From: an uncultured Desulfobacteraceae bacterium
Lineage (GTDB): Bacteria > Desulfobacterota > Desulfobacteria > Desulfobacterales > JAABSP01
NCBI GenBank assembly: GCA_964652715.1
Contig: CAZZBE010000004.1
Location: 1-57,079 of the forward strand
Reading direction: 5' to 3'
DNA: 57,079 nt
Under the pieces are notes generated by a model, which saw only the letters and a program-made list of their open reading frames with translations, did not search any database and was not told the origin of the DNA. The position numbers and the translations under genes were made by a program. How positions within the stretch are numbered: the first letter of the stretch is position 1; the number at the start of each line of letters is the position of its first letter. Below are positions 1 through 57,079 of this stretch, in pieces.

Positions 1-41
1 CGGCGGCGAATGGCGGGTCAAACCCTAAAGGCAAAAGATTT

Positions 42-66
42 GGGGCGAAAGATTTTTCGCCCCTAC
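42..66. repeat. REP-like palindrome GGGGCGAAA-N4-TTTCGCCCC(TAC); probable terminator of the minus-strand Cys-rich ORF
   Basis: Perfect 9-bp stem 42-50/55-63 with a 4-nt loop. The same arms plus the TAC tail recur at 19904-19931, with a partial copy at 19936-19956. Confidence 0.55.
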
Positions 67-263
67 TGGTTGCCGTATCCGTTCCACTGGCCGCAGTCCG
101 GGCATTTCCAGGTGATGCCGTTGCAGGACATGCCCCAGAAATTTTCCAGCATGCATGCCTGGCACATGGCGAACCCGCAGCGGCAGCGCCAGCAGAACGG
201 GAGGACGGCGTTGCAGCAGTGGCAGACGGTCTCCTTTTGTCGGCGGTTTCTGACGCGGCTCAT
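63..263 (-). CDS. small cysteine-rich protein (66 aa, 11 Cys), family not recognised
   Basis: Cys are arranged in CxxC-like pairs (CHCC, CWRCRC, CQAC, CPDC). Third codon positions are G/C-rich like neighbouring genes. The hairpin at 42-63 lies at its 3' end. It is divergent from polA. Confidence 0.45.
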   Translation of the reverse strand: MSRVRNRRQKETVCHCCNAVLPFCWRCRCGFAMCQACMLENFWGMSCNGITWKCPDCGQWNGYGNQ

Positions 264-414
264 GTAATGCGGGCTCCTGCTTGTGGTTTCGGGTGAACAA
301 TGATAGTCTTTTTCGGCAATCGCCGATCCGGAATCGGGTGATACCGGTTTCCGGCGGATTTGTCAACGCCGCCGCGGCGGAACGCCAACATCTCAAGGTG
401 CGGACGATAAGGAA

Positions 415-3120
415 ATGACAGACGGCAAAACAGAGCGACCCACGGTCTTTCTCATCGACGGAACCGCCTATATCCATCGGGCCTACCACGCCATCCGCGG
501 CCTGACCAATTCAGAGGGGCTGCCCACCAATGCGGTCTTCGGCTTCACCCGGATGCTCATGAAGCTCATCGAGGAGAAAAAGCCCGAATACGCCGCCGTT
601 TTTTTCGACGCCAAAGGCCCCACGTTCCGGCACGAGATCTACGAGGCGTACAAGGCCAACCGCCCTCCCATGCCCAGGGACATGGCCGAGCAGATCCCCT
701 ACATCCACCGGGTGGTGGCGGGGTTTCGGCTGCCGTTGATCCAGAAAACGGGGTTTGAAGCGGACGATCTCATCGGCACTTTGTCCGAGCGGGCACTGGC
801 CGACGGGTTCGCCGTGGTCATGGTCACCGGCGACAAGGATTTCGTCCAGTTGGTGCGGGAGGACGCCAGCCTGTGGGATCCCATGAAGGACAAAAGCACG
901 GACATCGGCACGGTCCGGGAAAGCTTCGGCATCGCGCCGGAACGCATGGCCGACGTGCTGGGCCTTGCGGGCGACGCGTCGGACAACATCCCGGGCGTGC
1001 CCGGCATCGGTCAGAAGACGGCCGTGACGTTGATCCGGCAATTCGGTTCCATGGAGGGGATCTACGAAAACATCGACGCCATCACCAAAAAAAAGCAGAA
1101 GGAGAACCTGATCGCCTACCGGGACCAGGCCTTCCTGAGCCGCCGGCTGGCCACCATCGAGACCCATGTGGAACTGCCGCCCGAGGAAAGCCGTCCCGAG
1201 ACGTTCCGGGTCGCGGCGCCGGACAAGGAGAAGCTCTTCGGGTTGTTCAAGACCCTGGAGTTCAGCCAGCTCCAGCGGGAATTTCCCGGCGAGGCTCCGC
1301 CGCCGGCCGAGACCGATTACCGGGCGGTGTTGACCATGGCGGACCTGGAAGCGCTCGTTTCCACGCTGCGGTCCGCCGGATGCTTCGCCGTGGATACCGA
1401 AACCACCTCGGAAAACCCCATGGAGGCCGAACTGGTGGGGCTCTCCTTCTCTTGCGAACCCCACAGGGCCTGGTACATCCCCTGCGGCCACCATTATATG
1501 GGCGTCCCCGAGCAGCTCCCCCGCGACACGGTTCTATCGACCCTGAAACCCATCCTCGAAGACCCCGGCCTCAAAAAAGTAGGGCAGAACATCAAATACG
1601 ACTGGGTCGTCCTGTCCCGTTGCGGAATAGAACTGGCGGGGGTCGATTTCGACACCATGGTGGCCTCCTATCTGGTCAATCCGTCCAAGCGGAACCACAA
1701 CCTGGATCAGATCGCCCTCGATTTCCTCAACCATAAGACCACCACCTTCACAGAGGTGACGGGCGGCGGCGGCAAAAAAGGGATCTTGTTCAGCGAAGTG
1801 GACGTGGACAAGGCGACGGCCTACGCCTGCGAGGATGCCGACATCACCTTCCGGGCCTATGAAATCCTCAAGGAGCGGCTGGCGGAGATCGGCGTGGCCC
1901 GGCTCATGGAGACGGTGGAAATGCCGCTCGTCCCCGTCCTCATGAAGATGGAGCGACGGGGAATCTGCGTCGACCGGGACCGGTTGAAAACCCTGTCCCG
2001 GTCCTTCGAAGACGAGCTGGCGCGGCTCGAAGAGACCATCTGCGACATGGCCGGGGAGCGGTTCAACATCAAATCCTCCCAGCAACTGGGGGTAATCCTG
2101 TTCGAGCGGCTGGGACTCCCGGTTCAGAAAAAGACCAAGAAGAAGACCGGCTATTCCACCGACGTGGAGGTGCTCACCCTGCTGGCGGCCCGGCACGAGT
2201 TGCCGGCACTGGTCCTCCGCCACCGGACCCTCTCGAAGCTCAAATCCACCTATGCCGACGCCCTGCTGGAGATGTGCGACCGGGAAACGGGCCGAATCCA
2301 CACCTCCTTCAACCAGACCGTTACCGCCACGGGCCGATTGAGTTCTTCCGACCCCAACCTCCAGAACATCCCTATCCGGGATGAAGAGGGGCGTCAGATC
2401 CGCACCGCCTTCATCCCCCGGGAGGGATGGCGGCTGTTGGCCGCCGATTATTCCCAGATCGAACTCCGGATTTTGGCCCATTATTCCGAAGACCCGATCC
2501 TCATCGAATCATTTGAAAAAGAAGAGGACATCCACACCCGAACCGCCGCCGAGGTCTTCCAGGTCGCCCAGGAAGGGGTGACGCCGGAACTGCGGCGGCA
2601 GGCCAAGGCCATCAACTTCGGCATCATTTACGGCATGAGCGCCCATGGGCTGTCCCAACAACTGGGCATCAGCCGCCAGATGGCCGGGACCTACATCGAC
2701 CACTATTTCGACCGGTACAAAGGGGTCAAAAGGTTCATGGAAGGGGCCGTCGAAGACGCCCGGAAGACCCGCCGGACGAGCACCCTCCTGGGCCGCATCC
2801 GGCTGCTGCCCGAAATCGACAGCGCCAACCGGAACGTCCGCCAGTTCGCCGAGCGAATCGCCCTCAACACCCCCATCCAGGGCACCGCCGCCGACCTCCT
2901 GAAGCTGGCCATGATCCGGGTGGAGGACGCCGTCGCGGAAAAGGCGTTCCAATCCGCCATGCTCCTGACCGTCCACGACGAACTGATTTTCGAGTCGCCG
3001 CCCGGGGAACTGGATGATCTGGAAACCCTGGTGAAGGAGATCATGGAAGGGGTCTGGGACCTGCGGGTTCCGCTGAAGGTGAATGTGGGCGTGGGGGACA
3101 ACTGGACGGAGGCGCATTAA
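415..3120 (+). CDS. polA: DNA polymerase I
   Basis: 901 aa. It has an N-terminal 5'-3' exonuclease region (GDKDF, DNIPGVPGIG), a 3'-5' exonuclease (FAVDTETTS), and family-A polymerase motifs A (DYSQIELR), B (RRQAKAINFGIIYG) and C (VHDE). Confidence 0.97.
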   Translation: MTDGKTERPTVFLIDGTAYIHRAYHAIRGLTNSEGLPTNAVFGFTRMLMKLIEEKKPEYAAVFFDAKGPTFRHEIYEAYKANRPPMPRDMAEQIPYIHRVVAGFRLPLIQKTGFEADDLIGTLSERALADGFAVVMVTGDKDFVQLVREDASLWDPMKDKSTDIGTVRESFGIAPERMADVLGLAGDASDNIPGVPGIGQKTAVTLIRQFGSMEGIYENIDAITKKKQKENLIAYRDQAFLSRRLATIETHVELPPEESRPETFRVAAPDKEKLFGLFKTLEFSQLQREFPGEAPPPAETDYRAVLTMADLEALVSTLRSAGCFAVDTETTSENPMEAELVGLSFSCEPHRAWYIPCGHHYMGVPEQLPRDTVLSTLKPILEDPGLKKVGQNIKYDWVVLSRCGIELAGVDFDTMVASYLVNPSKRNHNLDQIALDFLNHKTTTFTEVTGGGGKKGILFSEVDVDKATAYACEDADITFRAYEILKERLAEIGVARLMETVEMPLVPVLMKMERRGICVDRDRLKTLSRSFEDELARLEETICDMAGERFNIKSSQQLGVILFERLGLPVQKKTKKKTGYSTDVEVLTLLAARHELPALVLRHRTLSKLKSTYADALLEMCDRETGRIHTSFNQTVTATGRLSSSDPNLQNIPIRDEEGRQIRTAFIPREGWRLLAADYSQIELRILAHYSEDPILIESFEKEEDIHTRTAAEVFQVAQEGVTPELRRQAKAINFGIIYGMSAHGLSQQLGISRQMAGTYIDHYFDRYKGVKRFMEGAVEDARKTRRTSTLLGRIRLLPEIDSANRNVRQFAERIALNTPIQGTAADLLKLAMIRVEDAVAEKAFQSAMLLTVHDELIFESPPGELDDLETLVKEIMEGVWDLRVPLKVNVGVGDNWTEAH

Positions 3121-3123
3121 TCG

Positions 3124-4440
3124 ATGAATGCCAGGAAACCTGAATCAAAGAACATGTGGCGGCTGCATGTCGAGAATTTTGGAAGAATTAAAAGAGCCGA
3201 TATCGACATCGCGCCCATGTTAATTTTTGTGGGACCTAACAATACCGGGAAAAGCTATCTAACGACGCTTTTATGGGGCCTGCTGGAGCTAAGAACCAGC
3301 ATCTTTCCATTAGAGCCGCCAAGCATACCCGATTATGTGCTTTGCAGGGATCTTTGGATTTCCCATTGCCAAAATAAAGAGGAATGGCTGTCGGAAGAGA
3401 TTGTCGAAGCCCTTATCCGATTCTACAATGTCGTTATTGATGAAAAGAAAGATGAAGTTTTAGAAAAAATTTTTACATTCAGTGGCATGAGAATTGGAAA
3501 AATTACTGTCAATTTAATCAGAAATGGACCCATTAAACGCGATATGCCCGCCGTATTGCCCGAGGAAAGTGCTACAGACTATGAGAATAAAATTTATCGC
3601 CAGCTTCGTCGGCTGATCAACATCTTGTTATTTGATGGTAGAAACAAACCACTTTATCTGCCCGCTTCTCGAACCGGCTTCATTATTTCCTACAAAGCGC
3701 TCACCAAAGAACTGATGGAGTCGTGGGGGCTGGAAAAGAGCGCAAAAAGCGATTTTCCTTTGCCTATTATTCGTTTTCTTCAAGCACTTATAGAGGTAGA
3801 CATACGAAAAGACAGGCAGTTGGATATTTCTTTCAATTCGGAATGCCACAGCATCGCACAATGCATGGAAAAAGAGATATTGGAGGGGGAAATTAGTCAG
3901 CATCCTGACCCGATACCGAGTTTTTATTATCAGGCTGAAAAAATCAACCATCCGTTACCTCTTCATGTAACTTCCTCTTTAGTGAGCGAGCTGTCCCCGC
4001 TGATTATTTTTCTGAAAGCTAAAACGGACATTGGTACACCGCTGATTTTCGAAGAACCGGAATCCCATTTGCATCTAAAAGCTCAACGAATACTGGCAAA
4101 ATATCTTGTCAAATTGATAAATCATGGAATGCCGATCTGGCTGACAACTCATAGCGACACCTTCTTTCAACAAGTCAACAATTTGATCGCTTCCAACGAA
4201 TATCGAAAAGGCAAACTTAAAGAACTCGGCTATTCAGAAGACGAGATGATCGCACCGGACGATATAAGGGCTTATCAGTTTAATGTCCAACATGAAACCG
4301 GAATGACGGAAGTCGTCCCGCTGAAACGAACGGAAGCTGGATTCGCCGCGCCTACCTTCAATTATGAGATTTTGAGTCTGTCAAAGGAAAGTATGGATCT
4401 GGAAAGCGATACGAAAAGGCCGACAGCCCCATGTCTCTAA
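3124..4440 (+). CDS. AAA_15/AAA_21-type (ABC/OLD-like) ATPase, stand-alone, no nuclease domain
   Basis: Walker A is GPNNTGKS, there is a Q-loop-like LPASRTG, Walker B/D-loop is LIFEEPESHLH and the H-loop is TTHSD. The gene is clearly AT-richer than both flanks. It starts 3 nt after the polA stop, and its TAA overlaps the next ATG. Confidence 0.85.
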   Translation: MNARKPESKNMWRLHVENFGRIKRADIDIAPMLIFVGPNNTGKSYLTTLLWGLLELRTSIFPLEPPSIPDYVLCRDLWISHCQNKEEWLSEEIVEALIRFYNVVIDEKKDEVLEKIFTFSGMRIGKITVNLIRNGPIKRDMPAVLPEESATDYENKIYRQLRRLINILLFDGRNKPLYLPASRTGFIISYKALTKELMESWGLEKSAKSDFPLPIIRFLQALIEVDIRKDRQLDISFNSECHSIAQCMEKEILEGEISQHPDPIPSFYYQAEKINHPLPLHVTSSLVSELSPLIIFLKAKTDIGTPLIFEEPESHLHLKAQRILAKYLVKLINHGMPIWLTTHSDTFFQQVNNLIASNEYRKGKLKELGYSEDEMIAPDDIRAYQFNVQHETGMTEVVPLKRTEAGFAAPTFNYEILSLSKESMDLESDTKRPTAPCL

Positions 4441-5369
4441 CATTATACTGGCTCCAGTGCGGCGGCTGCGGCGGCGACACATGGTCGTTGTTCAACGCCC
4501 GTATGCCCCATCTTTCCGAGCTGTTCGGGATGCTCGACATCGAGTTGCTGTGGCACCCGTCTGTTTCCGCCCTGTCGCTGAAGGAACAGGACCGGCTGCT
4601 GGCGGACCTGATTTCGGGCGAGCGGCCGCTTGACGTGCTCTGCATCGAAGGATCGGTCATCCGGGGGCCCGGCGGGACGGGGATGTACGACGAGGCCTAC
4701 GGCCGGCCCAAAAAGGATCTGGCGGCGGACCTGGCCAAAATGGCCCGGCATATCGTCGCCGTGGGCGCCTGCGCGAGCTTCGGCGGCATCGGCGCCGACG
4801 GGGAGATCGAGGCCACCGGGGTCCAGTACCACAAATGGGACAAAGGCGGATTTCTGGGCCCGGACTTCGAGACCCTGAGCGGAACCCCCGTCATCAACCT
4901 GCCCGGGTGCCCCTGCCACTGCGATGTGGTTACCGGCGTCCTCTCCCAACTGGCGGCGGGCGGCGTCATGGAGATGGGGGACTACGGCATGCCGCTGGAA
5001 TGGTACGGCATGATGGTCCATCAAGGGTGTACCCGCAACGAATACCACGAGTACCGGGTGGAGGAAAAACGATTCGGGGAAAAGGGGTGCATGTTTTTCT
5101 ACCTCGGCTGTCACGGACCGCTGGTCAAGGGGCCCTGCAACAAGATCCTCTGGAACGGCCGGTCTTCCAAGACCCGGGTGGGGGTCCCCTGTTTTGGCTG
5201 CACCCGTCCCGATTTTCCCCAGCAATATCCCTTTTTCAAGACCCGGAACATCGAGGGGATTCCCATCGACCTGCCCGACGGGGTGGGGCGGGCCCATTAT
5301 CTGGCCTACAAGGGCATGGCGGCGGCGGCCGCGCCCCAACGGCTCAAAAAACGAAAAACCGGGATCTAG
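4431..5369 (+). CDS. [NiFe]-hydrogenase small subunit, cytoplasmic (no Tat signal)
   Basis: The N-terminus is MSLTLYWLQCGGCGG. GACASFGG, GCPCHC and C-terminal Cys clusters for FeS ligation are present. No RRxFxK twin-arginine leader is present. Confidence 0.9.
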   Translation: MSLTLYWLQCGGCGGDTWSLFNARMPHLSELFGMLDIELLWHPSVSALSLKEQDRLLADLISGERPLDVLCIEGSVIRGPGGTGMYDEAYGRPKKDLAADLAKMARHIVAVGACASFGGIGADGEIEATGVQYHKWDKGGFLGPDFETLSGTPVINLPGCPCHCDVVTGVLSQLAAGGVMEMGDYGMPLEWYGMMVHQGCTRNEYHEYRVEEKRFGEKGCMFFYLGCHGPLVKGPCNKILWNGRSSKTRVGVPCFGCTRPDFPQQYPFFKTRNIEGIPIDLPDGVGRAHYLAYKGMAAAAAPQRLKKRKTGI

Positions 5370-5385
5370 GGCGAGGGTTCAGCGG

Positions 5386-6888
5386 ATGCCGCGGGACAAA
5401 AAACAGATCCGGATCTTTCCCTTCAACCGCGTCGAAGGGGACCTGAAGGTCCATCTCCGGATCGAGGACGGGGTCGTCCGGGACGCCTGGTGCGCGGGGT
5501 CCATGTACCGGGGGTTCGAGAACATCATGAAGGGTCGGGGGCCCCTGGACGGCCTGGTGATCACCCCCCGGATCTGCGGCATCTGCACCACGGCCCACCT
5601 GACGGCCGCGGCCCGGGCACTGGACATGGTCTGCGGGGTCCGCGTGCCGGGCAACGCCCTCCGGGTCCGGAATGTGGCGCTTTTGGCGGAGATGATCCAG
5701 AACGACGTCCGCCACGCGGTCCAGCTCTTCATGGCCGACTTCACCCGGCCCGGATATGAAGATCATCCCCTCCACGGAGAGGCCCGGCGGCGGTACGAAC
5801 CCATGAAGGGGGCCAGCGCCCTCCAGGCCGTGTCGGAGAGCCGGTCCCTGCTGGAGATCATCGCGATTCTCGGGGGCCAGTGGCCCCATTCCTCCTTCAT
5901 GGTCCCCGGCGGCGTGGTCTGTCTGCCCAGCGCCAACGACATCAGCCAGTGCCGGCATCTGGCCCGCCATTACCGGCGCTGGTACGAGGAACGGGTGCTG
6001 GGGTGTTCCCTGGAGCGGTGGTCCGGGGTGACCTCCCGGGCGGCGCTCAAGGAATGGCTGGCGGCGTCCGGGGACCACCGGAAGAGCGAGCTGGGGTTTT
6101 TTATCCGGTTCGCCCGGACCGCGGGGCTTCACAAAATCGGCGGCGGCCGCGGCCATTTCATCGGTTTCGGCGGACTGGTCATTCCCAAGGACAGCGAGGC
6201 GGCCGCCCCCGGCCGGGACGGGGAATTGTTCCCGCCGGGATTCTACCGGGACGGCGAGGCGGCTCCCATGGATCAGAAACGGATCACCGAGGCCATCGAC
6301 TGCTCCTGGTTCGCCGGCTACCGGGCGCCGCGCCACCCCTTCGAGGGGATGACCCGTCCCTATGCCGCGGGCAACGAAAACCGGCAGTACACCTGGGCCA
6401 AGGCGCCCCGGTACGACGGGCTGCCCGCCGAGACGGGCCCCCTGGCCCAGATGCTCCTGGCCGGCGATCCCCTGCTGACGGAACTGATCCGGGAAGAAGG
6501 CCCGTCGGTCTTCGCCCGGCAACTGGCCCGGATCGTCCGGTCGTCCCGGACCCTCCCGGCCCTGGAGACGTGGCTCCGGGAGCTGAGTCGGCGCCAGGGG
6601 TTGTTCTACAACGACGCCCCGCCATTGGAGCAGGGGAGAGGCTTCGGTCTGGTGGAGGCCCCCCGCGGCGCCCTGGGCCACTGGGTCGTCATCGACAACG
6701 GGGCGATCCAGTCCTATCAGGTCATTACGCCCACCACCTGGAACGCGTCCCCCCGGGACCGCCAGGGGGCCCGGGGCCCCATGGAGGAAGCCCTGGTCGG
6801 GACCCCGGTCCGGGACCCGGACGATCCCCTGGAGGCCGAACTCGTGGTCCGATCCTTCGATCCCTGTCTGGTATGCACGGTCCATTAG
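5386..6888 (+). CDS. [NiFe]-hydrogenase large subunit, sensory-type (no C-terminal extension)
   Basis: The N-terminal Ni-binding motif is RICGICTTAH. The C-terminal motif DPCLVCTVH forms the last residues before the stop. I chose the ATG at 5386 (MPRDKKQIRIFPFNRVEGDL), because the track start at 5194 lies out of frame inside the small-subunit gene. Confidence 0.9.
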   Translation: MPRDKKQIRIFPFNRVEGDLKVHLRIEDGVVRDAWCAGSMYRGFENIMKGRGPLDGLVITPRICGICTTAHLTAAARALDMVCGVRVPGNALRVRNVALLAEMIQNDVRHAVQLFMADFTRPGYEDHPLHGEARRRYEPMKGASALQAVSESRSLLEIIAILGGQWPHSSFMVPGGVVCLPSANDISQCRHLARHYRRWYEERVLGCSLERWSGVTSRAALKEWLAASGDHRKSELGFFIRFARTAGLHKIGGGRGHFIGFGGLVIPKDSEAAAPGRDGELFPPGFYRDGEAAPMDQKRITEAIDCSWFAGYRAPRHPFEGMTRPYAAGNENRQYTWAKAPRYDGLPAETGPLAQMLLAGDPLLTELIREEGPSVFARQLARIVRSSRTLPALETWLRELSRRQGLFYNDAPPLEQGRGFGLVEAPRGALGHWVVIDNGAIQSYQVITPTTWNASPRDRQGARGPMEEALVGTPVRDPDDPLEAELVVRSFDPCLVCTVH

Positions 6889-6929
6889 ACCGCATATCTT
6901 CCCGGCCGGACCCCCGAAGCATCGGGGGA

Positions 6930-9900
6930 ATGGACCCCGACGCCGCGGCGGCGCTGACGGCGGAAAACCGGCTGCTGCGGGAGGAGATCCGGGTGGCCCG
7001 GGACGCCGCCGAAATCACCGCCGCCCTGGTGGTCCGGCAGTTCGAAGAGACCGAGAAGATTCTCCACCGGTTTCAATCGGCCAATGCCCAGCGGAAGGCC
7101 GTCCTCAATTCCGCAGCCCAGATCTCCATCATCGCCGCCGACGGGGACGGGGTCATCTCCGTTTTCAACACCGGCGCCGAGAACCTGCTGGGCTACCGGG
7201 CCAACGAGGTCATCGGACGCCAGACCCCCGAGATCTTCCACGCGGAATCGGAGCTGACCCGGCGGGGCAAGATCCTCGGCGTTCCGGCCTACGCGCTGCT
7301 CCAGGAATACGCCGTCCGGGACATGTCCGAGGGGTCGGAGTGGACCTACGTGCGGCGGGACGGCGGCCGTTTCCCCGTCAACATGACCATCAACGCGTTG
7401 CGGGACCCGGAGGGGATGGTGAGCGGGTACCTGTGCATCGCCATGGACATCACGGAGCGGAAGCAGGCCGAGGAGGGACTGCGGCAGGCCCACGACCAGC
7501 TCGAACGCCGGGTCCTGGAGCGGACCCGGGAATTGGCCGAGGCCAACGAAGACCTGCAAAGCGAAATCCGGGAGCGGAAGGGGATCGAACGGAGCCTTCG
7601 GGAGAGCCAGGCCGAAATGGCCGGGATCATGGACTCCATCACCGACCGGATGAGCATGCTCGACGAGACCCTGACCATCGTCTGGGCCAACGACATCGCC
7701 AAGCGGTTGTTCGGCCAGGACATGATCGGCAAAAAATGCCACGAGGTCTACCGTCGGCGGTCCGACGCCTGCGAGAACTGCGTCGCCCTGCGGACCTTCG
7801 CGGACGGGAAGATCCATGAGCACGAAACCGACGCCGTTTCGGTGGACGGCGAACGGCTGATCTTCTGGTGCACCACCAGCGTGACCGCCTGGCATCCGGA
7901 CGGCCGCCCGAGGCTGGTGGTGGAAAACGCCCGGGACATCACCGCCCGGAAAAAGGCCGAGGAGGCCCTGCGCGCCTCCGAGGAGAACTACCGGTCCATC
8001 TTCGAGAACGCCACCGAGGGGATCTTCCAGACGACCCCCGACGGCCGGATCCTCGCCGTCAACCCCGCCTTTGTCCGGATCGTGGGATACGACTCCGAGG
8101 AGGAGCTGCTCGGAAGCGTCACCGACCTGAGAGAGCAGCTCTACGTCAACCCCGAAAAGCGGGACGAATTCAAACGGCTCATGACCCGGCAGGGGGCGGC
8201 GACCAATTTCGAAACCCGGTTCCATCGCAAGGACGGCGACATCATCCACATCTCCGTCAACGCCCACGCCGTCCGGGACAAGAACGGGGAGATCGTCTAT
8301 TACGAGGGGATCCTCGAGGACATCACCCAGCGGAAGCGGGCCGAAGACCTCAAGATCGCCAAGGACGCCGCCGAAGCCGCCACCCGGGCCAAGAGCGATT
8401 TTCTGGCCAACATGAGCCACGAGATTCGCACGCCCCTCAACGCCATCATCGGCCTGACGGACCTGAGCCTCCGGACCGATCTGTCCGGCAAGCAGCGGGA
8501 CTACCTCCGAAAGATCAGCACCTCCGGCCGCACCCTGCTGGAGATCATCAACGACATCCTCGATTTCTCCAAGATCGAGGCCGGCCGGATGGAACTGGAA
8601 CGCACCGAGTTCAACCTCCAGGACAAGCTGGAAAACCTGGCGGACATGCTGTCGGGCAAGGCCGGCGAAAAAGGCATCGAACTCGTGGCGTCGGCGGACG
8701 AGGATGTGCCCCGAACCCTCATCGGCGACCCGCTGCGGCTGGGCCAGGTGCTGACCAACCTGACCAACAACGCCGTCAAGTTCACGGACAGCGGCGACGT
8801 GACCGTCCGCGTCTCGCTCTTGCAGAAAGACGCCGACCGGGTGCGCCTCCGGTTCACGATCCAGGACAGCGGCATCGGGATCGATCGGGAGGTGATCCGG
8901 AACCTCTTCACCCCCTTTACCCAGGCCGACGGGTCCACCACCCGGAAATACGGCGGCACCGGCCTGGGACTGGCCATCTCCAAACGTCTGGTGGAGATGA
9001 TGCACGGCGAAATCCGGGCCATGAGCGAGCCCGGCGGGGGGGCCACCTTCCACTTCACGGCCCGTTTCGATCTGCCGGAACAGCGGCCGGAGAAAAAGCC
9101 CGAAGCGCCCCGACACCTCAGCGGCAAGGAGATCCTGGTGGTGGACGACAACGACGCCGCCCGGGAAATCATCCGGCAGACCCTTTGCTCCTTCGGATTC
9201 CGGGCCGAGGGGGTCGAATCCGGGTCGGCCGCCATTGAAATCCTCAAGGGGAGGGGAGGGGAGGGCGGTTTCGATCTCCTCATCGTCGATTGGATGATGC
9301 CCGAAATGGACGGCATCGACACGCTGAAGCGGATCCGCGGGGATCCCGAACTCCCGACGCCGCCGGTTCTCATGATGACGGCCTTCGGCCGGGAGGAGGT
9401 GATGCAGCAGGCGGAGAACCTGGGGGTGGCCGGCTTCCTGATCAAACCCATCAAGATGTCGGTGCTGTTCGACACTCTCATGGGGGTCTTCGGCGCCAAT
9501 AGCGACGGGCCGGCCGCCGACGCCGGCGAGGCGGCGGATATGCCGGTCCGGGGCCGCCTCCGCGGGGCGAAGGTGCTGGTGGTGGAGGACAACCGCATCA
9601 ACCGGCAGGTGGCCACCGAACTCCTGACGAGCGCCGGGTTGCGGGTGGAGACCGCCGAAAACGGCAAAGCCGCGCTGGCGGCCGTTCAGAAAGGCGATTA
9701 CGATGCCGTGCTGATGGACATCCAGATGCCGGAAATGGACGGTTACGAGGCCACCCGCGTTCTGCGCCGGGATTTCGGACGCCGCGATCTGCCCATCATC
9801 GCCATGACCGCCCACGCCCTCAAGGGGGACCGGGAAAAATGCCTGGCCGCCGGCATGAACGACTACGTCGCCAAACCCATCGACAGAGAGGAACTGCTGA

Positions 9901-10616
9901 CCGTGTTGTCCCAGTGGGCGGCGCCGAAGCCGGGAAGAGAGGAGGGGGAGAAGGGGCCGGATCCCGGCGAGTTGCCCGGGGTTCCGGGGATCGATGTGGC
10001 CGCCGGGGTCAACCGCGTCAGCGGCAACCGGCCGCTTTTCCTGAAGATCCTGTCGTCCTTCGCCGAAGAGTACAGCGCCGTTTCATCGACGGTCCGGGAG
10101 GCGCTGGACCGGGGCGATGTCCACGAAGCGCTCCGGGAGGTCCATACGGTCAAGGGCGTCGCGGGCAACATTTCCGCCCGGGGGCTGGCCTCGGCCGCTC
10201 TGGAGCTGGAAAGCGCGTTGAGAGAGACCGGCGGCGCCGACCGGGACCTGATCGAGGACTTCGACCGGGCGGTCGGGAAGGTGCTGGACGCGATCCACCG
10301 GTTGATGGCGATGAAAGACCGGTTCGCGGGCGCGGATGATCCGGAAGCCGACTTGTCCGACAGAATCCTTGGGGCGCCGCCGGAAAAGGCGGAGGTCTAT
10401 GAACGGTTGATCGCCCTGGACCGGCTGCTCCAGGCCAACGACCTGGAGGCCGAAGAGGCGCTGGCGGGATTGAAACAGTTTTTGGCCCCCTGGCCCGAAG
10501 GAAAGGAGATCCTGGAGAAAATCGAAGATCGCATCGACCGGCTCGATTTCAGCGGCGCCAGACAGGAATTGACGGGGATGGCGCGGCTATTGTCCCTGCC
10601 GACGGAGGCGCCCTGA
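6930..10616 (+). CDS. soluble hybrid sensor histidine kinase (3x PAS, HisKA, HATPase_c, 2x REC, Hpt)
   Basis: H-box SHEIRTPLN, G-box GGTGLGLAIS, receiver motifs DWMMPEMDG and DIQMPEMDG, and Hpt HTVKG are present. I saw no TM segments. The start is the first ATG after the large-subunit stop. The 1578-aa track ORF is an out-of-frame read-through artefact upstream of 6930. Confidence 0.88.
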   Translation: MDPDAAAALTAENRLLREEIRVARDAAEITAALVVRQFEETEKILHRFQSANAQRKAVLNSAAQISIIAADGDGVISVFNTGAENLLGYRANEVIGRQTPEIFHAESELTRRGKILGVPAYALLQEYAVRDMSEGSEWTYVRRDGGRFPVNMTINALRDPEGMVSGYLCIAMDITERKQAEEGLRQAHDQLERRVLERTRELAEANEDLQSEIRERKGIERSLRESQAEMAGIMDSITDRMSMLDETLTIVWANDIAKRLFGQDMIGKKCHEVYRRRSDACENCVALRTFADGKIHEHETDAVSVDGERLIFWCTTSVTAWHPDGRPRLVVENARDITARKKAEEALRASEENYRSIFENATEGIFQTTPDGRILAVNPAFVRIVGYDSEEELLGSVTDLREQLYVNPEKRDEFKRLMTRQGAATNFETRFHRKDGDIIHISVNAHAVRDKNGEIVYYEGILEDITQRKRAEDLKIAKDAAEAATRAKSDFLANMSHEIRTPLNAIIGLTDLSLRTDLSGKQRDYLRKISTSGRTLLEIINDILDFSKIEAGRMELERTEFNLQDKLENLADMLSGKAGEKGIELVASADEDVPRTLIGDPLRLGQVLTNLTNNAVKFTDSGDVTVRVSLLQKDADRVRLRFTIQDSGIGIDREVIRNLFTPFTQADGSTTRKYGGTGLGLAISKRLVEMMHGEIRAMSEPGGGATFHFTARFDLPEQRPEKKPEAPRHLSGKEILVVDDNDAAREIIRQTLCSFGFRAEGVESGSAAIEILKGRGGEGGFDLLIVDWMMPEMDGIDTLKRIRGDPELPTPPVLMMTAFGREEVMQQAENLGVAGFLIKPIKMSVLFDTLMGVFGANSDGPAADAGEAADMPVRGRLRGAKVLVVEDNRINRQVATELLTSAGLRVETAENGKAALAAVQKGDYDAVLMDIQMPEMDGYEATRVLRRDFGRRDLPIIAMTAHALKGDREKCLAAGMNDYVAKPIDREELLTVLSQWAAPKPGREEGEKGPDPGELPGVPGIDVAAGVNRVSGNRPLFLKILSSFAEEYSAVSSTVREALDRGDVHEALREVHTVKGVAGNISARGLASAALELESALRETGGADRDLIEDFDRAVGKVLDAIHRLMAMKDRFAGADDPEADLSDRILGAPPEKAEVYERLIALDRLLQANDLEAEEALAGLKQFLAPWPEGKEILEKIEDRIDRLDFSGARQELTGMARLLSLPTEAP

Positions 10617-10617
10617 G

Positions 10618-11535
10618 ATGACGGATGACCGTCGGAAACAGCGGGTGCTGATCGTGGACGACGCCCCTGGAAATATCCGGGTGCTGGCCCAGGTGTTGAA
10701 GCCCCTGTACGCGGTCCGCTTCGCCACCAGCGGAAAAGAGGCGCTGGATCTGGCCATGTCCGGCGATCCCCTCGACCTCGTCCTGCTGGACATCATGATG
10801 CCGGAGATGGATGGATACGAAGTCTGCCGTCGCCTCAAAGCGTCCGAAAAGACGCGCCACATCCCGGTGATCTTTATCACCGCCATGAACGAGGAGGAGG
10901 ACGAGACCAAAGGGCTGGAACTCGGCGCCGTGGATTACATCACGAAACCCTTCAGCAAGGCCATCGTCAAGGCCCGGGTCCGGACCCACCTGGAACTGAA
11001 GCGGCACCGGGACATCCTCGAAAACCTGTCCTCCCTGGACGGGCTGACGGGGATCCCCAACCGGCGGCGGTTCGATGAATTCGTCGCCACCGAGTGGCGC
11101 AACGGGATCCGGGAGGGGAGGCCGATGTCCCTCATCATGATCGACATCGATTATTTCGGCGCCTACAACAATACCTACAACCATCTGGCGGGCGACGATT
11201 GCCTCAAGCGCGTGGCGACGACCCTGACGGGATGCCTGCGCCGGCCCACGGATTTCGCGGCCCGGTACGGCGGTGAGGAATTCTCGGCCGTCCTGCCGAA
11301 AACCGATCTGGAGGGGGCCGCGCACATGGCCGAACAGATGCGGGCGTCGGTTGAAGCCCTCCGGATCGAACACGACGCTTCGCCCGTTTCGGACTGGGTG
11401 ACCATCAGCCTGGGCGTCGCGAGCATCCTGCCGTTCCGGGAGGGTACGGCCCAGTTTTTGATCAAAGGCAGCGACAGCGTGCTCTTCGACGCCAAGAAGG
11501 CCGGCAGAAATCAGGTCAAAACCCTTCAATTGTAA
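10618..11535 (+). CDS. response regulator with GGDEF output (PleD-like diguanylate cyclase)
   Basis: The REC domain carries LLDIMMPEMDG. The GGDEF domain has an intact RYGGEEF and an RxxD I-site (RPTD) 5 residues upstream. The ATG lies 1 nt after the kinase stop (TGAGATG). Confidence 0.93.
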   Translation: MTDDRRKQRVLIVDDAPGNIRVLAQVLKPLYAVRFATSGKEALDLAMSGDPLDLVLLDIMMPEMDGYEVCRRLKASEKTRHIPVIFITAMNEEEDETKGLELGAVDYITKPFSKAIVKARVRTHLELKRHRDILENLSSLDGLTGIPNRRRFDEFVATEWRNGIREGRPMSLIMIDIDYFGAYNNTYNHLAGDDCLKRVATTLTGCLRRPTDFAARYGGEEFSAVLPKTDLEGAAHMAEQMRASVEALRIEHDASPVSDWVTISLGVASILPFREGTAQFLIKGSDSVLFDAKKAGRNQVKTLQL

Positions 11536-11568
11536 AACCACCCAATATGATTATATTGGGTGGTTTTA
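11533..11568. terminator. perfect 16-bp-stem palindrome (TAAAACCACCCAATAT-GATT-ATATTGGGTGGTTTTA)
   Basis: A-run and T-run flanks give a bidirectional intrinsic-terminator shape. It begins at the TAA stop of the REC-GGDEF gene (first two stem bases are the last two of the stop codon) and ends 19 nt upstream of the recombinase ATG. An alternative role as a recombination site is discussed in findings. Confidence 0.55.
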
Positions 11569-11586
11569 ACCAGGAGCAGCCGGAAA

Positions 11587-12516
11587 ATGAGTGACACTGT
11601 GGCGGAAAAACCCAAAATGACCCTCCGCGACGCCGTCGAGGCGCATCTCGTCGAAAAACAGGCCCTGGGACAACTGAGCGACGCCACGGTCTACAACCGG
11701 CGTTATGAGCTGACGCGGTTCGCGGAGTATTGCGAAATCCGGAACATCCGCCATCCGGACGAGATCGACAAAGAGTCGATTCTGGGGTATCTGAAAATCC
11801 AGAATCTGAAGAAAAGCTCCAGGACGACGCTCATGTATGTCCTGAACAGCTTCATGCAGTTTTTGGTGGATGAAGGCCTGGTTTCGGAAAATGCGGCCGA
11901 GGGTCTGGAGAAACCCAAATTCTATCTTCCCAAAACCGATTATCTCACCATCGACGAATTGAACCGGCTGATGGTCGCGGAACAAAATAAAAAGAATCGG
12001 AAAACGGTGGCCCGGAATCTGCTCCTGTTCGGCCTGTTCACCGATATCTGTCTGCGGGTTTCGGAGGTCGTCAACCTGAAGCTCACCGACATCCGGCTCG
12101 AAGAAAAAGAGATCTGGGTGACCCGGAAGCGCGGCAAAGAAGAAAAAATTCCGTTACATACCGATTTAATACAAAAATTCAAGGACTGGCTGGCCATCCG
12201 CCCCACCTACAAGGGGAGCCTGCGGGACTGGGTGTTCCTGTCCAGCCACGGCCAGCGGTTGACCCGCCGGCAGGTGCATGACATCACCCGGTCGGCGCTG
12301 AAAAGAGCGGGCATCTTCAAGCGGCAAGAGGGCCCTCACCTCCTGCGCCATTCCGGGGCGAGCCTCAAGGCGCGGTCGGGCGAAAACCTGATCATTATCC
12401 AGTACTTACTGGGTCATGAAAACCTGAACACCACCCGCCGCTATCTCCACTTCGACTGGGAGGAATTGAAGGAGATGGTGGACCGGAGCCCGAGGTTGGG
12501 GGAAGAGTCGCAATGA
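11587..12516 (+). CDS. tyrosine recombinase/integrase, XerC/D-like
   Basis: The catalytic signature is CLRVSE (R), HLLRHSGAS (HxxR) and LLGHENLNTTRRYLH (H..Y). An AGGAG lies 10 nt upstream of the ATG at 11587. The track start at 11560 lies inside the palindrome. Confidence 0.85.
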   Translation: MSDTVAEKPKMTLRDAVEAHLVEKQALGQLSDATVYNRRYELTRFAEYCEIRNIRHPDEIDKESILGYLKIQNLKKSSRTTLMYVLNSFMQFLVDEGLVSENAAEGLEKPKFYLPKTDYLTIDELNRLMVAEQNKKNRKTVARNLLLFGLFTDICLRVSEVVNLKLTDIRLEEKEIWVTRKRGKEEKIPLHTDLIQKFKDWLAIRPTYKGSLRDWVFLSSHGQRLTRRQVHDITRSALKRAGIFKRQEGPHLLRHSGASLKARSGENLIIIQYLLGHENLNTTRRYLHFDWEELKEMVDRSPRLGEESQ

Positions 12517-12527
12517 AGGTTCCGACC

Positions 12528-12560
12528 AGACCTGCGAGGTTTTGGAAACCTCGCAGGTCT
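12528..12560. terminator. perfect 15-bp-stem hairpin (AGACCTGCGAGGTTT-TGG-AAACCTCGCAGGTCT) between convergent genes
   Basis: The stem is seen directly in the sequence. It sits between the recombinase stop (12516) and the cohesin-protein stop (12560-12562). Confidence 0.6.
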
Positions 12561-13129
12561 TAGGGGGACCCCTCCCCTTTCGCCGCCTTATCCGACGTTT
12601 TTTCTTCCTTTTTGTCGGGTCGTTCAGGAATTTCAGGCGGCGCGGCGGAGAGGATCTTCAGGGGCGGCGTGTTGACGGTGTAGGGAAGATCCTTCAGATC
12701 GTCGCTCATGAGCTGGGCCTCCCGGATACTGAGGGCGGCTTCGGCCGGGGCCTCGACCGCGGCGTTGACCCGGAACTCCAGGGTCAGGATGGGGAAATCG
12801 TCCCCCTTGATGCCCCGGGCCGCGGCCATGACGGCGATGAGGGTTCCCGGTTTCTTGTCGTTGACGATGTGCATCATGGAATGGGTGAACTTCGTCTTGT
12901 CCGCTTTGGAAAAAGTGAGCACCTTCGGGTCGTAGGTCATCACCAGCTTGACGCCGGCCAGGTTGTCCACATGATCCAGCATCACGGGGATGGTCACCGC
13001 CATGCCCGGCGTTGTTTTCAGGTCCGGGATGGAAATCTCCGCGGCCCGGGCCGCCGGGACCATCATTAATATAACCAGCCCTGTTATCATCGCTCGCCAG
13101 CCTGTAAAACCGATCATCTCGCGCTTCAT
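12560..13129 (-). CDS. secreted cohesin-domain protein
   Basis: A signal peptide (ITGLVILMMVPAARAA) is present. A cohesin-like beta-sandwich pattern follows (PGMAVTIPVMLDHVDNLAGVKLVMTYDPKVLTF ... ILTLEFRVNA), then a Pro/Lys/Glu-rich tail. Confidence 0.72.
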   Translation of the reverse strand: MKREMIGFTGWRAMITGLVILMMVPAARAAEISIPDLKTTPGMAVTIPVMLDHVDNLAGVKLVMTYDPKVLTFSKADKTKFTHSMMHIVNDKKPGTLIAVMAAARGIKGDDFPILTLEFRVNAAVEAPAEAALSIREAQLMSDDLKDLPYTVNTPPLKILSAAPPEIPERPDKKEEKTSDKAAKGEGSP

Positions 13130-13255
13130 CGCTCACCCGTATCCGTTGTATGGTTTTCCATGGTATCCCGGTCCTTTCAACACCCTGTTCTAAATGCCAT
13201 GAATGGATATTTTTTTCAATATCCCCCCACGATATTTTTCTCTTCAACGGATCGA

Positions 13256-13284
13256 TTGACAGATTCTCGACAATATCTTATAAT
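13256..13284 (+). promoter_or_regulatory. consensus sigma70-type promoter TTGACA-N17-TATAAT upstream of ispF
   Basis: Both hexamers match exactly (13256-13261 and 13279-13284) with a 17-nt spacer. It lies about 55 nt upstream of the ispF ATG. Confidence 0.65.
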
Positions 13285-13340
13285 TATTCGGGTTTTCAAG
13301 GATCATGGCCATCGGCGCGCAACGGAGGAAAACCGGACGG

Positions 13341-13820
13341 ATGCGGATCGGATCAGGATATGATATACACCGGCTGGTCGCCGGCCGGAAACTGGTGCTG
13401 GGGGGGGTGGAGATCCCCTTCGACAAGGGGCTGCTGGGACATTCGGATGCGGACGTCCTGCTTCATGCGGTGTGCGACGCCCTTTTGGGGGCCGCGGGGC
13501 TGGGGGACATCGGTCTCCATTTTCCCGATACCGATCCCCGGTTCAAGGACATCGACAGCATGGCGCTGCTCTCCCGGACCGCCGGGATGGTCCGGGAACG
13601 GGGGTACGCCATCGTCAACGCCGATGTCACCGTCTTCGCCCAGGCCCCCAGGCTGGCCCCCTACCGGGACCGGATGCGGGCCAGCGTGGCCCGCGGGCTT
13701 GAAATCGAAACGGATCGGGTCAATATTAAAGCCACCACCACCGAGGGCCTGGGACCCATGGGCCGGGGCGAGGGCATCGGGGCCATGTGCGCGGCGCTGA
13801 TCGAAAAACAACGGACATAA
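13341..13820 (+). CDS. ispF: 2-C-methyl-D-erythritol 2,4-cyclodiphosphate synthase
   Basis: [12 protein letters not shown] and [11 protein letters not shown] motifs are present. A GGAGGA lies upstream of the ATG at 13341. The track start at 13305 adds 12 non-conserved residues. Confidence 0.93.
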
Positions 13821-13845
13821 CCGAAGATAAAGGGAAAAACGAGCC

Positions 13846-15273
<1,428 letters not shown>

Positions 15274-15275
15274 CC

Positions 15276-17283
<2,008 letters not shown>

Positions 17284-17285
<2 letters not shown>

Positions 17286-17315
17286 AAAAAGGGCGCGAAC
17301 CGCCGCCCTTTTTTT
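17284..17315. terminator. bidirectional intrinsic terminator (A7-GGGCG...CGCCC-T7)
   Basis: A GC stem is flanked by an A-run and a T-run. It lies between convergent uvrB and the cache-like gene. Confidence 0.7.
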
Positions 17316-17344
17316 GTCCCAACGCTTAGAGGCTTAACTGGCGA

Positions 17345-17731
17345 TTATTCGCTGTAGCCGCTGCCTACGATCAGGTTGTTGTCCGTCTTCTTGACGTAGG
17401 AATGCTTCATGGAGCCCTTCCACATGTAATCGGCCGTTTCCTTGCCTTCCTTCACGGAGGTGGCGATCGCCTCGTATACCGGCGGCGCGACTTCCTTCAG
17501 GCTCTTCCCGGTAAGGGAGGGATGAACGACCAGCATGCCGTCTTCTTCCAGGACAAAAACGTAGGGGTCATAGTCGTTGGCGTTGATCGTTTTGGCGTCC
17601 TTGCCGCCGTTGATCGCCGCCACCACGTCTTCGACGTTCTTCTTGGCGGCTTCCTTGCCGCCGGCCAGCGCGTTGGTCGCCAGGCACAGTCCAAAGATCA
17701 ATACCAGCAGTACGATGATAATTCTTTTCAT
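17345..17731 (-). CDS. small periplasmic Cache-like (PDC-fold) protein
   Basis: A signal peptide (IIIVLLVLIFGLCLATNALA) is present. The motif YVFVLEEDGMLVVHPSLTGKSL is typical of single-Cache domains. Confidence 0.6.
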   Translation of the reverse strand: MKRIIIVLLVLIFGLCLATNALAGGKEAAKKNVEDVVAAINGGKDAKTINANDYDPYVFVLEEDGMLVVHPSLTGKSLKEVAPPVYEAIATSVKEGKETADYMWKGSMKHSYVKKTDNNLIVGSGYSE

Positions 17732-18032
17732 GTTTTTCTCCTCTTTTTGATGAATTAATCCGAACGATTTTTCCTCACCCGGTTCGTGAAACGAACCCCG
17801 CCGGTCCTATCACCCCCTTTTTCGATGTCCCGCGCCTTTTCGGTTTGTTTTCAGGACAGGCGCCCGTGTCCTTCGTGATGAATCATCATCCCAATACCAC
17901 ATCGGTGTAATAAAATACAAGAGATAAAATTAAATTTATTCAGGTTAAAAAATGAATATTATTTTTCAGGCTTAGAGCCTATCCGAAAACCTTGGATTTG
18001 GGACTGCGCTTTACAGCGGGGAAAAATGGTAT

Positions 18033-19877
18033 ATGTTTCTGGCCATGATGACGGAATTAATCGAAAAATTGCCGAGGGTCTCCACCGGGCCCGGCGTCTA
18101 CCTCATGAAGGACGCCGACGGGAAAGTGATCTACGTGGGCAAGGCCGGCGACCTGAAGAAGCGGTTGACCTCCTATTTTAAAAAAAACAACGGGATGGAC
18201 ATCAAGACCGGCATCCTGGTCCGGAAGATCGCGACCTTCGAGACCATCCTCACCCATACCGAAAACGAGGCCCTGATCCTGGAGTCGAACCTGATCAAGC
18301 GGCACCGCCCCCGGTACAACGTCATCCTCAAGGACGACAAGCGGTACCCCTCGCTCCGGCTGGACGTCCGGAATCCGTTTCCGACCCTCTCCATCGTCCG
18401 AAAGCCGGAAAACGACGGGGCCCTCTATTTCGGCCCCTTTTCGTCGGCGAATGCGGCCCGGCAGACCCATCGCTTCATCGAAAAGACCTTCGGGCTCCGG
18501 AAATGCCGGAACCGGCGGTTGAAGGAACGGACCCGGCCCTGCCTCAACCACCAGATGGGATCATGCCTGGCCCCGTGCAGCAAAAAGGTGGATCCGGAGA
18601 CCTACGGGGCCATCGTCCGGGAGGTGACCCTTTTTCTCCGGGGCCGGACCCCGGAACTGGTGCGAACCCTGAAGGCCGACATGACGGCGGCGGCCGAGGC
18701 CCGGGATTTCGAGGCCGCGGCCCTTCTCCGGGACCGGATGTATGCCCTCCAGCGGACCCTGGAAAAGCAGGTGGCGGTGACCGCCGATTTCCAGGACCGC
18801 GACGTGCTGGCCGCGACCCGGTCCGACAACCTTTGCCTGGTGACGCTGCTCTCGGTCCGGGGGGGCTACCTCATGGGGATGCGCCATTTCCGGTTCGAGG
18901 AAGCCCTGGCCCCCCGGGAGGAGACCATCGCCGCCTTTATCCGTCAGTACTACGAAGGCAGCCGGTTCATCCCCAACGAGGTGCTGACCCCCTCCCCCCT
19001 GGAGGACGCCGACCTGCTGGCGGACTGGCTCACTTCGGTCAAAGGGCGGCGGGTCCATGTGATGCGGCCCCGGCGGGGGGAGCGGGCGGCCCTTTTGCGG
19101 ATGGCCGAGGACAACGCCCGGGACGGAATGGAGGAGTGGATCACGGAGCGCTCGGCGGACATCGGGCTGCTGACCCGGATCCAGAAACGCCTCCACCTGG
19201 ACCAGGTCCCGGTCCGGATCGAGTGCGTGGACAACTCCAACATCTCGGGCACGAACCCCGTGGCGGCCCTGGTGACCTTCCAGGGGGGGCGGCCCGACAA
19301 ATCGGGATACCGGAAATACCGGATCAAGAGCGTCGGGGATTTGAACGACGATTACGCCAGCATGGCCGAGGTGCTGAAGCGCCGGTACGGCAAGGGGCCG
19401 GATTCGGAACCTTTTCCGGATCTTCTGATGGTGGACGGCGGCAAGGGGCAGCTCAACATCGCCCTGGCCGTCATGAGGGAACTGGGGATCTCGGACCGGT
19501 TCGAAGCGGCGGCCATCGCCAAGAAGGACGAGGAGAAGGGGGAGACCGAGGACAAGATCTTCCGGCCGGGGCGGGCCAACCCGATCCTCTTCGGCAAGGA
19601 TCGCGATCCGCTGTTTCTCCTTCAACGGATACGGGACGAGGCCCATCGGTTCGCCATTACGTTCCACCGGAAGCGGCGGGCCAAGAGCGCCCTGTCCTCG
19701 GTGCTGGACGGGGTGAGCGGGATCGGAAAGAAACGGAAAGCCGCGCTGCTCCGCCATTTCGGGTCGATCCGGAAAATGCGGGAGGCCACGGTGGAAGAAC
19801 TCCGGGCCGCGCCCGGCATGACGGCCAATGCGGCGGAGAGCCTCAAGGCGGCGCTGGAGGCCGCGGATGGATCTTGA
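18033..19877 (+). CDS. uvrC: excinuclease ABC subunit C
   Basis: GIY-YIG N-terminus (GVYLMKD..VIYVGKA), UVR domain (DFEAAALLRDRM) and a C-terminal HhH region are present. The start could also be the ATG at 18045 or 18048. Confidence 0.95.
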   Translation: MFLAMMTELIEKLPRVSTGPGVYLMKDADGKVIYVGKAGDLKKRLTSYFKKNNGMDIKTGILVRKIATFETILTHTENEALILESNLIKRHRPRYNVILKDDKRYPSLRLDVRNPFPTLSIVRKPENDGALYFGPFSSANAARQTHRFIEKTFGLRKCRNRRLKERTRPCLNHQMGSCLAPCSKKVDPETYGAIVREVTLFLRGRTPELVRTLKADMTAAAEARDFEAAALLRDRMYALQRTLEKQVAVTADFQDRDVLAATRSDNLCLVTLLSVRGGYLMGMRHFRFEEALAPREETIAAFIRQYYEGSRFIPNEVLTPSPLEDADLLADWLTSVKGRRVHVMRPRRGERAALLRMAEDNARDGMEEWITERSADIGLLTRIQKRLHLDQVPVRIECVDNSNISGTNPVAALVTFQGGRPDKSGYRKYRIKSVGDLNDDYASMAEVLKRRYGKGPDSEPFPDLLMVDGGKGQLNIALAVMRELGISDRFEAAAIAKKDEEKGETEDKIFRPGRANPILFGKDRDPLFLLQRIRDEAHRFAITFHRKRRAKSALSSVLDGVSGIGKKRKAALLRHFGSIRKMREATVEELRAAPGMTANAAESLKAALEAADGS

Positions 19878-19903
19878 AAACAGGGAAGAGAAAACGGGTG
19901 TAC

Positions 19904-19931
19904 GTAGGGGCGAAAAATCTTTCGCCCCTAC
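19904..19931. repeat. REP-like palindrome GTAGGGGCGAAA-AATC-TTTCGCCCCTAC; bidirectional terminator between uvrC and mdh
   Basis: Perfect 12-bp stem. It is followed by a degenerate second copy at 19936-19956 (GGGCGGAAATTTCGCCCCTAC). The arms are the same as at 42-66. Confidence 0.6.
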
Positions 19932-19974
19932 CAAAGGGCGGAAATTTCGCCCCTACCGAAACGTTTGAAAACGC

Positions 19975-20940
<966 letters not shown>

Positions 20941-21157
20941 TTAAGAAAGCCGTATAGACGGACGGCTGTGAAAACTTCATTGAATCCAAAGGGAATAGAT
21001 AGCACACTCGCATGGGTTGTCAATTGATTTATCAGATATTGACAGGGCGATCATAAATAGAGTAGAGAGTATAAAATATTGGTATATCAATGCATAGGGT
21101 TACGCGCCAAACAGATGCTCCCGACGGCCGATGCCGGAAGCGCGAACGAGGGGACGG

Positions 21158-22138
21158 ATGGACATTAAAAAAGAGATCAAATCCCTGCTGCGGCACGCCG
21201 AACTGTACAAGTCCCAGGGACTCCTCAACGAATCGTTGGAACAGTACGTCCAGGCCGGCCGGATGCTCAAAAAGCATGCCGCCCGCATCGGCAACAAAAA
21301 GCTCCTGCCGGCGGTGGCCGGGCGGATCAGGGACCTGAAAGCGGAGATCGCGCGCATCGAAGCCTCCCCGGACATGTCGGAGGTGCCGGAAAAAGCCCAG
21401 AACATCATCAAGGAGAAGTTCGCCTTTGCCGAAAAGGAGGAGAGCCGGGACCTGGAAGGCGCCGTCGCCCTGGTCAAGTTCGGCCAGTTCGAACGGGCCC
21501 TGCGGGAATTTCAGCGGTTGATGGGCCGGGAAGAATTCAAGCTCGACGCCGCCAAAAACATCATCCGCTGCCACGTGACCCTTGACACCCTGGGCGACGC
21601 CGCGGCCCAGTACCGGGAATGGTTCGACAACGAGAGGCTCTCCGCCGAGGAACTCAACAGACTCCGCGTCTTTCTCCAGTCCATCCTCGACAAAAAAGGG
21701 GTCCGGGAGACCCTGCCGGTCCGGGAACCCGCGCCGGCGGTCCGACCGGCCGTGGTGGAGGATCAGGGCGTCATGGACGGCGAGATCATCATGCCGGAGC
21801 TTGTGGAGGGCGAGGTCATGGGCGAGGAGATCTCCGAGGAGGAGATCATCGACATCAGCTCCGTGGAGATCACTTTGGAGGAAGGGCCGGGCAAAGGCAA
21901 AACGGTGGAGTACGACGTCAGCTTCCAGTCGGGTCGGGTCATCAACCTGCTGATCTCCTCCTCGGACAAGACCCTCATCGAAACCCTCCGGACGGGGCTC
22001 GAACTCAAAAAGGTCCATTTCTATTCTCCCATCGCCATGTTCAACGGCGAGGGGGTGGTCTTTTCCAAATCGCGCATCGAATCCGGTCCCAAGCAGGGCG
22101 ACTACAGTCTGGATATCCAGATACAGCGCATCCGGTAA
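21158..22138 (+). CDS. hypothetical protein: helical/TPR-like N-terminal half, acidic linker, PilZ-like beta-rich C-terminus
   Basis: The ORF has host-like codon usage. A GAGGGGA SD-like motif lies 5 nt upstream of the ATG at 21158. It is immediately upstream of the mglA-like gene. The domain calls are weak and made by eye. Confidence 0.55.
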   Translation: MDIKKEIKSLLRHAELYKSQGLLNESLEQYVQAGRMLKKHAARIGNKKLLPAVAGRIRDLKAEIARIEASPDMSEVPEKAQNIIKEKFAFAEKEESRDLEGAVALVKFGQFERALREFQRLMGREEFKLDAAKNIIRCHVTLDTLGDAAAQYREWFDNERLSAEELNRLRVFLQSILDKKGVRETLPVREPAPAVRPAVVEDQGVMDGEIIMPELVEGEVMGEEISEEEIIDISSVEITLEEGPGKGKTVEYDVSFQSGRVINLLISSSDKTLIETLRTGLELKKVHFYSPIAMFNGEGVVFSKSRIESGPKQGDYSLDIQIQRIR

Positions 22139-22159
22139 CCTACCCACGGAAAACGGATC

Positions 22160-22768
22160 ATGGCCAACATCAATCTGAAAAAGCGGGAAGTCGAGTGCAA
22201 GATCGTTTACTACGGGCCGGGCCGGTGCGGAAAAACCACGAATCTCGAGTATATCTTTCGAACGTTCCAGAAACAGGTCGCCGGAGATATGGTCACCACT
22301 GAAACCGACGGGGACCGGACCCTCTTCTTCGATTTTCTGCCCATGGGGCTGGGCAGGATCCGGGGCTACGACGTCCGGCTCCAGCTCTACACGGTGCCCG
22401 GCCAGGTGAAATACAGCGCCACCCGGAAGATGGTGCTCCGGGAGGTGGACGGCGTGGTCTTCGTGGCCGACTCCCTGGCGGTCCGGCGGAAAAAGAACGT
22501 CATTTCCCTGAAGGATCTCCACGAAAATCTCAAGGAATACGGCCTCAGCATCTCTAAAATTCCATTGGTCCTGCAATACAACAAACGGGACCTGGCGGAA
22601 CAGGGCATCCCGCTCATGCCCCTCAAGACCATGGAGCGGGATCTCAATCGCCAGCTCAAGGCGCCCTCTTTCCCCGCCAGCGCCGTCAAGGGCGTCGGCG
22701 TCGGGGACACGTTGAAGACCTGCATCAAGCTGACGCTGAAATCTCTTAAAAAACAGATGGGATGGTAA
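22160..22768 (+). CDS. mglA: MglA-family Ras-like small GTPase
   Basis: REVECKIVYYGPGRCGKTTNLEYIF (P-loop), LQLYTVPGQVKY and LQYNKRDL closely match the Myxococcus MglA pattern. Confidence 0.9.
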   Translation: MANINLKKREVECKIVYYGPGRCGKTTNLEYIFRTFQKQVAGDMVTTETDGDRTLFFDFLPMGLGRIRGYDVRLQLYTVPGQVKYSATRKMVLREVDGVVFVADSLAVRRKKNVISLKDLHENLKEYGLSISKIPLVLQYNKRDLAEQGIPLMPLKTMERDLNRQLKAPSFPASAVKGVGVGDTLKTCIKLTLKSLKKQMGW

Positions 22769-22780
22769 GGTCAATAATCC

Positions 22781-24007
22781 ATGGGCGCACCCGTACTATC
22801 CGGCAGTCTCGATTTTCTCGCCCTGGGCGACCTCATCCAGGTCATCGGCCCCAACGGCGGCACCGGCGTGCTTCGGATCATCTCCCCGTACGCGCCGGAG
22901 CCCGGCCTGCTTTATTTCGTCAAGGGCAACATCACCAACGCCAAAGCCCGGGACAAAAGCGGACTGAAGGCGGCCTACGCGCTTTTCGGCTGGCTCGAAG
23001 GGACCTTCGAATTCGTCGAAGAAGAGGTCGCGGTCCCCAAGGTCATCAACGAAAACCGGATGGCCATTATCCTCGACGGCAACCGAATGCTGGACGACGG
23101 GCAGATCGAGAAGCTGGGACCGATCTCCTTCGAAGAGCAGATGGCCGCCGCCGCCGACGAGGCCGCCCACTACGACAAGCCCCTCTCCCATCCCGTCATC
23201 AAGGGGCCGCTGGTGGATTACATGTACGTGGTCAGCGAAGACGCCTTTTCCGAGGGGCAGACCATCGTGGAGGAGAACACCCACGGCTCCTGGAACTGGA
23301 CCGTTCTGGAGGGGCTGGTGGACATCGTCAAGGAGACGAGCAAAGGGCCCATCAAGCTCTACCGGATGGGGGACGGCGCCTTCCTGGGGAGCCTCGACGC
23401 TCTTTCTTTTAAAGGAGGCCCCCGGAACGCCACGGCGGTGGCGGCCTCCAACGTCCAGCTGGGGGTCCTCGACACCCAGCGCCTGACCTCGGAATACGCC
23501 GCCCTGTCCCCGGCCTTTCGCAAGCTGCTGTGGAGCCTGGAAAACCGGTTGCGGGAGGTGACCGAGTACGCCATCGGGGCCCGCCAGAACGCCCACGACA
23601 CCAAAGAACTGCTGAAGAACGCCAAACTGGTGATCCGCCAGAGCAGCAGCGAACTCCGCAACTTCTTCACCATCGTCGAAGGCGGGGCGTTCGTGGTTCA
23701 GCACACGGACATCGGCCAACTGCTGCTGTCCAAACTCGGGCCCGGGGATTTTGTGGGGAAAATTCCGTTTCTGGACATCGGGCACGAACCCCTCACGGCG
23801 TCGGTCTTCGCCACATCGACCTTCAAGGTGGACAAGCCGGACATCACCCGGCTCAAGGAGGAGTACGAAGGGCTTTCCGGCATGTTCCGCGGATTGATCG
23901 ACAATGTCTCCACCAGCGTCATGGTCGCGACCCGGCTGGCCTACGACTTTCAGCGGCGGAACGCGGCCGACCGGGCCAAAAAGCAGCCAAAATCAAAAAA
24001 AAGATAA
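22781..24007 (+). CDS. DUF4388 (PATAN) domain protein with two cNMP-binding-like domains
   Basis: The N-terminus LSGSLDFLALGDLIQVIGPNGGTGVLRI ... GNITNA ... ALFGWLEGTFEF is the DUF4388 signature. Two beta-roll cNMP-like segments follow. Confidence 0.75.
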   Translation: MGAPVLSGSLDFLALGDLIQVIGPNGGTGVLRIISPYAPEPGLLYFVKGNITNAKARDKSGLKAAYALFGWLEGTFEFVEEEVAVPKVINENRMAIILDGNRMLDDGQIEKLGPISFEEQMAAAADEAAHYDKPLSHPVIKGPLVDYMYVVSEDAFSEGQTIVEENTHGSWNWTVLEGLVDIVKETSKGPIKLYRMGDGAFLGSLDALSFKGGPRNATAVAASNVQLGVLDTQRLTSEYAALSPAFRKLLWSLENRLREVTEYAIGARQNAHDTKELLKNAKLVIRQSSSELRNFFTIVEGGAFVVQHTDIGQLLLSKLGPGDFVGKIPFLDIGHEPLTASVFATSTFKVDKPDITRLKEEYEGLSGMFRGLIDNVSTSVMVATRLAYDFQRRNAADRAKKQPKSKKR

Positions 24008-24022
24008 GGATGCCAGGACGAT

Positions 24023-24379
24023 ATGAGCATTGAAAAACGCAGACACATCCGGATCGATTCGGAAAACCTGTCCCACGTCGCCGTGGAAGACAGGGAAGGA
24101 CCCGTTGCCGAGGGGATCGGCAAGACCCTGAACATATCGGAGTCGGGCATCCTGCTGGAGACCCATTTCCCCATGGAAAGCGGGCAGGGAGTGGATCTGA
24201 CCCTGGCCCTGGAAGAGGAACTGGTGACGGTGAAAGGCGAGGTCGTCCATTGCCGGATCGACGACCGGGGCGCGGCCCGCACCGGCGTCCGGTTCAGGGA
24301 CCTGGACGATGCCGCCCTGCGGGTCCTGAAGCAGTTCGTGGTGCTGTTCAGACAACAACGATCTTTAAACGAATTATAG
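24023..24379 (+). CDS. PilZ-domain protein (c-di-GMP receptor type)
   Basis: RRHIR (RxxxR) at the N-terminus and NISESG (D/NxSxxG) are present. The length is 118 aa. Confidence 0.8.
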
Positions 24380-24390
24380 GAGCAAAGCGC

Positions 24391-25287
24391 GTGAGCACAG
24401 CCGTTTATGAGACCGATTTCAAGGAGTTGACGTTGATCAAGCGGGGCAAGGTCCGGGATCTCTACGATCTGGGGGACGCCCTCCTCATGGTCGCCAGCGA
24501 CCGGATTTCCGCCTTTGACGTGGTGATGCCGGATCCCATCCCCGACAAGGGGAAGGTGCTGACCCAAATCTCTCTTTTCTGGTTCGGGAAGATGGCCCCT
24601 TTGGTGAAAAACCACGTCATTTCCGGCAACGCGGCGGATTTTCCCCCGGCCTGCCGGCCCTATGCCGACATTCTGGAAGGACGGAGCATGCTGGTGGAAA
24701 AGACCGACCCGCTGCCCATCGAATGCGTGGCGCGGGGCTACATATCGGGGTCGGGATGGAAGTCCTACCGGCGGGAAGGCTCGGTCTGCGGCATCCCGCT
24801 GCCCGACGGACTGGTGGAGTCGGACCGGCTGCCGGACCCGCTTTTCACCCCCTCCACCAAGGAGGAGGCCGGGGCCCACGACATCAACATCGATTTCGAG
24901 GAGGCCGCCCGACGGATCGGCCGCCCCGCCGCGGAGAAGGCCAGGGATCTGAGCCTCCAAATCTACAACCGGGGGGCGGAACTGGCCCGGGAGAAGGGGA
25001 TCATCATCGCGGACACCAAATTCGAATTCGGGCTGAAGGACGGCGATCTCATCCTCATCGACGAAGTTCTCACCCCCGACTCGTCCCGGTTCTGGCCCCA
25101 GGACCGCTACAGGCCAGGGGGCGGCCAGGAGAGCTTCGACAAGCAGTACCTGCGGGATTACCTCGACTCCGTTGAATGGGACAAAACCCCGCCCGCTCCG
25201 TCCCTCCCCGAAGCGGTCATCGAAAACACCCGGAAGAAATACCTGGAAGCGCTGGAGCGGCTGACCGGAAACACCGATGGCGTTTGA
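24391..25287 (+). CDS. purC: phosphoribosylaminoimidazole-succinocarboxamide synthase
   Basis: [17 protein letters not shown] and [14 protein letters not shown] are present. A GTG start at 24391 is preceded by AGGAG. The track ATG at 24250 lies inside the PilZ gene. Confidence 0.92.
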
Positions 25288-26245
25288 CGACGCCGTCGTC
25301 GACCTGACGCGCATCGATGCGGAAGACAACGCCTTCCGCATCACCACGAACACCGGGAACGCCGCCCTGGCGAAATCGATTCTGGGGGTGGGGCTCATCG
25401 CCCCTCCCCTCCTGCTGTCCAGGTCCAAAGACGGCGGCGACGCCGGGTTTCGGATCGTCGCCGGGTTCCGCCGGGTGGCCGCCTGCAAGGCGCTGGGCCG
25501 GCGCCGGATTTCGGCCCGCGTTCTTCCGCCGGAGACGCCGGGGCTGACGTGCGCCCGGCTGGCCGCGGCGGACAACGCGTTGCAGCGGTCCCTCAATCCC
25601 ATTGAAATCTCCCGGGCCCTGACGTTGTTGTCGCGCCATCTTTCGGATTCCGCCGACCTGGCGGCGACCGCGGGAGACCTGGGGCTTCCCGACGCGCCCG
25701 ATCCCATCCGGAAGCTGCTGCCGCTGTGTACGCTGCCGGCCGAACTTCAATCGGGCATCCTGTCCGGGGCGATTTCGCTTTCCATGGCCCGGACCCTCTC
25801 GGTCCTGGACAGCGACCTGGCCGTCGCCCTCGTCCGTCTTTTCAGCGACCTCAGGCTGAGCCTCAACAAGCAGCGGGAGGTGCTGACCCTGCTGCAGGAG
25901 ATCGCGTTGCGGGAGGAGCGGACCGCGGCGGACGTTTTAAACGATGCCGCGGTGCAATCCATCCTCGGGGACCCCGAAGCGGATCGGAACCAGCGGGCCG
26001 CCGCCCTGCGCCGCTGGCTGCGGCGTCGCCGGCGCCCGGCCGTCAGCAGGGCCGAGGCCGCCTTTACCGAAGCCGTCCGGGAGTTGCCCCTGGGCGAAGG
26101 CGTCCGGTTGATCCCCCCCAAAGACTTCGAATCCCCGGTGTATACCCTCTCCCTGGCGTTCAAATCCCGCTCTGAACTGTCCGACCGGAACCGCCGCATC
26201 GGCGAAATCCTCTCACATCCGGCCCTGGGTACGATCCTTTCCTGA
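25277..26245 (+). CDS. ParB/Srx-fold N-terminal domain protein
   Basis: [15 protein letters not shown] matches the ParB GxRRxxA box. The gene overlaps the purC end by 11 nt. Confidence 0.6.
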
Positions 26246-26372
26246 TCGCCCCCTAAAAATTTTCACCCCCCAGGCTGCATTCAACCCCCTGTAATACAAT
26301 TAAATAGTGTTGTTTTAGAAAACAATTCTTTAATAATTCCTATTTAAATGTCAAATAAATGAATTTTTTTTC

Positions 26373-26401
26373 TTGACTAAAGAAAAAGTATATCCCATAG
26401 T
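26373..26401 (+). promoter_or_regulatory. candidate promoter TTGACT-N17-CATAGT upstream of the TetR/acs unit
   Basis: The hexamers lie in an AT-rich intergenic region about 35 nt upstream of the TetR ATG. Confidence 0.4.
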
Positions 26402-26434
26402 GTGCTCAAACAAATAAATTAGATTCATTAAATT

Positions 26435-27112
26435 ATGGGAATCCAGGAACGAAAAAAGCGGGAAAGAGAACGACGACGCCAACAGATCATGGTGGCGGCA
26501 AAGCGGGTTTTTTCCGAAAAAGGCCTCAACAAGGCGACCATGGAAGACATCGCCAAAGAGGCGGAATTGAGCCCGGGGACGCTGTATCTGTATTTCAAGA
26601 ACAAAGACGAACTGTTCTCATCGCTCTCGATCCGGATTCTTCAGTACCTCAATATCCGGCTGGAGCACATTACCAACACCGAGGGCGGGAAAAAGCCCAG
26701 GGACCGGATCGAGGCCCTCAAGGAGGCCATGTACGATGTTTACGAATTCGATCCGGTGATGCTCATCAACATGTTCCACCTCCAGTCCAGCGAAACCCTC
26801 AAAAACCTCTCCCCCGAACTGCTCGACAACATAAAGGAACTCTCCCAGAGTTCCATCCAGACCACGGCGAAGCTGTTCGGGAAGGGCATCGAGGAGGGGG
26901 AATTCATCGACGAACATCCCGTGGCCCTGGCGGGGATCGTGTGGGCGATCTTCTCCGGGGTCGTGCTGTGGGAGGAGAGCAAACGGATCATCAACGACGA
27001 GAAAAACTACCTGAAACAGACGCTCGGAACCGCATTCGAGATCTTCGAACGGGGGATCCGGAAAACGCCGGCGAAACAAGGCAATTCGAGGGAGGCAGAT
27101 GGTTCAACATAA
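26435..27112 (+). CDS. TetR-family transcriptional regulator
   Basis: The N-terminal HTH is ATMEDIAKEAELSPGTLYLYFKNKDELF. Confidence 0.9.
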   Translation: MGIQERKKRERERRRQQIMVAAKRVFSEKGLNKATMEDIAKEAELSPGTLYLYFKNKDELFSSLSIRILQYLNIRLEHITNTEGGKKPRDRIEALKEAMYDVYEFDPVMLINMFHLQSSETLKNLSPELLDNIKELSQSSIQTTAKLFGKGIEEGEFIDEHPVALAGIVWAIFSGVVLWEESKRIINDEKNYLKQTLGTAFEIFERGIRKTPAKQGNSREADGST

Positions 27113-27160
27113 ACCCGTAAACCCGTAAACCCTGAGAAACAAAAAAGGAGGAGGTAAGAA

Positions 27161-29197
27161 ATGGCGGAAGAAAAAGAATATGGCGGATCGGAAGCTGAAA
27201 TCGCGGTACACTGGCAGGAAGAAGGGCTGTTCATGCCGTCGGTGGATTTCATCGCCCAGGCGAACATGACCGACATGGGCATCTACGACCGGTTCAGCCT
27301 GGACAATTTCCCCAACTGCTTCAAAGAGTACGCGGACATGCTCGACTGGTACGAATATTGGGATGAAATCCTCGACACCAGCGACGCGCCGTGTTTCAAG
27401 TGGTTCAAGGGGGGCAAGCTCAACGCCTCCTACAACTGCGTGGACCGCCACCTGAAGAAGAACAAGAACAAGACGGCGCTCCATTTCGTCCCCGAACTGG
27501 TAGAAGAAAAGACCGAGCACATCACCTACCAGGAACTCTATGTGCGGGTCAACGAGATGGCGGCCGTGCTTCGGGACTACTGCGGCCTCAAAGCGGGCGA
27601 CCGGGTGACGCTCCATCTTCCCATGACCCCGGAACTGCCCATCACCATGCTGGCCTGCGCCCGGCTGGGCGTCATCCACTCCCAGGTGTTCGGCGGGTTC
27701 AGCGGCAAGGCGGCGGCCGACCGCGTCGTCGACTCCGGATCGGATTACCTCATCACCATGGACGCCTATTACCGGGGCGGCAAGCTGCTCAGCCACAAGG
27801 AAAAGGCGGACGAAGCCGCGGCCGAGGCGGAAAAGGAAGGGCAGAAGCTCAAGAAAGTCCTGATCTGGCAGCGGTATCCCGGCAAGTATTCCTCGGAAGT
27901 CCCCATGGTCGACGGCCGGGACGTGTTTGTCAACGACATCCTGAAGGACTACTACGGCGTCCGGGTCGATCCGGTCCCCATGCCGGCGGAAGCGCCCCTG
28001 TTCCTGATGTACACCTCCGGCACCACCGGCAAACCCAAGGGGTGTCAGCACGGCACCGGCGGCTATCTCGCCTATGTGACCGGCACCTCCAAATACGTCC
28101 AGGACATCCATCCCGAAGACGTCTACTGGTGCATGGCCGACATCGGCTGGATCACCGGCCACTCCTACATCGTCTACGGGCCGCTTTCCCTCTGCGCCTC
28201 GTCCGTCATCTACGAAGGGATTCCCAACTATCCCGACGCCGGACGCTGCTGGCGGATCGCCCAGGATCTGGACGTCAACATTTTCCACACCGCCCCCACC
28301 GCTATCCGGGCCCTGCGGAAGATCGGTCCGGACGAGCCCGCGAAGTACAACTACGACTTCAAGCACATGACCACCGTGGGCGAACCCATCGAGCCGGAGG
28401 TCTGGAAGTGGTATTACAAAGTGGTGGGCAAGGGCAAGGCCGCCATCGTGGACACCTGGTGGCAGACCGAAACCGGCGGGTTCCTCTGCTCCACCCTGCC
28501 GGCCCTCAAGCCCATGAAGCCCGGCAGCGCCGGCCCCGGCATGCCCGGCATCCATTCCATCATCTACGATGAAGACGGCAAGGAGATCCCGCCGGGCGTC
28601 GGCAAGGCGGGCAACATCTGCATCCAGAACCCCTGGCCCGGCATGTTCCAGACCATCTGGGGCGACCGGGACCGGTTCGTGCGCCAGTACTTCGAACGCT
28701 ACTGCAAGGATCCCAAGTCCACGGACTGGCGCGACTGGCCCTATCTGACCGGCGACGCCGCGGTGATGGCCGAAGACGGCTACGTCCGGATCCTGGGCCG
28801 CATCGACGACGTCATCAACGTCTCCGGCCACCGGCTGGGCACCAAGGAGATCGAATCCGCCGCCCTGGTGGTGGAAGAGGTCGCGGAATCGGCGGTCGTC
28901 CCGGTCAAGCACGAGATCAAGGGCAAGGAGCCGGATCTGTACGTCTCCCTCAAACCCGGGTTCGAGGCCACCGAGGCGCTGGAAAAGAAGATCATCGACG
29001 CCATCGTCAGGGAAATCGGCGCCATCGCGAAACCCCGAAAGGTCTGGATCGTGCCCGACATGCCCAAAACCCGGTCCGGGAAGATCATGCGGCGCGTCCT
29101 GGGCGCCATCTCCAACGAATCGGATGTGGGGGATGTCATGACCCTGGCGAACCCCGAAATCGTCGAGCACATCAGCGAAATGGTGGGGAAGAAGTAA
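27161..29197 (+). CDS. acs: acetyl-CoA synthetase (AMP-forming)
   Basis: YTSGTTGKPKG, WWQTETGG, GRIDDVINVSGHRLGT and PKTRSGKIMRR (the regulatory acetyl-lysine context) are present. A strong AAGGAGG SD precedes the start. Confidence 0.93.
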   Translation: MAEEKEYGGSEAEIAVHWQEEGLFMPSVDFIAQANMTDMGIYDRFSLDNFPNCFKEYADMLDWYEYWDEILDTSDAPCFKWFKGGKLNASYNCVDRHLKKNKNKTALHFVPELVEEKTEHITYQELYVRVNEMAAVLRDYCGLKAGDRVTLHLPMTPELPITMLACARLGVIHSQVFGGFSGKAAADRVVDSGSDYLITMDAYYRGGKLLSHKEKADEAAAEAEKEGQKLKKVLIWQRYPGKYSSEVPMVDGRDVFVNDILKDYYGVRVDPVPMPAEAPLFLMYTSGTTGKPKGCQHGTGGYLAYVTGTSKYVQDIHPEDVYWCMADIGWITGHSYIVYGPLSLCASSVIYEGIPNYPDAGRCWRIAQDLDVNIFHTAPTAIRALRKIGPDEPAKYNYDFKHMTTVGEPIEPEVWKWYYKVVGKGKAAIVDTWWQTETGGFLCSTLPALKPMKPGSAGPGMPGIHSIIYDEDGKEIPPGVGKAGNICIQNPWPGMFQTIWGDRDRFVRQYFERYCKDPKSTDWRDWPYLTGDAAVMAEDGYVRILGRIDDVINVSGHRLGTKEIESAALVVEEVAESAVVPVKHEIKGKEPDLYVSLKPGFEATEALEKKIIDAIVREIGAIAKPRKVWIVPDMPKTRSGKIMRRVLGAISNESDVGDVMTLANPEIVEHISEMVGKK

Positions 29198-29216
29198 GCG
29201 CCGGATAAAACCCGCA

Positions 29217-29260
29217 TCCCCGGGGCGGCGGAAACCCAAGCGGTTCCGCCGCCCCGGGGA
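29217..29260 (+). terminator. long GC hairpin after acs (about 19 bp, no T-tract)
   Basis: TCCCCGGGGCGGCGGAA(A)CC-CAAGC-GGTTCCGCCGCCCCGGGGA. Its role as terminator, attenuator or processing site cannot be decided from sequence. Confidence 0.4.
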
Positions 29261-29418
29261 CAACGAGAGGGGGTTCACCGATATGTCAACAATACGAGGC
29301 AGCCCGGAAAGGGGGTGAGAACCAAGAGACGATACAGGCGCATCCAAAGACTTCTCGGGATGCATTGGGTAAGTTTGCCGGTCAACTTCTTGCACTGATG
29401 GCACAGGAGGATTAGAAA

Positions 29419-31221
29419 ATGCAAAGCAGCACCATATGGGTATACATATTCCTTGGGCTTTATATCATCTATTGTTTCTACTGGGGGCTGAAGGGGTATT
29501 TCACGGAAAAGACCTCTTCGGGGTACTCCATCGCCGGCCGTTCGATTCCCTTTGTCGCCTTTCTCATGGCGGCGACGGCGGCCTCGTTCTCGGGCTGGAC
29601 CTTTATCGGCCACCCGGGGCTGATCTGGCGGGACGGGTTGGCATACGCCTTTGCGTCCTTTTACGTGTTGACCATTCCCATCACCGGGACGTTTTTCTCG
29701 AAACGGACCTGGCTGCTGGGCAAGCGCTACGGGTTCATCACCCCCGGCGACATGTACGCCTATTACTATAACAACGAAGTGATCCGCTGGCTGGTGGTGG
29801 TCACCGCCGTGCTGTACTCCATTTTCTACTCGGCGGTGCAGCTCATGGCGGCCGGCGCCCTGTTCAACGTTATCGCGGGCGTTCCGTTCACCTTCGGCGC
29901 GCTTTTCCTCGCGTTCATCGTATGGTTTTACGTCTGCACCGGCGGTCTGAAAGCGTCAACGTGGGTGGGGGTGATCCAGTTCATCCTCCTTGTGGGCGGC
30001 ATCATCATCCTCGGGTTCTTCGTCATCCAGGCGAAACAGTTCGGCGGATGGTCCGGTTTTTCCGAGGCTGTCGCCAACCTGGAGAACAAGCAACTCCTGA
30101 AAGTGCCCCGGGTGATCAACTTCGGCCTGGGCGGCGCCGAAGGCGAATCCGCCTGGACGGCGGTGATGATTCTCACCTATATGTTCGCCCTCATGGGGAT
30201 TCAGTCCTCCCCGGCGTTCACCATGTGGACCTTCGGCATCAAGTCCCCGAAGCCCCTGGCCTGGCAGCAGGCCTTCATGTCCACCTTCGTGGTCGGCTTC
30301 GCGCTGTTCTTCTTCACCGCTTTCCAGGGCATGGGCGCCAAGATCCTCGAAATCCAGGGTGTCGCCGAATTCGCCGGCCTAAACAATAGAACCGTCGTGC
30401 CGCTGCTGATGCAACACTTCTTGCCGCCGGTCATGCTGGGGCTGGTGTTCATGGGCGCCATCGCGGCCATTCATTCCACCGCCGCGCCTTACATCGGCAC
30501 CGGCGGGTCGATCCTGCTCCGGGACGTCTACTGGCGGGTCATCAAAAAGCAGAACGTGAGCGACGCCGAGCAGATCTGGGTCAATCGTCTTCTGGCCACC
30601 CTGCTAACCATTCTGGCGCTTGTCGTCGGTCTCACCTCGAAGGCGGCCCTCGTTATTCTGGGAGCGCTGGCGACAGCCTTCGGTTTCGTCATGTACGTGC
30701 TCCTGGTGGGGGTCATCTGGGGCTTCAAGTTCCCCTCCAAGGGGGCCATGCTGGGCGTCCTCGCGGGCATGATCGCGGTGTTTCTGGCCTATAAGATCTG
30801 GCCGAACCCCCTGTCGATGCACGCCGCTTTCTGGGGCACCTTCACCGGTCTGGTCGTCGCGTATCTCGTTAAGGCCGCCGGAGTCAAAGACGACCAGGAA
30901 ACCACCGAACGGCAGGCCGAAATGCGCAAGTGGCTCGACGACGTGGACGAACCCACGGAAAACGGCAAGAAGTGGCGCAAGATCATGAAGATCGCGGTCC
31001 CCGTCTGGTACCTGTTCGCCATTGGCCCTTTCTGCGTCATCGGCAACAACGCGCCCTCCGTGTTCGGTTTCTCCCCGCTCTGGTCCTATCAGATCTTCTG
31101 GTGGATTCTCGGCATCATCATGATGTGGGGCCTTTGCTTCAAGGCGGAAATGTCCACCACCAGCGAGACCCAGATCCAGCGGGCCGACACCGAGCAGAAC
31201 ATCGTGGTCAAGGAAGTCTAA
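29419..31221 (+). CDS. sodium:solute symporter family (SSF/SLC5) transporter, probable monocarboxylate/acetate permease
   Basis: 600 aa, polytopic. The SSF N-terminal pattern is GYSIAGRSIPFVAFLMAATAASFSGWTFIG. It is located directly after acs. Confidence 0.9.
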   Translation: MQSSTIWVYIFLGLYIIYCFYWGLKGYFTEKTSSGYSIAGRSIPFVAFLMAATAASFSGWTFIGHPGLIWRDGLAYAFASFYVLTIPITGTFFSKRTWLLGKRYGFITPGDMYAYYYNNEVIRWLVVVTAVLYSIFYSAVQLMAAGALFNVIAGVPFTFGALFLAFIVWFYVCTGGLKASTWVGVIQFILLVGGIIILGFFVIQAKQFGGWSGFSEAVANLENKQLLKVPRVINFGLGGAEGESAWTAVMILTYMFALMGIQSSPAFTMWTFGIKSPKPLAWQQAFMSTFVVGFALFFFTAFQGMGAKILEIQGVAEFAGLNNRTVVPLLMQHFLPPVMLGLVFMGAIAAIHSTAAPYIGTGGSILLRDVYWRVIKKQNVSDAEQIWVNRLLATLLTILALVVGLTSKAALVILGALATAFGFVMYVLLVGVIWGFKFPSKGAMLGVLAGMIAVFLAYKIWPNPLSMHAAFWGTFTGLVVAYLVKAAGVKDDQETTERQAEMRKWLDDVDEPTENGKKWRKIMKIAVPVWYLFAIGPFCVIGNNAPSVFGFSPLWSYQIFWWILGIIMMWGLCFKAEMSTTSETQIQRADTEQNIVVKEV

Positions 31222-31278
31222 ACAAGCATTATTTAATTGCCGGGGGGCCTTCCCCCGGCAGGTTAAGGAGGCGTTATC

Positions 31279-31365
31279 ATGAAAAAAGAAGATTATTGGA
31301 TGGTCGGTCTCGTTGCCTTCTCCTGCCTGTTCTGGGCATCTTTCGGAATGGGCGTTTGGGGATAA
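31279..31365 (+). CDS. 28-aa hydrophobic micro-protein (MKKEDYWMVGLVAFSCLFWASFGMGVWG)
   Basis: It is below the track length cut-off. A perfect AAGGAGG (31265-31271) lies 7 nt upstream of the ATG. The peptide has a single TM-like segment and is followed by a hairpin. Confidence 0.4.
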   Translation: MKKEDYWMVGLVAFSCLFWASFGMGVWG

Positions 31366-31385
31366 CCTAACCTGAACCGGTACAG

Positions 31386-31418
31386 AGACCCGCCGATCCC
31401 CCGAGGGTCGGCGGGTCT
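31386..31418 (+). terminator. hairpin AGACCCGCCGA...TCGGCGGGTCT after the symporter/micro-ORF
   Basis: 11-bp GC-rich stem followed by TCTTCTGTC (a weak U-tract). Confidence 0.45.
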
Positions 31419-31453
31419 TCTGTCATGACCACCGGCCGGAGGCCGAATTTCCC

Positions 31454-31822
31454 ATGAGCCGAAAGATATTGATCGTAGACGATGAACCGAGCATCGTCGT
31501 TCCCCTTCAGTTTTTGATGGAGCAAAACGGTTACGAGGTGAAAACCGCCGCCACCGGAGAGGAAGGAATCGAGGCCCTGTCGACCTTTCGGCCCGACGCG
31601 GTGCTGCTCGACATCATGCTGCCGGGCATGGACGGCTTCGAGGCGTGCCAGCGGATCCGGGAGATCCCCGAGGGGCGCGACGCCCGGATCATCTTCCTGA
31701 CGGCCATGGGCCGGGAAATGGACATCGCCAAAGGCATGTCCCTGGAACCGGACGACTACATCACAAAGCCCTTTTCCAACGCGGACGTGGCGGCCCGGGT
31801 CCGGAAGCTCTTTTCCGACTGA
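31454..31822 (+). CDS. stand-alone response regulator receiver (CheY-like)
   Basis: KILIVDDE, LLDIMLPGMDG and DDYITKPF are present. The length is 122 aa. Confidence 0.92.
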   Translation: MSRKILIVDDEPSIVVPLQFLMEQNGYEVKTAATGEEGIEALSTFRPDAVLLDIMLPGMDGFEACQRIREIPEGRDARIIFLTAMGREMDIAKGMSLEPDDYITKPFSNADVAARVRKLFSD

Positions 31823-31853
31823 GACCGGGCAAGGACGGATCGGCAGGTTTCGG

Positions 31854-34022
31854 ATGAATCCGCGCAACAAATTCTGGTGGTTCGCCGGCGTCTCCATCGG
31901 CATCACCGCCCTCATCATCGCCATCCTCTTCATTGTTTTCTGGCGGCAACTCTCCCCCAGCGAAAAAACGCTGCTCTTCAGCCTGTTCAAAAACCATTTC
32001 GCTTACATCTTCATCGCCCTGTTCCTGATGCTGACCGGGTTCGTGTTCGCCATGGACGCCATGTTCCACAACTACATCATCCCGGTCTCCAAACTGGCGG
32101 AGGAAGTGGCGGTGATCCATTCGGTCAACCCCTCCCACCGGATCCGGATGGAGGGCAGCCGGGATATCGGCCGGTTGATCCGGGCTCTCAACGAGGGCGC
32201 CGACAATGTCGAAGCCCTCCGGCGCAACGTCTCCCAGAAGATCCAGGCGGCCAAATCCGAGGCCGAGGAGGAGAAGAACCTCCTGGCGTCCTTCATGTCC
32301 GAATTGCCGGAGGCCGTTCTCATCTGCAACGCCGACGGCAGGATCCTTTTCTACAACAAGCGGGCCCGGGAGTTTCTCGAAGCCAACGGCGGCCCGTCGC
32401 AAACCGACGGCGCCGACGGCCGGTACATCGGCCTGGGCCGGTCCGTCTTCAGCGTCGTGGACGAGCACCTGATCCTCCACGCCCTGGACGAGATCGCCGA
32501 AAAGCTCGAACGCCAGGAGGCCGGCGTGGCCGCCTATTTCGTTCTGGTGGGCAAAGAGGGGCGGCTGCTGCGGGTCGAGGCCGTGCCGATTCTGAACAAG
32601 GAAGATCCCCGGCGGGTGGACGGTTTCATTCTCATCCTCTACGACATCACCGACCGGATCGAGACCGAACGGCAGGTCGATTTTCTGCTCCAGACGCTGG
32701 TGCGACGGTTCCGGTCCTCCCTGGCCAGCATCCGCTCGGCCATCGAGGCCATCATCGAGTACCCCCGGATGGAAGAACGGCAACTGGACAATTTCCGGAA
32801 AATCATCCACCAGGAAACGGTGGTGCTGGGCGACGCCCTGGACAAGACGGCCGAAGAGTACGACCGGTACGCGGAGACCCACTGGCCCCGGGTCCACATG
32901 CGGGTGGGCGATCTGTTCACCACCATCCAACGGAAGGCCAAAGAAAAACTGGACGTCGTTCTCAAGGTCAAAGCCCCCGAGGCGACCTGCTGGGTGAAGA
33001 TCGACTCCTACGCCATGGTGCTGGCCGTCCTTTACGTGCTGAAACGCCTCAAGGAGAGCACCGGCGGAAAAAAATTCGAATGCCGGTTCGACCGGAAGGA
33101 GCGGTTCGTCAACGTCGATCTCGTCTGGAAGGGCGAACCCATCCCCATCGAGACCCTCCGGAAATGGGAAACCGATCCCCTGGTGCTCAAGGCCGAAGGC
33201 CTCGGGCTTTCTCTCCGGGAGGTCATGGAGCACCACGACGCCCAGCTCTGGTGTCCGTCCTGCAAGGAGGATCGCAAACGGTCCGCCCTGCGGCTCTTTC
33301 TTCCCCTGACCCAGGCGCCGGGCGCCGAAATCTCCGGCGGCGCCGGCGTGGTGCCGGAGGGGCGGCCCGAGTTTTACGACTTCGACCTTTTCAACCAGCC
33401 CGGTCAGACCCCCGAGCTGGACAACCAGCCCCTGGGGTTCCTTACCTGCACGGTCTTCGACACCGAGACCACGGGGCTCGATCCCAAGGGCGGGGACGAG
33501 ATCATCTCCATCGGCGCGGTACGCATCGTCAACGGACGGCTGCTCACCGGCGAGATTTTCGATCAATTGGTTGACCCCCGGCGTCCTTTGCCGTATGAAT
33601 CGGTCAAGGTGCACGGCATTCAGCCGGAGATGCTCAGGGGGAAACCGACCATCGACAAGGTGTTGCCGATGTTTCACGGGTTCGCCGAAGAGACGGTGCT
33701 GGTGGGGCACAACGCGGCCTTCGACATGCGCATGCTCCAGGTGAAGGAGCGCCGGACCGGGGTGCGGTTCATCAATCCGGTTCTCGACACGCTTCTCCTT
33801 TCAGCGGTGGTCCACCCCGCCCAGAGCGATCACAGCCTGGAGGCCATCGCCCGGCGGCTGGGGATCCGGATCAAGGGACGCCACACGGCACTGGGGGATG
33901 CGGTGTCCACCGGCGAGATCTTTCTGAAGCTCGTCCCCCTGCTGGAGAAGGCGGGGATCCGAACCCTGAAGGCGGCGCGCCAGGCGTCGGAAAAGACCTA
34001 TTACGCGCGCTTGAAGTATTAG
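31854..34022 (+). CDS. membrane sensor: 2 TM, HAMP, PAS, degenerate kinase core, fused C-terminal DEDDh (DnaQ-like) 3'-5' exonuclease
   Basis: Exo I is VFDTETTGLD, Exo II is GHNAAFDMRML and Exo III is HTALGDAVSTGEIF. The DHp-like helix reads VRRFRSSLASI, with Arg where the phospho-accepting His of SHELRTPL would sit. Confidence 0.85.
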   Translation: MNPRNKFWWFAGVSIGITALIIAILFIVFWRQLSPSEKTLLFSLFKNHFAYIFIALFLMLTGFVFAMDAMFHNYIIPVSKLAEEVAVIHSVNPSHRIRMEGSRDIGRLIRALNEGADNVEALRRNVSQKIQAAKSEAEEEKNLLASFMSELPEAVLICNADGRILFYNKRAREFLEANGGPSQTDGADGRYIGLGRSVFSVVDEHLILHALDEIAEKLERQEAGVAAYFVLVGKEGRLLRVEAVPILNKEDPRRVDGFILILYDITDRIETERQVDFLLQTLVRRFRSSLASIRSAIEAIIEYPRMEERQLDNFRKIIHQETVVLGDALDKTAEEYDRYAETHWPRVHMRVGDLFTTIQRKAKEKLDVVLKVKAPEATCWVKIDSYAMVLAVLYVLKRLKESTGGKKFECRFDRKERFVNVDLVWKGEPIPIETLRKWETDPLVLKAEGLGLSLREVMEHHDAQLWCPSCKEDRKRSALRLFLPLTQAPGAEISGGAGVVPEGRPEFYDFDLFNQPGQTPELDNQPLGFLTCTVFDTETTGLDPKGGDEIISIGAVRIVNGRLLTGEIFDQLVDPRRPLPYESVKVHGIQPEMLRGKPTIDKVLPMFHGFAEETVLVGHNAAFDMRMLQVKERRTGVRFINPVLDTLLLSAVVHPAQSDHSLEAIARRLGIRIKGRHTALGDAVSTGEIFLKLVPLLEKAGIRTLKAARQASEKTYYARLKY

Positions 34023-34067
34023 TCACAGCGGCGCCGGCAGAGACAGCGATGAAGAGAGCTTGGAATT

Positions 34068-36398
34068 ATGAGCAAGGAGATTTACAAATATCTGGCCGGC
34101 GTGCCCCCTTTTTCCGAACTGCCCAGGGGGGAGCTGGGCAGGATCATCGACAAGACCGCCGAGGTCGTCCATCCGGCCGGAACCACCCTGGCGGTCCAGG
34201 CCCGGACCCGGATCGAGAACGTGCTGGTCATCCGGAGCGGCGTTCTGAAGCTCTATTACGACCGGGACGGAGAAGAGATCCATGTCCGCCGTCAGAAGCG
34301 GGGTCGGATTTTCGGCGGCATTTCGATTCTCATGAACGGCGGGTTTTCGGTGCGGACCGTGGAGGTGGAGGAGGAGGCCACGGTCTATGCCATCCCGGCG
34401 GACCTGTTCCAGGAGATCTGCGACCGGCGCCGGCGGTTTTACGAGTTTTTCGTCCGGGACTTCAGTGAGCAGATGGACGACGAATCCTACGCCGACATCG
34501 TCGCCGCCAACCAGGCCTTTCGGTTTCTGCGGGACGTTCCCCCCTTCTCCTTTCTGGAATCCGACGAACTGGAACGGGTCGCCGAAAAGGCGATCCGGGC
34601 GCATTACCCGGCCGACACCGTGCTGTTCGTCCAGGGACGGTCCAGGGTCGATCACCTCCACGTCATCGAAAAAGGGGCGGCCGAACGCTACTACGAGGAA
34701 AAGGACAAGAAGACGCTGCGCGGCGTGATCAGCGAAGGGGACCTGTACGGCGGCATTTCCATGCTCATGAACAACGGCGTGGCGGTCCGGACCCTCCGGA
34801 CCAACGAAAAAACCTATTTCTACCTCATCCCCCGGTCGGTTTTCCTCGACCTCTGTCAGCGGTTCGAGGCGTTTTCCGAGTATTTCTCGGACACCTTCGG
34901 CAAACGGATGCTGGATCGCTCCTACGCCGAGATCGTGGCCAAAACCATCGAGTCCCGGGAAGAGGCCCTCCAGTTCTTCAATCGTCCTGTTTCCAGCTGC
35001 TACAACCCCCATGTCCTTTCCTGCCGGATGGATCTCTCCATCCAGGAGGCGGCGCGGACCATGAGCGAACAGAAGTGCTCCTCCATTCTCGTTCGGAACG
35101 CCGAAAGCGACTATGTGGGGATCCTGACGGACAACGATCTGCGGCGGAAGGTGATCGCGGAAGGGTACGACATCCGGAAGCCCGTGAGCGACGTGATGAC
35201 CGCGCCCCTCAAGACCATCTCCGCCGGCGCGGAAATTTTCGAAACCTTCATGACCATGATGCGCGACCATATCAAGCACCTGGCCGTGGTCGACACCGAC
35301 GAGCGGGTGGTGGGCGTGGTCGGCAACCGGGACCTCCTGACCGCGCAGGGCCGGTCCCCTTTCTTTTTCATTCGGGACATCAACGACACCGAGGGGGTCG
35401 AACCGCTCCGGGACAAATACCGGGAACTCCCCGAAGTGGTTCAGAACCTGATCCAGAGCGGCGCCAAGTCGGACAACATCAACAGTTTCATCACCAGCAT
35501 CTCGGACAGCATCCTGGAGAAGCTGGTGGCCGATGCCGTCCGGGAGGTCGGAGAACCGCCCTGCCGGTTCGTCTTCATGATCATGGGCAGCGAAGGCCGC
35601 AAGGAACAGACCCTCAAAACGGACCAGGACAACGCCATCGTTTTCGAAGACGTCGAAGAAGACAAGGCGAAGGAGACCCAGGCCTATTTCCTGAAACTGG
35701 GCGAGACGGTCTGCGACTGGCTCAATGAAGTGGGATACGCCTTCTGCGAGGGCGGGGTCATGGCCAAAAACCGCAAATGGTGCCAGCCCCTGGCGGTCTG
35801 GAAAGGCCATTTCAGCTCCTGGATCCACGCGGCCGAGGCCGAGGACCTCCTCCAGGCGTCCATTTTTTTCGATTTTCGCACCGGCTACGGCGACGCGGCC
35901 CTGGTGGAGGACCTGCGGGCGTTCCTCTTCAGCTCCCTGGGGGGATGGTCCGGGTTTTTCCGCCACCTGGCCGAAAACGCGCTCCATTTCAAACCGCCCC
36001 TGGGGTTTTTCAGGAGTTTCGTGGTGGAGTCCAAGGGTCGGCACCGGAACAAATTCGACATCAAGAGCGCCATGACGCCCATCGTCGATTTCGCCCGGAT
36101 CTACGCTTTGAAACACAAAATCCCGGAGACCAACACCCTGGAGCGGCTCCACGGACTTTATCTCAAGAAATTCCTCAGCTGGGACGAGTACAACGAACTG
36201 GATCAGGCCTACGGGTTCCTGATGCAGATCCGGTTCCTGCGCCAGACCACCGCCGTGCTGGAAGAGGAGGCGCCGCCGGACAACTATGTGAATCCCAAAA
36301 AGCTTTCCGTCATCGAACAGACCATGCTCAAAGAGATCTTCAAGCGGACGGAGAAGTTTCAGGGAAAATTAAACTTTGATTTTATTGGAATCATCTGA
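34068..36398 (+). CDS. 2x cNMP-binding, CBS pair, DUF294-type (pol-beta fold) nucleotidyltransferase
   Basis: Two cNMP-like beta-rolls and two CBS motifs (VGILTDNDL, VGVVGNRDLL) are present. The NTase motif is MGSEGRKEQTLKTDQDN (GS..DxD), followed by a helical DUF294_C-like tail. Confidence 0.85.
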   Translation: MSKEIYKYLAGVPPFSELPRGELGRIIDKTAEVVHPAGTTLAVQARTRIENVLVIRSGVLKLYYDRDGEEIHVRRQKRGRIFGGISILMNGGFSVRTVEVEEEATVYAIPADLFQEICDRRRRFYEFFVRDFSEQMDDESYADIVAANQAFRFLRDVPPFSFLESDELERVAEKAIRAHYPADTVLFVQGRSRVDHLHVIEKGAAERYYEEKDKKTLRGVISEGDLYGGISMLMNNGVAVRTLRTNEKTYFYLIPRSVFLDLCQRFEAFSEYFSDTFGKRMLDRSYAEIVAKTIESREEALQFFNRPVSSCYNPHVLSCRMDLSIQEAARTMSEQKCSSILVRNAESDYVGILTDNDLRRKVIAEGYDIRKPVSDVMTAPLKTISAGAEIFETFMTMMRDHIKHLAVVDTDERVVGVVGNRDLLTAQGRSPFFFIRDINDTEGVEPLRDKYRELPEVVQNLIQSGAKSDNINSFITSISDSILEKLVADAVREVGEPPCRFVFMIMGSEGRKEQTLKTDQDNAIVFEDVEEDKAKETQAYFLKLGETVCDWLNEVGYAFCEGGVMAKNRKWCQPLAVWKGHFSSWIHAAEAEDLLQASIFFDFRTGYGDAALVEDLRAFLFSSLGGWSGFFRHLAENALHFKPPLGFFRSFVVESKGRHRNKFDIKSAMTPIVDFARIYALKHKIPETNTLERLHGLYLKKFLSWDEYNELDQAYGFLMQIRFLRQTTAVLEEEAPPDNYVNPKKLSVIEQTMLKEIFKRTEKFQGKLNFDFIGII

Positions 36399-36408
36399 TA
36401 AAAAACCC

Positions 36409-36516
36409 CGAGGGACAAAGGGACAAAGGGACCGAGGGACAAAGTAAGAATCCAGGCAAGCGACTTCCAAGACCCTTTGTCCCTTTGTCCCTTTGTCCCT
36501 CAGTCCCTTTTTTTTA
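36409..36516 (+). repeat. long hairpin built from tandem octamers (GGACAAAG x4 vs CTTTGTCC x4) followed by T8; probable terminator
   Basis: The left arm is 36412-36444 and the right arm is 36473-36507, with a loop of about 28 nt and a T-run at 36508-36516. Confidence 0.6.
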
Positions 36517-36536
36517 CTTTTGAAAGGAGGCCATTG

Positions 36537-37151
36537 ATGGCGGTGATTACGATTTCCAGGCAGTTCGGCGCCGGCGGCAGAACCCTGGGAAAAATGGTGG
36601 CGGATAAACTCGGATACGGCTTCTACGACAACGAACTGATTCAGATGGTGGCGGAAAAGGCCAAGGTCTCCAAGACATGGGTGGAGTCGATGGAGAAAGA
36701 GGCCGGCGGCGCCTTCCAGAGGTTTATCACCGGCCTGGTCTCCAAAAGCATGGTGGATCGGATCCTGAGCGGCGAACGGGGATACATGGATGAGGAAATC
36801 TACGTGGACATGCTCCACAAGGTCATCGCCAAGATCGCCGAAGAGGACAACGCCGTGATCGTCGGCCGGGGCGGTCAGTACATCCTTCAGGGCCGTCGGG
36901 ACGTCTTTCACGTCCTGCTGGTCAGCGCCTTCGATGACCGGATCGGCTTCATGGAGAAGCATTACAATATGTCCCACAAACAGGCCCATCAGGCCGTGTC
37001 GGCGGACGACCGGCGGCGGGTCAACCTTTACCGGAAGTTCGGCCGCCAGGATTACGAAAAACCGGGCCTGTACCACCTCATCCTCAACATGAGCCTCTTC
37101 GATCTGGACAAGGCGTGCAGCCTGTTGCTCAAACTCGTCCGGTCCCGATGA
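36537..37151 (+). CDS. cytidylate-kinase-like family P-loop protein
   Basis: The N-terminus is MAVITISRQFGAGGRTLGKMVADKLGYGFYDNELI. The track start at 36477 lies within the octamer hairpin. Confidence 0.72.
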   Translation: MAVITISRQFGAGGRTLGKMVADKLGYGFYDNELIQMVAEKAKVSKTWVESMEKEAGGAFQRFITGLVSKSMVDRILSGERGYMDEEIYVDMLHKVIAKIAEEDNAVIVGRGGQYILQGRRDVFHVLLVSAFDDRIGFMEKHYNMSHKQAHQAVSADDRRRVNLYRKFGRQDYEKPGLYHLILNMSLFDLDKACSLLLKLVRSR

Positions 37152-37163
37152 CCCTTTGACGCC

Positions 37164-38270
37164 TTGGCGATCAGGAGACTTTTCGTCGACAGAGCGGTGG
37201 CCCGCCATCCCCGGACCGAGGCCATCCGCTCCCGACTCCGTCTGCCGGCCGAACCGGTTTCCGACCCCCGGGAGGTCTATCAATCGGTTTCGGCCGCGGA
37301 CGATCCGGCCGCCCGGGGCAAATCGGTCCTCTACCTGACCCGCAACAAAGGCCCCTTTATCCGGAAGTGCCCCGGCACCCGCTCCTACACCTGCTGCGAT
37401 TATTACATCCTCCATATCGGAACCTATTGCGTCATGGACTGCGCCTACTGCATCCTCCAGGCTTATTTCCATCCCCCGGTTCTCCAGTTTTTCGTCAATC
37501 TCGAAGAGATGACCGAGGCCCTGGACCGGCTTTTCAGAGGCGATCCGCCGGTACGCCGGATCGGCACCGGCGAGTTCACCGACAGCATGATCTGGGAACC
37601 CTGGACCGGTCTGTCCGAGCTGCTGGTCCCCCGGTTCGGCCGTCAGTCCCGGACGGTTCTGGAACTGAAAACCAAAACCACGGCCGTCGACGCTTTGGAG
37701 GGCTTGGACCACGACCGCAAGACCATCATGGCCTGGTCCCTCAACACGGAACGGGTCATCCGGTCCGAGGAACGGGGGACGGCGTCCCTGTCCGCCCGGC
37801 TGGCGGCGGCGGCCCGTTGCGGGGAATGGGGCTATCCCCTGGCCTTCCACTTCGACCCCATGGTGATCTACGACGGCTGCGAGGCGGAGTACGACGCCGT
37901 GGCGGCGCGGCTGTTCGACAGCGTCTCCCCGGACAATGTGGTCTGGATCAGCCTGGGCACGTTCCGGTTCATGCCGGCTCTCAAACCCGTGATCCAGCAG
38001 CGGTTCCCCGACTCCCGGATCGTCTACGGCGAGTTCATCACCGGCCTCGACGGCAAAATGCGCTACTTCAAGCCGCTGCGCATCGCCCTCTACCGGAAAA
38101 TGGCCGAGGCCATCCGGCGCCGGGCCCCCCACGTCGCCGTGTATTTCTGCATGGAGGACGACGAGGTGTGGAAAAAGGCGCTGGGGTTCACGCCCGAGGA
38201 GCGGGGGGGGCTGCCGGGGATGCTCGACGAGGCGGCGCGTCGGTGTTGCGGCCTTACGGTGGACTTTTGA
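37164..38270 (+). CDS. spore-photoproduct-lyase-family radical SAM protein
   Basis: The CxxxCxxC cluster CVMDCAYCILQAYF is preceded by RKCPGTRSYTCCDYYIL. The size is about 370 aa. Confidence 0.72.
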   Translation: MAIRRLFVDRAVARHPRTEAIRSRLRLPAEPVSDPREVYQSVSAADDPAARGKSVLYLTRNKGPFIRKCPGTRSYTCCDYYILHIGTYCVMDCAYCILQAYFHPPVLQFFVNLEEMTEALDRLFRGDPPVRRIGTGEFTDSMIWEPWTGLSELLVPRFGRQSRTVLELKTKTTAVDALEGLDHDRKTIMAWSLNTERVIRSEERGTASLSARLAAAARCGEWGYPLAFHFDPMVIYDGCEAEYDAVAARLFDSVSPDNVVWISLGTFRFMPALKPVIQQRFPDSRIVYGEFITGLDGKMRYFKPLRIALYRKMAEAIRRRAPHVAVYFCMEDDEVWKKALGFTPEERGGLPGMLDEAARRCCGLTVDF

Positions 38271-38319
38271 AACCCATAAACGCCGGTTCTGGATATGGCA
38301 TAGGAGGATAAGCAAAATA

Positions 38320-38574
38320 ATGGTTTCCGACGAAATGGGCGCTCGGCTGCACGACAGAGCAACGCGAGGCCACACACTGACGGCCGAGGAGCGCCAGTTG
38401 CTGGAACAATGGTACCAGCAACTGGATCGCGCGGAAGCTGCCGCTCTGAATATCGCTATCGATGAGAACCTGCCTGAAGAACACAAATTGCAAGAGCAGA
38501 TTGACGCCGTGTTAGCCCGGATTGGGTCTGTTTCTGAACAAATCCAAAAATTAACTGAAGAAAAAAATCTTTGA
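38320..38574 (+). CDS. hypothetical small coiled-coil protein (possibly frameshifted)
   Basis: 84-aa ORF at the left edge of an AT-richer islet. There is no good SD. The helical heptad-like sequence continues in another frame to 38642. Confidence 0.3.
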   Translation: MVSDEMGARLHDRATRGHTLTAEERQLLEQWYQQLDRAEAAALNIAIDENLPEEHKLQEQIDAVLARIGSVSEQIQKLTEEKNL

Positions 38575-38697
38575 AAAACGATATTGCGCGTCTTCATGAA
38601 CAGTTGTCAGAAAAATCGCTGACACAGTCCGCACAATTTTAGACAGTTTGGTTTGATTTCACACTCAATTGGTTGTTGCTGAAGGTTAACCAAAGAT

Positions 38698-39897
38698 ATG
38701 GACACATTGCCGCCATTTCTTAAAAATAAGCTGCGTGACCGGACGCCCGCCGATGCAAATCCGCTTGCATACGCTCTTGTGAAACAGGCTTTGTCAGCTC
38801 AGGCATCGGAAGGTTCCCTTTCGGAACGCCTTGCGGCCGCGTTTGATCTAATCGTGGCAAGCAAATTCTATCAGTATGTCGAACCAGAGGGGTGGCTATG
38901 GTGCGGCAACTCTGGAAAGGATTTCTATCCGATTCTGAATGTTTGCCCCCATTGCGTCCTCGATAATCAATTTGTGCAAACCGAAGGACACAAACCAGGA
39001 TCGGGACAAATCGGTCCGACAACTGCTTTGGCCCTACGGGAAATAATCGCCGCCTATTTTCATCTGACAGGGAAATCAGATTGTTTTGTGTACAGGGCAA
39101 GTGAACCGATAGATCTCGCAGTGGTGGACAGAGAAAACAAGATTCTTTTCATTGCGGAAGTTAAGGCGGCGCCGTTGTTTACACCTCCCCTAGTTCGGCA
39201 ACATGCAACAGCGTCAATGCAAACCCAACTCGCAATGCCGCTGAAGCATTCCCTGGGCGTCGCTCGTGGATTGCATAAAGCAGAAGTGGGTTTGTATATC
39301 CCTGGTCTTGAAGCGCCTTTTGAAATTTTCCTGGCCCCCGGAACCGTTGGCCAAGCAATGCCTTTGGATCAACCGTTGGCGGCTGTTGTTGAGCGCGATT
39401 CCGCCATCGCCAATCGCTTTTTTAAGACTTGGCGTCGCATGTGGCGTTCGTATCAATGCAAAGATTCCACGACGCCTCTTTACTGGTTTTGCGGCGCTTG
39501 TGGCCGTCCGTCCAATCCAGGGGAGGGCTGGCCCCGGCAAGCGAATGGACGACCGAGGGGAACCATTTCCGATGGCAAGACAAGTGTCGGAATCGACAGA
39601 ACGGATGACATAAAAAAAGCGACATTCCAGGCCCTAAAACTTGGCGTGGAGAACAGGCGCAAGGACCCGTCCCCTTGGAGACTGCTCATTGGACTGGCAA
39701 GCAATCTTCACGCTTCGCGCCATTATGACGGTTATCTACGTCCTTATGAAGACTTAATATGGGGTTGGGCTGACGCTGCTGAAAATGACCGCGATCTTTA
39801 CAATCTTTTCGACGGGATTGTCTCGTTTACGCGCAGCCACATGCGGGACAAATGGCTTGCGAGCACGCTAGACTGGCACGGGAGTCGGGATGCGTAA
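38698..39897 (+). CDS. candidate type II restriction endonuclease (PD-ExK core plus Cys4 site)
   Basis: EPIDLAVVDRENKILFIAEVK gives a D139...E154-x-K156 arrangement. CxxC pairs lie at C83/C86 and C265/C268. Its stop overlaps the methyltransferase start (ATGCGTAA). Confidence 0.6.
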   Translation: MDTLPPFLKNKLRDRTPADANPLAYALVKQALSAQASEGSLSERLAAAFDLIVASKFYQYVEPEGWLWCGNSGKDFYPILNVCPHCVLDNQFVQTEGHKPGSGQIGPTTALALREIIAAYFHLTGKSDCFVYRASEPIDLAVVDRENKILFIAEVKAAPLFTPPLVRQHATASMQTQLAMPLKHSLGVARGLHKAEVGLYIPGLEAPFEIFLAPGTVGQAMPLDQPLAAVVERDSAIANRFFKTWRRMWRSYQCKDSTTPLYWFCGACGRPSNPGEGWPRQANGRPRGTISDGKTSVGIDRTDDIKKATFQALKLGVENRRKDPSPWRLLIGLASNLHASRHYDGYLRPYEDLIWGWADAAENDRDLYNLFDGIVSFTRSHMRDKWLASTLDWHGSRDA

Positions 39898-41095
39898 AAT
39901 ATCAATTTCACTGAAAGCGTTCAGCCATGTGCCGAGGAATGTCGGGCCAAAGGTTCAACAGCGCATCGACGCGCTCAAGGTCGGCCAGAAAATGCAAGAT
40001 TTGCCGGAGGAGCTGTGGCATGAAAGCTTTCGGTATTACGTTAAAGAAGATCCAACGAGAAAAGGCGGCCCTAATCTTCGCCTTGTCAGACTCGACCCTC
40101 GAAGACCTTCTCTTACCGTCACTGGGTTTATTTTTAATAAATTCGTGCATCCGGTTGAAAACAGACATATTACGCCGCGCGAGGCGGCTCGACTACAGGG
40201 ATTTCCTGACGATTTTTTGTTCCACGGCGCCTTGACGAGCGTGCAACGTCAGGTCGGAAACGCGGTGCCGGTGCAGTTGGCGACCGTCGTGACCGAATCT
40301 GTTTTGGCGCATCTGGAAAAACATCATCCTCTGGGCCTGGGCTCTCAAGTATTTTCTTCCGGCTGTTTACCTTCAATTAGCTTGTTTTCCGGGGCAGGCG
40401 GGATGGATCTCGGCGTTCTTAATGCGCAGCGTGGCAAATGGATTTTCGATTTGAAGAGATGCGTGGAACTCGATCATGATTGCTGCGAAACCCTTCGGAA
40501 AAATTTTGGATCAAAAGTGAACGTGGTTGAAAAAGATATCTCGACAATTGATCCCGATGAAACGCTGGCGCTATGCGAGGCGGACAACGCCTTGCTTCCG
40601 CTTGTGATTGGCGGTCCTCCTTGTCAGGCTTTTAGCCAGGCCGGGAAGCAGAAAGGCAAGCAGGATGACCGAGGGAAGCTCATTTTCGAATTTTTAAGGT
40701 TCATTCAGGAATTGCGGCCCGTTTATTTCATCATGGAGAATGTGTCAAACCTGCGGGGCGTGGCAAAAGGCGAGCTGCTTCAAGAGATACAGGATCGCAT
40801 AAACGATATGGGATACAACTTCACCTGCAACCTGCTTTGCGCTGCAGATTATGGCGCCGCTCAGTTGCGGCGGCGGCTGTTTTTTATTGGCGTCCGAAAA
40901 CCCTATCCCGCGGTTCGGCCGCCTCTGCCAACCCATGGAAAAACCGGGGACATTTTTTTTGTCCATAAACCGTATGTTGGCGTCGGTGAGGCATTTAAGG
41001 GCCTGCCTCCTTTAAAAAACGCTAATTTTGATTCCAAAATTGTGGTCCGCCCGGTTATGCGAGAGGCGCTCTTAAAACGTCATCTATGCTGTTAG
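39890..41095 (+). CDS. C5 cytosine DNA methyltransferase, circularly permuted (motifs IX-X precede I-VIII)
   Basis: Motif IX ITPREAARLQGFPDDF and X GNAVPV are at residues 93-127. Then come I LFSGAGG (165-171), IV GGPPCQAFS (241-249), VI ENV (282-284) and VIII QLRRR (325-329). Confidence 0.92.
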   Translation: MRKISISLKAFSHVPRNVGPKVQQRIDALKVGQKMQDLPEELWHESFRYYVKEDPTRKGGPNLRLVRLDPRRPSLTVTGFIFNKFVHPVENRHITPREAARLQGFPDDFLFHGALTSVQRQVGNAVPVQLATVVTESVLAHLEKHHPLGLGSQVFSSGCLPSISLFSGAGGMDLGVLNAQRGKWIFDLKRCVELDHDCCETLRKNFGSKVNVVEKDISTIDPDETLALCEADNALLPLVIGGPPCQAFSQAGKQKGKQDDRGKLIFEFLRFIQELRPVYFIMENVSNLRGVAKGELLQEIQDRINDMGYNFTCNLLCAADYGAAQLRRRLFFIGVRKPYPAVRPPLPTHGKTGDIFFVHKPYVGVGEAFKGLPPLKNANFDSKIVVRPVMREALLKRHLCC

Positions 41096-41105
41096 AGGAA
41101 GCTTC

Positions 41106-41345
41106 ATGCCCACCGGAAGCCCCCGAAATCGCCGGTTGTCGGCCCTGTTTTGGCTGGGGCTGCTCCTGTTCAACTACCCTCTCCTCTCCCTGTTCGACGC
41201 CTCGGTCGTCGTCTTCGGCCTGCCGCTTCTTTATGCCTATCTTTTCGGCGTCTGGCTGCTGCTGATTCTCTGCCTGGCCCTGACGGCCCGGCGCCGCCCG
41301 ACCCCGCCCCCGCCCGACGCCCCCATGCAGGACGACCCGTGCTGA
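41106..41345 (+). CDS. small 2-TM membrane protein overlapping the start of the transporter-kinase gene
   Basis: 79 aa with hydrophobic segments LSALFWLGLLLFNYPLLSLF and LLYAYLFGVWLLLILCLAL. Its TGA overlaps the downstream GTG (GTGCTGA). Confidence 0.55.
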   Translation: MPTGSPRNRRLSALFWLGLLLFNYPLLSLFDASVVVFGLPLLYAYLFGVWLLLILCLALTARRRPTPPPPDAPMQDDPC

Positions 41346-44068
41346 ACGCCGGGGTCATCCTTTTTGTCTCCTTCGCCTACATGGGGCTGTTGTTCGCCAT
41401 CGCCTATGCCGGCGACCGGCGGGCCGACGCCGGGGCCAGCATCATTTCCAACCCCTACATCTACTCCCTTTCGCTGGCGGTCTACTGCACGGCCTGGACC
41501 TATTACGGCAGCGTGGGACTGGCCGCCCGAAACGGCCCCGATTTTCTCCCCATCTATCTAGGCCCCACCCTCATGTCGGCCCTGGGATGGGTGGTGCTCC
41601 GGAAGATCATCCGGATCAGCCGGGTCCACCGGATCACCTCCATCGCCGATTTCATCGCCTCCCGGTACGGCAAATCGACGGTCCTGGGGGGCGTGGCGAC
41701 CCTCATCGCCGTGGTGGGGGTCATCCCCTATATCTCGCTCCAGCTCAAGGCCATCTCCGTCAGCTTCCTCATCCTCAACCGGTACCCGGACATCGCCATG
41801 CCCATGCATTTCACCGAAGTGCCGGTTTTCCACGATACCGCTTTTTATGTGACCCTGTTGCTGGCGATCTTCGCCGTGCTCTTCGGCACCCGGCATCTGG
41901 CGGCCACGGAACGGCACGAAGGGCTGGTGGCGGCCATCGCCTTCGAGTCCATCGTCAAACTGGCGGCTTTTCTGGCGGTGGGGTTCTACGTGACGTACGG
42001 TCTTTACAACGGCTTTGGGGACATCATGGAAACGGCCATGGCCGATCCCGCCATGAAGGAGCGGCTGGTCATCCCCGACCGGAGCGGCGCCTGGGCCGAC
42101 TGGGGGCTGTCCATCTTTCTCTCCATGATGGCCGTGCTGCTGCTGCCCCGCCAGTTCCAGGCGGCGGTGGTGGAAAACGTCAACGAAAACCACCTGGAAA
42201 AGGCCATCTGGCTCTTTCCCCTCTACCTGCTGGCCATCAACCTGTTCGTCCTGCCCATCGCCCTGGGCGGGGATCTCCGGTTTCCCGGCGGCGCGGTGGA
42301 TCCGGACACCTTCGTGCTGACGCTGCCCATGGCCCACGGAAAAAAATTCCTGGCCCTGCTGGTCTACATCGGCGGCATGTCGGCGGCCACCGGCATGGTC
42401 ATCGTGGAGACCATCGCGCTGTCCACCATGATCTGCAACGATCTGGTCATGCCGGTCCTGCTCCGGCCGACGTTTCTGTCCCTCTATCACCGCTCCGACC
42501 TGAGCCGGCTGCTCCTGACCATCCGCCGGTCCGGCATCGTGCTGGTGCTGCTCCTGGCCTACACCTACTTCCGGTTTATCGGCGAGTTTTACGGACTGGT
42601 TTCCATCGGGCTCGTCTCGTTCGCGGCCGTGGCCCAGTTCGCGCCGGCCATCCTCGGCGGCATCTTCTGGAAGGGCGGGAACCGGGCCGGGGCCCTGACC
42701 GGACTTCTCCTGGGGTTCGCCATCTGGTTCTACACCTTGGTGGCGCCCAGCCTGGCCCAGACCGGGTTCCTGCCCATGTCCCTTATCAGCGACGGACCTT
42801 TCGGCATCGGCCTGTTGCGCCCCTTCTCCCTGTTCGGCCTGACCGATTTCGACCGGATCGGCCACGCGGTCTTCTGGTCCATGCTCTTCAACGCGGGCGC
42901 CTACATCGGCGTCTCCTCCTTTACCCGGGCCACCGCCATCGAACACACCCAGGCGACCCTTTTCGTGGATGTGTTTCGGTACTCCGAAGAGGGGGAGTCC
43001 TCCTTCTGGCGCGGGACGGCGTCGGTACCGGACCTTCGGTCGCTCCTGGAGCGTTTCTTAGGCCGGGACGGCGCGGAAAAGGCCCTGCGCCGGTACGCCA
43101 AGCGCCATCACATCGACTGGGACAAGGCCCCAAGGGCGGACGCCGGGCTGGTGGATTACGCCGAAAAGCAACTGGCGGCGGTCATCGGATCGGCCTCGGC
43201 CCGGGTGATGGTGGCCTCGGTGGTCAAGGAGGAGCCCCTGGAACTCCCCGATGTGATGCGGATTCTGGACGAAACCCGGCAGGTCATCGCCTACAGCCGG
43301 GAGCTGGAAAAGACCACTTCGGAGCTGAAGGCGGCCAACGCGCGGCTCCAGGAGCTGGACCGGCTCAAGGACGAGTTCATCTCCACGGTGACCCACGAAC
43401 TCCGCACCCCCCTCACGTCCGTCCGGGCCCTGGCGGAGATCCTCCGGGACAACCCTGAACTGCCCGCCCCCCGGCAGGAGGAGTTCGCCGGCATCATCAT
43501 CAAGGAGAGCGACCGGCTGACCCGGCTGATTACCCAGGTTCTCGACATCCAGAAGATCGAATCGGGCCAGTTCGACTGGCAGTTCGGACCGGTGGACCTC
43601 AAGGAGGTAATCGGGGACGCCGTCCACACCACCCGCCACCTGATGCGGGAGAAAGGGATCGACCTCTCCCTGGACCTCCCCGAAGGGACCCCGACGGTCT
43701 CCGGCGACCGGGACCGGCTGATCCAGGTGCTGGTCAACCTCATCTCCAATGCGGTCAAGTTCAGCGACGACGGCGCCATCGCCATCCGGCTGGCGTCCGA
43801 CCCGGAGACGGTCCGGTTCGAGGTCCAGGACAGCGGCATCGGCATCCGCCCCGAGGATCAGGACACCATTTTCAACAAATTCCATCAGATCAAAAGCAGC
43901 GGCCGGGGACGCCCCGCGGGCAGCGGGCTGGGACTGGCCATCACCCGCCGGATCATCGAACACCACGGCGGGACCATCACCGTCCGCAGCGAGCCCGGAG
44001 AAGGATCGACGTTCCGGGTGACGCTGCCCGTGTCCCATGGGGCGGACGCGTCCGACCTTCAGGCTTGA
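41339..44068 (+). CDS. SLC5/SSF-transporter-domain sensor histidine kinase (CbrA/CrbS-like, no receiver)
   Basis: A polytopic SSF-like domain of about 500 aa is followed by a STAC-like linker, a coiled coil, H-box THELRTPLTS and HATPase (GLGLAITRRIIEHHGG). A GTG start at 41339 is proposed. The track start at 41150 lies inside the small ORF in another frame. Confidence 0.88.
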   Translation: MLNAGVILFVSFAYMGLLFAIAYAGDRRADAGASIISNPYIYSLSLAVYCTAWTYYGSVGLAARNGPDFLPIYLGPTLMSALGWVVLRKIIRISRVHRITSIADFIASRYGKSTVLGGVATLIAVVGVIPYISLQLKAISVSFLILNRYPDIAMPMHFTEVPVFHDTAFYVTLLLAIFAVLFGTRHLAATERHEGLVAAIAFESIVKLAAFLAVGFYVTYGLYNGFGDIMETAMADPAMKERLVIPDRSGAWADWGLSIFLSMMAVLLLPRQFQAAVVENVNENHLEKAIWLFPLYLLAINLFVLPIALGGDLRFPGGAVDPDTFVLTLPMAHGKKFLALLVYIGGMSAATGMVIVETIALSTMICNDLVMPVLLRPTFLSLYHRSDLSRLLLTIRRSGIVLVLLLAYTYFRFIGEFYGLVSIGLVSFAAVAQFAPAILGGIFWKGGNRAGALTGLLLGFAIWFYTLVAPSLAQTGFLPMSLISDGPFGIGLLRPFSLFGLTDFDRIGHAVFWSMLFNAGAYIGVSSFTRATAIEHTQATLFVDVFRYSEEGESSFWRGTASVPDLRSLLERFLGRDGAEKALRRYAKRHHIDWDKAPRADAGLVDYAEKQLAAVIGSASARVMVASVVKEEPLELPDVMRILDETRQVIAYSRELEKTTSELKAANARLQELDRLKDEFISTVTHELRTPLTSVRALAEILRDNPELPAPRQEEFAGIIIKESDRLTRLITQVLDIQKIESGQFDWQFGPVDLKEVIGDAVHTTRHLMREKGIDLSLDLPEGTPTVSGDRDRLIQVLVNLISNAVKFSDDGAIAIRLASDPETVRFEVQDSGIGIRPEDQDTIFNKFHQIKSSGRGRPAGSGLGLAITRRIIEHHGGTITVRSEPGEGSTFRVTLPVSHGADASDLQA

Positions 44069-44153
44069 CAGCCGATTTTAGAGGGTGATATTGGTGGCTT
44101 AACCTTGGGATGGTCTGGATTCCGGATCAAGTTCTAAAGAGAAAGGGGCGGAT

Positions 44154-44594
44154 ATGCACCGGTTAATGATGGTTGTGGGGGTGGTCATCGTACTCTTCAG
44201 CGCCTTTTTAGTGGTCTCCGCTTCCATCGATTTGATCGGCGGCGAGTCGGACACCGAGACGTCGGTTCTGGTGGGACTGCTGGTCTTTTTCTCCCTCGCC
44301 GGCCTCGGCGGCCTATACATGACGGCGAACAGCCGGAGAAGGGGCAAAAGGCGGGCCGAACAGCGGATGGAGCGGGAGATCCTCCGGGTGATCGCCGCCA
44401 GGGGCGGGCGGGTCACGCCCTTCGAGATCGCGGCCGAGACCGATCTGAGCACCGCCGAGGCCCAGGCCTATATGGACAAACTCTGCAGCGACGGCATGGG
44501 CGAACTCCAGGTCACATCCGAAGGCTATCTGGTCTATGTATTCAGGGGGGCGGCCTCCAGGGCTGAAAAAGCAACCGCCGCCTCTCCTCTTTGA
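44154..44594 (+). CDS. membrane protein, 2 TM plus C-terminal winged-helix-like domain (paralogue 1)
   Basis: The TM pair is followed by REILRVIAARGGRVTPFEIAAETDLSTAEAQAYMDKLCSDGMGEL. It is paralogous to the next gene. Confidence 0.6.
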   Translation: MHRLMMVVGVVIVLFSAFLVVSASIDLIGGESDTETSVLVGLLVFFSLAGLGGLYMTANSRRRGKRRAEQRMEREILRVIAARGGRVTPFEIAAETDLSTAEAQAYMDKLCSDGMGELQVTSEGYLVYVFRGAASRAEKATAASPL

Positions 44595-44625
44595 TCCATT
44601 ATATTATCAATAAGGTCGGCATTCC

Positions 44626-45042
44626 ATGAAAGACAGTTCCAAAAAAATTCTCGCGGCCCTGGCGGCGGTTTTCAGCATCGGCGTCGTCGCCTGGTGCATT
44701 TACGATCTGATCACCGGGTATTCCCGGGAGAAACCCTCCATTCTGGCGACCCTTGCGGTTTTTTACGCGGCGGCGGCGGGCTGGGCCATTCACTGGCTGG
44801 TCCAAAAAACGGCCCGGGAGCGGCGCACGCCCGAGGACAGTGAACAGATCCTGCTGCGGTTGATGACCGACAAGGGCGGACGGATCACAGCCACCGAAGC
44901 GGCGGCCGAGACCGGCCTGCCCCTGGCGGCCGTCCGGGACCTGCTCGGCGGACTGACGCGCAAGGGACTCTGCGAACTCCGGGCCACCGTGGAGGGCGCC
45001 GCGATCTATGTGGTCAGGGAACCCGTTTCCGGCGGTCTTTGA
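44626..45042 (+). CDS. membrane protein, 2 TM plus C-terminal winged-helix-like domain (paralogue 2)
   Basis: EQILLRLMTDKGGRITATEAAAETGLPLAAVRDLLGGLTRKGLCEL aligns with paralogue 1. Confidence 0.6.
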   Translation: MKDSSKKILAALAAVFSIGVVAWCIYDLITGYSREKPSILATLAVFYAAAAGWAIHWLVQKTARERRTPEDSEQILLRLMTDKGGRITATEAAAETGLPLAAVRDLLGGLTRKGLCELRATVEGAAIYVVREPVSGGL

Positions 45043-45141
45043 CGGCGGCGGCAGGGGACTGAATCTTCCTTCATCGTGGTTTTATCCCCATAAAATTCCC
45101 CCAATCCCGCCTCTTCGACCATAATCCATCGAAACCAAAAG

Positions 45142-45172
45142 AGATGCGCCGATAAATCCGGCGCATTTTTTT
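45142..45172 (+). terminator. intrinsic terminator (ATGCGCCG-loop-CGGCGCAT followed by a T-run)
   Basis: The 8-bp GC stem is extendable by A-U and G-U pairs, has a 7-nt loop, and is followed by a T-run to 45172. Confidence 0.75.
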
Positions 45173-45198
45173 CTTGACACGGAAATCCGTTCCCTGTT

Positions 45199-45220
45199 AA
45201 TGAATGAATACTCATTCATT
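45199..45220. promoter_or_regulatory. perfect palindromic operator AATGAATGA-ATAC-TCATTCATT, with a TTGACA hexamer 20 nt upstream
   Basis: 9-bp perfect inverted arms. TTGACA is at 45174-45179. It is located directly upstream of the TetR/acyl-CoA dehydrogenase pair. Confidence 0.6.
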
Positions 45221-45258
45221 TTGACGGCGTTCCGCGTGGGCGCCCACGGAGGTCGGTC

Positions 45259-45930
45259 ATCAGCGCAAGAGGAAAGACAAACGGGAGCAAATACGGGCTC
45301 ATTTTACAAGCCGCCATCAAGGTCTTCGCCAAGCGGGGCTTCTACCAGGCGACGATATCGCAGATCGCCCGGGAGGCCGGGGTCGCCGACGGCACTATCT
45401 ATCTCTATTTCAAGAACAAGGACGACATCCTCGTCCAGTTCTTCACCTATAAGACCAAGCAGGTTTTCTCCGGCTTCCAGGAGGAGTTGAGCCGGGGGGT
45501 CAACGCCGTGGAAAAGCTGCGCAACCTGATCCGGCGTCACCTGGAGGAATTTCAGCGGGACCGCGATATGGCGCTGGTCTACCAAGCGGTGACCCGGCAG
45601 CACAACCGGCTGGTCAAAAAGGAGATCAAGGAGATGTCCAAAATGTATTTGGACATCGTGGCCGAGATCGTGGAGCAGGGGCAGGCCGAAGGAACCATCC
45701 GCAAGGACCTCTACCTGAGCCTGGTCAAGCGGTACATCCTGGGCGCCGTGGACGAGATCATCAACACCTGGCTCCATTCAGGGGGAAAATACGACCTTGT
45801 CTCCATGGCGGACCCCCTCATCGACCTGTTCATCCGCGGGATCGGCAACATCGATGCTGTCGAACCGTTCCAATACAGCAACGCCGCCGAAGGGGCGAGC
45901 GCCGCTTCGGACACCACAGAAAACCCATAA
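45259..45930 (+). CDS. TetR-family regulator (FadR/YsiA-like), apparent non-canonical ATC start
   Basis: The HTH (ATISQIAREAGVADGTIYLYFKNKDD, nt 45346-45423) and the C-terminal ligand domain share one open frame from 45208. That frame has no ATG, GTG or TTG before 45487. GGAGG (45248-45252) lies 6 nt before the ATC at 45259. Confidence 0.65.
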   Translation: MSARGKTNGSKYGLILQAAIKVFAKRGFYQATISQIAREAGVADGTIYLYFKNKDDILVQFFTYKTKQVFSGFQEELSRGVNAVEKLRNLIRRHLEEFQRDRDMALVYQAVTRQHNRLVKKEIKEMSKMYLDIVAEIVEQGQAEGTIRKDLYLSLVKRYILGAVDEIINTWLHSGGKYDLVSMADPLIDLFIRGIGNIDAVEPFQYSNAAEGASAASDTTENP

Positions 45931-45944
45931 GGAGAAACATCACC

Positions 45945-47753
45945 ATGGCACAAGTCATCGCAGATCGAAGAGACGTCGATTTCGTCCTCCATGAACAGTT
46001 TCAGGTCGCCGACCTGAGCCAGCACGAAAAGTTCGCGGAGTTCAACAAGAAGGTGGTGGACATGATCGTCACCGAGGCCCGGAACCTGTCCATCAAAGAG
46101 ATCCTGCCCACCCAGAAGGTCGGGGACGAGGAAGGATGCCGGTTCGAGGACGGCAAGGTGACCGTGCCCGAGCCCTTTTACCGGGCCTACGACCTCTTCG
46201 TCGAGGGGGAATGGCTGGCCATGCCCGAAGATCCGGAATGGGGCGGTCAGGGCATGCCCAAGACCGTGGCCCTGGCGGCCAGCGACTATTTCAACGGCGC
46301 CAACTACGCCTTCATGATGTACCCCGGCCTCACCCACGGCGCCGCCAAGCTGGTGGACGCCTTCGGCACGGACCTCCAGAAGAAGATGTTTCTCAAGAAC
46401 ATGTACACCGGCAAATGGACCGGCACCATGCTGCTGACCGAGCCGGAAGCCGGGTCCGACGTGGGGGCCCTCACCACCACCGCCAAAAAGAACGACGACG
46501 GCGCCTATTCTATCAACGGCGCCAAGATCTTCATCTCCTCCGGCGAGCACGACCTGGCGGAGAACATCATCCACCCGGTCCTGGCCCGAATCGAGGGCGC
46601 GCCGGAAGGCACCAAGGGGATTTCGCTGTTTCTCGTGCCCAAATACTGGGTGAACGAAGACGGGTCCATGGGCGACTTCAACGACGTGGTCTGCACCGGC
46701 ATCGAAGAGAAGATGGGGATCCACGGCAATTCCACCTGCTCCCTTTCCCTGGGCAGCAAGGGCCAGTGCAAGGGCCTTTTGCTGGGCGAGGAGAACAAGG
46801 GGATGCGGGCCATGTTCCTGATGATGAACGAAGCCCGGCTGCTGGTGGGCATGCAGGGATTCGCCTGCGCCTCGGCGTCGTATCTCAACGCCCTCAACTA
46901 CGCCCGGGAGCGGATCCAGGGCCGGAGTCTCCTCCACATGAAGGATCCCGACGCCCCGGCCGTCCCCATCATCCAGCACCCCGACGTGCGGCGGATGCTG
47001 CTGACCATGAAGGCTTACGTGGAAGGGATGCGGAGCATCCTCTATTACATGGCCTATTGCGAAGACCGCAAGGAGACCACCGACGACGCCGACGAGCAGG
47101 CGTACTGGCAGGGGCTCATCGAACTCCTCACCCCGGTGGCCAAGGGGTACGTCACCGACCGGGCCTTCGAGATGTGCAGCCTGGGCGTCCAGGTCTACGG
47201 CGGGTACGGCTACATCAAGGAATACCCCCAGGAGCAGCTCCTGCGGGACTGCCGCATCACCCAGATCTACGAAGGCACCAACGGCATCCAGGCCATGGAC
47301 CTTTTGGGCCGGAAGCTGGGCATGAACAAGGGAAAGCCGGTCATGGACCTTTTGGGCGAGATGAACAAGACCATCGCCTCGGCCAGGGAACACGGCATGG
47401 AAGAGCTGGCCGAGAAATTCCAGAAGGCCGTCAACAAGCTGGGCGAAGTGGGCATGCATATGGGCGCCATCGCCATGTCGCCCCAGATGCTCACCGCCTT
47501 TTCCTACGCCCATCCCTTCATGGAAGTGACGGGAGACGTGGTCACCGCCTGGATGCTCCTGTGGCGGGCCGCCATCGCCAAGGCCAAGCTGGGAAAAAAG
47601 AAAAAGGACGACATTTACTACGGCGGCCTGATCAAGAGCGCCGAATACTACATCAATACCATGCTGCCGGCGACCACCGGGAAGATGATCGCCATTTTGA
47701 ACGGGAATGCGGCGGCGGTGGAGATTGAAGAAGACGCGTTCGGGGGGAAATAA
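45945..47753 (+). CDS. acyl-CoA dehydrogenase (long, about 600-aa class)
   Basis: LTEPEAGSD, the IYEGTNGIQA motif and a C-terminal helical extension are present. An AAGGAG SD precedes the start. Confidence 0.92.
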   Translation: MAQVIADRRDVDFVLHEQFQVADLSQHEKFAEFNKKVVDMIVTEARNLSIKEILPTQKVGDEEGCRFEDGKVTVPEPFYRAYDLFVEGEWLAMPEDPEWGGQGMPKTVALAASDYFNGANYAFMMYPGLTHGAAKLVDAFGTDLQKKMFLKNMYTGKWTGTMLLTEPEAGSDVGALTTTAKKNDDGAYSINGAKIFISSGEHDLAENIIHPVLARIEGAPEGTKGISLFLVPKYWVNEDGSMGDFNDVVCTGIEEKMGIHGNSTCSLSLGSKGQCKGLLLGEENKGMRAMFLMMNEARLLVGMQGFACASASYLNALNYARERIQGRSLLHMKDPDAPAVPIIQHPDVRRMLLTMKAYVEGMRSILYYMAYCEDRKETTDDADEQAYWQGLIELLTPVAKGYVTDRAFEMCSLGVQVYGGYGYIKEYPQEQLLRDCRITQIYEGTNGIQAMDLLGRKLGMNKGKPVMDLLGEMNKTIASAREHGMEELAEKFQKAVNKLGEVGMHMGAIAMSPQMLTAFSYAHPFMEVTGDVVTAWMLLWRAAIAKAKLGKKKKDDIYYGGLIKSAEYYINTMLPATTGKMIAILNGNAAAVEIEEDAFGGK

Positions 47754-47796
47754 AGCCCAGCTCCTTCCCCCATCGTTCCGAGACTTCCCCTACCCT

Positions 47797-47832
47797 GCCC
47801 CCCTCTTTCTTTTTTGGAATGAAGAGGGGGGC
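47797..47832 (+). terminator. hairpin GCCCCCCTCTT...AAGAGGGGGGC followed by TTTAT
   Basis: 11-bp perfect stem and 14-nt loop, directly after the acyl-CoA dehydrogenase. Confidence 0.6.
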
Positions 47833-47837
47833 TTTAT

Positions 47838-48199
47838 CTATCCAGGCGCCTCCGCCAACCACCCCGCCAGTTCTCCCGCCTTAATGAACGACACATGGGT
47901 TTTTCCCAACTGATCTTGCCCGGACAGGTCCCTGTTGAGAACAGCGAATCTTTCCGGCGCATAAGCGTCGATGAAACTCCTCGACGATCGGCTGACCTTC
48001 GGCGCCCGGAGCGGGCCGGTTTCGACCTCCAGTCCTGCGAGACCGCTGGCGGTTTCAATGACGAAATCCACTGCCGCCTTGCCCTTGCTGCGCCATAATT
48101 TCACATCGGCTTGAAATGGCATGGCTTGGGGATTTCAGTGAAAGCCCAGTTTTCGGTTAACGACCCGGCGTCCTGGCGGGTGGTCAGATCGTAAATATA
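47838..48199 (-). pseudogene. truncated, frameshifted remnant of a DUF4143-type (AAA+ associated) gene
   Basis: The C-terminal piece KLWRSKGKAAVDFVIE...GLEVE is in one frame. The upstream piece YIYDLTTRQDAGSLTENWAFTEIPK is in a different frame, with the shift near 48115-48125. No room is left for the N-terminal ATPase. Confidence 0.5.
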
Positions 48200-48209
48200 T
48201 ACAGAAAAG

Positions 48210-48995
48210 TCATTCGCTGCGCCAGTCTTTAAGCCCGTATTTCTTCAAAATATCCGCCAGTTGCCCCGACTTCCTCAGCTCTCGAATGCCGCGGCTCAAC
48301 TGCTTGGCGTAACGGAGAGAATCTGGATTGTTCGGCGCAAAAGCGATGTAGATGAAATTGGGCTCGCCGGTTTCCCCATCGCTGCCTGCGAATTCCAACC
48401 GGTCCATCACACCCATCTCGGAGGCGGTATTTCGAAAGACTGCCTCGGTTTCCAGCACCACATCGACTCTACCCTTCAGCAACATCTTAATATTCAACTC
48501 AAGCGCGTTTTCCCCAGCCGTTGTTATTACGCGTGGTGTGTTGCGATGGGTTTCAATATAATCGTCAAGTCGGCCGTACCCATAGTCCTGAATCACGGCC
48601 AGCGCGACATCATCCAGAGATTTGTCCCCCGCGTACCGCCACCCGAACCCTCTGCGAATAAAAAAGGCCCCGCCGGCATATCCGGTTTCAATGTCCGGAA
48701 ATACTAAATCGGGCGTCTCGGATTTCGACGCTCCGATGATGCCGTGAATCCTGCCTGCACGCGCCAACATGATTGACCTGGACCAATTGGTAGTCTCGTA
48801 ATCGATCATATGACCAAGCGGACGAAAAATTGACTGTGCAATCTCGACCATGTATCCCGGTTTTTCGGCGCCGGGTTGGCAGTTGTACGGGCACCATTCA
48901 TCAGCGTGCAGTGAAATGGTCTCGGAAAAAACGGCTGCCGGACACCAAACAACAATGAAAAGCAGGGCGAATACAAACCACACGTTTTTTATCAT
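48210..48995 (-). CDS. periplasmic solute-binding protein (family 3, amino-acid-type SBP fold)
   Basis: A signal peptide is present, with the bilobal SBP pattern ([11 protein letters not shown]..., [21 protein letters not shown]). Its start overlaps the MCP stop (ATGA). Confidence 0.82.
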
Positions 48996-50593
48996 CTATC
49001 CTCTCCTTTTATTTCAGTCGGCTCATACCGCTCACTATGAGAAATCGCTTGAAAGGGCATCAAGGCATTTTCTCTTCCGTTTCGTCTGCCATTTCCGTGG
49101 ATGATGACCGATAAATGGTAAATGATGGTGTTCAACGCCGAAACCTGCTCATTCAAGGCAACTGACGCCTCGGATGATTCATCCGCGATGGCTGCGACCT
49201 GTTGCGCCATCCGGTCAATATCGCCAGCCGTCGAACTGACGGCGCTGATCACCGAGGACTGTTCTTTGCTTGACTGGGTTATCGCGTCGGATTTCTCCCC
49301 GATGATGGAAGACGATTCAACAATCCCTTCGAAATCCCGATTCATCCGGTTGATCGAACCAACCGCCTCGCCCACCTGACGAATGGTTTCGCTCAAAAGC
49401 GCCTGCGTATTCCTGGATGCGTCAGCCGCCCTTTTGGCAAGTTGGCGAACCTCTTCAGCAACCACCGTGAACCCGTTGCCCGATTCACCGGCCCTGGCCG
49501 CCTCCACGGCCGCGTTCAAAGCCAGAAGATTCGTTTGAAATGCAATGTCGTCTACGCTCGACATGATTTGTTCCATTTTCTGGCTGTCGCGCTCAATCCG
49601 CGTCATTCGTTTTGACAAATCCACGAGCGCCGCGAGGGATTGCGCCGACTTATCCAGGTTTTCATTCATCAGCGCTTCAGCGCCGGCGGTCAGTTGATAT
49701 GACTGAGCGCTGCTGGCGGCGATCTCCTCAAGGGAAGCCGATGTTTCCTGAACCGCGCCGGCCTGGCGGGCGGCATTTTCAGCCAATATGGCACTTCGCT
49801 CTCCCATCCTGACCCCGGCTTCGCATAGTGTCTTCGCCCCCCTGCGAAGCTCGCCGATGATGCGTTTCAGCGGCCTTATGGCAAAAACCCGCAGGCAGAC
49901 AATGTTCGTGATCACGAGGGCTGCAACGATAAGACCGACTGCGCCAATTTGGTTGATCGTTTCTTTATAGATTCGACGGCTGACGTTCTCTCTAAGCTCA
50001 TGGATTTCTGCTTCTGTCTTAGCCCTGTCCTTCTGCAATCTCTGTGTGAATTTTTCGTCTGAATAATAGATGCGAATGGCGCCCATGAATTGGTCTCTAT
50101 AACGGGCATCGGATTTAAAGGACAATTTTTCGTCAAAGATCTTGGAGTGTGGCATCACTTTGCCTGTTCTGACATCATCCTCTTTCCACAAGGCGCAAAA
50201 TGGTTTTTCCATATCATCTGTTGCTTCGATCCCTTTGATCTGATCCATTTCCATCAATGGCCTCAACGCTGTTGTTAAACCATCTGCGTCCAGATTAAAT
50301 AGAAACGGTGCGGACATGTCGGCTGCGACCCGATTTTGCACAGTGAGCATCCGGGCAAGCATCGCGCGTCTTTCTTGATTCTGGTCTTCGATGATAGCAT
50401 TGGCCTTTTTCATGTAGGCGTCCATAATCAGTGCAACCAACGCAGACTGATGATGATAGAGTATGAAACACGCCCCCACCAAAATCAACAGCGTCACCAA
50501 GGCGCTGAAAAACGTTGTGAGGGCGGCTACCCCATATCGGCGGGCGATGCTGCTCTTGGATTTCATCATATTTCCTCTGAATATTTCAAGCAT
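48992..50593 (-). CDS. methyl-accepting chemotaxis protein
   Basis: Two TM segments flank a sensor region of about 190 aa. A HAMP domain follows, and the highly conserved signalling hairpin is [37 protein letters not shown]. Confidence 0.93.
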
Positions 50594-51033
50594 GTCTCAC
50601 TGCCGTCGAAGATGGAAAGGCTATCATCATGGCGAATCGAGATCAATGAATTTTAGATGCTTAACGAAAATCTAACATTTCTTAATACAGGACCTTTACA
50701 CTCTTTGGAAAAATGGACATGCCGATTCTTTTGATTTCAACGAGTTATGACAAAAAGCGATGTCCATTTTTATTTATCGTAAAATCAAATTGTTACGCCA
50801 ATAATTGCCAAAAGATGTCAGGGTCCTGTAATAGAAATTTGAAAGTTGAAATTTCATATTGTTCAAAATGATATAGACCTCTTTTGACTTGACGCTCTAC
50901 CCCTGATTGGGCATAGTTTCCACCTGAACGATTCGAGGCGTGTTCTGGGCAAGGTATGACGAATTGCACGGTTAAATGGGAATTCTCTTTTCTCTAAACC
51001 GATATCGACGCTTGAGCTTCTGCTGTCGTGGGC

Positions 51034-53355
51034 TTAGCTCGTGAGAATAGACGTTTTGGGATGGTCGTCGTCCCCCAACGGCCGCCGCCGGTCGCACACA
51101 TAGGCGTTCCCTTCTTTCGACTTGGCGTATTTTTTGACTTCCGCCACCCGGCAACTCAGCTCTTCCATGCTGAAGGGCGACTGGAACCGGCAGGAGACCA
51201 CGCCGATGGACAGGGATGCGAGGGGGTACCGCCGTTTGACGCCGTCCCGGCCGGTCCCGAAAATGCAGCCGGCCTCGCGAACTTCCTCTGAATACAGGTC
51301 GCCGACCCCCCCGGCGAATCGGTTCAGGATCTCCTCGCAAAGGGTCGCCGCCTCGACTTTGCCGGTGATGACCACGAAGTCGTCGCCGCCCACGTGGCCC
51401 ACGAAATCGCCGGCAATGCCCGCGGCTTCCGCGGCCGCCCTCAGCACAGTCGCCGTGAACAGGATCATCCGGTCGCCGTTTTCGAACCCGAACACATCGT
51501 TGTAGACCTTGAAATTGTCGATATCGACATAGAGAAAACTCGACGGGCGTTTTTCCTCGGCCCGGCGGTTGATCTCCTGTTCAATGGCCACGTTTCCCGG
51601 CAGGCCGGTCAGGGGGTTGGCGCCTTTGGCCATCTCCACCTGGACTTTGGCCAGGGTGTCGAGCATTTTCTGAACGGAAATCGTCCCCTGGACCCGCCCC
51701 TTTTCCACGACGACGATGTCGTCGTAGATCTTTTCATCCGTCCGGTTCATGGCCGCCTTGGCGGCTTCTTCCACCGGCGTGGCGTTTTCGACCACCAGCG
51801 GGGCCGTGTCCATCAGCCGCGCCACCTCCCGGCCGTAGTAGAGGGCGACGCCGTACCGGGTGCTCAGTTTCCGGTCGAGGTTGTAATTCATCAGCAACCC
51901 GGCCGGGCGGCCCTTGCCGTCGACCACCACCACGCTGCTCATGGGCGGCTTGTCGGCCAGCAGGTTTTTGACGTCCTGGATGCGGTCGTCGGGGTGAACC
52001 TGGAGGGCGTCCTGCACCAGATGCGTGATGGGGGCCATGCATTTGATATCTCCCGCGGCGGCTTCATTGGCCGAGATTCTGGGCGGCAATTGAATGGGTT
52101 TTTCGGACTTCGGGCGGGCCGGACGACCCAGACAGTACCCCTGGCCGCAGTGGACCCCAAGGGAGGTCAGACACGACAGTTCGGTGTCGGTTTCAATGCC
52201 CACGGCGATGACCTTCGAACCGATCTTTTCCGACAGAGTCGCGAAGCTCTCCACCATGATGCGTTTGATGGGGTTGTAATCGATGCCCCGGGTCAGGGTG
52301 AGATCGGTTTTGATAAAATCGGGCTTGAGGTAGGACAGATAACGGATGCTCGAATGACCGCCCCCCACATCGTCCACGGCGATCCGGAACCCCTGGCGCC
52401 GATAGTGGTCCAGGCTTTCCATGAGAAGGTTGAAATCCCGGACTCCCTGGCCGATGCCGAATTCCAGGACGATGTCCTCGGGCCGGAGACCGGCCGAACG
52501 AGCGAGATTCCGGGTGGCGCCCGGCGTGAATTCGGGGTCATTGAGGGTTTGAAGGTGGATATTGATGAAAAGGGACTGGCCGTCGGCCATCGGGCCCAGG
52601 TTCCCGAAGGCCAGCCGGCGGCACGCGTGCTCCAGCGCGAACACCTTGCCCACTTCTTCTGCGTAGGCGAACAAAGTGGGGGCGGCGTGGAACCGGCTGC
52701 CTTCGGGTCCCCGGACGAACGCTTCCCACCCCAAAACGGCCCCCGTTTCGAAATTAACGATGGGCTGGTAACGAATATCCAGGTTTTGATGTTCGAGAAT
52801 CCCGACGAAATCGCGGTGGAGACCGGGGTCGCGGGCATCTGGCTGTCGCCCCGCCATTCGCTGGGCGTCGCAGAACGCCTTGAAGATGGTCCGGTAAAAC
52901 CCGTTTTTCCGCTCCCTGCCGATCCAGGCGTGCCCGACCCGAAGGTCGAACATCCCGTTTCCTGTAAGATCGGCGCGTGCGGCCACAGCGTCGCGAAGAT
53001 GGAGGCGAAAGCACAGGGCGGTTGCCGCAAGATCTTCGACGCGGCCTTCCGACAGGACGAAAAAAAGGGTGAATTCGTTGACTTTCACCCGCTCCTGGCA
53101 AATCATCCGGCTCCCTTCGAAAACCGCTTCGAACGACGGGATAACGGCCTCCCGGACCGCCTCCATCAATCGCAGTCCGGTTTCTTCGCTGCTGATCCCC
53201 ACCAGGGTATAGAAATCGGCGATCTCGATGCAGAGCACCCCGATGTCGGACCGGCCGACGGCGTCTTCGAGCCGCGGCAGATTCCGTTGCGTGATCATCC
53301 GAACGACGTATTCCGAAAAGAATTCGGGCTGGTGGTTTTTGGTATCGACATTCAT
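51034..53355 (-). CDS. degenerate GGDEF-like, EAL (variant), CBS pair, GGDEF (GGDDF) multidomain c-di-GMP protein
   Basis: The EAL-type region reads QPIVNFETGAVLGWEAFVRG, DDVGGGHSS, IAVGIETD and GQGYCLGRP. A CBS pair is present. The C-terminal domain has NPLTGLPGN and HVGGDDFVVI. Confidence 0.87.
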   Translation of the reverse strand: MNVDTKNHQPEFFSEYVVRMITQRNLPRLEDAVGRSDIGVLCIEIADFYTLVGISSEETGLRLMEAVREAVIPSFEAVFEGSRMICQERVKVNEFTLFFVLSEGRVEDLAATALCFRLHLRDAVAARADLTGNGMFDLRVGHAWIGRERKNGFYRTIFKAFCDAQRMAGRQPDARDPGLHRDFVGILEHQNLDIRYQPIVNFETGAVLGWEAFVRGPEGSRFHAAPTLFAYAEEVGKVFALEHACRRLAFGNLGPMADGQSLFINIHLQTLNDPEFTPGATRNLARSAGLRPEDIVLEFGIGQGVRDFNLLMESLDHYRRQGFRIAVDDVGGGHSSIRYLSYLKPDFIKTDLTLTRGIDYNPIKRIMVESFATLSEKIGSKVIAVGIETDTELSCLTSLGVHCGQGYCLGRPARPKSEKPIQLPPRISANEAAAGDIKCMAPITHLVQDALQVHPDDRIQDVKNLLADKPPMSSVVVVDGKGRPAGLLMNYNLDRKLSTRYGVALYYGREVARLMDTAPLVVENATPVEEAAKAAMNRTDEKIYDDIVVVEKGRVQGTISVQKMLDTLAKVQVEMAKGANPLTGLPGNVAIEQEINRRAEEKRPSSFLYVDIDNFKVYNDVFGFENGDRMILFTATVLRAAAEAAGIAGDFVGHVGGDDFVVITGKVEAATLCEEILNRFAGGVGDLYSEEVREAGCIFGTGRDGVKRRYPLASLSIGVVSCRFQSPFSMEELSCRVAEVKKYAKSKEGNAYVCDRRRPLGDDDHPKTSILTS

Positions 53356-53364
53356 CTTTTCCCC

Positions 53365-55443
53365 CTACTCGTCTCCCTGCGCGAGGAATGACAAATCCGG
53401 CCTGTAAATCGGGAGATCCGTCGCCGGAATAGGCCGTGAAAAATAAAACCCCTGCCCATAGGGACATTTCACCTCCCTGAGACGCCGGAGCTGCTGTCGG
53501 GTTTCGATGCCTTCCGCAATGACGTTCATCCCGAGATGGGCGGACAACGACATGATGGTCTCGATGATCTTGGCGTGTTTGTCGTCGCCGGATCGGACCT
53601 CCTGGAGAAAAGACCGGTCGATTTTCAAGGTGTCGAAGGGGAAGCGGTGAAGATAACTCAGGGAAGAGTACCCGGTGCCGAAGTCGTCGATGGCCAGCCG
53701 CACCCCAAGATCCTTGACGCGGTTTAAAAGGGGGAGGAGCCGTTCGCTGTCCGTCATCATGATGCTCTCGGTCACCTCCAGCTTCACCCATTCCGGCGGG
53801 CAGCCGGTTTCCCTGAGCACGGCGTCGATTTCGCCGGGCATGCGGCCCCACAGCAGCTGTTTTACGGAAACATTGATCCCCAGAATGAAAGGCCGCTCCG
53901 CCAGGCGCGGTTGGAACATCCCGACAACCTGGCGGCAGGCCTGGCGCAGGACCCAGTTCCCTATGGGCGCGATCAGGCCCGTTTCTTCCGCCAGCGGCAG
54001 GAACTCGCAAGGGGCGAGAAGTCCCCGCCGGGGATGACGCCACCGTATCAGGGCTTCAACGCCGGCGACCGCGCCGTTTCTCAGGTCCACGATGGGCTGG
54101 TAGAGCAGCACGAATTCGTTTCGGCTTAGGGCTTTTCTCAGATCCGTCTCCAGACGCATTATGGCCACGGTGCGCTCGTGCATGTTTCCCTGGAAGACGC
54201 AGTACCCGGAATCCTTGTCGTCCTTGGCCTGGTACATGGCGGTTTCCGCGTCGCGGATGATGTTTTCGGCGGTCCGATATTGGGGACCGCCGCAGGCGAT
54301 GCCGATGCTGGCCGACAGGAACACTTCGCGCCCATCAATGACCACTTGACGGTTCAGGTCCGAGCGGATGCGCTCCGCGACCCGCAGGGCGTGCCGGTCG
54401 TCTTCGACCTCGTCCAACAGGACCACGAATTCGTCCCTGCCATACCGGGCGACGGTGTCCACCGACCGCAGGTGGCGCTTTAACCGGCCGCCGACCCATC
54501 GCAGCACGTTGTCGCCCGCGGCCCGTCCCATGCTCTCGTTGATTTTCCGGAACCGGTCGAGGTCCACGAACAGCAGGCAGAACCGGTAATCCGGCCGTCG
54601 GTTCATCCGCTGGATGGCGTGACGGCACCGGTCGAAAAGCAGTGTCCGATTGGGCAGTTCGGTGAGGGCGTCGACGACGATTCGGCGCTGGAGCCGCGCT
54701 TCCATTAGCTTTCGGTCGGTCACGTCGCGCCCATTGACGACGATCCCGCCGACGGCCGGATCATCCAGGAGATGGGTGGCCCAGGCCTCCATGTGAATCC
54801 ACCGTTTGTCCGTATGGCTGATCCGCACCTCGAACAGCGGCGCATCCGGAGGGGATGCCCCCAGCGAGGCGAGGACGCCCCCCAGAACCGCCTCGTCGTC
54901 CGGATGGAGGAACGCCGCCAGCCGCTTGTCCAGGTACTGCCGCGGCGGACGCCCGGTCAACCGCTCCACGGAAGGGCTCATGAACCGAACCACGCCCTCC
55001 CCATCGATGAGCGCAATGACGTCGGAGGATTTTTCGATGAGGGACTGGAAATAGCGTTCCCGGTCCTTGGTGTGGGTGATGTCCGTCAACACCGCGAGCA
55101 CGGTCTCGTCGGTCAGGGGCGACACGACGCAGTCGAACCAGATCGCTTCCGGCCCGGGGAGGCTCAGTTCCAATTGTTCGGCGCATCGATCCAGCAGCAC
55201 GCGGCCGATCAGCCGTTCATAATCGGCGGCCTTATCGCCGGGAACAATCTCCCGGAGGGATTTGCCCTTCAGCGTCTCCGGGGAATGGCGCCTGAATTCG
55301 TATCGCGTCGGGATGATGGACAGGATGCGGCCGTCAACGCCGACTTCAAGAACGAGGCTGGTCATTGAGGAGAGGATGGTTTCAAAACGGGCATCGGCCG
55401 TTGATACGCCGGAAAGACCGTTGTCTGTTGCCAGTGCGCGCAT
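53365..55443 (-). CDS. PAS-PAS-GGDEF(degenerate GRDEF)-EAL protein, predicted c-di-GMP phosphodiesterase
   Basis: The GGDEF position reads ARYGRDEFVVLL. The EAL motifs are intact (VEALIRW, KLEVTES, DDFGTGYSSLSYL, KIDRSF, IAEGIET, GQGFYFSRP). Confidence 0.9.
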   Translation of the reverse strand: MRALATDNGLSGVSTADARFETILSSMTSLVLEVGVDGRILSIIPTRYEFRRHSPETLKGKSLREIVPGDKAADYERLIGRVLLDRCAEQLELSLPGPEAIWFDCVVSPLTDETVLAVLTDITHTKDRERYFQSLIEKSSDVIALIDGEGVVRFMSPSVERLTGRPPRQYLDKRLAAFLHPDDEAVLGGVLASLGASPPDAPLFEVRISHTDKRWIHMEAWATHLLDDPAVGGIVVNGRDVTDRKLMEARLQRRIVVDALTELPNRTLLFDRCRHAIQRMNRRPDYRFCLLFVDLDRFRKINESMGRAAGDNVLRWVGGRLKRHLRSVDTVARYGRDEFVVLLDEVEDDRHALRVAERIRSDLNRQVVIDGREVFLSASIGIACGGPQYRTAENIIRDAETAMYQAKDDKDSGYCVFQGNMHERTVAIMRLETDLRKALSRNEFVLLYQPIVDLRNGAVAGVEALIRWRHPRRGLLAPCEFLPLAEETGLIAPIGNWVLRQACRQVVGMFQPRLAERPFILGINVSVKQLLWGRMPGEIDAVLRETGCPPEWVKLEVTESIMMTDSERLLPLLNRVKDLGVRLAIDDFGTGYSSLSYLHRFPFDTLKIDRSFLQEVRSGDDKHAKIIETIMSLSAHLGMNVIAEGIETRQQLRRLREVKCPYGQGFYFSRPIPATDLPIYRPDLSFLAQGDE

Positions 55444-55481
55444 TATTTCGAAGTATAGAGCATTTGTTTGTTAACGTAGCG

Positions 55482-56633
55482 TTAACGTAGTGTTAAGGAT
55501 TCGCTCAATGTTGCGCCCCGAAATTTTTCGAGCCGCCGATGCCGCCGTTCCGCCTGTCTCATGATTCGTCGGGCCTCACGCAGGGTCTTTCTCAGATCCC
55601 GGACCAAATATCGCGTATCGGCCTTGAGGGTTCGACCGGTTTGTCTGAAAAACGCAAGATGGGACTCAATGGTTTCGCGGGTGTCGTCGTCAAAGGCAGA
55701 GCGATGACGCCAGGAGAACACGCCGACTTTCCTCACCTGCCGGCCGATGGTTTTGAATCGGTTCATGCGGCGGCGGGCATCCTTGAGGGTGGCGAAAAGA
55801 CGGTTCCGCCGGTCCTTTAAAACGTCGATGGCCGACCGGATCTCATCCGCGTTTCGACGCCGCTTTGCTGTTCTCACCGCGCCAACGGCGTCGGAAAGGC
55901 CGTTGTGCTTTTCCCGCACCCCGGCCAGCAGATCGGTGTACTGCCCTGTCCATTTTTCGACGCGCTCCCGATACCGTTCAAGGATCCCCGGAATTTTGGG
56001 GATCAGTTCCGACCTCCGCGCGTCCCGCCACCGGTTCCAGTCCCGTTCCGCTCTCGGCGGCGCCGGTTTAGCGGTCACCGATTCGGTCGATGCGTCGAGT
56101 TCGGCCATCTCGCCGGCATTGATCGCGCGGACATCCCTCTCGTTGTCCAGTTCCACGACGCCCTCATCCACTAGGACTGCTGTTTCACCGCCAAGAGAGA
56201 CAATGGTCTCGAACGTCGTCCCGCGAACGCCGATGACCGCTGTCGCCGTATGGACCACCGGCTGTGCGTCGCCGCCGGTTACGGAGATCAGGGACCGCAA
56301 ATACCCCAGCGCCTGCTGCAAGACCGGCTGATCGTCGCCCTCTCCTTCCAGCCCGGACAACTCGTCGATGGTCGCCTCGGATCGTTCGCCCATCTGAAAA
56401 TAACCGCCCGCGCCGAGGGAGAAGCCGGCGGCGCTCTTTTCTCCCGTGGCAATGGCGTCTCCGGGAAAAAGCGCCGATCCGACTTTCGCCGCGATGGTTC
56501 GGCCCGTCAGCCGGGTGATCCGGACATCGTTGCGGACCTCCACGATTTGACCCACCGAATCGTCCGCGCCGTGTGCGAGCCCTGCCAAAAACAGGCCCAG
56601 AAATGCCATCACGCCCATAGACTTCCGTATCAT
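55482..56633 (-). CDS. secreted FecR-domain-like protein with long Arg-rich helical C-terminus
   Basis: A signal peptide (MGVMAFLGLFLAGLAHG) starts from the internal ATG at 56633. The FecR-like pattern is VEVRNDVRITR...GSALFPGDAIATGEKSAAGF. The track start at 56747 adds a Gly/Pro-rich non-signal extension. Confidence 0.62.
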   Translation of the reverse strand: MIRKSMGVMAFLGLFLAGLAHGADDSVGQIVEVRNDVRITRLTGRTIAAKVGSALFPGDAIATGEKSAAGFSLGAGGYFQMGERSEATIDELSGLEGEGDDQPVLQQALGYLRSLISVTGGDAQPVVHTATAVIGVRGTTFETIVSLGGETAVLVDEGVVELDNERDVRAINAGEMAELDASTESVTAKPAPPRAERDWNRWRDARRSELIPKIPGILERYRERVEKWTGQYTDLLAGVREKHNGLSDAVGAVRTAKRRRNADEIRSAIDVLKDRRNRLFATLKDARRRMNRFKTIGRQVRKVGVFSWRHRSAFDDDTRETIESHLAFFRQTGRTLKADTRYLVRDLRKTLREARRIMRQAERRHRRLEKFRGATLSESLTLR

Positions 56634-57079
56634 GCGCTCTACCTGCCCTTCTTTCTCTTCCTGTGCGGTCCCTGAAAAGGTTTCGGGACCACCGGGTTCG
56701 GGTCCGTCCGCCGCAACCCCGGCAGGAGGCCGTCCTGGCGAAATCACAGCAGGGTGTTATCTGCCGTCTTGCGCCTCAAATATGGTCTGGCGGTCAAGAC
56801 GGTAGATTTTAACCCGATCAGGATAGACGCCTTTTGTTAGGGAATTGTTAGCTCCCGGAACCCCCCCGATATAGACCTCTTGTTTTTTTTTATGCTACCG
56901 GCAGCCTTTATCGGGTCCATCTTGAGGGTCAATTGCCCCGGATGCCGCAACTCAGCATGAGGCGATATTGGTGTGCGGTCGTCCATCAGGTCCGGAAATG
57001 GTGGAAATGACGACCGACAAGGAGATGCCGGTTGCAGGGGGGTCGGTTTGGATTAATGGGATGAGGGGAATTGCCGGGT

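Follow-up and report, generated by a model that had tools for sequence, protein, structure and literature searches.

A hydrogenase-kinase-cyclase operon from an uncultured Desulfobacteraceae bacterium as a probable H2-responsive signalling system of the HydDB group 2c type

Can hydrogen be read directly into c-di-GMP? The question is raised by a four-gene operon at positions 4431-11535 of the window, by which is meant the whole 57,079-nt stretch analysed, from an uncultured Desulfobacteraceae bacterium. H2 is among the main currencies of anoxic sediments, and c-di-GMP decides whether bacteria live attached or free; with a direct pathway from the one to the other, syntrophic or sulfate-reducing bacteria could adjust their aggregation to the hydrogen on offer. 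The class to which such a pathway would belong, hydrogenase group 2c, which reportedly goes back also to Greening et al. 2016, has to our knowledge stood as a prediction without experimental test since 2016; nor do we know of any settled account of the route by which the well-studied group 2b sensors signal to their kinases. HydDB enters group 2c as 'Diguanylate cyclase-linked (putative)' (Sondergaard et al. 2016, PMC5037454) and no experimental work on it was found in the literature, in keeping with an earlier note on this DNA which held that the link from H2 to c-di-GMP had merely been predicted. Our answer is that the locus is probably an H2-responsive signalling operon of the group 2c type. 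Its genes are as follows.

4431..5369, + strand: [NiFe]-hydrogenase small subunit, 312 aa (Pfam PF01058 and PF14720)
5386..6888, + strand: [NiFe]-hydrogenase large subunit, group 2, predicted 2c-type, 500 aa (Pfam PF00374)
6930..10616, + strand: predicted soluble hybrid histidine kinase, 1228 aa (Pfam PAS x3, HisKA, HATPase_c, Response_reg x2, Hpt)
10618..11535, + strand: predicted PleD/WspR-type REC-GGDEF response-regulator diguanylate cyclase, 305 aa (Pfam Response_reg and GGDEF)

The four genes are co-directional, with intergenic gaps of 16, 41 and 1 nt, and purine runs resembling ribosome binding sites lie 5' of the start codons for the large subunit, the kinase and the cyclase. A kinase start at the ATG at 6870 was rejected, as it falls inside large-subunit codons and has no such site. 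Both this layout and the motifs and domains that the earlier note had reported for the four proteins stood up to scrutiny of open reading frames, translations and Pfam matches: the four Ni-Fe cysteines, the H-box, the two receiver aspartates, the Hpt histidine, GGEEF and RxxD are all intact. Over 19-residue stretches of the four proteins the Kyte-Doolittle score never exceeds 1.38, so none has a transmembrane segment. Nor is the arrangement due to chance, because a relative of 84% identity has the same five-gene neighbourhood, the hydrogenase-kinase-GGDEF order included, and many more distant loci share the gene order.

What kind of hydrogenase heads the operon? A distance-based neighbour-joining tree of 87 large subunits with 200 bootstraps, its references drawn from groups 2a, 2b, 2c and 1, places it within a clade of 49 members (clade A, 92%). 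Sister to this, at 99%, is the reference 2c clade (clade B), with Methylobacter tundripaludum SV96 and Ideonella, HupL of M. tundripaludum being the best group 2c match in PMC4853749. HoxC and HupV form a pair of their own (100%) outside the A+B clade (99%), which separates the protein from group 2b, and 2a and group 1, the latter represented by HoxG, also lie apart. The closest solved structure is Huc, of group 2a, at 401 bits against at most 248 for group 1 and at most 90 for group 3. The two CxxC motifs that supply the Ni-Fe ligands (C64, C67, C494, C497) and the group 2 affinity of the closest relatives agree with this, and the L2 motif SFDPCLVCTVH fits the 2c consensus SFDxCLVCTVH (PMC4853749). 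Clustering with group 1, 3 or 4 enzymes, the outcome against which the earlier note had guarded, was not seen; the large subunit is a group 2 enzyme, by tree and L2 motif predicted to be of 2c type.

The large subunit reads ...SFDPCLVCTVH and then meets a stop codon, and as it ends at His500 it has no cleavable C-terminal extension, in which it resembles HoxC and HupV. The kinship with HupUV/HoxBC sensors proposed earlier holds for the soluble Tat-less dimer, the extension-less large subunit and the adjoining kinase, but it fails at the L1 motif, the gas gate and the proximal and medial Fe-S ligands. L1 is RICGICTTAH with His71 retained, whereas HoxC and HupV have Gln in the same column, and alignment with HoxC, HupV and HoxG gives Ile66 and Leu114 as the gas-gate residues. 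A narrow gas channel with an Ile and Phe pair has been regarded as a mark of sensors (PMC11023054); here the Ile is present and Leu stands at the Phe position (I62 and F110 in HoxC). Because the L1 His is kept, the enzyme is not RH-like at its active site, which appears to be a new observation.

As the L1 His and Leu gas gate are those of catalytic enzymes and the energy-conserving Huc is the nearest solved structure, the enzyme may have an appreciable H2 turnover. The same features suit a different reading, which we think unlikely, of a working cytoplasmic uptake hydrogenase that, like Huc, feeds electrons to metabolism, with the kinase and cyclase answering to other PAS cues or merely co-regulated. 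A medial cluster with three Cys, as in standard enzymes, and a kinase with a Cys-rich domain among its three PAS are in its favour, yet Pfam scans found neither an electron-acceptor subunit nor a membrane-anchor gene in the operon. Weighing against an H2 sensor, too, are the three PAS domains, which could sense other signals and of which PAS2 has four conserved cysteines, and the lack of maturation genes in the window, so that an active enzyme in this organism is presumed. Pfam scans of the large open reading frames across the window yielded no hyp gene and no second hydrogenase, and tblastn of pHG1 HypA-F, HoxM, HoxN and HoxA against it gave zero matches at E<=1e-3; the earlier note had rightly said that neither hyp maturation genes nor an energy-conserving hydrogenase were there.

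The small subunit begins MSLTLYWLQCGGCGG, its start only 9 residues ahead of the first cluster Cys. The RRxF motif of Tat leaders was sought in it and is absent, and its maximum 19-residue hydropathy is 1.29; with neither Tat signal peptide nor membrane anchor, as befits group 2, it is predicted to be cytoplasmic. Its cluster ligands were assigned from alignment with HoxB, HupU, Huc-like sequences and HoxK and from conservation over 48 clade A and 23 clade B sequences. The proximal ligands are C13, C114 and C160, with C10, C162 and C164 as additional Cys, and at the second canonical Cys position stands Asp16, a substitution that appears to be newly observed. The medial cluster has C236, C254 and C257, with Lys where 2b has its fourth Cys, and the distal one H197, C200, C220 and C227. 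The C-terminal tail, ...AAAAPQRLKKRKTGI, is basic and conserved.

The kinase has the domain order HKN helix, PAS1, PAS2, PAS3, HisKA/HATPase, REC, REC, Hpt.

6936..7118, + strand: HKN, N-terminal helix of about 60 residues, consensus ENxxLRxEIRVARxAAEITAxLVVxQFEETExIL
7122..8339, + strand: three PAS domains (Pfam, 3 PAS stretches), PAS1 7122-7448, PAS2 7632-7964, PAS3 7986-8339
8388..9065, + strand: kinase core (Pfam), HisKA 8388-8585 and HATPase_c 8724-9065; HEIRTP at 497, G1 DSGIG, G2 GTGLG
9126..10271, + strand: phosphorelay tail (Pfam), REC1 9126-9479, REC2 9573-9908, Hpt 10047-10271

Everything that a hybrid phosphorelay kinase requires is there, namely the H-box SHEIRTPLN with His497, the HATPase, receiver Asp787 and Asp930, and the Hpt motif HTVKG with His1072. 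The best NCBIfam matches are hybrid kinases of BarA/TorS/ArcB type, and as the score is below every equivalog cut-off the protein is not an orthologue of any named kinase. It is predicted to be soluble.

How might a hydrogenase speak to such a kinase? AF2, with which PAS1 was also modelled, predicts that aa 3-63 form one helix, the block-mean pLDDT for aa 1-70 being 89-96, and this HKN segment has no match in Pfam or the PDB. Of 47 loci from clade A, 46 encode, directly downstream of the large subunit, a signalling protein with HKN at its N-terminus. Matches to HKN number 219 clusters among 1.84 billion representatives, the position being N-terminal in all but one of the 150 listed. Its use as a mark of hydrogenase partner proteins appears to be new, and co-occurrence makes it a candidate module for coupling a signalling protein to the hydrogenase by direct contact. 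The smallest partners, at 239-266 aa, are HKN joined directly to GGDEF, and in others HKN is joined to PAS-GGDEF, which would show the same input reaching a cyclase without any relay. The uptake enzyme sketched above sits poorly with the fact that an HKN partner almost invariably adjoins the hydrogenase across several phyla, that five of five proteins chosen by HKN alone adjoin these NiFe hydrogenases, and that beyond HKN nothing sensory is present in the minimal HKN-GGDEF partners.

We would go further, tentatively and with slightly less than even confidence, and propose that HKN is an undescribed portable hydrogenase-input module which docks on 2c-type hydrogenases and relays H2 or redox state mechanically to a kinase, hybrid kinase or cyclase, the docking site being perhaps the basic small-subunit tail. 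PAS1 is strongly conserved together with HKN in an alignment of 14 three-PAS sensor regions, and the partners of Methylobacter type may carry a diverged HKN (hhalign probability 72%). If this is true the clade amounts to a family of signalling proteins gated by H2, and minimal HKN-GGDEF pairs would be the simplest system in which to work out how hydrogenase and signalling protein communicate.

Electrons rather than conformation could instead be what passes: from H2 through the Fe-S chain to a PAS redox cofactor, for instance in the four-Cys PAS2, which would set kinase activity and reduce HKN to a helix for dimerisation or docking. The sister-clade partner, a Rieske-PAS-PAS-GGDEF-EAL protein, has an N-terminal Rieske [2Fe-2S] domain that points to electron transfer, the distal cluster retains its His ligand, as in electron-exporting enzymes, and the PAS2 cysteines (C270, C281, C284, C314) are conserved in the closest subclade. 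However, among the 14 aligned regions those cysteines are confined to the window kinase and three relatives (L001, L010 and L051), many clade A kinases have HKN with no PAS domain at all, and a cofactor could not be accommodated in HKN-GGDEF proteins; we give such an electron relay a low probability.

The operon ends in a protein with REC at 10645-10980 (Asp58) and GGDEF at 11032-11514, with GGEEF at 218 and the I-site RPTD at 209, five residues upstream. Its match to the NCBIfam PleD family is 268 bits, below the equivalog cut-off, and its alignment to PleD structures, at 224 bits, covers REC, GGEEF and RxxD. With receiver Asp, GGEEF and RxxD all in place it is predicted to be a response-regulator diguanylate cyclase of PleD/WspR type. 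No sigma-54 activator or DNA-binding regulator was found in operon or window by Pfam or by tblastn with HoxA, and the earlier proposal that the terminal component is a c-di-GMP synthase and not a transcription factor is borne out at the level of prediction.

Is it the true output? After Hpt-bearing kinases the next gene encodes REC-GGDEF in 14 of 17 loci and REC-HD-GYP in one; after kinases lacking Hpt, REC-GGDEF follows in 0 of 20. The synteny that the earlier note wished to see in relatives is therefore present in the close relative and in those 14 loci, but not every clade member has a GGDEF output: over half of them lack a c-di-GMP enzyme alongside, and in many a lone CheY-like REC is the partner instead. 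Thus c-di-GMP output is a frequent option and not a property of the clade. It is common for a hybrid kinase bearing Hpt to act on several regulators, and with so many lone receivers one might suppose that the REC-GGDEF protein here is a phosphate sink or inactive c-di-GMP receptor while the kinase signals mainly to an unlinked response regulator. The intact GGEEF, substrate-binding region and I-site, the score against active PleD, the strict co-occurrence of Hpt with REC-GGDEF and the mere 1 nt separating it from the kinase gene make this very improbable.

For the H2-responsive signalling operon, then, the following course is proposed. The soluble heterodimer would bind and oxidise cytoplasmic H2 as a sensor and not as an energy-conserving enzyme, and would be physically coupled to the adjoining hybrid kinase, most likely via HKN and PAS1. 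Its state would alter autophosphorylation at His497, and the phosphoryl group would travel to a receiver Asp (787 or 930), on to Hpt His1072 and so to Asp58 of the REC-GGDEF protein, which, activated like PleD/WspR, would make c-di-GMP under product feedback at the RxxD I-site. Gene content, motifs, tree position, conserved linkage and the helix are shown by the present comparison, while formation of the complex, H2 dependence, the sign of the H2 effect (activating or inhibiting) and the c-di-GMP targets are matters that we infer. The locus is not itself a discovery, since loci of this type number several hundred; what the comparison supplies are experimental handles in the HKN helix, the 239-266-aa HKN-GGDEF partners, the proximal-cluster Asp and the Hpt/REC-GGDEF pairing.

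Set beside known systems, the operon is a typical new member of the class predicted from genomes as HydDB group 2c, with which it shares a cytosolic group 2 dimer, the L2 consensus, linkage to GGDEF (1 nt 3' of the kinase gene) and, as described for 2c, a host lineage of sulfate-reducer type (Desulfobacteraceae). In the Methylobacter and Ideonella 2c loci a single Rieske-PAS-PAS-GGDEF-EAL protein follows a HycI protease, whereas here a hybrid-kinase phosphorelay stands between hydrogenase and REC-GGDEF, and the large subunit has neither C-terminal extension nor protease gene. With group 2b, the HoxBC-HoxJ-HoxA of Cupriavidus necator and HupUV-HupT-HupR of Rhodobacter, it has in common the soluble Tat-less dimer, a large subunit ending at His, an adjoining soluble histidine kinase, Ile at the first gas-gate position and the logic of hydrogenase to kinase to response regulator. 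It differs in lying outside the 2b clade, in His71 for the Gln of HoxC/HupV, Leu for HoxC Phe110, Asp16 for the second proximal Cys and a medial cluster without the fourth Cys of HoxB/HupU. The window has no HoxJ/HupT-type kinase with NtrC-type regulator: its kinase is a hybrid with HKN, two REC and Hpt, while seed HMMs detected no HKN, PAS or REC in HoxJ and no HKN in HupT, and the predicted output is c-di-GMP synthesis here and an NtrC-type transcription factor there. Huc, the group 2a high-affinity hydrogenase of Mycobacterium smegmatis (PDB 7UTD/7UUS), likewise has the L1 His and lacks the second proximal-cluster Cys, with Asn for the Asp of the window; 2a is a separate clade, having a long C-terminal extension, protease and accessory genes and no signalling partner. 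At the far end of the pathway the likeness is to PleD and WspR, fed by Hpt phosphorelays, in acceptor Asp, GGEEF, RxxD and, for PleD, alignment over full-length REC and GGDEF, though PleD has two REC domains to the one here and the input kinase here is linked to a hydrogenase.

The earlier note had described four co-directional genes with gaps of 16, 41 and 1 nt, and open reading frames and translations agree with it:

4431-5369, + strand: [NiFe]-hydrogenase small subunit (SSU), 312 aa, Pfam PF01058 and PF14720
5386-6888, + strand: [NiFe]-hydrogenase large subunit (LSU), 500 aa, Pfam PF00374
6930-10616, + strand: hybrid kinase, 1228 aa, Pfam PAS x3, HisKA, HATPase_c, Response_reg x2 and Hpt
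10618-11535, + strand: REC-GGDEF protein, 305 aa, Pfam Response_reg and GGDEF

RBS-like runs lie 5' of the LSU, kinase and REC-GGDEF starts. An in-frame ATG at 6870, inside LSU Val-Cys codons and overlapping the LSU, was considered as the kinase start, but no RBS goes with it and it stems from conserved LSU codons, so 6930 is preferred. A terminator and promoter scan yielded nothing informative within the operon. The residues are as first read: the SSU has no Tat motif and begins nine residues ahead of the first cluster cysteine; the LSU carries RICGICTTAH and finishes with SFDPCLVCTVH, the stop codon following; phosphorelay residues of the kinase are His497 in the H-box, Asp787 and Asp930 in the receivers and His1072 in Hpt; and the REC-GGDEF protein combines Asp58, GGEEF at 218 and the I-site RPTD five residues upstream of GGEEF, with a 224-bit alignment to PleD structures spanning REC, GGEEF and I-site. 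The kinase is without transmembrane segments, and no stretch in any of the four proteins is hydrophobic enough to be one. Pfam scans of the large ORFs bear out the absence from the window of hyp genes and of a second hydrogenase, and tblastn of the window with HypA-F, HoxM, HoxN and HoxA of pHG1 likewise found no hyp genes.

To which hydrogenases does this one belong? The solved structure closest to its LSU is that of Mycobacterium smegmatis Huc, a group 2a enzyme (401 bits); group 1 scores reach at most 248 bits and those of group 3 about 90. For phylogeny 80 loci were gathered from species-representative genomes, with reference loci from plasmid records (HoxK/G, HoxB/C and HoxJ of pHG1, HupT/U/V of Fuscovulum, one Ideonella locus and one Mycobacterium 2a locus), and a neighbour-joining tree was built from 87 large subunits (505 columns, 200 bootstraps). 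The window's LSU falls inside a clade of 49 members, here clade A (92% bootstrap), almost all of them Desulfobacterota MAGs, with some Planctomycetota, Myxococcota, Nitrospinota and Betaproteobacteria; its nearest relative is that of the Desulfobacteraceae MAG S20.Bin143, at 84% identity. Sister to it at 99% is clade B (23 members, 100%), which includes Methylobacter tundripaludum SV96 and Ideonella dechloratans; neither clade takes in HoxC and HupV (group 2b) or the actinobacterial 2a enzymes. Isolate genomes were met with in clade B alone (M. tundripaludum SV96, Sedimenticola hydrogenitrophicus and Vibrio penaeicida). As the sensory reading supposed, the LSU does not cluster with groups 1, 3 or 4: in this tree HoxG (group 1) is the outgroup and the nearest references are 2c. 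M. tundripaludum HupL is the best group 2c match in PMC4853749, and the group 2c L2 consensus given there, SFDxCLVCTVH, is matched by the window, clade B having SHD instead. The HydDB entry for 2c reads ‘Diguanylate cyclase-linked (putative)’. From tree position, fit to the consensus and that description, the LSU is by sequence a group 2c-type enzyme of a subclade typical of sulfate reducers.

The gene order in the 84% relative is polA, SSU, LSU, hybrid kinase, REC-GGDEF, tyrosine recombinase, ..., cysS, uvrB, and that of the window is the same except for an extra ATPase gene between polA and SSU. This gene (3124-4440, + strand; AAA_15/AAA_21, resembling the defence protein PD-T4-4_A, PADLOC E=2e-37) lies in a lower-GC stretch and overlaps the SSU start by 10 nt; the relative is without it, its SSU beginning 4 nt after polA, and the gene is probably an insertion. 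The REC-GGDEF gene is followed immediately by the tyrosine recombinase (11560-12516, + strand); as the relative keeps it in that position, a resident XerC/D-type gene is a likelier reading than a mark of a mobile element. Elsewhere in the window a type II restriction-modification pair (38698-41095, + strand) consists of a C5 cytosine methyltransferase and, overlapping it, an REase (PADLOC REase_II, E=2e-61), two cNMP-binding proteins are encoded (22781-24007 and 34068-36398), and further c-di-GMP and taxis genes occupy 48992-55443 on the - strand:

48992-50593, - strand: MCP
51034-53355, - strand: EAL-CBS-GGDEF protein
53365-55443, - strand: PAS-PAS-GGDEF-EAL protein

Linkage of hydrogenase and signalling gene holds well beyond the nearest relative. 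Locus HMMs were seeded with the window's own domains and Pfam-verified proteins from the loci, and clade A genes were called by domain-guided trimming (those of L001, one of the collected loci, are database gene calls). Of 47 clade A loci long enough to judge, 46 encode a signalling protein immediately behind the LSU or the gene for the HycI protease, so that the synteny proposed earlier is kept. What follows the kinase depends on Hpt. The 17 Hpt-bearing kinases are followed by REC-GGDEF in 14 cases, REC-HD-GYP in one and other proteins in two; for the 20 kinases lacking Hpt, REC-GGDEF is never next (0/20) and the partner is a lone CheY-like receiver or nothing recognisable. These counts are not phylogenetically independent, though REC-GGDEF loci are spread over several distinct subclades. 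That the REC-GGDEF protein is not the main output of the window's operon we regard as very improbable.

The REC-HD-GYP protein, a c-di-GMP phosphodiesterase by type, is at L031:8649-9824, and other clade A loci (also L025, L042 and L090) have such a regulator or an HD-GYP protein nearby. Where a clade A hydrogenase is paired with a non-hybrid HKN-PAS3-HK kinase (HKN being the helix described below) and a lone REC, hypF is in some cases directly downstream, and several such loci (e.g. L016, L024) have an MMPL/RND-like membrane histidine kinase of ~1000 aa directly upstream of the SSU, the L016 copy being Pfam-checked; loci listed for one or other neighbour are L024:14221-16584, L044:14219-16501 and L014.

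Whatever domains come after, partner proteins start with the same helix, termed here HKN, in essentially all clade A loci:

6936-7118, + strand: HKN, conserved N-terminal helix of the kinase (aa 3-63)

Its motif is ENxxLRxEIRVARxAAEITAxLVVxQFEETExIL. AlphaFold2, with a 35-sequence alignment, predicts one unbroken helix over residues 3-63 that continues into the first PAS domain, PAS1 (mean pLDDT 95); no Pfam family or PDB relative was found for it. When 1.84 billion representative proteins were searched exhaustively with its profile, only 219 clusters matched, 164 of them at E<=1e-10, and among 150 matches listed HKN is N-terminal in all but one, a gene call fused to HycI. Word-indexed searches gave 7 matches with the HKN profile and 38 with HKN plus PAS1, mostly short fragments, and the architectures are accordingly from the exhaustive search: HKN, none to three PAS domains, and either a histidine kinase with or without REC-REC-Hpt, or GGDEF. 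In the reverse direction, all five of five proteins picked by HKN alone proved to be directly downstream of a NiFe SSU/LSU pair or its protease. In two loci the partner, of 239-266 residues, is helix and GGDEF alone. Minimal partners of this or the HKN-PAS-GGDEF form (L050:11076-11795, L049:3405-4205, L089:4901-6805 and L090:6001-7893) each come after SSU-LSU-HycI, and one database protein, P0245, is a HycI-HKN-GGDEF fusion or merged gene call. The SSU C-terminal tail in clade A is basic and near-invariant in length and sequence (...AAAAPxRLKxRKTxI), HKN is acidic, and one may speculate that the two are in contact.

HoxJ, HupT and the clade B partners gave no significant direct HMM match to HKN. 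Clade B partners do have a helix of similar length ahead of the first PAS, with its own motif; profile-profile comparison puts it with HKN at 72% probability over 47 ungapped columns, which is only suggestive of kinship because both are helical and charged. Clade B usually has one single partner after HycI, annotated in Ideonella as a bifunctional cyclase/phosphodiesterase and in Methylobacter being Rieske-PAS-PAS-GGDEF-EAL by Pfam. The latter (L056:11992-14616, M. tundripaludum SV96) has its Rieske [2Fe-2S] domain at the N-terminus (Pfam E=7e-6; CPHEGC...CPAH), and a seed HMM picks up the same region in several more partners of clade B. Electron transfer from hydrogenase to signalling partner is thereby suggested for that clade. 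Could the signal in general be electrons relayed to a cofactor in a PAS domain? The Rieske domains would favour it, as would four cysteines of the second PAS domain conserved in the window's subclade, but HKN is near-exclusive to these hydrogenases and cofactor-less HKN-GGDEF partners exist, so that as a general explanation we hold it unlikely. The cysteines in question (Cys270, Cys281, Cys284 and Cys314; 7737-7871; GKKC-x10-CxxC ... FWCTTSV) are conserved only in the closest subclade (the window, L001, L010 and L051), and may be a metal or Fe-S site.

A sensor pathway is the best-supported reading of the operon, and we think it probably right. The soluble hydrogenase would react with H2, the kinase would read its state via HKN and PAS1, phosphoryl groups would pass from His497 to a receiver Asp, to Hpt His1072 and on to Asp58 of the REC-GGDEF protein, and this would make c-di-GMP under I-site feedback. 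Intact residues, phylogeny, linkage, the pairing of Hpt with REC-GGDEF and the helix are shown by the analysis; the physical complex, the dependence on H2, the direction in which the response goes and what lies downstream are those parts of the scheme that we infer.

The class and its proposed function were, as the earlier note had said, already known as a prediction, being in HydDB, and the window's locus is one of several hundred of its kind in public data. No experimental study of 2c, or of signalling from H2 to c-di-GMP, turned up in the literature searched, from which many subscription papers are absent. As far as could be found, the HKN module, the kinase relay with strict Hpt/REC-GGDEF pairing in a sulfate-reducer subclade, the Rieske domain on Methylobacter-type partners, and a proximal-cluster Asp separating 2c from 2a (Asn) and 2b (Cys) are not described elsewhere. 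Specialists would expect the finding, yet it offers a tractable way to test an open question.

That Asp is SSU Asp16 (4476-4478), at the second canonical proximal-cluster cysteine; the column is Asp in 48/48 of clade A and Asp or Glu in 22/22 of clade B, in contrast to the Asn of 2a and Cys of 2b enzymes. Cysteine 162 is extra in 40/48 of clade A and cysteine 10 in 28/48:

4458-4460, 4914-4916 and 4920-4922, + strand: SSU Cys10, Cys162 and Cys164 (SSU alignment)

Together the Asp and added cysteines imply a putative unusual proximal cluster. The distal cluster retains its His ligand; the fourth medial Cys of HoxB/HupU is Lys in the window, leaving three. Like HoxC and HupV, the window's LSU ends at its C-terminal histidine, so no protease is needed; most clade A members have an extension of 2-20 residues there and many hydrogenases of the clade adjoin a HycI gene, both of which have been lost from the window, from its nearest relative and from a Desulfamplus group. 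Shared too is Ile at the first gas-gate position. But both 2b sensors have Gln where the window's LSU keeps L1 His71, and HoxC Phe110 at the second gate is Leu114. The retained histidine, the Leu gate and the similarity to Huc are what a true uptake enzyme would lead one to expect; as a general explanation this fits poorly with the near-exclusivity of HKN and with its cofactor-less GGDEF partners, and we doubt it. With the histidine kept, Leu at the gate, other Fe-S ligands and a separate clade, membership of group 2b is rejected: the sensor proposed here would be one distinct from HupUV/HoxBC.

Follow-up and report, generated by a model that had tools for sequence, protein, structure and literature searches.

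Three adjacent genes on the plus strand of the window, the 57,079-nucleotide stretch of DNA analyzed here, encode a stand-alone CheY-like receiver (REC), a membrane pseudokinase fused to a DEDDh exonuclease (P5) and a nucleotidyltransferase (NTase) with cNMP-binding-like and CBS domains (P6). Our best reading is that their products adjust carboxylate uptake through a writer/eraser cycle under signal control, with a protein, an RNA or an oligonucleotide as substrate. In the form of this cycle that we tentatively favor, REC, P5 and P6 would be the regulatory core of a two-enzyme nucleotidylation switch on a carboxylate (acetate, pyruvate or lactate class) symporter of the sodium:solute symporter family (SSF). 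The module occupies positions 31454-36398 and follows a TetR-acs-SSF-micro-ORF cluster on the same strand, exactly as the original prediction had placed it, and every domain named there is present, with the HAMP segment better described as HAMP-like.

The upstream cluster begins with a gene for a TetR-family regulator (26435..27112, +; Pfam TetR_N, E 7e-18); neighborhood comparison indicated that the equivalent position is filled in loci L001, L002 and L003. It is followed by the acetyl-CoA synthetase (acetate-CoA ligase) gene (27161..29197, +), with 773 bits to NCBIfam NF001208 (cutoff 657) and 761 bits to TIGR02188 (cutoff 725), and by an SSF transporter gene (29419..31221, +; Pfam SSF, E 1.5e-37). 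We rejected ActP as the identity of this transporter: it scored 74 bits against an NCBIfam cutoff of 750 and is a generic SSF protein. The specific NCBIfam symporter models all fell far under cutoff, and it is neither MctP nor of the VC_2705 type. Directly 3' of the symporter gene lies a 28-aa micro-ORF with a single transmembrane helix (MKKEDYWMVGLVAFSCLFWASFGMGVWG; 31279..31365, +). An NCBIfam search returned no match to it, and its pattern, M-x-x-E-D ... F-[GS]-x-G-x-[WF]-G, recurs directly 3' of the SSF gene in 13 of 13 other P5-type loci examined. The micro-protein is probably an accessory subunit of the symporter. Between the micro-ORF and REC, RNA folding predicted a very stable GC-rich hairpin (about 31383..31422, +). 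The segment 31360-31460 folded at -45.7 kcal/mol (z -3.96) and none of 200 shuffled sequences folded equally well; equivalent hairpins follow the micro-ORF in L001, where a U tract is present, L002 and L007. A consensus terminator scan did not call the hairpin because its tail is T-poor. It could act as a terminator, as an attenuator or by stabilizing an RNA 3' end, and given its position REC, P5 and P6 may form a separate or attenuated transcription unit.

REC (31454..31822, +; Pfam Response_reg, E 4e-28) has the complete set of phosphorylation residues, read from its sequence as D9, D10, D53, T83 and K105. P5 (31854..34022, +; 722 aa) starts with two transmembrane helices (hydrophobic segments at residues 8-29 and 48-70), an outer loop of ~18 aa and a HAMP-like segment (together 31854..32228, +). 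Pfam HAMP was not detected in P5; the NCBIfam WalK model aligned to residues 75-472, and we take its positions from residue 75 onward to be those where a HAMP segment is expected. A PAS domain follows (32280..32657, +; residues about 143-268), matched by Pfam PAS_4 over residues 150-268 (E 7e-6) and also by PAS_9 and PAS_8. The next segment (32661..33308, +; residues ~270-485) is a degenerate histidine-kinase module, DHp plus CA-like, that matches VicK (4i5s, E 6e-8) and in which Arg replaces both the phospho-His and the N-box Asn, and Trp replaces the G1 Asp. Among 118 P5 family members, position 284 is R, K, T, Q, I or M and never H, position 398 is never N, and the G1 position is an almost invariant Trp (W425), while within the DHp helix R287 and E298 show no variation and S289 and R294 almost none. 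The module is a pseudokinase whose catalytic residues have been lost family-wide. It is joined to the exonuclease through a near-invariant linker, S-R-P-E-F-Y-D-F-D-L-F-x-Q-P-G-Q (33360..33407, +), most positions of which are kept in 104-118 of the 118 sequences, with Y508, L512 and N514 more variable; the motif is absent from short stand-alone partner exonucleases. The DEDDh (DnaQ/RNase T-like) 3'-5' exonuclease itself (33453..33923, +; Pfam RNase_T, E 1.7e-37, residues 534-690) has the PolC exonuclease domain (2p1j, E 9e-31) and DnaQ as its closest PDB sequences. Its active-site residues D536, E538, D624, H677 and D682 are conserved in the 118 homologues and also in short partner exonucleases from other phyla. 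The fusion constitutes a family in Desulfobacterales, described here for the first time, that numbers at least 118 clusters and never retains the three kinase residues (His, N-box Asn, G1 Asp).

P6 (34068..36398, +; 776 aa) opens with tandem cNMP-binding-like domains (34170..34832, +; Pfam cNMP_binding, E 1.4e-25, two stretches), which an AF2 model renders as two beta-barrels matching the tandem CNB domains of PKA and PKG. Both are atypical: the sequence reads 'GGIS..VRT', with Gly in place of the Glu of the phosphate-binding cassette, and because this canonical ribose-binding Glu is missing the ligand is uncertain. A CBS pair follows (34986..35345, +; Pfam CBS, E 1e-19, two stretches; residues 307-429 match CBS-pair proteins in the PDB), and the C-terminal part (35424..36383, +) combines the DUF294 NTase with the helical substrate-binding domain DUF294_C (Pfam, 154.8 and 153.4 bits, respectively). 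The NTase motif G-x11-D-x-D is present as G507-S508 ... D519-x-D521, together with D602. Across 60 homologues of 30-51% identity, the catalytic residues are 90-100% conserved (G507, S508, D519 and D521 at least 90%, D602 invariant), and the possibility that the active site had decayed among orthologues, raised in the original prediction, can be set aside. DUF294_C belongs to the GlnD, GlnE and KNTase substrate-binding clan, which is HEPN-related (PMC3710099).

The NTase had no detectable PDB match at the sequence level; its fold was compared through an AF2 model of the DUF294 region (pLDDT 93, pTM 0.90). Foldseek matched this model best to the protein Tyr-AMPylases DrrA (6yx5_B; E 1.2e-8, TM 0.67) and GlnE (1v4a, TM 0.66; 3k7d, TM 0.62), with E 1e-8 to 1e-7 and TM 0.60-0.67 over ~340 columns for DrrA and both GlnE domains. 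Aminoglycoside NTases came next (TM 0.33), TUTases were non-significant (E > 0.5, TM 0.19) and MntA-HepT structures appeared only as weak matches; CCA-adding enzymes, poly(A) polymerases, cGAS and CD-NTases were not among the matches. The modeled fold is thus GlnE/DrrA-like, resembling protein AMPylases, and not RNA-polymerase-like or cGAS-like. This bears on a quite improbable alternative, in which P6 makes a free linear or cyclic (oligo)nucleotide, the phosphodiesterase degrades it and some effector links this diffusible messenger to acetate or carboxylate metabolism. Both enzymes do bear sensor domains, the DEDDh (Orn), HD, PHP and metallophosphoesterase families include degraders of nucleotide messengers or nanoRNAs, and a Dbr1-like partner found at other loci hints at 2'-5' bonds. 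However, the model had no DncV, OAS or GGDEF-like match either, P6 had no match in a PADLOC search, no conserved effector gene was evident in the DUF294 neighborhoods, and NTases with a large helical substrate-binding domain typically act on a macromolecule or bulky acceptor.

Using the DUF294 motif as anchor, we surveyed the linkage of the two enzymes across 80 genomes at species level, with flanks totaling roughly 1 Mb. A phosphoesterase is adjacent or fused to DUF294 in 56 of the 80: a DEDDh exonuclease in 36, a Dbr1-like metallophosphoesterase in 15 and a TrpH-like PHP protein in 5, three of these fused N-terminally to the NTase. One further locus has a 7TM-HD partner. Elsewhere in the flanks there were zero other DEDDh, metallophosphoesterase or PHP matches. 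The linkage spans Desulfobacterota, Bacteroidota, Actinomycetota, Verrucomicrobiota, Planctomycetota, Spirochaetota and other phyla, with varying gene orders and phosphoesterase folds, and the NTase gene and that of its partner are tightly adjacent, often with start/stop overlap, and in some cases fused. Replacement of the partner by non-homologous phosphoesterases, together with the fusions, is a classic signature of one shared biochemical role. These results bear out the predicted conservation of the gene pair and lend support to its interpretation as writer and eraser, refined by the AMPylase-like fold of the NTase. They also bring close to refutation the hardly tenable idea that P5, as an exonuclease of the DNA-repair or replication type, sits beside a signaling NTase only through inherited synteny. 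Proofreading domains are indeed the closest sequence relatives of the exonuclease, and the uvrC-mdh-...-purC-TetR gene order around the locus is syntenic in close relatives; against this stand the linkage across phyla, the sensor fusion, which points to signaling, and the single co-regulated operon of the pair in Pseudomonas (PMC9927547). About 23 of the 80 DUF294 loci lack an adjacent phosphoesterase, ~10 of them on truncated contigs.

Within 8 kb of DUF294, 39 of the 80 genomes have an SSF gene and 23 an acs-like gene. The predicted acs/actP neighborhood therefore stands for the symporter family and less so for acs, and the symporter of the window is not ActP. No SSF gene was found near the Bacteroidota NTase-phosphoesterase pairs, and L019 and L021 have acs-acs-SSF-DUF294 without an eraser. 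Many writers in other loci carry sCache_2 or PAS sensors, the sCache-type ones being membrane proteins; Bacteroidota partner exonucleases have a C-terminal transmembrane anchor; and in L025 the PAS-pseudokinase module sits on the NTase instead of the exonuclease. The view that simpler versions of the pair lack sensors does not hold for all of them.

The identity of the partners is also pertinent to the substrate. The nearest relative of the metallophosphoesterase is the RNA lariat debranching enzyme, and that of the PHP partner is the TrpH/RNase AM-type 5'-3' exoribonucleases. With the PolC/DnaQ-near DEDDh enzymes, all partners come from nucleic-acid phosphodiesterase families, as would suit a somewhat unlikely explanation in which P6 extends the 3' end of an RNA with untemplated nucleotides, or builds a short oligonucleotide, and P5 trims it. 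The eukaryotic GLD-2/PARN pair is an analog of such a system. One target could be the symporter transcript ending at the hairpin after the micro-ORF, with tail length setting mRNA stability or symporter translation; a conserved, very stable hairpin at the probable 3' end of this transcript fits the idea. In published speculation, Price et al. proposed that symporter expression requires COG2905 (bioRxiv 10.1101/072470), and the P. putida authors considered mRNA degradation (PMC9927547). On the other side, the NTase model matches protein AMPylases well, and none of the CCA-adding enzymes, poly(A) polymerases or TUTases resembles it significantly; DUF294_C falls in the GlnD, GlnE and KNTase clan (PMC3710099); an RNA substrate gives no obvious need for membrane-anchored enzymes; no RNA-binding domain was detected; and an Rfam search found no element in the window. 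For a protein switch, the fact that every partner phosphoesterase comes from a family whose known substrates are nucleic acids or nucleotides counts as an objection. To our knowledge, no DEDDh enzyme has been reported to de-AMPylate a protein.

Published phenotypes follow the transporter and not Acs, and the predicted tie to acetate and acyl-CoA metabolism is better cast as a link to SSF carboxylate symporters. On pyruvate, deletion of the P. putida exonuclease phenocopies deletions of actP-I and yjcH and deletion of the NTase does not (PMC9927547; bioRxiv 10.64898/2026.09.07.749794), and in Shewanella and P. stutzeri cofitness ties COG2905 members to DUF4212/SSF transporters (bioRxiv 10.1101/072470). 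The pyruvate pattern is what the switch model would predict, with an inhibiting writer and an eraser that lifts the inhibition. On propionate, growth is slower in both P. putida mutants, which does not fit simple antagonism. The same pyruvate phenotype would suit an unlikely alternative in which the two enzymes share no substrate: the NTase nucleotidylates the nuclease and turns it off, and the nuclease, as the output, processes RNA for symporter expression. MNT/HEPN pairs, in which the HepT RNase is controlled by oligo-AMPylation, provide a precedent. The tight adjacency, frequent start/stop overlap and fusions are in keeping with it, as are the weak MntA-HepT fold matches and the HEPN-related clan of DUF294_C (PMC3710099). 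However, the NTase would need to recognize four unrelated nuclease folds, the pseudokinase module of L025 is on the NTase, and a toxicity signature is absent; the input to P5 (TM-HAMP-PAS-pseudokinase plus REC) is also already elaborate, making a second dedicated regulator less necessary.

A candidate source of that input lies 5 kb downstream of the module. The gene at about 41336..44068 (+; start codon inferred from alignment) encodes an SLC5(SSF-like)-STAC histidine kinase of the CrbS/CbrA type with intact Pfam HisKA and HATPase_c domains; it falls outside the region covered by the original prediction and was overlooked there. Its N-terminal ~620 aa align collinearly with the SSF HMM and match PDB 10ed_A (E 5e-78), an entry deposited as 'histidine kinase'. 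The kinase is syntenic with the module in 7 loci, a link that is new here, with orthologues of 60-69% identity in L001, L009, L014, L018, L023 and L025; in L009 and L023 its gene lies between the exonuclease and DUF294 genes. Among 16 P5-type genome loci, 8 have a REC orthologue as the gene immediately 5' of P5, and in L025 the REC orthologue (57% identity) is directly downstream of the kinase gene and co-oriented. The kinase is probably the cognate sensor kinase, and SSF carboxylate symporters and CrbS-like SLC5 kinases, more than acs itself, are what is conserved beside the module.

In the nucleotidylation switch that we favor, P6 would be the writer, a GlnE/GlnD/DrrA-class NTase under the control of its own cNMP-like and CBS (adenosyl-ligand) domains, and P5 would be the eraser, an active DEDDh phosphodiesterase that takes off the nucleotide or short nucleotide chain set by P6, both enzymes acting on the same bond. 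The substrate would most likely be a protein hydroxyl at the membrane, in or controlling the neighboring symporter apparatus; with the symporter as output, writing would turn uptake off and erasing would restore it. The transmembrane pair of P5, the anchor of the Bacteroidota exonucleases and the membrane sCache writers support a membrane location. In the Desulfobacterales wiring, the eraser, carrying its PAS domain, would be held at the membrane by the two transmembrane helices and HAMP segment, and the dead histidine-kinase module may be a docking and transmission platform for the receiver, which, probably phosphorylated by the CrbS-like kinase, would dock on the pseudo-DHp. That REC and the pseudokinase form an input module is suggested by the loss of the three kinase residues alongside conservation of the DHp helix, by the L025 arrangement and by the kinase synteny. 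The loci without an eraser, the Bacteroidota pairs without SSF, the propionate phenotype, the uncertain ligand of the cNMP-like domains and the absence of REC from about half of the P5-type loci speak against the switch.

The NTase-exonuclease pair is itself already known as an uncharacterized target of CrbS/R (MxtR/ErdR), PP_0354/PP_0353 in Pseudomonas putida KT2440 and PA3232-3233. The PA3232-PA3235 neighborhood named in the original prediction agrees with the literature, in which the pair is a direct CrbS/R target in Pseudomonas (PMC9765439), and its biochemistry was stated to be unknown as of September 2026, as the original prediction had supposed (PMC9927547; bioRxiv 10.64898/2026.09.07.749794). 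PP_0354/PP_0353 (Pflu5625, PA3233/PA3232) share with the present module the same two enzyme families, adjacent and co-directional, in a setting of acs, an SSF-type carboxylate permease and an SLC5-STAC kinase (PMC9927547, PMC5715377, PMC9765439, bioRxiv 10.64898/2026.09.07.749794). Whereas the Pseudomonas exonuclease is short and soluble and under CrbR transcriptional control, here it is a TM-HAMP-PAS-pseudokinase fusion accompanied by a separate receiver protein; the NTase of the module carries two cNMP-like domains, the exonuclease gene precedes the NTase gene, and the permease is not ActP/YjcH but another SSF protein with a 28-aa accessory micro-protein.

GlnD and GlnE have the same NTase core, G-x11-D-x-D followed by a helical substrate-binding domain, with GlnE a top structural match. 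Both couple a writer to an eraser and to small-molecule sensor domains: GlnD, which belongs to the NTase clan of P6, contains an HD eraser, and GlnE has a second NTase domain. Here the sensors are cNMP-like and CBS domains, not ACT, and the eraser is a separate DEDDh exonuclease. In the Legionella pair of DrrA/SidM and its de-AMPylase SidD, writer and eraser are separate proteins of unrelated folds, SidD being PP2C-like. DrrA matches the P6 catalytic module best in structure and, unlike P6, is a secreted effector that acts on host Rab GTPases without metabolic or sensor context. In MntA-HepT, (oligo)AMPylation of a Tyr by an NTase that has a HEPN-clan partner or domain serves to regulate a nuclease; that system differs in its minimal NTase, HEPN RNase, toxin-antitoxin role and lack of sensor domains. 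Finally, the kinase at 41336-44068 has the same architecture as the CrbS/CbrA-type SLC5-STAC kinases and is syntenic with the module, and in Proteobacteria a CrbS-type kinase controls acs, actP and the DUF294-exonuclease operon (PMC5715377). In contrast to those systems, the receiver here has no DNA-binding output and is paired with a pseudokinase-exonuclease, which suggests that the signal is routed post-translationally rather than transcriptionally.

The receiver, fusion protein and nucleotidyltransferase genes of the module lie exactly where the original prediction had placed them, at 31454-36398 on the forward strand, and were correctly described there. They follow, all on the same strand, genes for a TetR regulator (26435-27112), an acetate-CoA ligase (acs; 27161-29197; 773 bits in NCBIfam against a cutoff of 657), an SSF symporter (29419-31221) and a hydrophobic 28-aa protein (31279-31365). 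The module consists of REC, a stand-alone CheY-like receiver (31454-31822; Response_reg, E 4e-28), the 722-aa P5 (31854-34022), a membrane pseudokinase fused to a DEDDh exonuclease, and the 776-aa P6 (34068-36398), a DUF294 nucleotidyltransferase (NTase). We considered ActP as the identity of the symporter and rejected it: the NCBIfam ActP models scored 62-74 bits, far under cutoffs of 750-1099. The 222-nt gap upstream of the symporter leaves no room for a YjcH (DUF485) gene, and in place of it the 28-aa micro-ORF is found downstream. Its product has a single TM segment and the pattern M-x-x-E-D ... F-[GS]-x-G-x-[WF]-G, and had no match in NCBIfam. A loose ORF scan recovered it directly 3' of the SSF gene in the window and in all 13 other examined loci that carry the pseudokinase::exonuclease fusion (P5-type loci), for example at 9348-9434 in locus L001 and 8817-8903 in locus L002, with further copies in L005-L035. 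The micro-protein is probably an unannotated transporter subunit of this SSF subfamily.

Between the micro-ORF and REC lies a very stable GC-rich hairpin (~31383-31422; -45.7 kcal/mol for the folded segment of 101 nt, z -3.96). In L002 and L007, and in L001, where a U tract accompanies it, a comparable hairpin stands 3' of the micro-ORF. A consensus terminator scan did not flag the window hairpin, which may serve in termination, in attenuation or in stabilising a 3' end. Because it separates the micro-ORF from REC, REC-P5-P6 may form a transcription unit of its own. Neither Rfam elements nor tRNAs were detected when the window was scanned. In L001 (9687-9917) and L002 (9043-9264) an extra conserved protein of 73-76 aa, which combines a C-terminal TM helix with a zinc-ribbon-like arrangement of two CxxC pairs, is encoded between the micro-ORF and REC/P5; the window is without it.

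P5 begins with two TM helices separated by a very short outer loop, followed by a HAMP-like segment, a PAS domain, a DHp+CA-like module and the exonuclease. Overall homology of the DHp and CA regions to sensor histidine kinases is present: residues 246-484 match the VicK structure 4i5s (E 6e-8) and residues 75-472 match the NCBIfam WalK model (E 4e-16). At least 120 clusters matched P5 at 50-93% identity over ~100% of the query, and the named matches came from Desulfobacterales or other Thermodesulfobacteriota metagenome-assembled genomes. We aligned 118 of these clusters. The position of the VicK phospho-histidine, R284 in P5, is occupied by R (78), K (17), T (14), Q (4), I (4) or M (1) and never by H. 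Similarly, the N-box Asn position (398) holds Q, R, K, H, E or C but no Asn in any member, a Trp (W425 in P5) replaces the G1 Asp in 116 of 118, and the G2 glycines show no conservation. Since kinase homology persists without the phospho-His, N-box Asn and G1 Asp, P5 is a pseudokinase and not a kinase, as had been proposed for this one protein, and the loss is family-wide. The DHp helix is kept, with R287 and E298 invariant and S289 and R294 nearly so, and a near-invariant linker (S-R-P-E-F-Y-D-F-D-L-F-x-Q-P-G-Q, residues 503-518) connects the dead kinase with the exonuclease. The exonuclease domain (RNase_T, E 1.7e-37) is the complete DEDDh enzyme that had been claimed: D536 and E538 of Exo I (DTETTG), D624 of Exo II (HNAAFD), and H677 and D682 of Exo III (HTALGDA) are all present and conserved across the 118 homologues. 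Judged by these alignments, the pseudokinase::exonuclease fusion is a real, conserved and well-populated family. REC, read from its sequence, has every residue for phosphorylation (acidic pocket D9 and D10, D53, T83 and K105) and is encoded directly 5' of P5 in 8 of 16 P5-type loci. This sensor-fused variant with an upstream stand-alone receiver is previously undescribed.

Downstream, on the forward strand and beyond the coordinates of the original prediction (~41336-44068), is a histidine kinase gene whose product has an SSF-like N-terminus, with at least 11 hydrophobic segments and a weak collinear match to the SSF HMM, fused to HisKA and HATPase_c domains. Over its first ~620 aa the product matches a chain in the PDB (10ed_A; E 5e-78) whose deposited name is 'histidine kinase'. 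This match and the collinear SSF alignment mark it as a CrbS/CbrA-like kinase of SLC5 type (putative STAC). The protein is 69% identical to the kinase encoded downstream of DUF294 in L001 and 60% identical to that of locus L025. Synteny of this kinase gene with the REC/exonuclease/NTase module holds in 7 loci, with orthologues in L009, L014, L018, L023 and L025; in L009 and L023 it separates the exonuclease gene from the NTase gene. From this synteny, the window kinase is likely the cognate kinase of REC. In L025, a 746-aa protein (2566-4803) carries a PAS-pseudokinase module, 34% identical to P5 residues 129-484, fused directly to DUF294/DUF294_C and not to an exonuclease; no exonuclease was found on this 11-kb contig. 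A REC orthologue (57% identity) adjoins the fusion and lies directly 3' of, and co-oriented with, the gene for the 940-aa HisKA/HATPase_c kinase. This arrangement indicates that the PAS-pseudokinase input module is portable between exonuclease and NTase.

The interval between the module and the kinase gene contains a 742-aa ORF on the reverse strand (36369-38597), which we rejected as probably spurious: it had no Pfam match, and forward-strand genes were called there in L003, a contig with a 100%-identical P5. The real genes appear to be those on the forward strand, encoding a Cytidylate_kin2-like protein (36477-37151; E 6e-51) and a 314-aa protein of no assigned family (37367-38311). A cytidylate-kinase-like gene also follows DUF294 in L003, L004 and L005. 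Next come a 399-aa ORF without Pfam or NCBIfam match (38698-39897) and a gene for a C-5 cytosine DNA methyltransferase (39890-41095), whose first 8 nt lie within the ORF. GC content is locally low (0.53) around 38698-41095, and this segment, which stands between the module and its kinase, may have been inserted as a restriction-modification or other mobile element. Elsewhere in the window, a small Ras/Arf-like GTPase gene followed by one for a DUF4388(PatA_N)-cNMP-binding protein (22160-24007) is a conserved upstream signalling cluster unrelated to the module; L001 and L002 have this pair as well, with a PilZ protein after it. Two adjacent reverse-strand genes at 51034-55443 encode c-di-GMP turnover proteins, EAL-CBS-GGDEF (773 aa) and PAS-PAS-GGDEF-EAL (692 aa), and adjoin genes for an MCP and a solute-binding protein.

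We then turned to P6. Pfam assigned it two cNMP-binding-like domains and a CBS pair as sensor domains, DUF294 (PF03445; 154.8 bits, cutoff 21) and DUF294_C (PF10335; 153.4 bits, cutoff 22.5), and the AF2 model has a pLDDT of 91. The cNMP-like cassette is atypical in that the Arg is kept and the ribose-binding Glu is replaced by Gly; a cyclic nucleotide is therefore not assured as its ligand. The catalytic motif is G-x11-D-x-D (G507, then 11 residues, then D519-Q-D521). The original prediction had been made contingent on conservation of the NTase active site, and the residues are conserved: in a set of 60 homologues at 30-51% identity, D602 never varies and G507, S508, D519 and D521 each reach at least 90% conservation. 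When the catalytic half was searched against the PDB as a sequence profile, no relative emerged, only spurious helical-bundle matches, and the full-length model, used for a fold search, matched nothing but PKA/PKG cNMP domains. The catalytic half modelled separately with AlphaFold (pLDDT 93, pTM 0.90) gave Foldseek matches to the Legionella Rab-AMPylase DrrA (E 1.2e-8, TM 0.67) and to the two domains of E. coli GlnE (E 1.8e-8 to 2.5e-7, TM 0.60-0.66), with aminoglycoside nucleotidyltransferases ranking next (TM ~0.33) and TUTases non-significant. Thus modelled, the NTase is GlnE/DrrA-like in both fold and G-x11-D-x-D motif, and its conserved residues suggest that it is probably active. The same Foldseek search returned no CCA-adding enzyme, poly(A) polymerase, cGAS or CD-NTase; that the product is a diffusible nucleotide messenger seems to us quite improbable. 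We also considered an anti-phage defence system (a CBASS-like NTase with a nuclease) and rejected it: PADLOC gave no system assignment, with no match for P6 and matches only to generic DEDDh domain models for P5. DUF294_C has been grouped with the C-terminal domains of GlnD and GlnE in a HEPN-related clan (PMC3710099). An MntA-HepT-like arrangement, in which the NTase would modify the nuclease, is in our judgment distinctly unlikely.

To place the pair in a wider context, we scanned one genome per species with the NTase motif EQT[LF]x[TS]DQDN and kept the best 80 loci, which cover Desulfobacterota, Bacteroidota, Actinomycetota, Cyanobacteria, Calditrichota, Planctomycetota, Verrucomicrobiota, Lentisphaerota, Kiritimatiellia, Spirochaetota, Ignavibacteria, Acidobacteriota and others. 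By Pfam, RNase_T occurred in 22 of 60 immediate co-directional upstream neighbours and 6 of 59 downstream ones; the corresponding counts for Metallophos were 2 and 8, and PHP and HD each accounted for 2 upstream neighbours. An HMM built from the P5 fusion family scarcely detects the Bacteroidota partner exonucleases, which have a C-terminal TM helix, and every locus was classified with HMMs from Pfam-verified neighbour members. In the best 80 loci the partner was a DEDDh protein in 36, a metallophosphoesterase in 15 (the neighbour genes in L033 and L054 are of this class) and a PHP protein in 5, of which 3 are fused N-terminally onto the NTase protein, as also in the homologues P0164, P0183 and P0193. 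The partner in L071 is a 7TM-HD protein. As an internal control, the three partner HMMs had no match elsewhere in ~1 Mb of flanks. The linkage of DUF294 to exonucleases, on which the original prediction likewise depended, is thus conserved. Partners were lacking in 23 loci, ~10 of them truncated contigs. Chance adjacency of NTase and exonuclease appears highly improbable. L019 and L021, with the order acs, second acyl-CoA ligase, SSF and a 785-aa DUF294 protein, have no phosphoesterase detectable nearby and are exceptions to the pairing. An SSF symporter lay within 8 kb of DUF294 in 39 of the 80 loci and an acs-like ligase in 23. In L044, a gene for an AcetylCoA_hyd_C and GNAT acetyltransferase fusion (634-2031) lies directly 5' of the DUF294 gene, a further link to acetyl-CoA.

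Partner type tracked the architecture of the NTase protein: cNMP-CBS proteins occurred with DEDDh partners, and membrane sCache_2-PAS-CBS proteins with a metallophosphoesterase or PHP. This second flavour, in which the metallophosphoesterases are Dbr1-like and the PHP domain is TrpH-like and fused N-terminally, was seen in L029, L030, L033, L048, L052, L057, L062, L065, L069, L082 and others, in L051, L075 and L083, and in P0164, P0183 and P0193; these loci often adjoin a different SSF symporter. The closest solved relative of the metallophosphoesterase partner is the RNA lariat debranching enzyme (E 4e-5), and those of the PHP partner are TrpH/RNase AM-type phosphoesterases (E 3e-22 to 6e-18).

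The NTase/exonuclease pair is already described and biochemically unsolved. In P. putida, PP_0354 (cNMP-CBS-NTase) and PP_0353 (RNase_T) form an operon activated directly by MxtR/ErdR (CrbS/R), the acetate-switch regulator. Deletion of PP_0353 impairs growth on pyruvate, like deletion of actP-I or yjcH, and deletion of PP_0354 does not; both deletions slow growth on propionate, and the authors considered the function of the pair unclear (PMC9927547; bioRxiv 10.64898/2026.09.07.749794). PA3232-PA3235 are co-regulated (PMC9765439), and Price et al. found COG2905 members cofit with DUF4212/SSF transporters and speculated on a role in symporter expression (bioRxiv 10.1101/072470). A nucleotidylation role for DUF294 was first predicted by Aravind and Koonin (1999), as cited by PMC5715377. 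Our literature search found no paper assigning a biochemical activity to the DUF294/exonuclease pair.

Taken together, we favor, with moderate confidence, a model in which NTase and phosphodiesterase are one functional unit, both catalytically competent, with their output on carboxylate uptake. More tentatively, and with somewhat less than even confidence, we propose a writer/eraser cycle in which P6 would attach a nucleotide to a hydroxyl of a protein that is part of the symporter apparatus or close to it, and P5 would take this nucleotide off. The grounds for this model are the GlnE/DrrA fold, the precedent of GlnD, an NTase with a built-in phosphoesterase, the membrane anchoring and the asymmetry of the P. 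putida phenotypes. The chief evidence against it comes from the partner families, all of which are known for substrates that are nucleic acids or nucleotides; RNA or an oligonucleotide as the substrate of the pair is, on balance, rather unlikely. Extended to its full breadth, the writer/eraser cycle on protein becomes speculative and we regard it as unlikely: DEDDh, Dbr1-like metallophosphoesterase and TrpH-like PHP partners would all be protein de-nucleotidylylases opposing a GlnE/DrrA-like writer, SSF carboxylate transporters would be switched by the resulting cycle of reversible (oligo)nucleotidylation, widespread and so far unrecognised, and in Desulfobacterales a CrbS-like kinase would exert control post-translationally, with the phosphorylated single-domain receiver acting on the dead-kinase docking module of the eraser.

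DUF294/COG2905 is a large family spread over many bacterial phyla (1,991 clusters at 50% identity with E <= 1e-30 in an exhaustive P6 search), and few Pseudomonas genes depend on CrbS/R as strongly as those of the DUF294 operon. If nucleotidylation of transporters is true, it would add a post-translational layer to the control of short-chain fatty-acid uptake, relevant to anaerobic acetate cycling and, in Vibrio and Pseudomonas, to host-pathogen metabolism, and nuclease folds could gain a new catalytic role. The Desulfobacterales variant separates input (REC and pseudokinase) from catalysis, a natural tool for dissection, and points to a specific kinase, so that the signalling logic is directly testable; together with the pattern of partner displacement, it makes a long-standing 'domain of unknown function' problem testable. 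A CrbS-type kinase is linked to the DUF294-exonuclease pair through transcription in Proteobacteria and through gene neighbourhood in the window, where a route via REC and a dead kinase suggests that control is post-translational.
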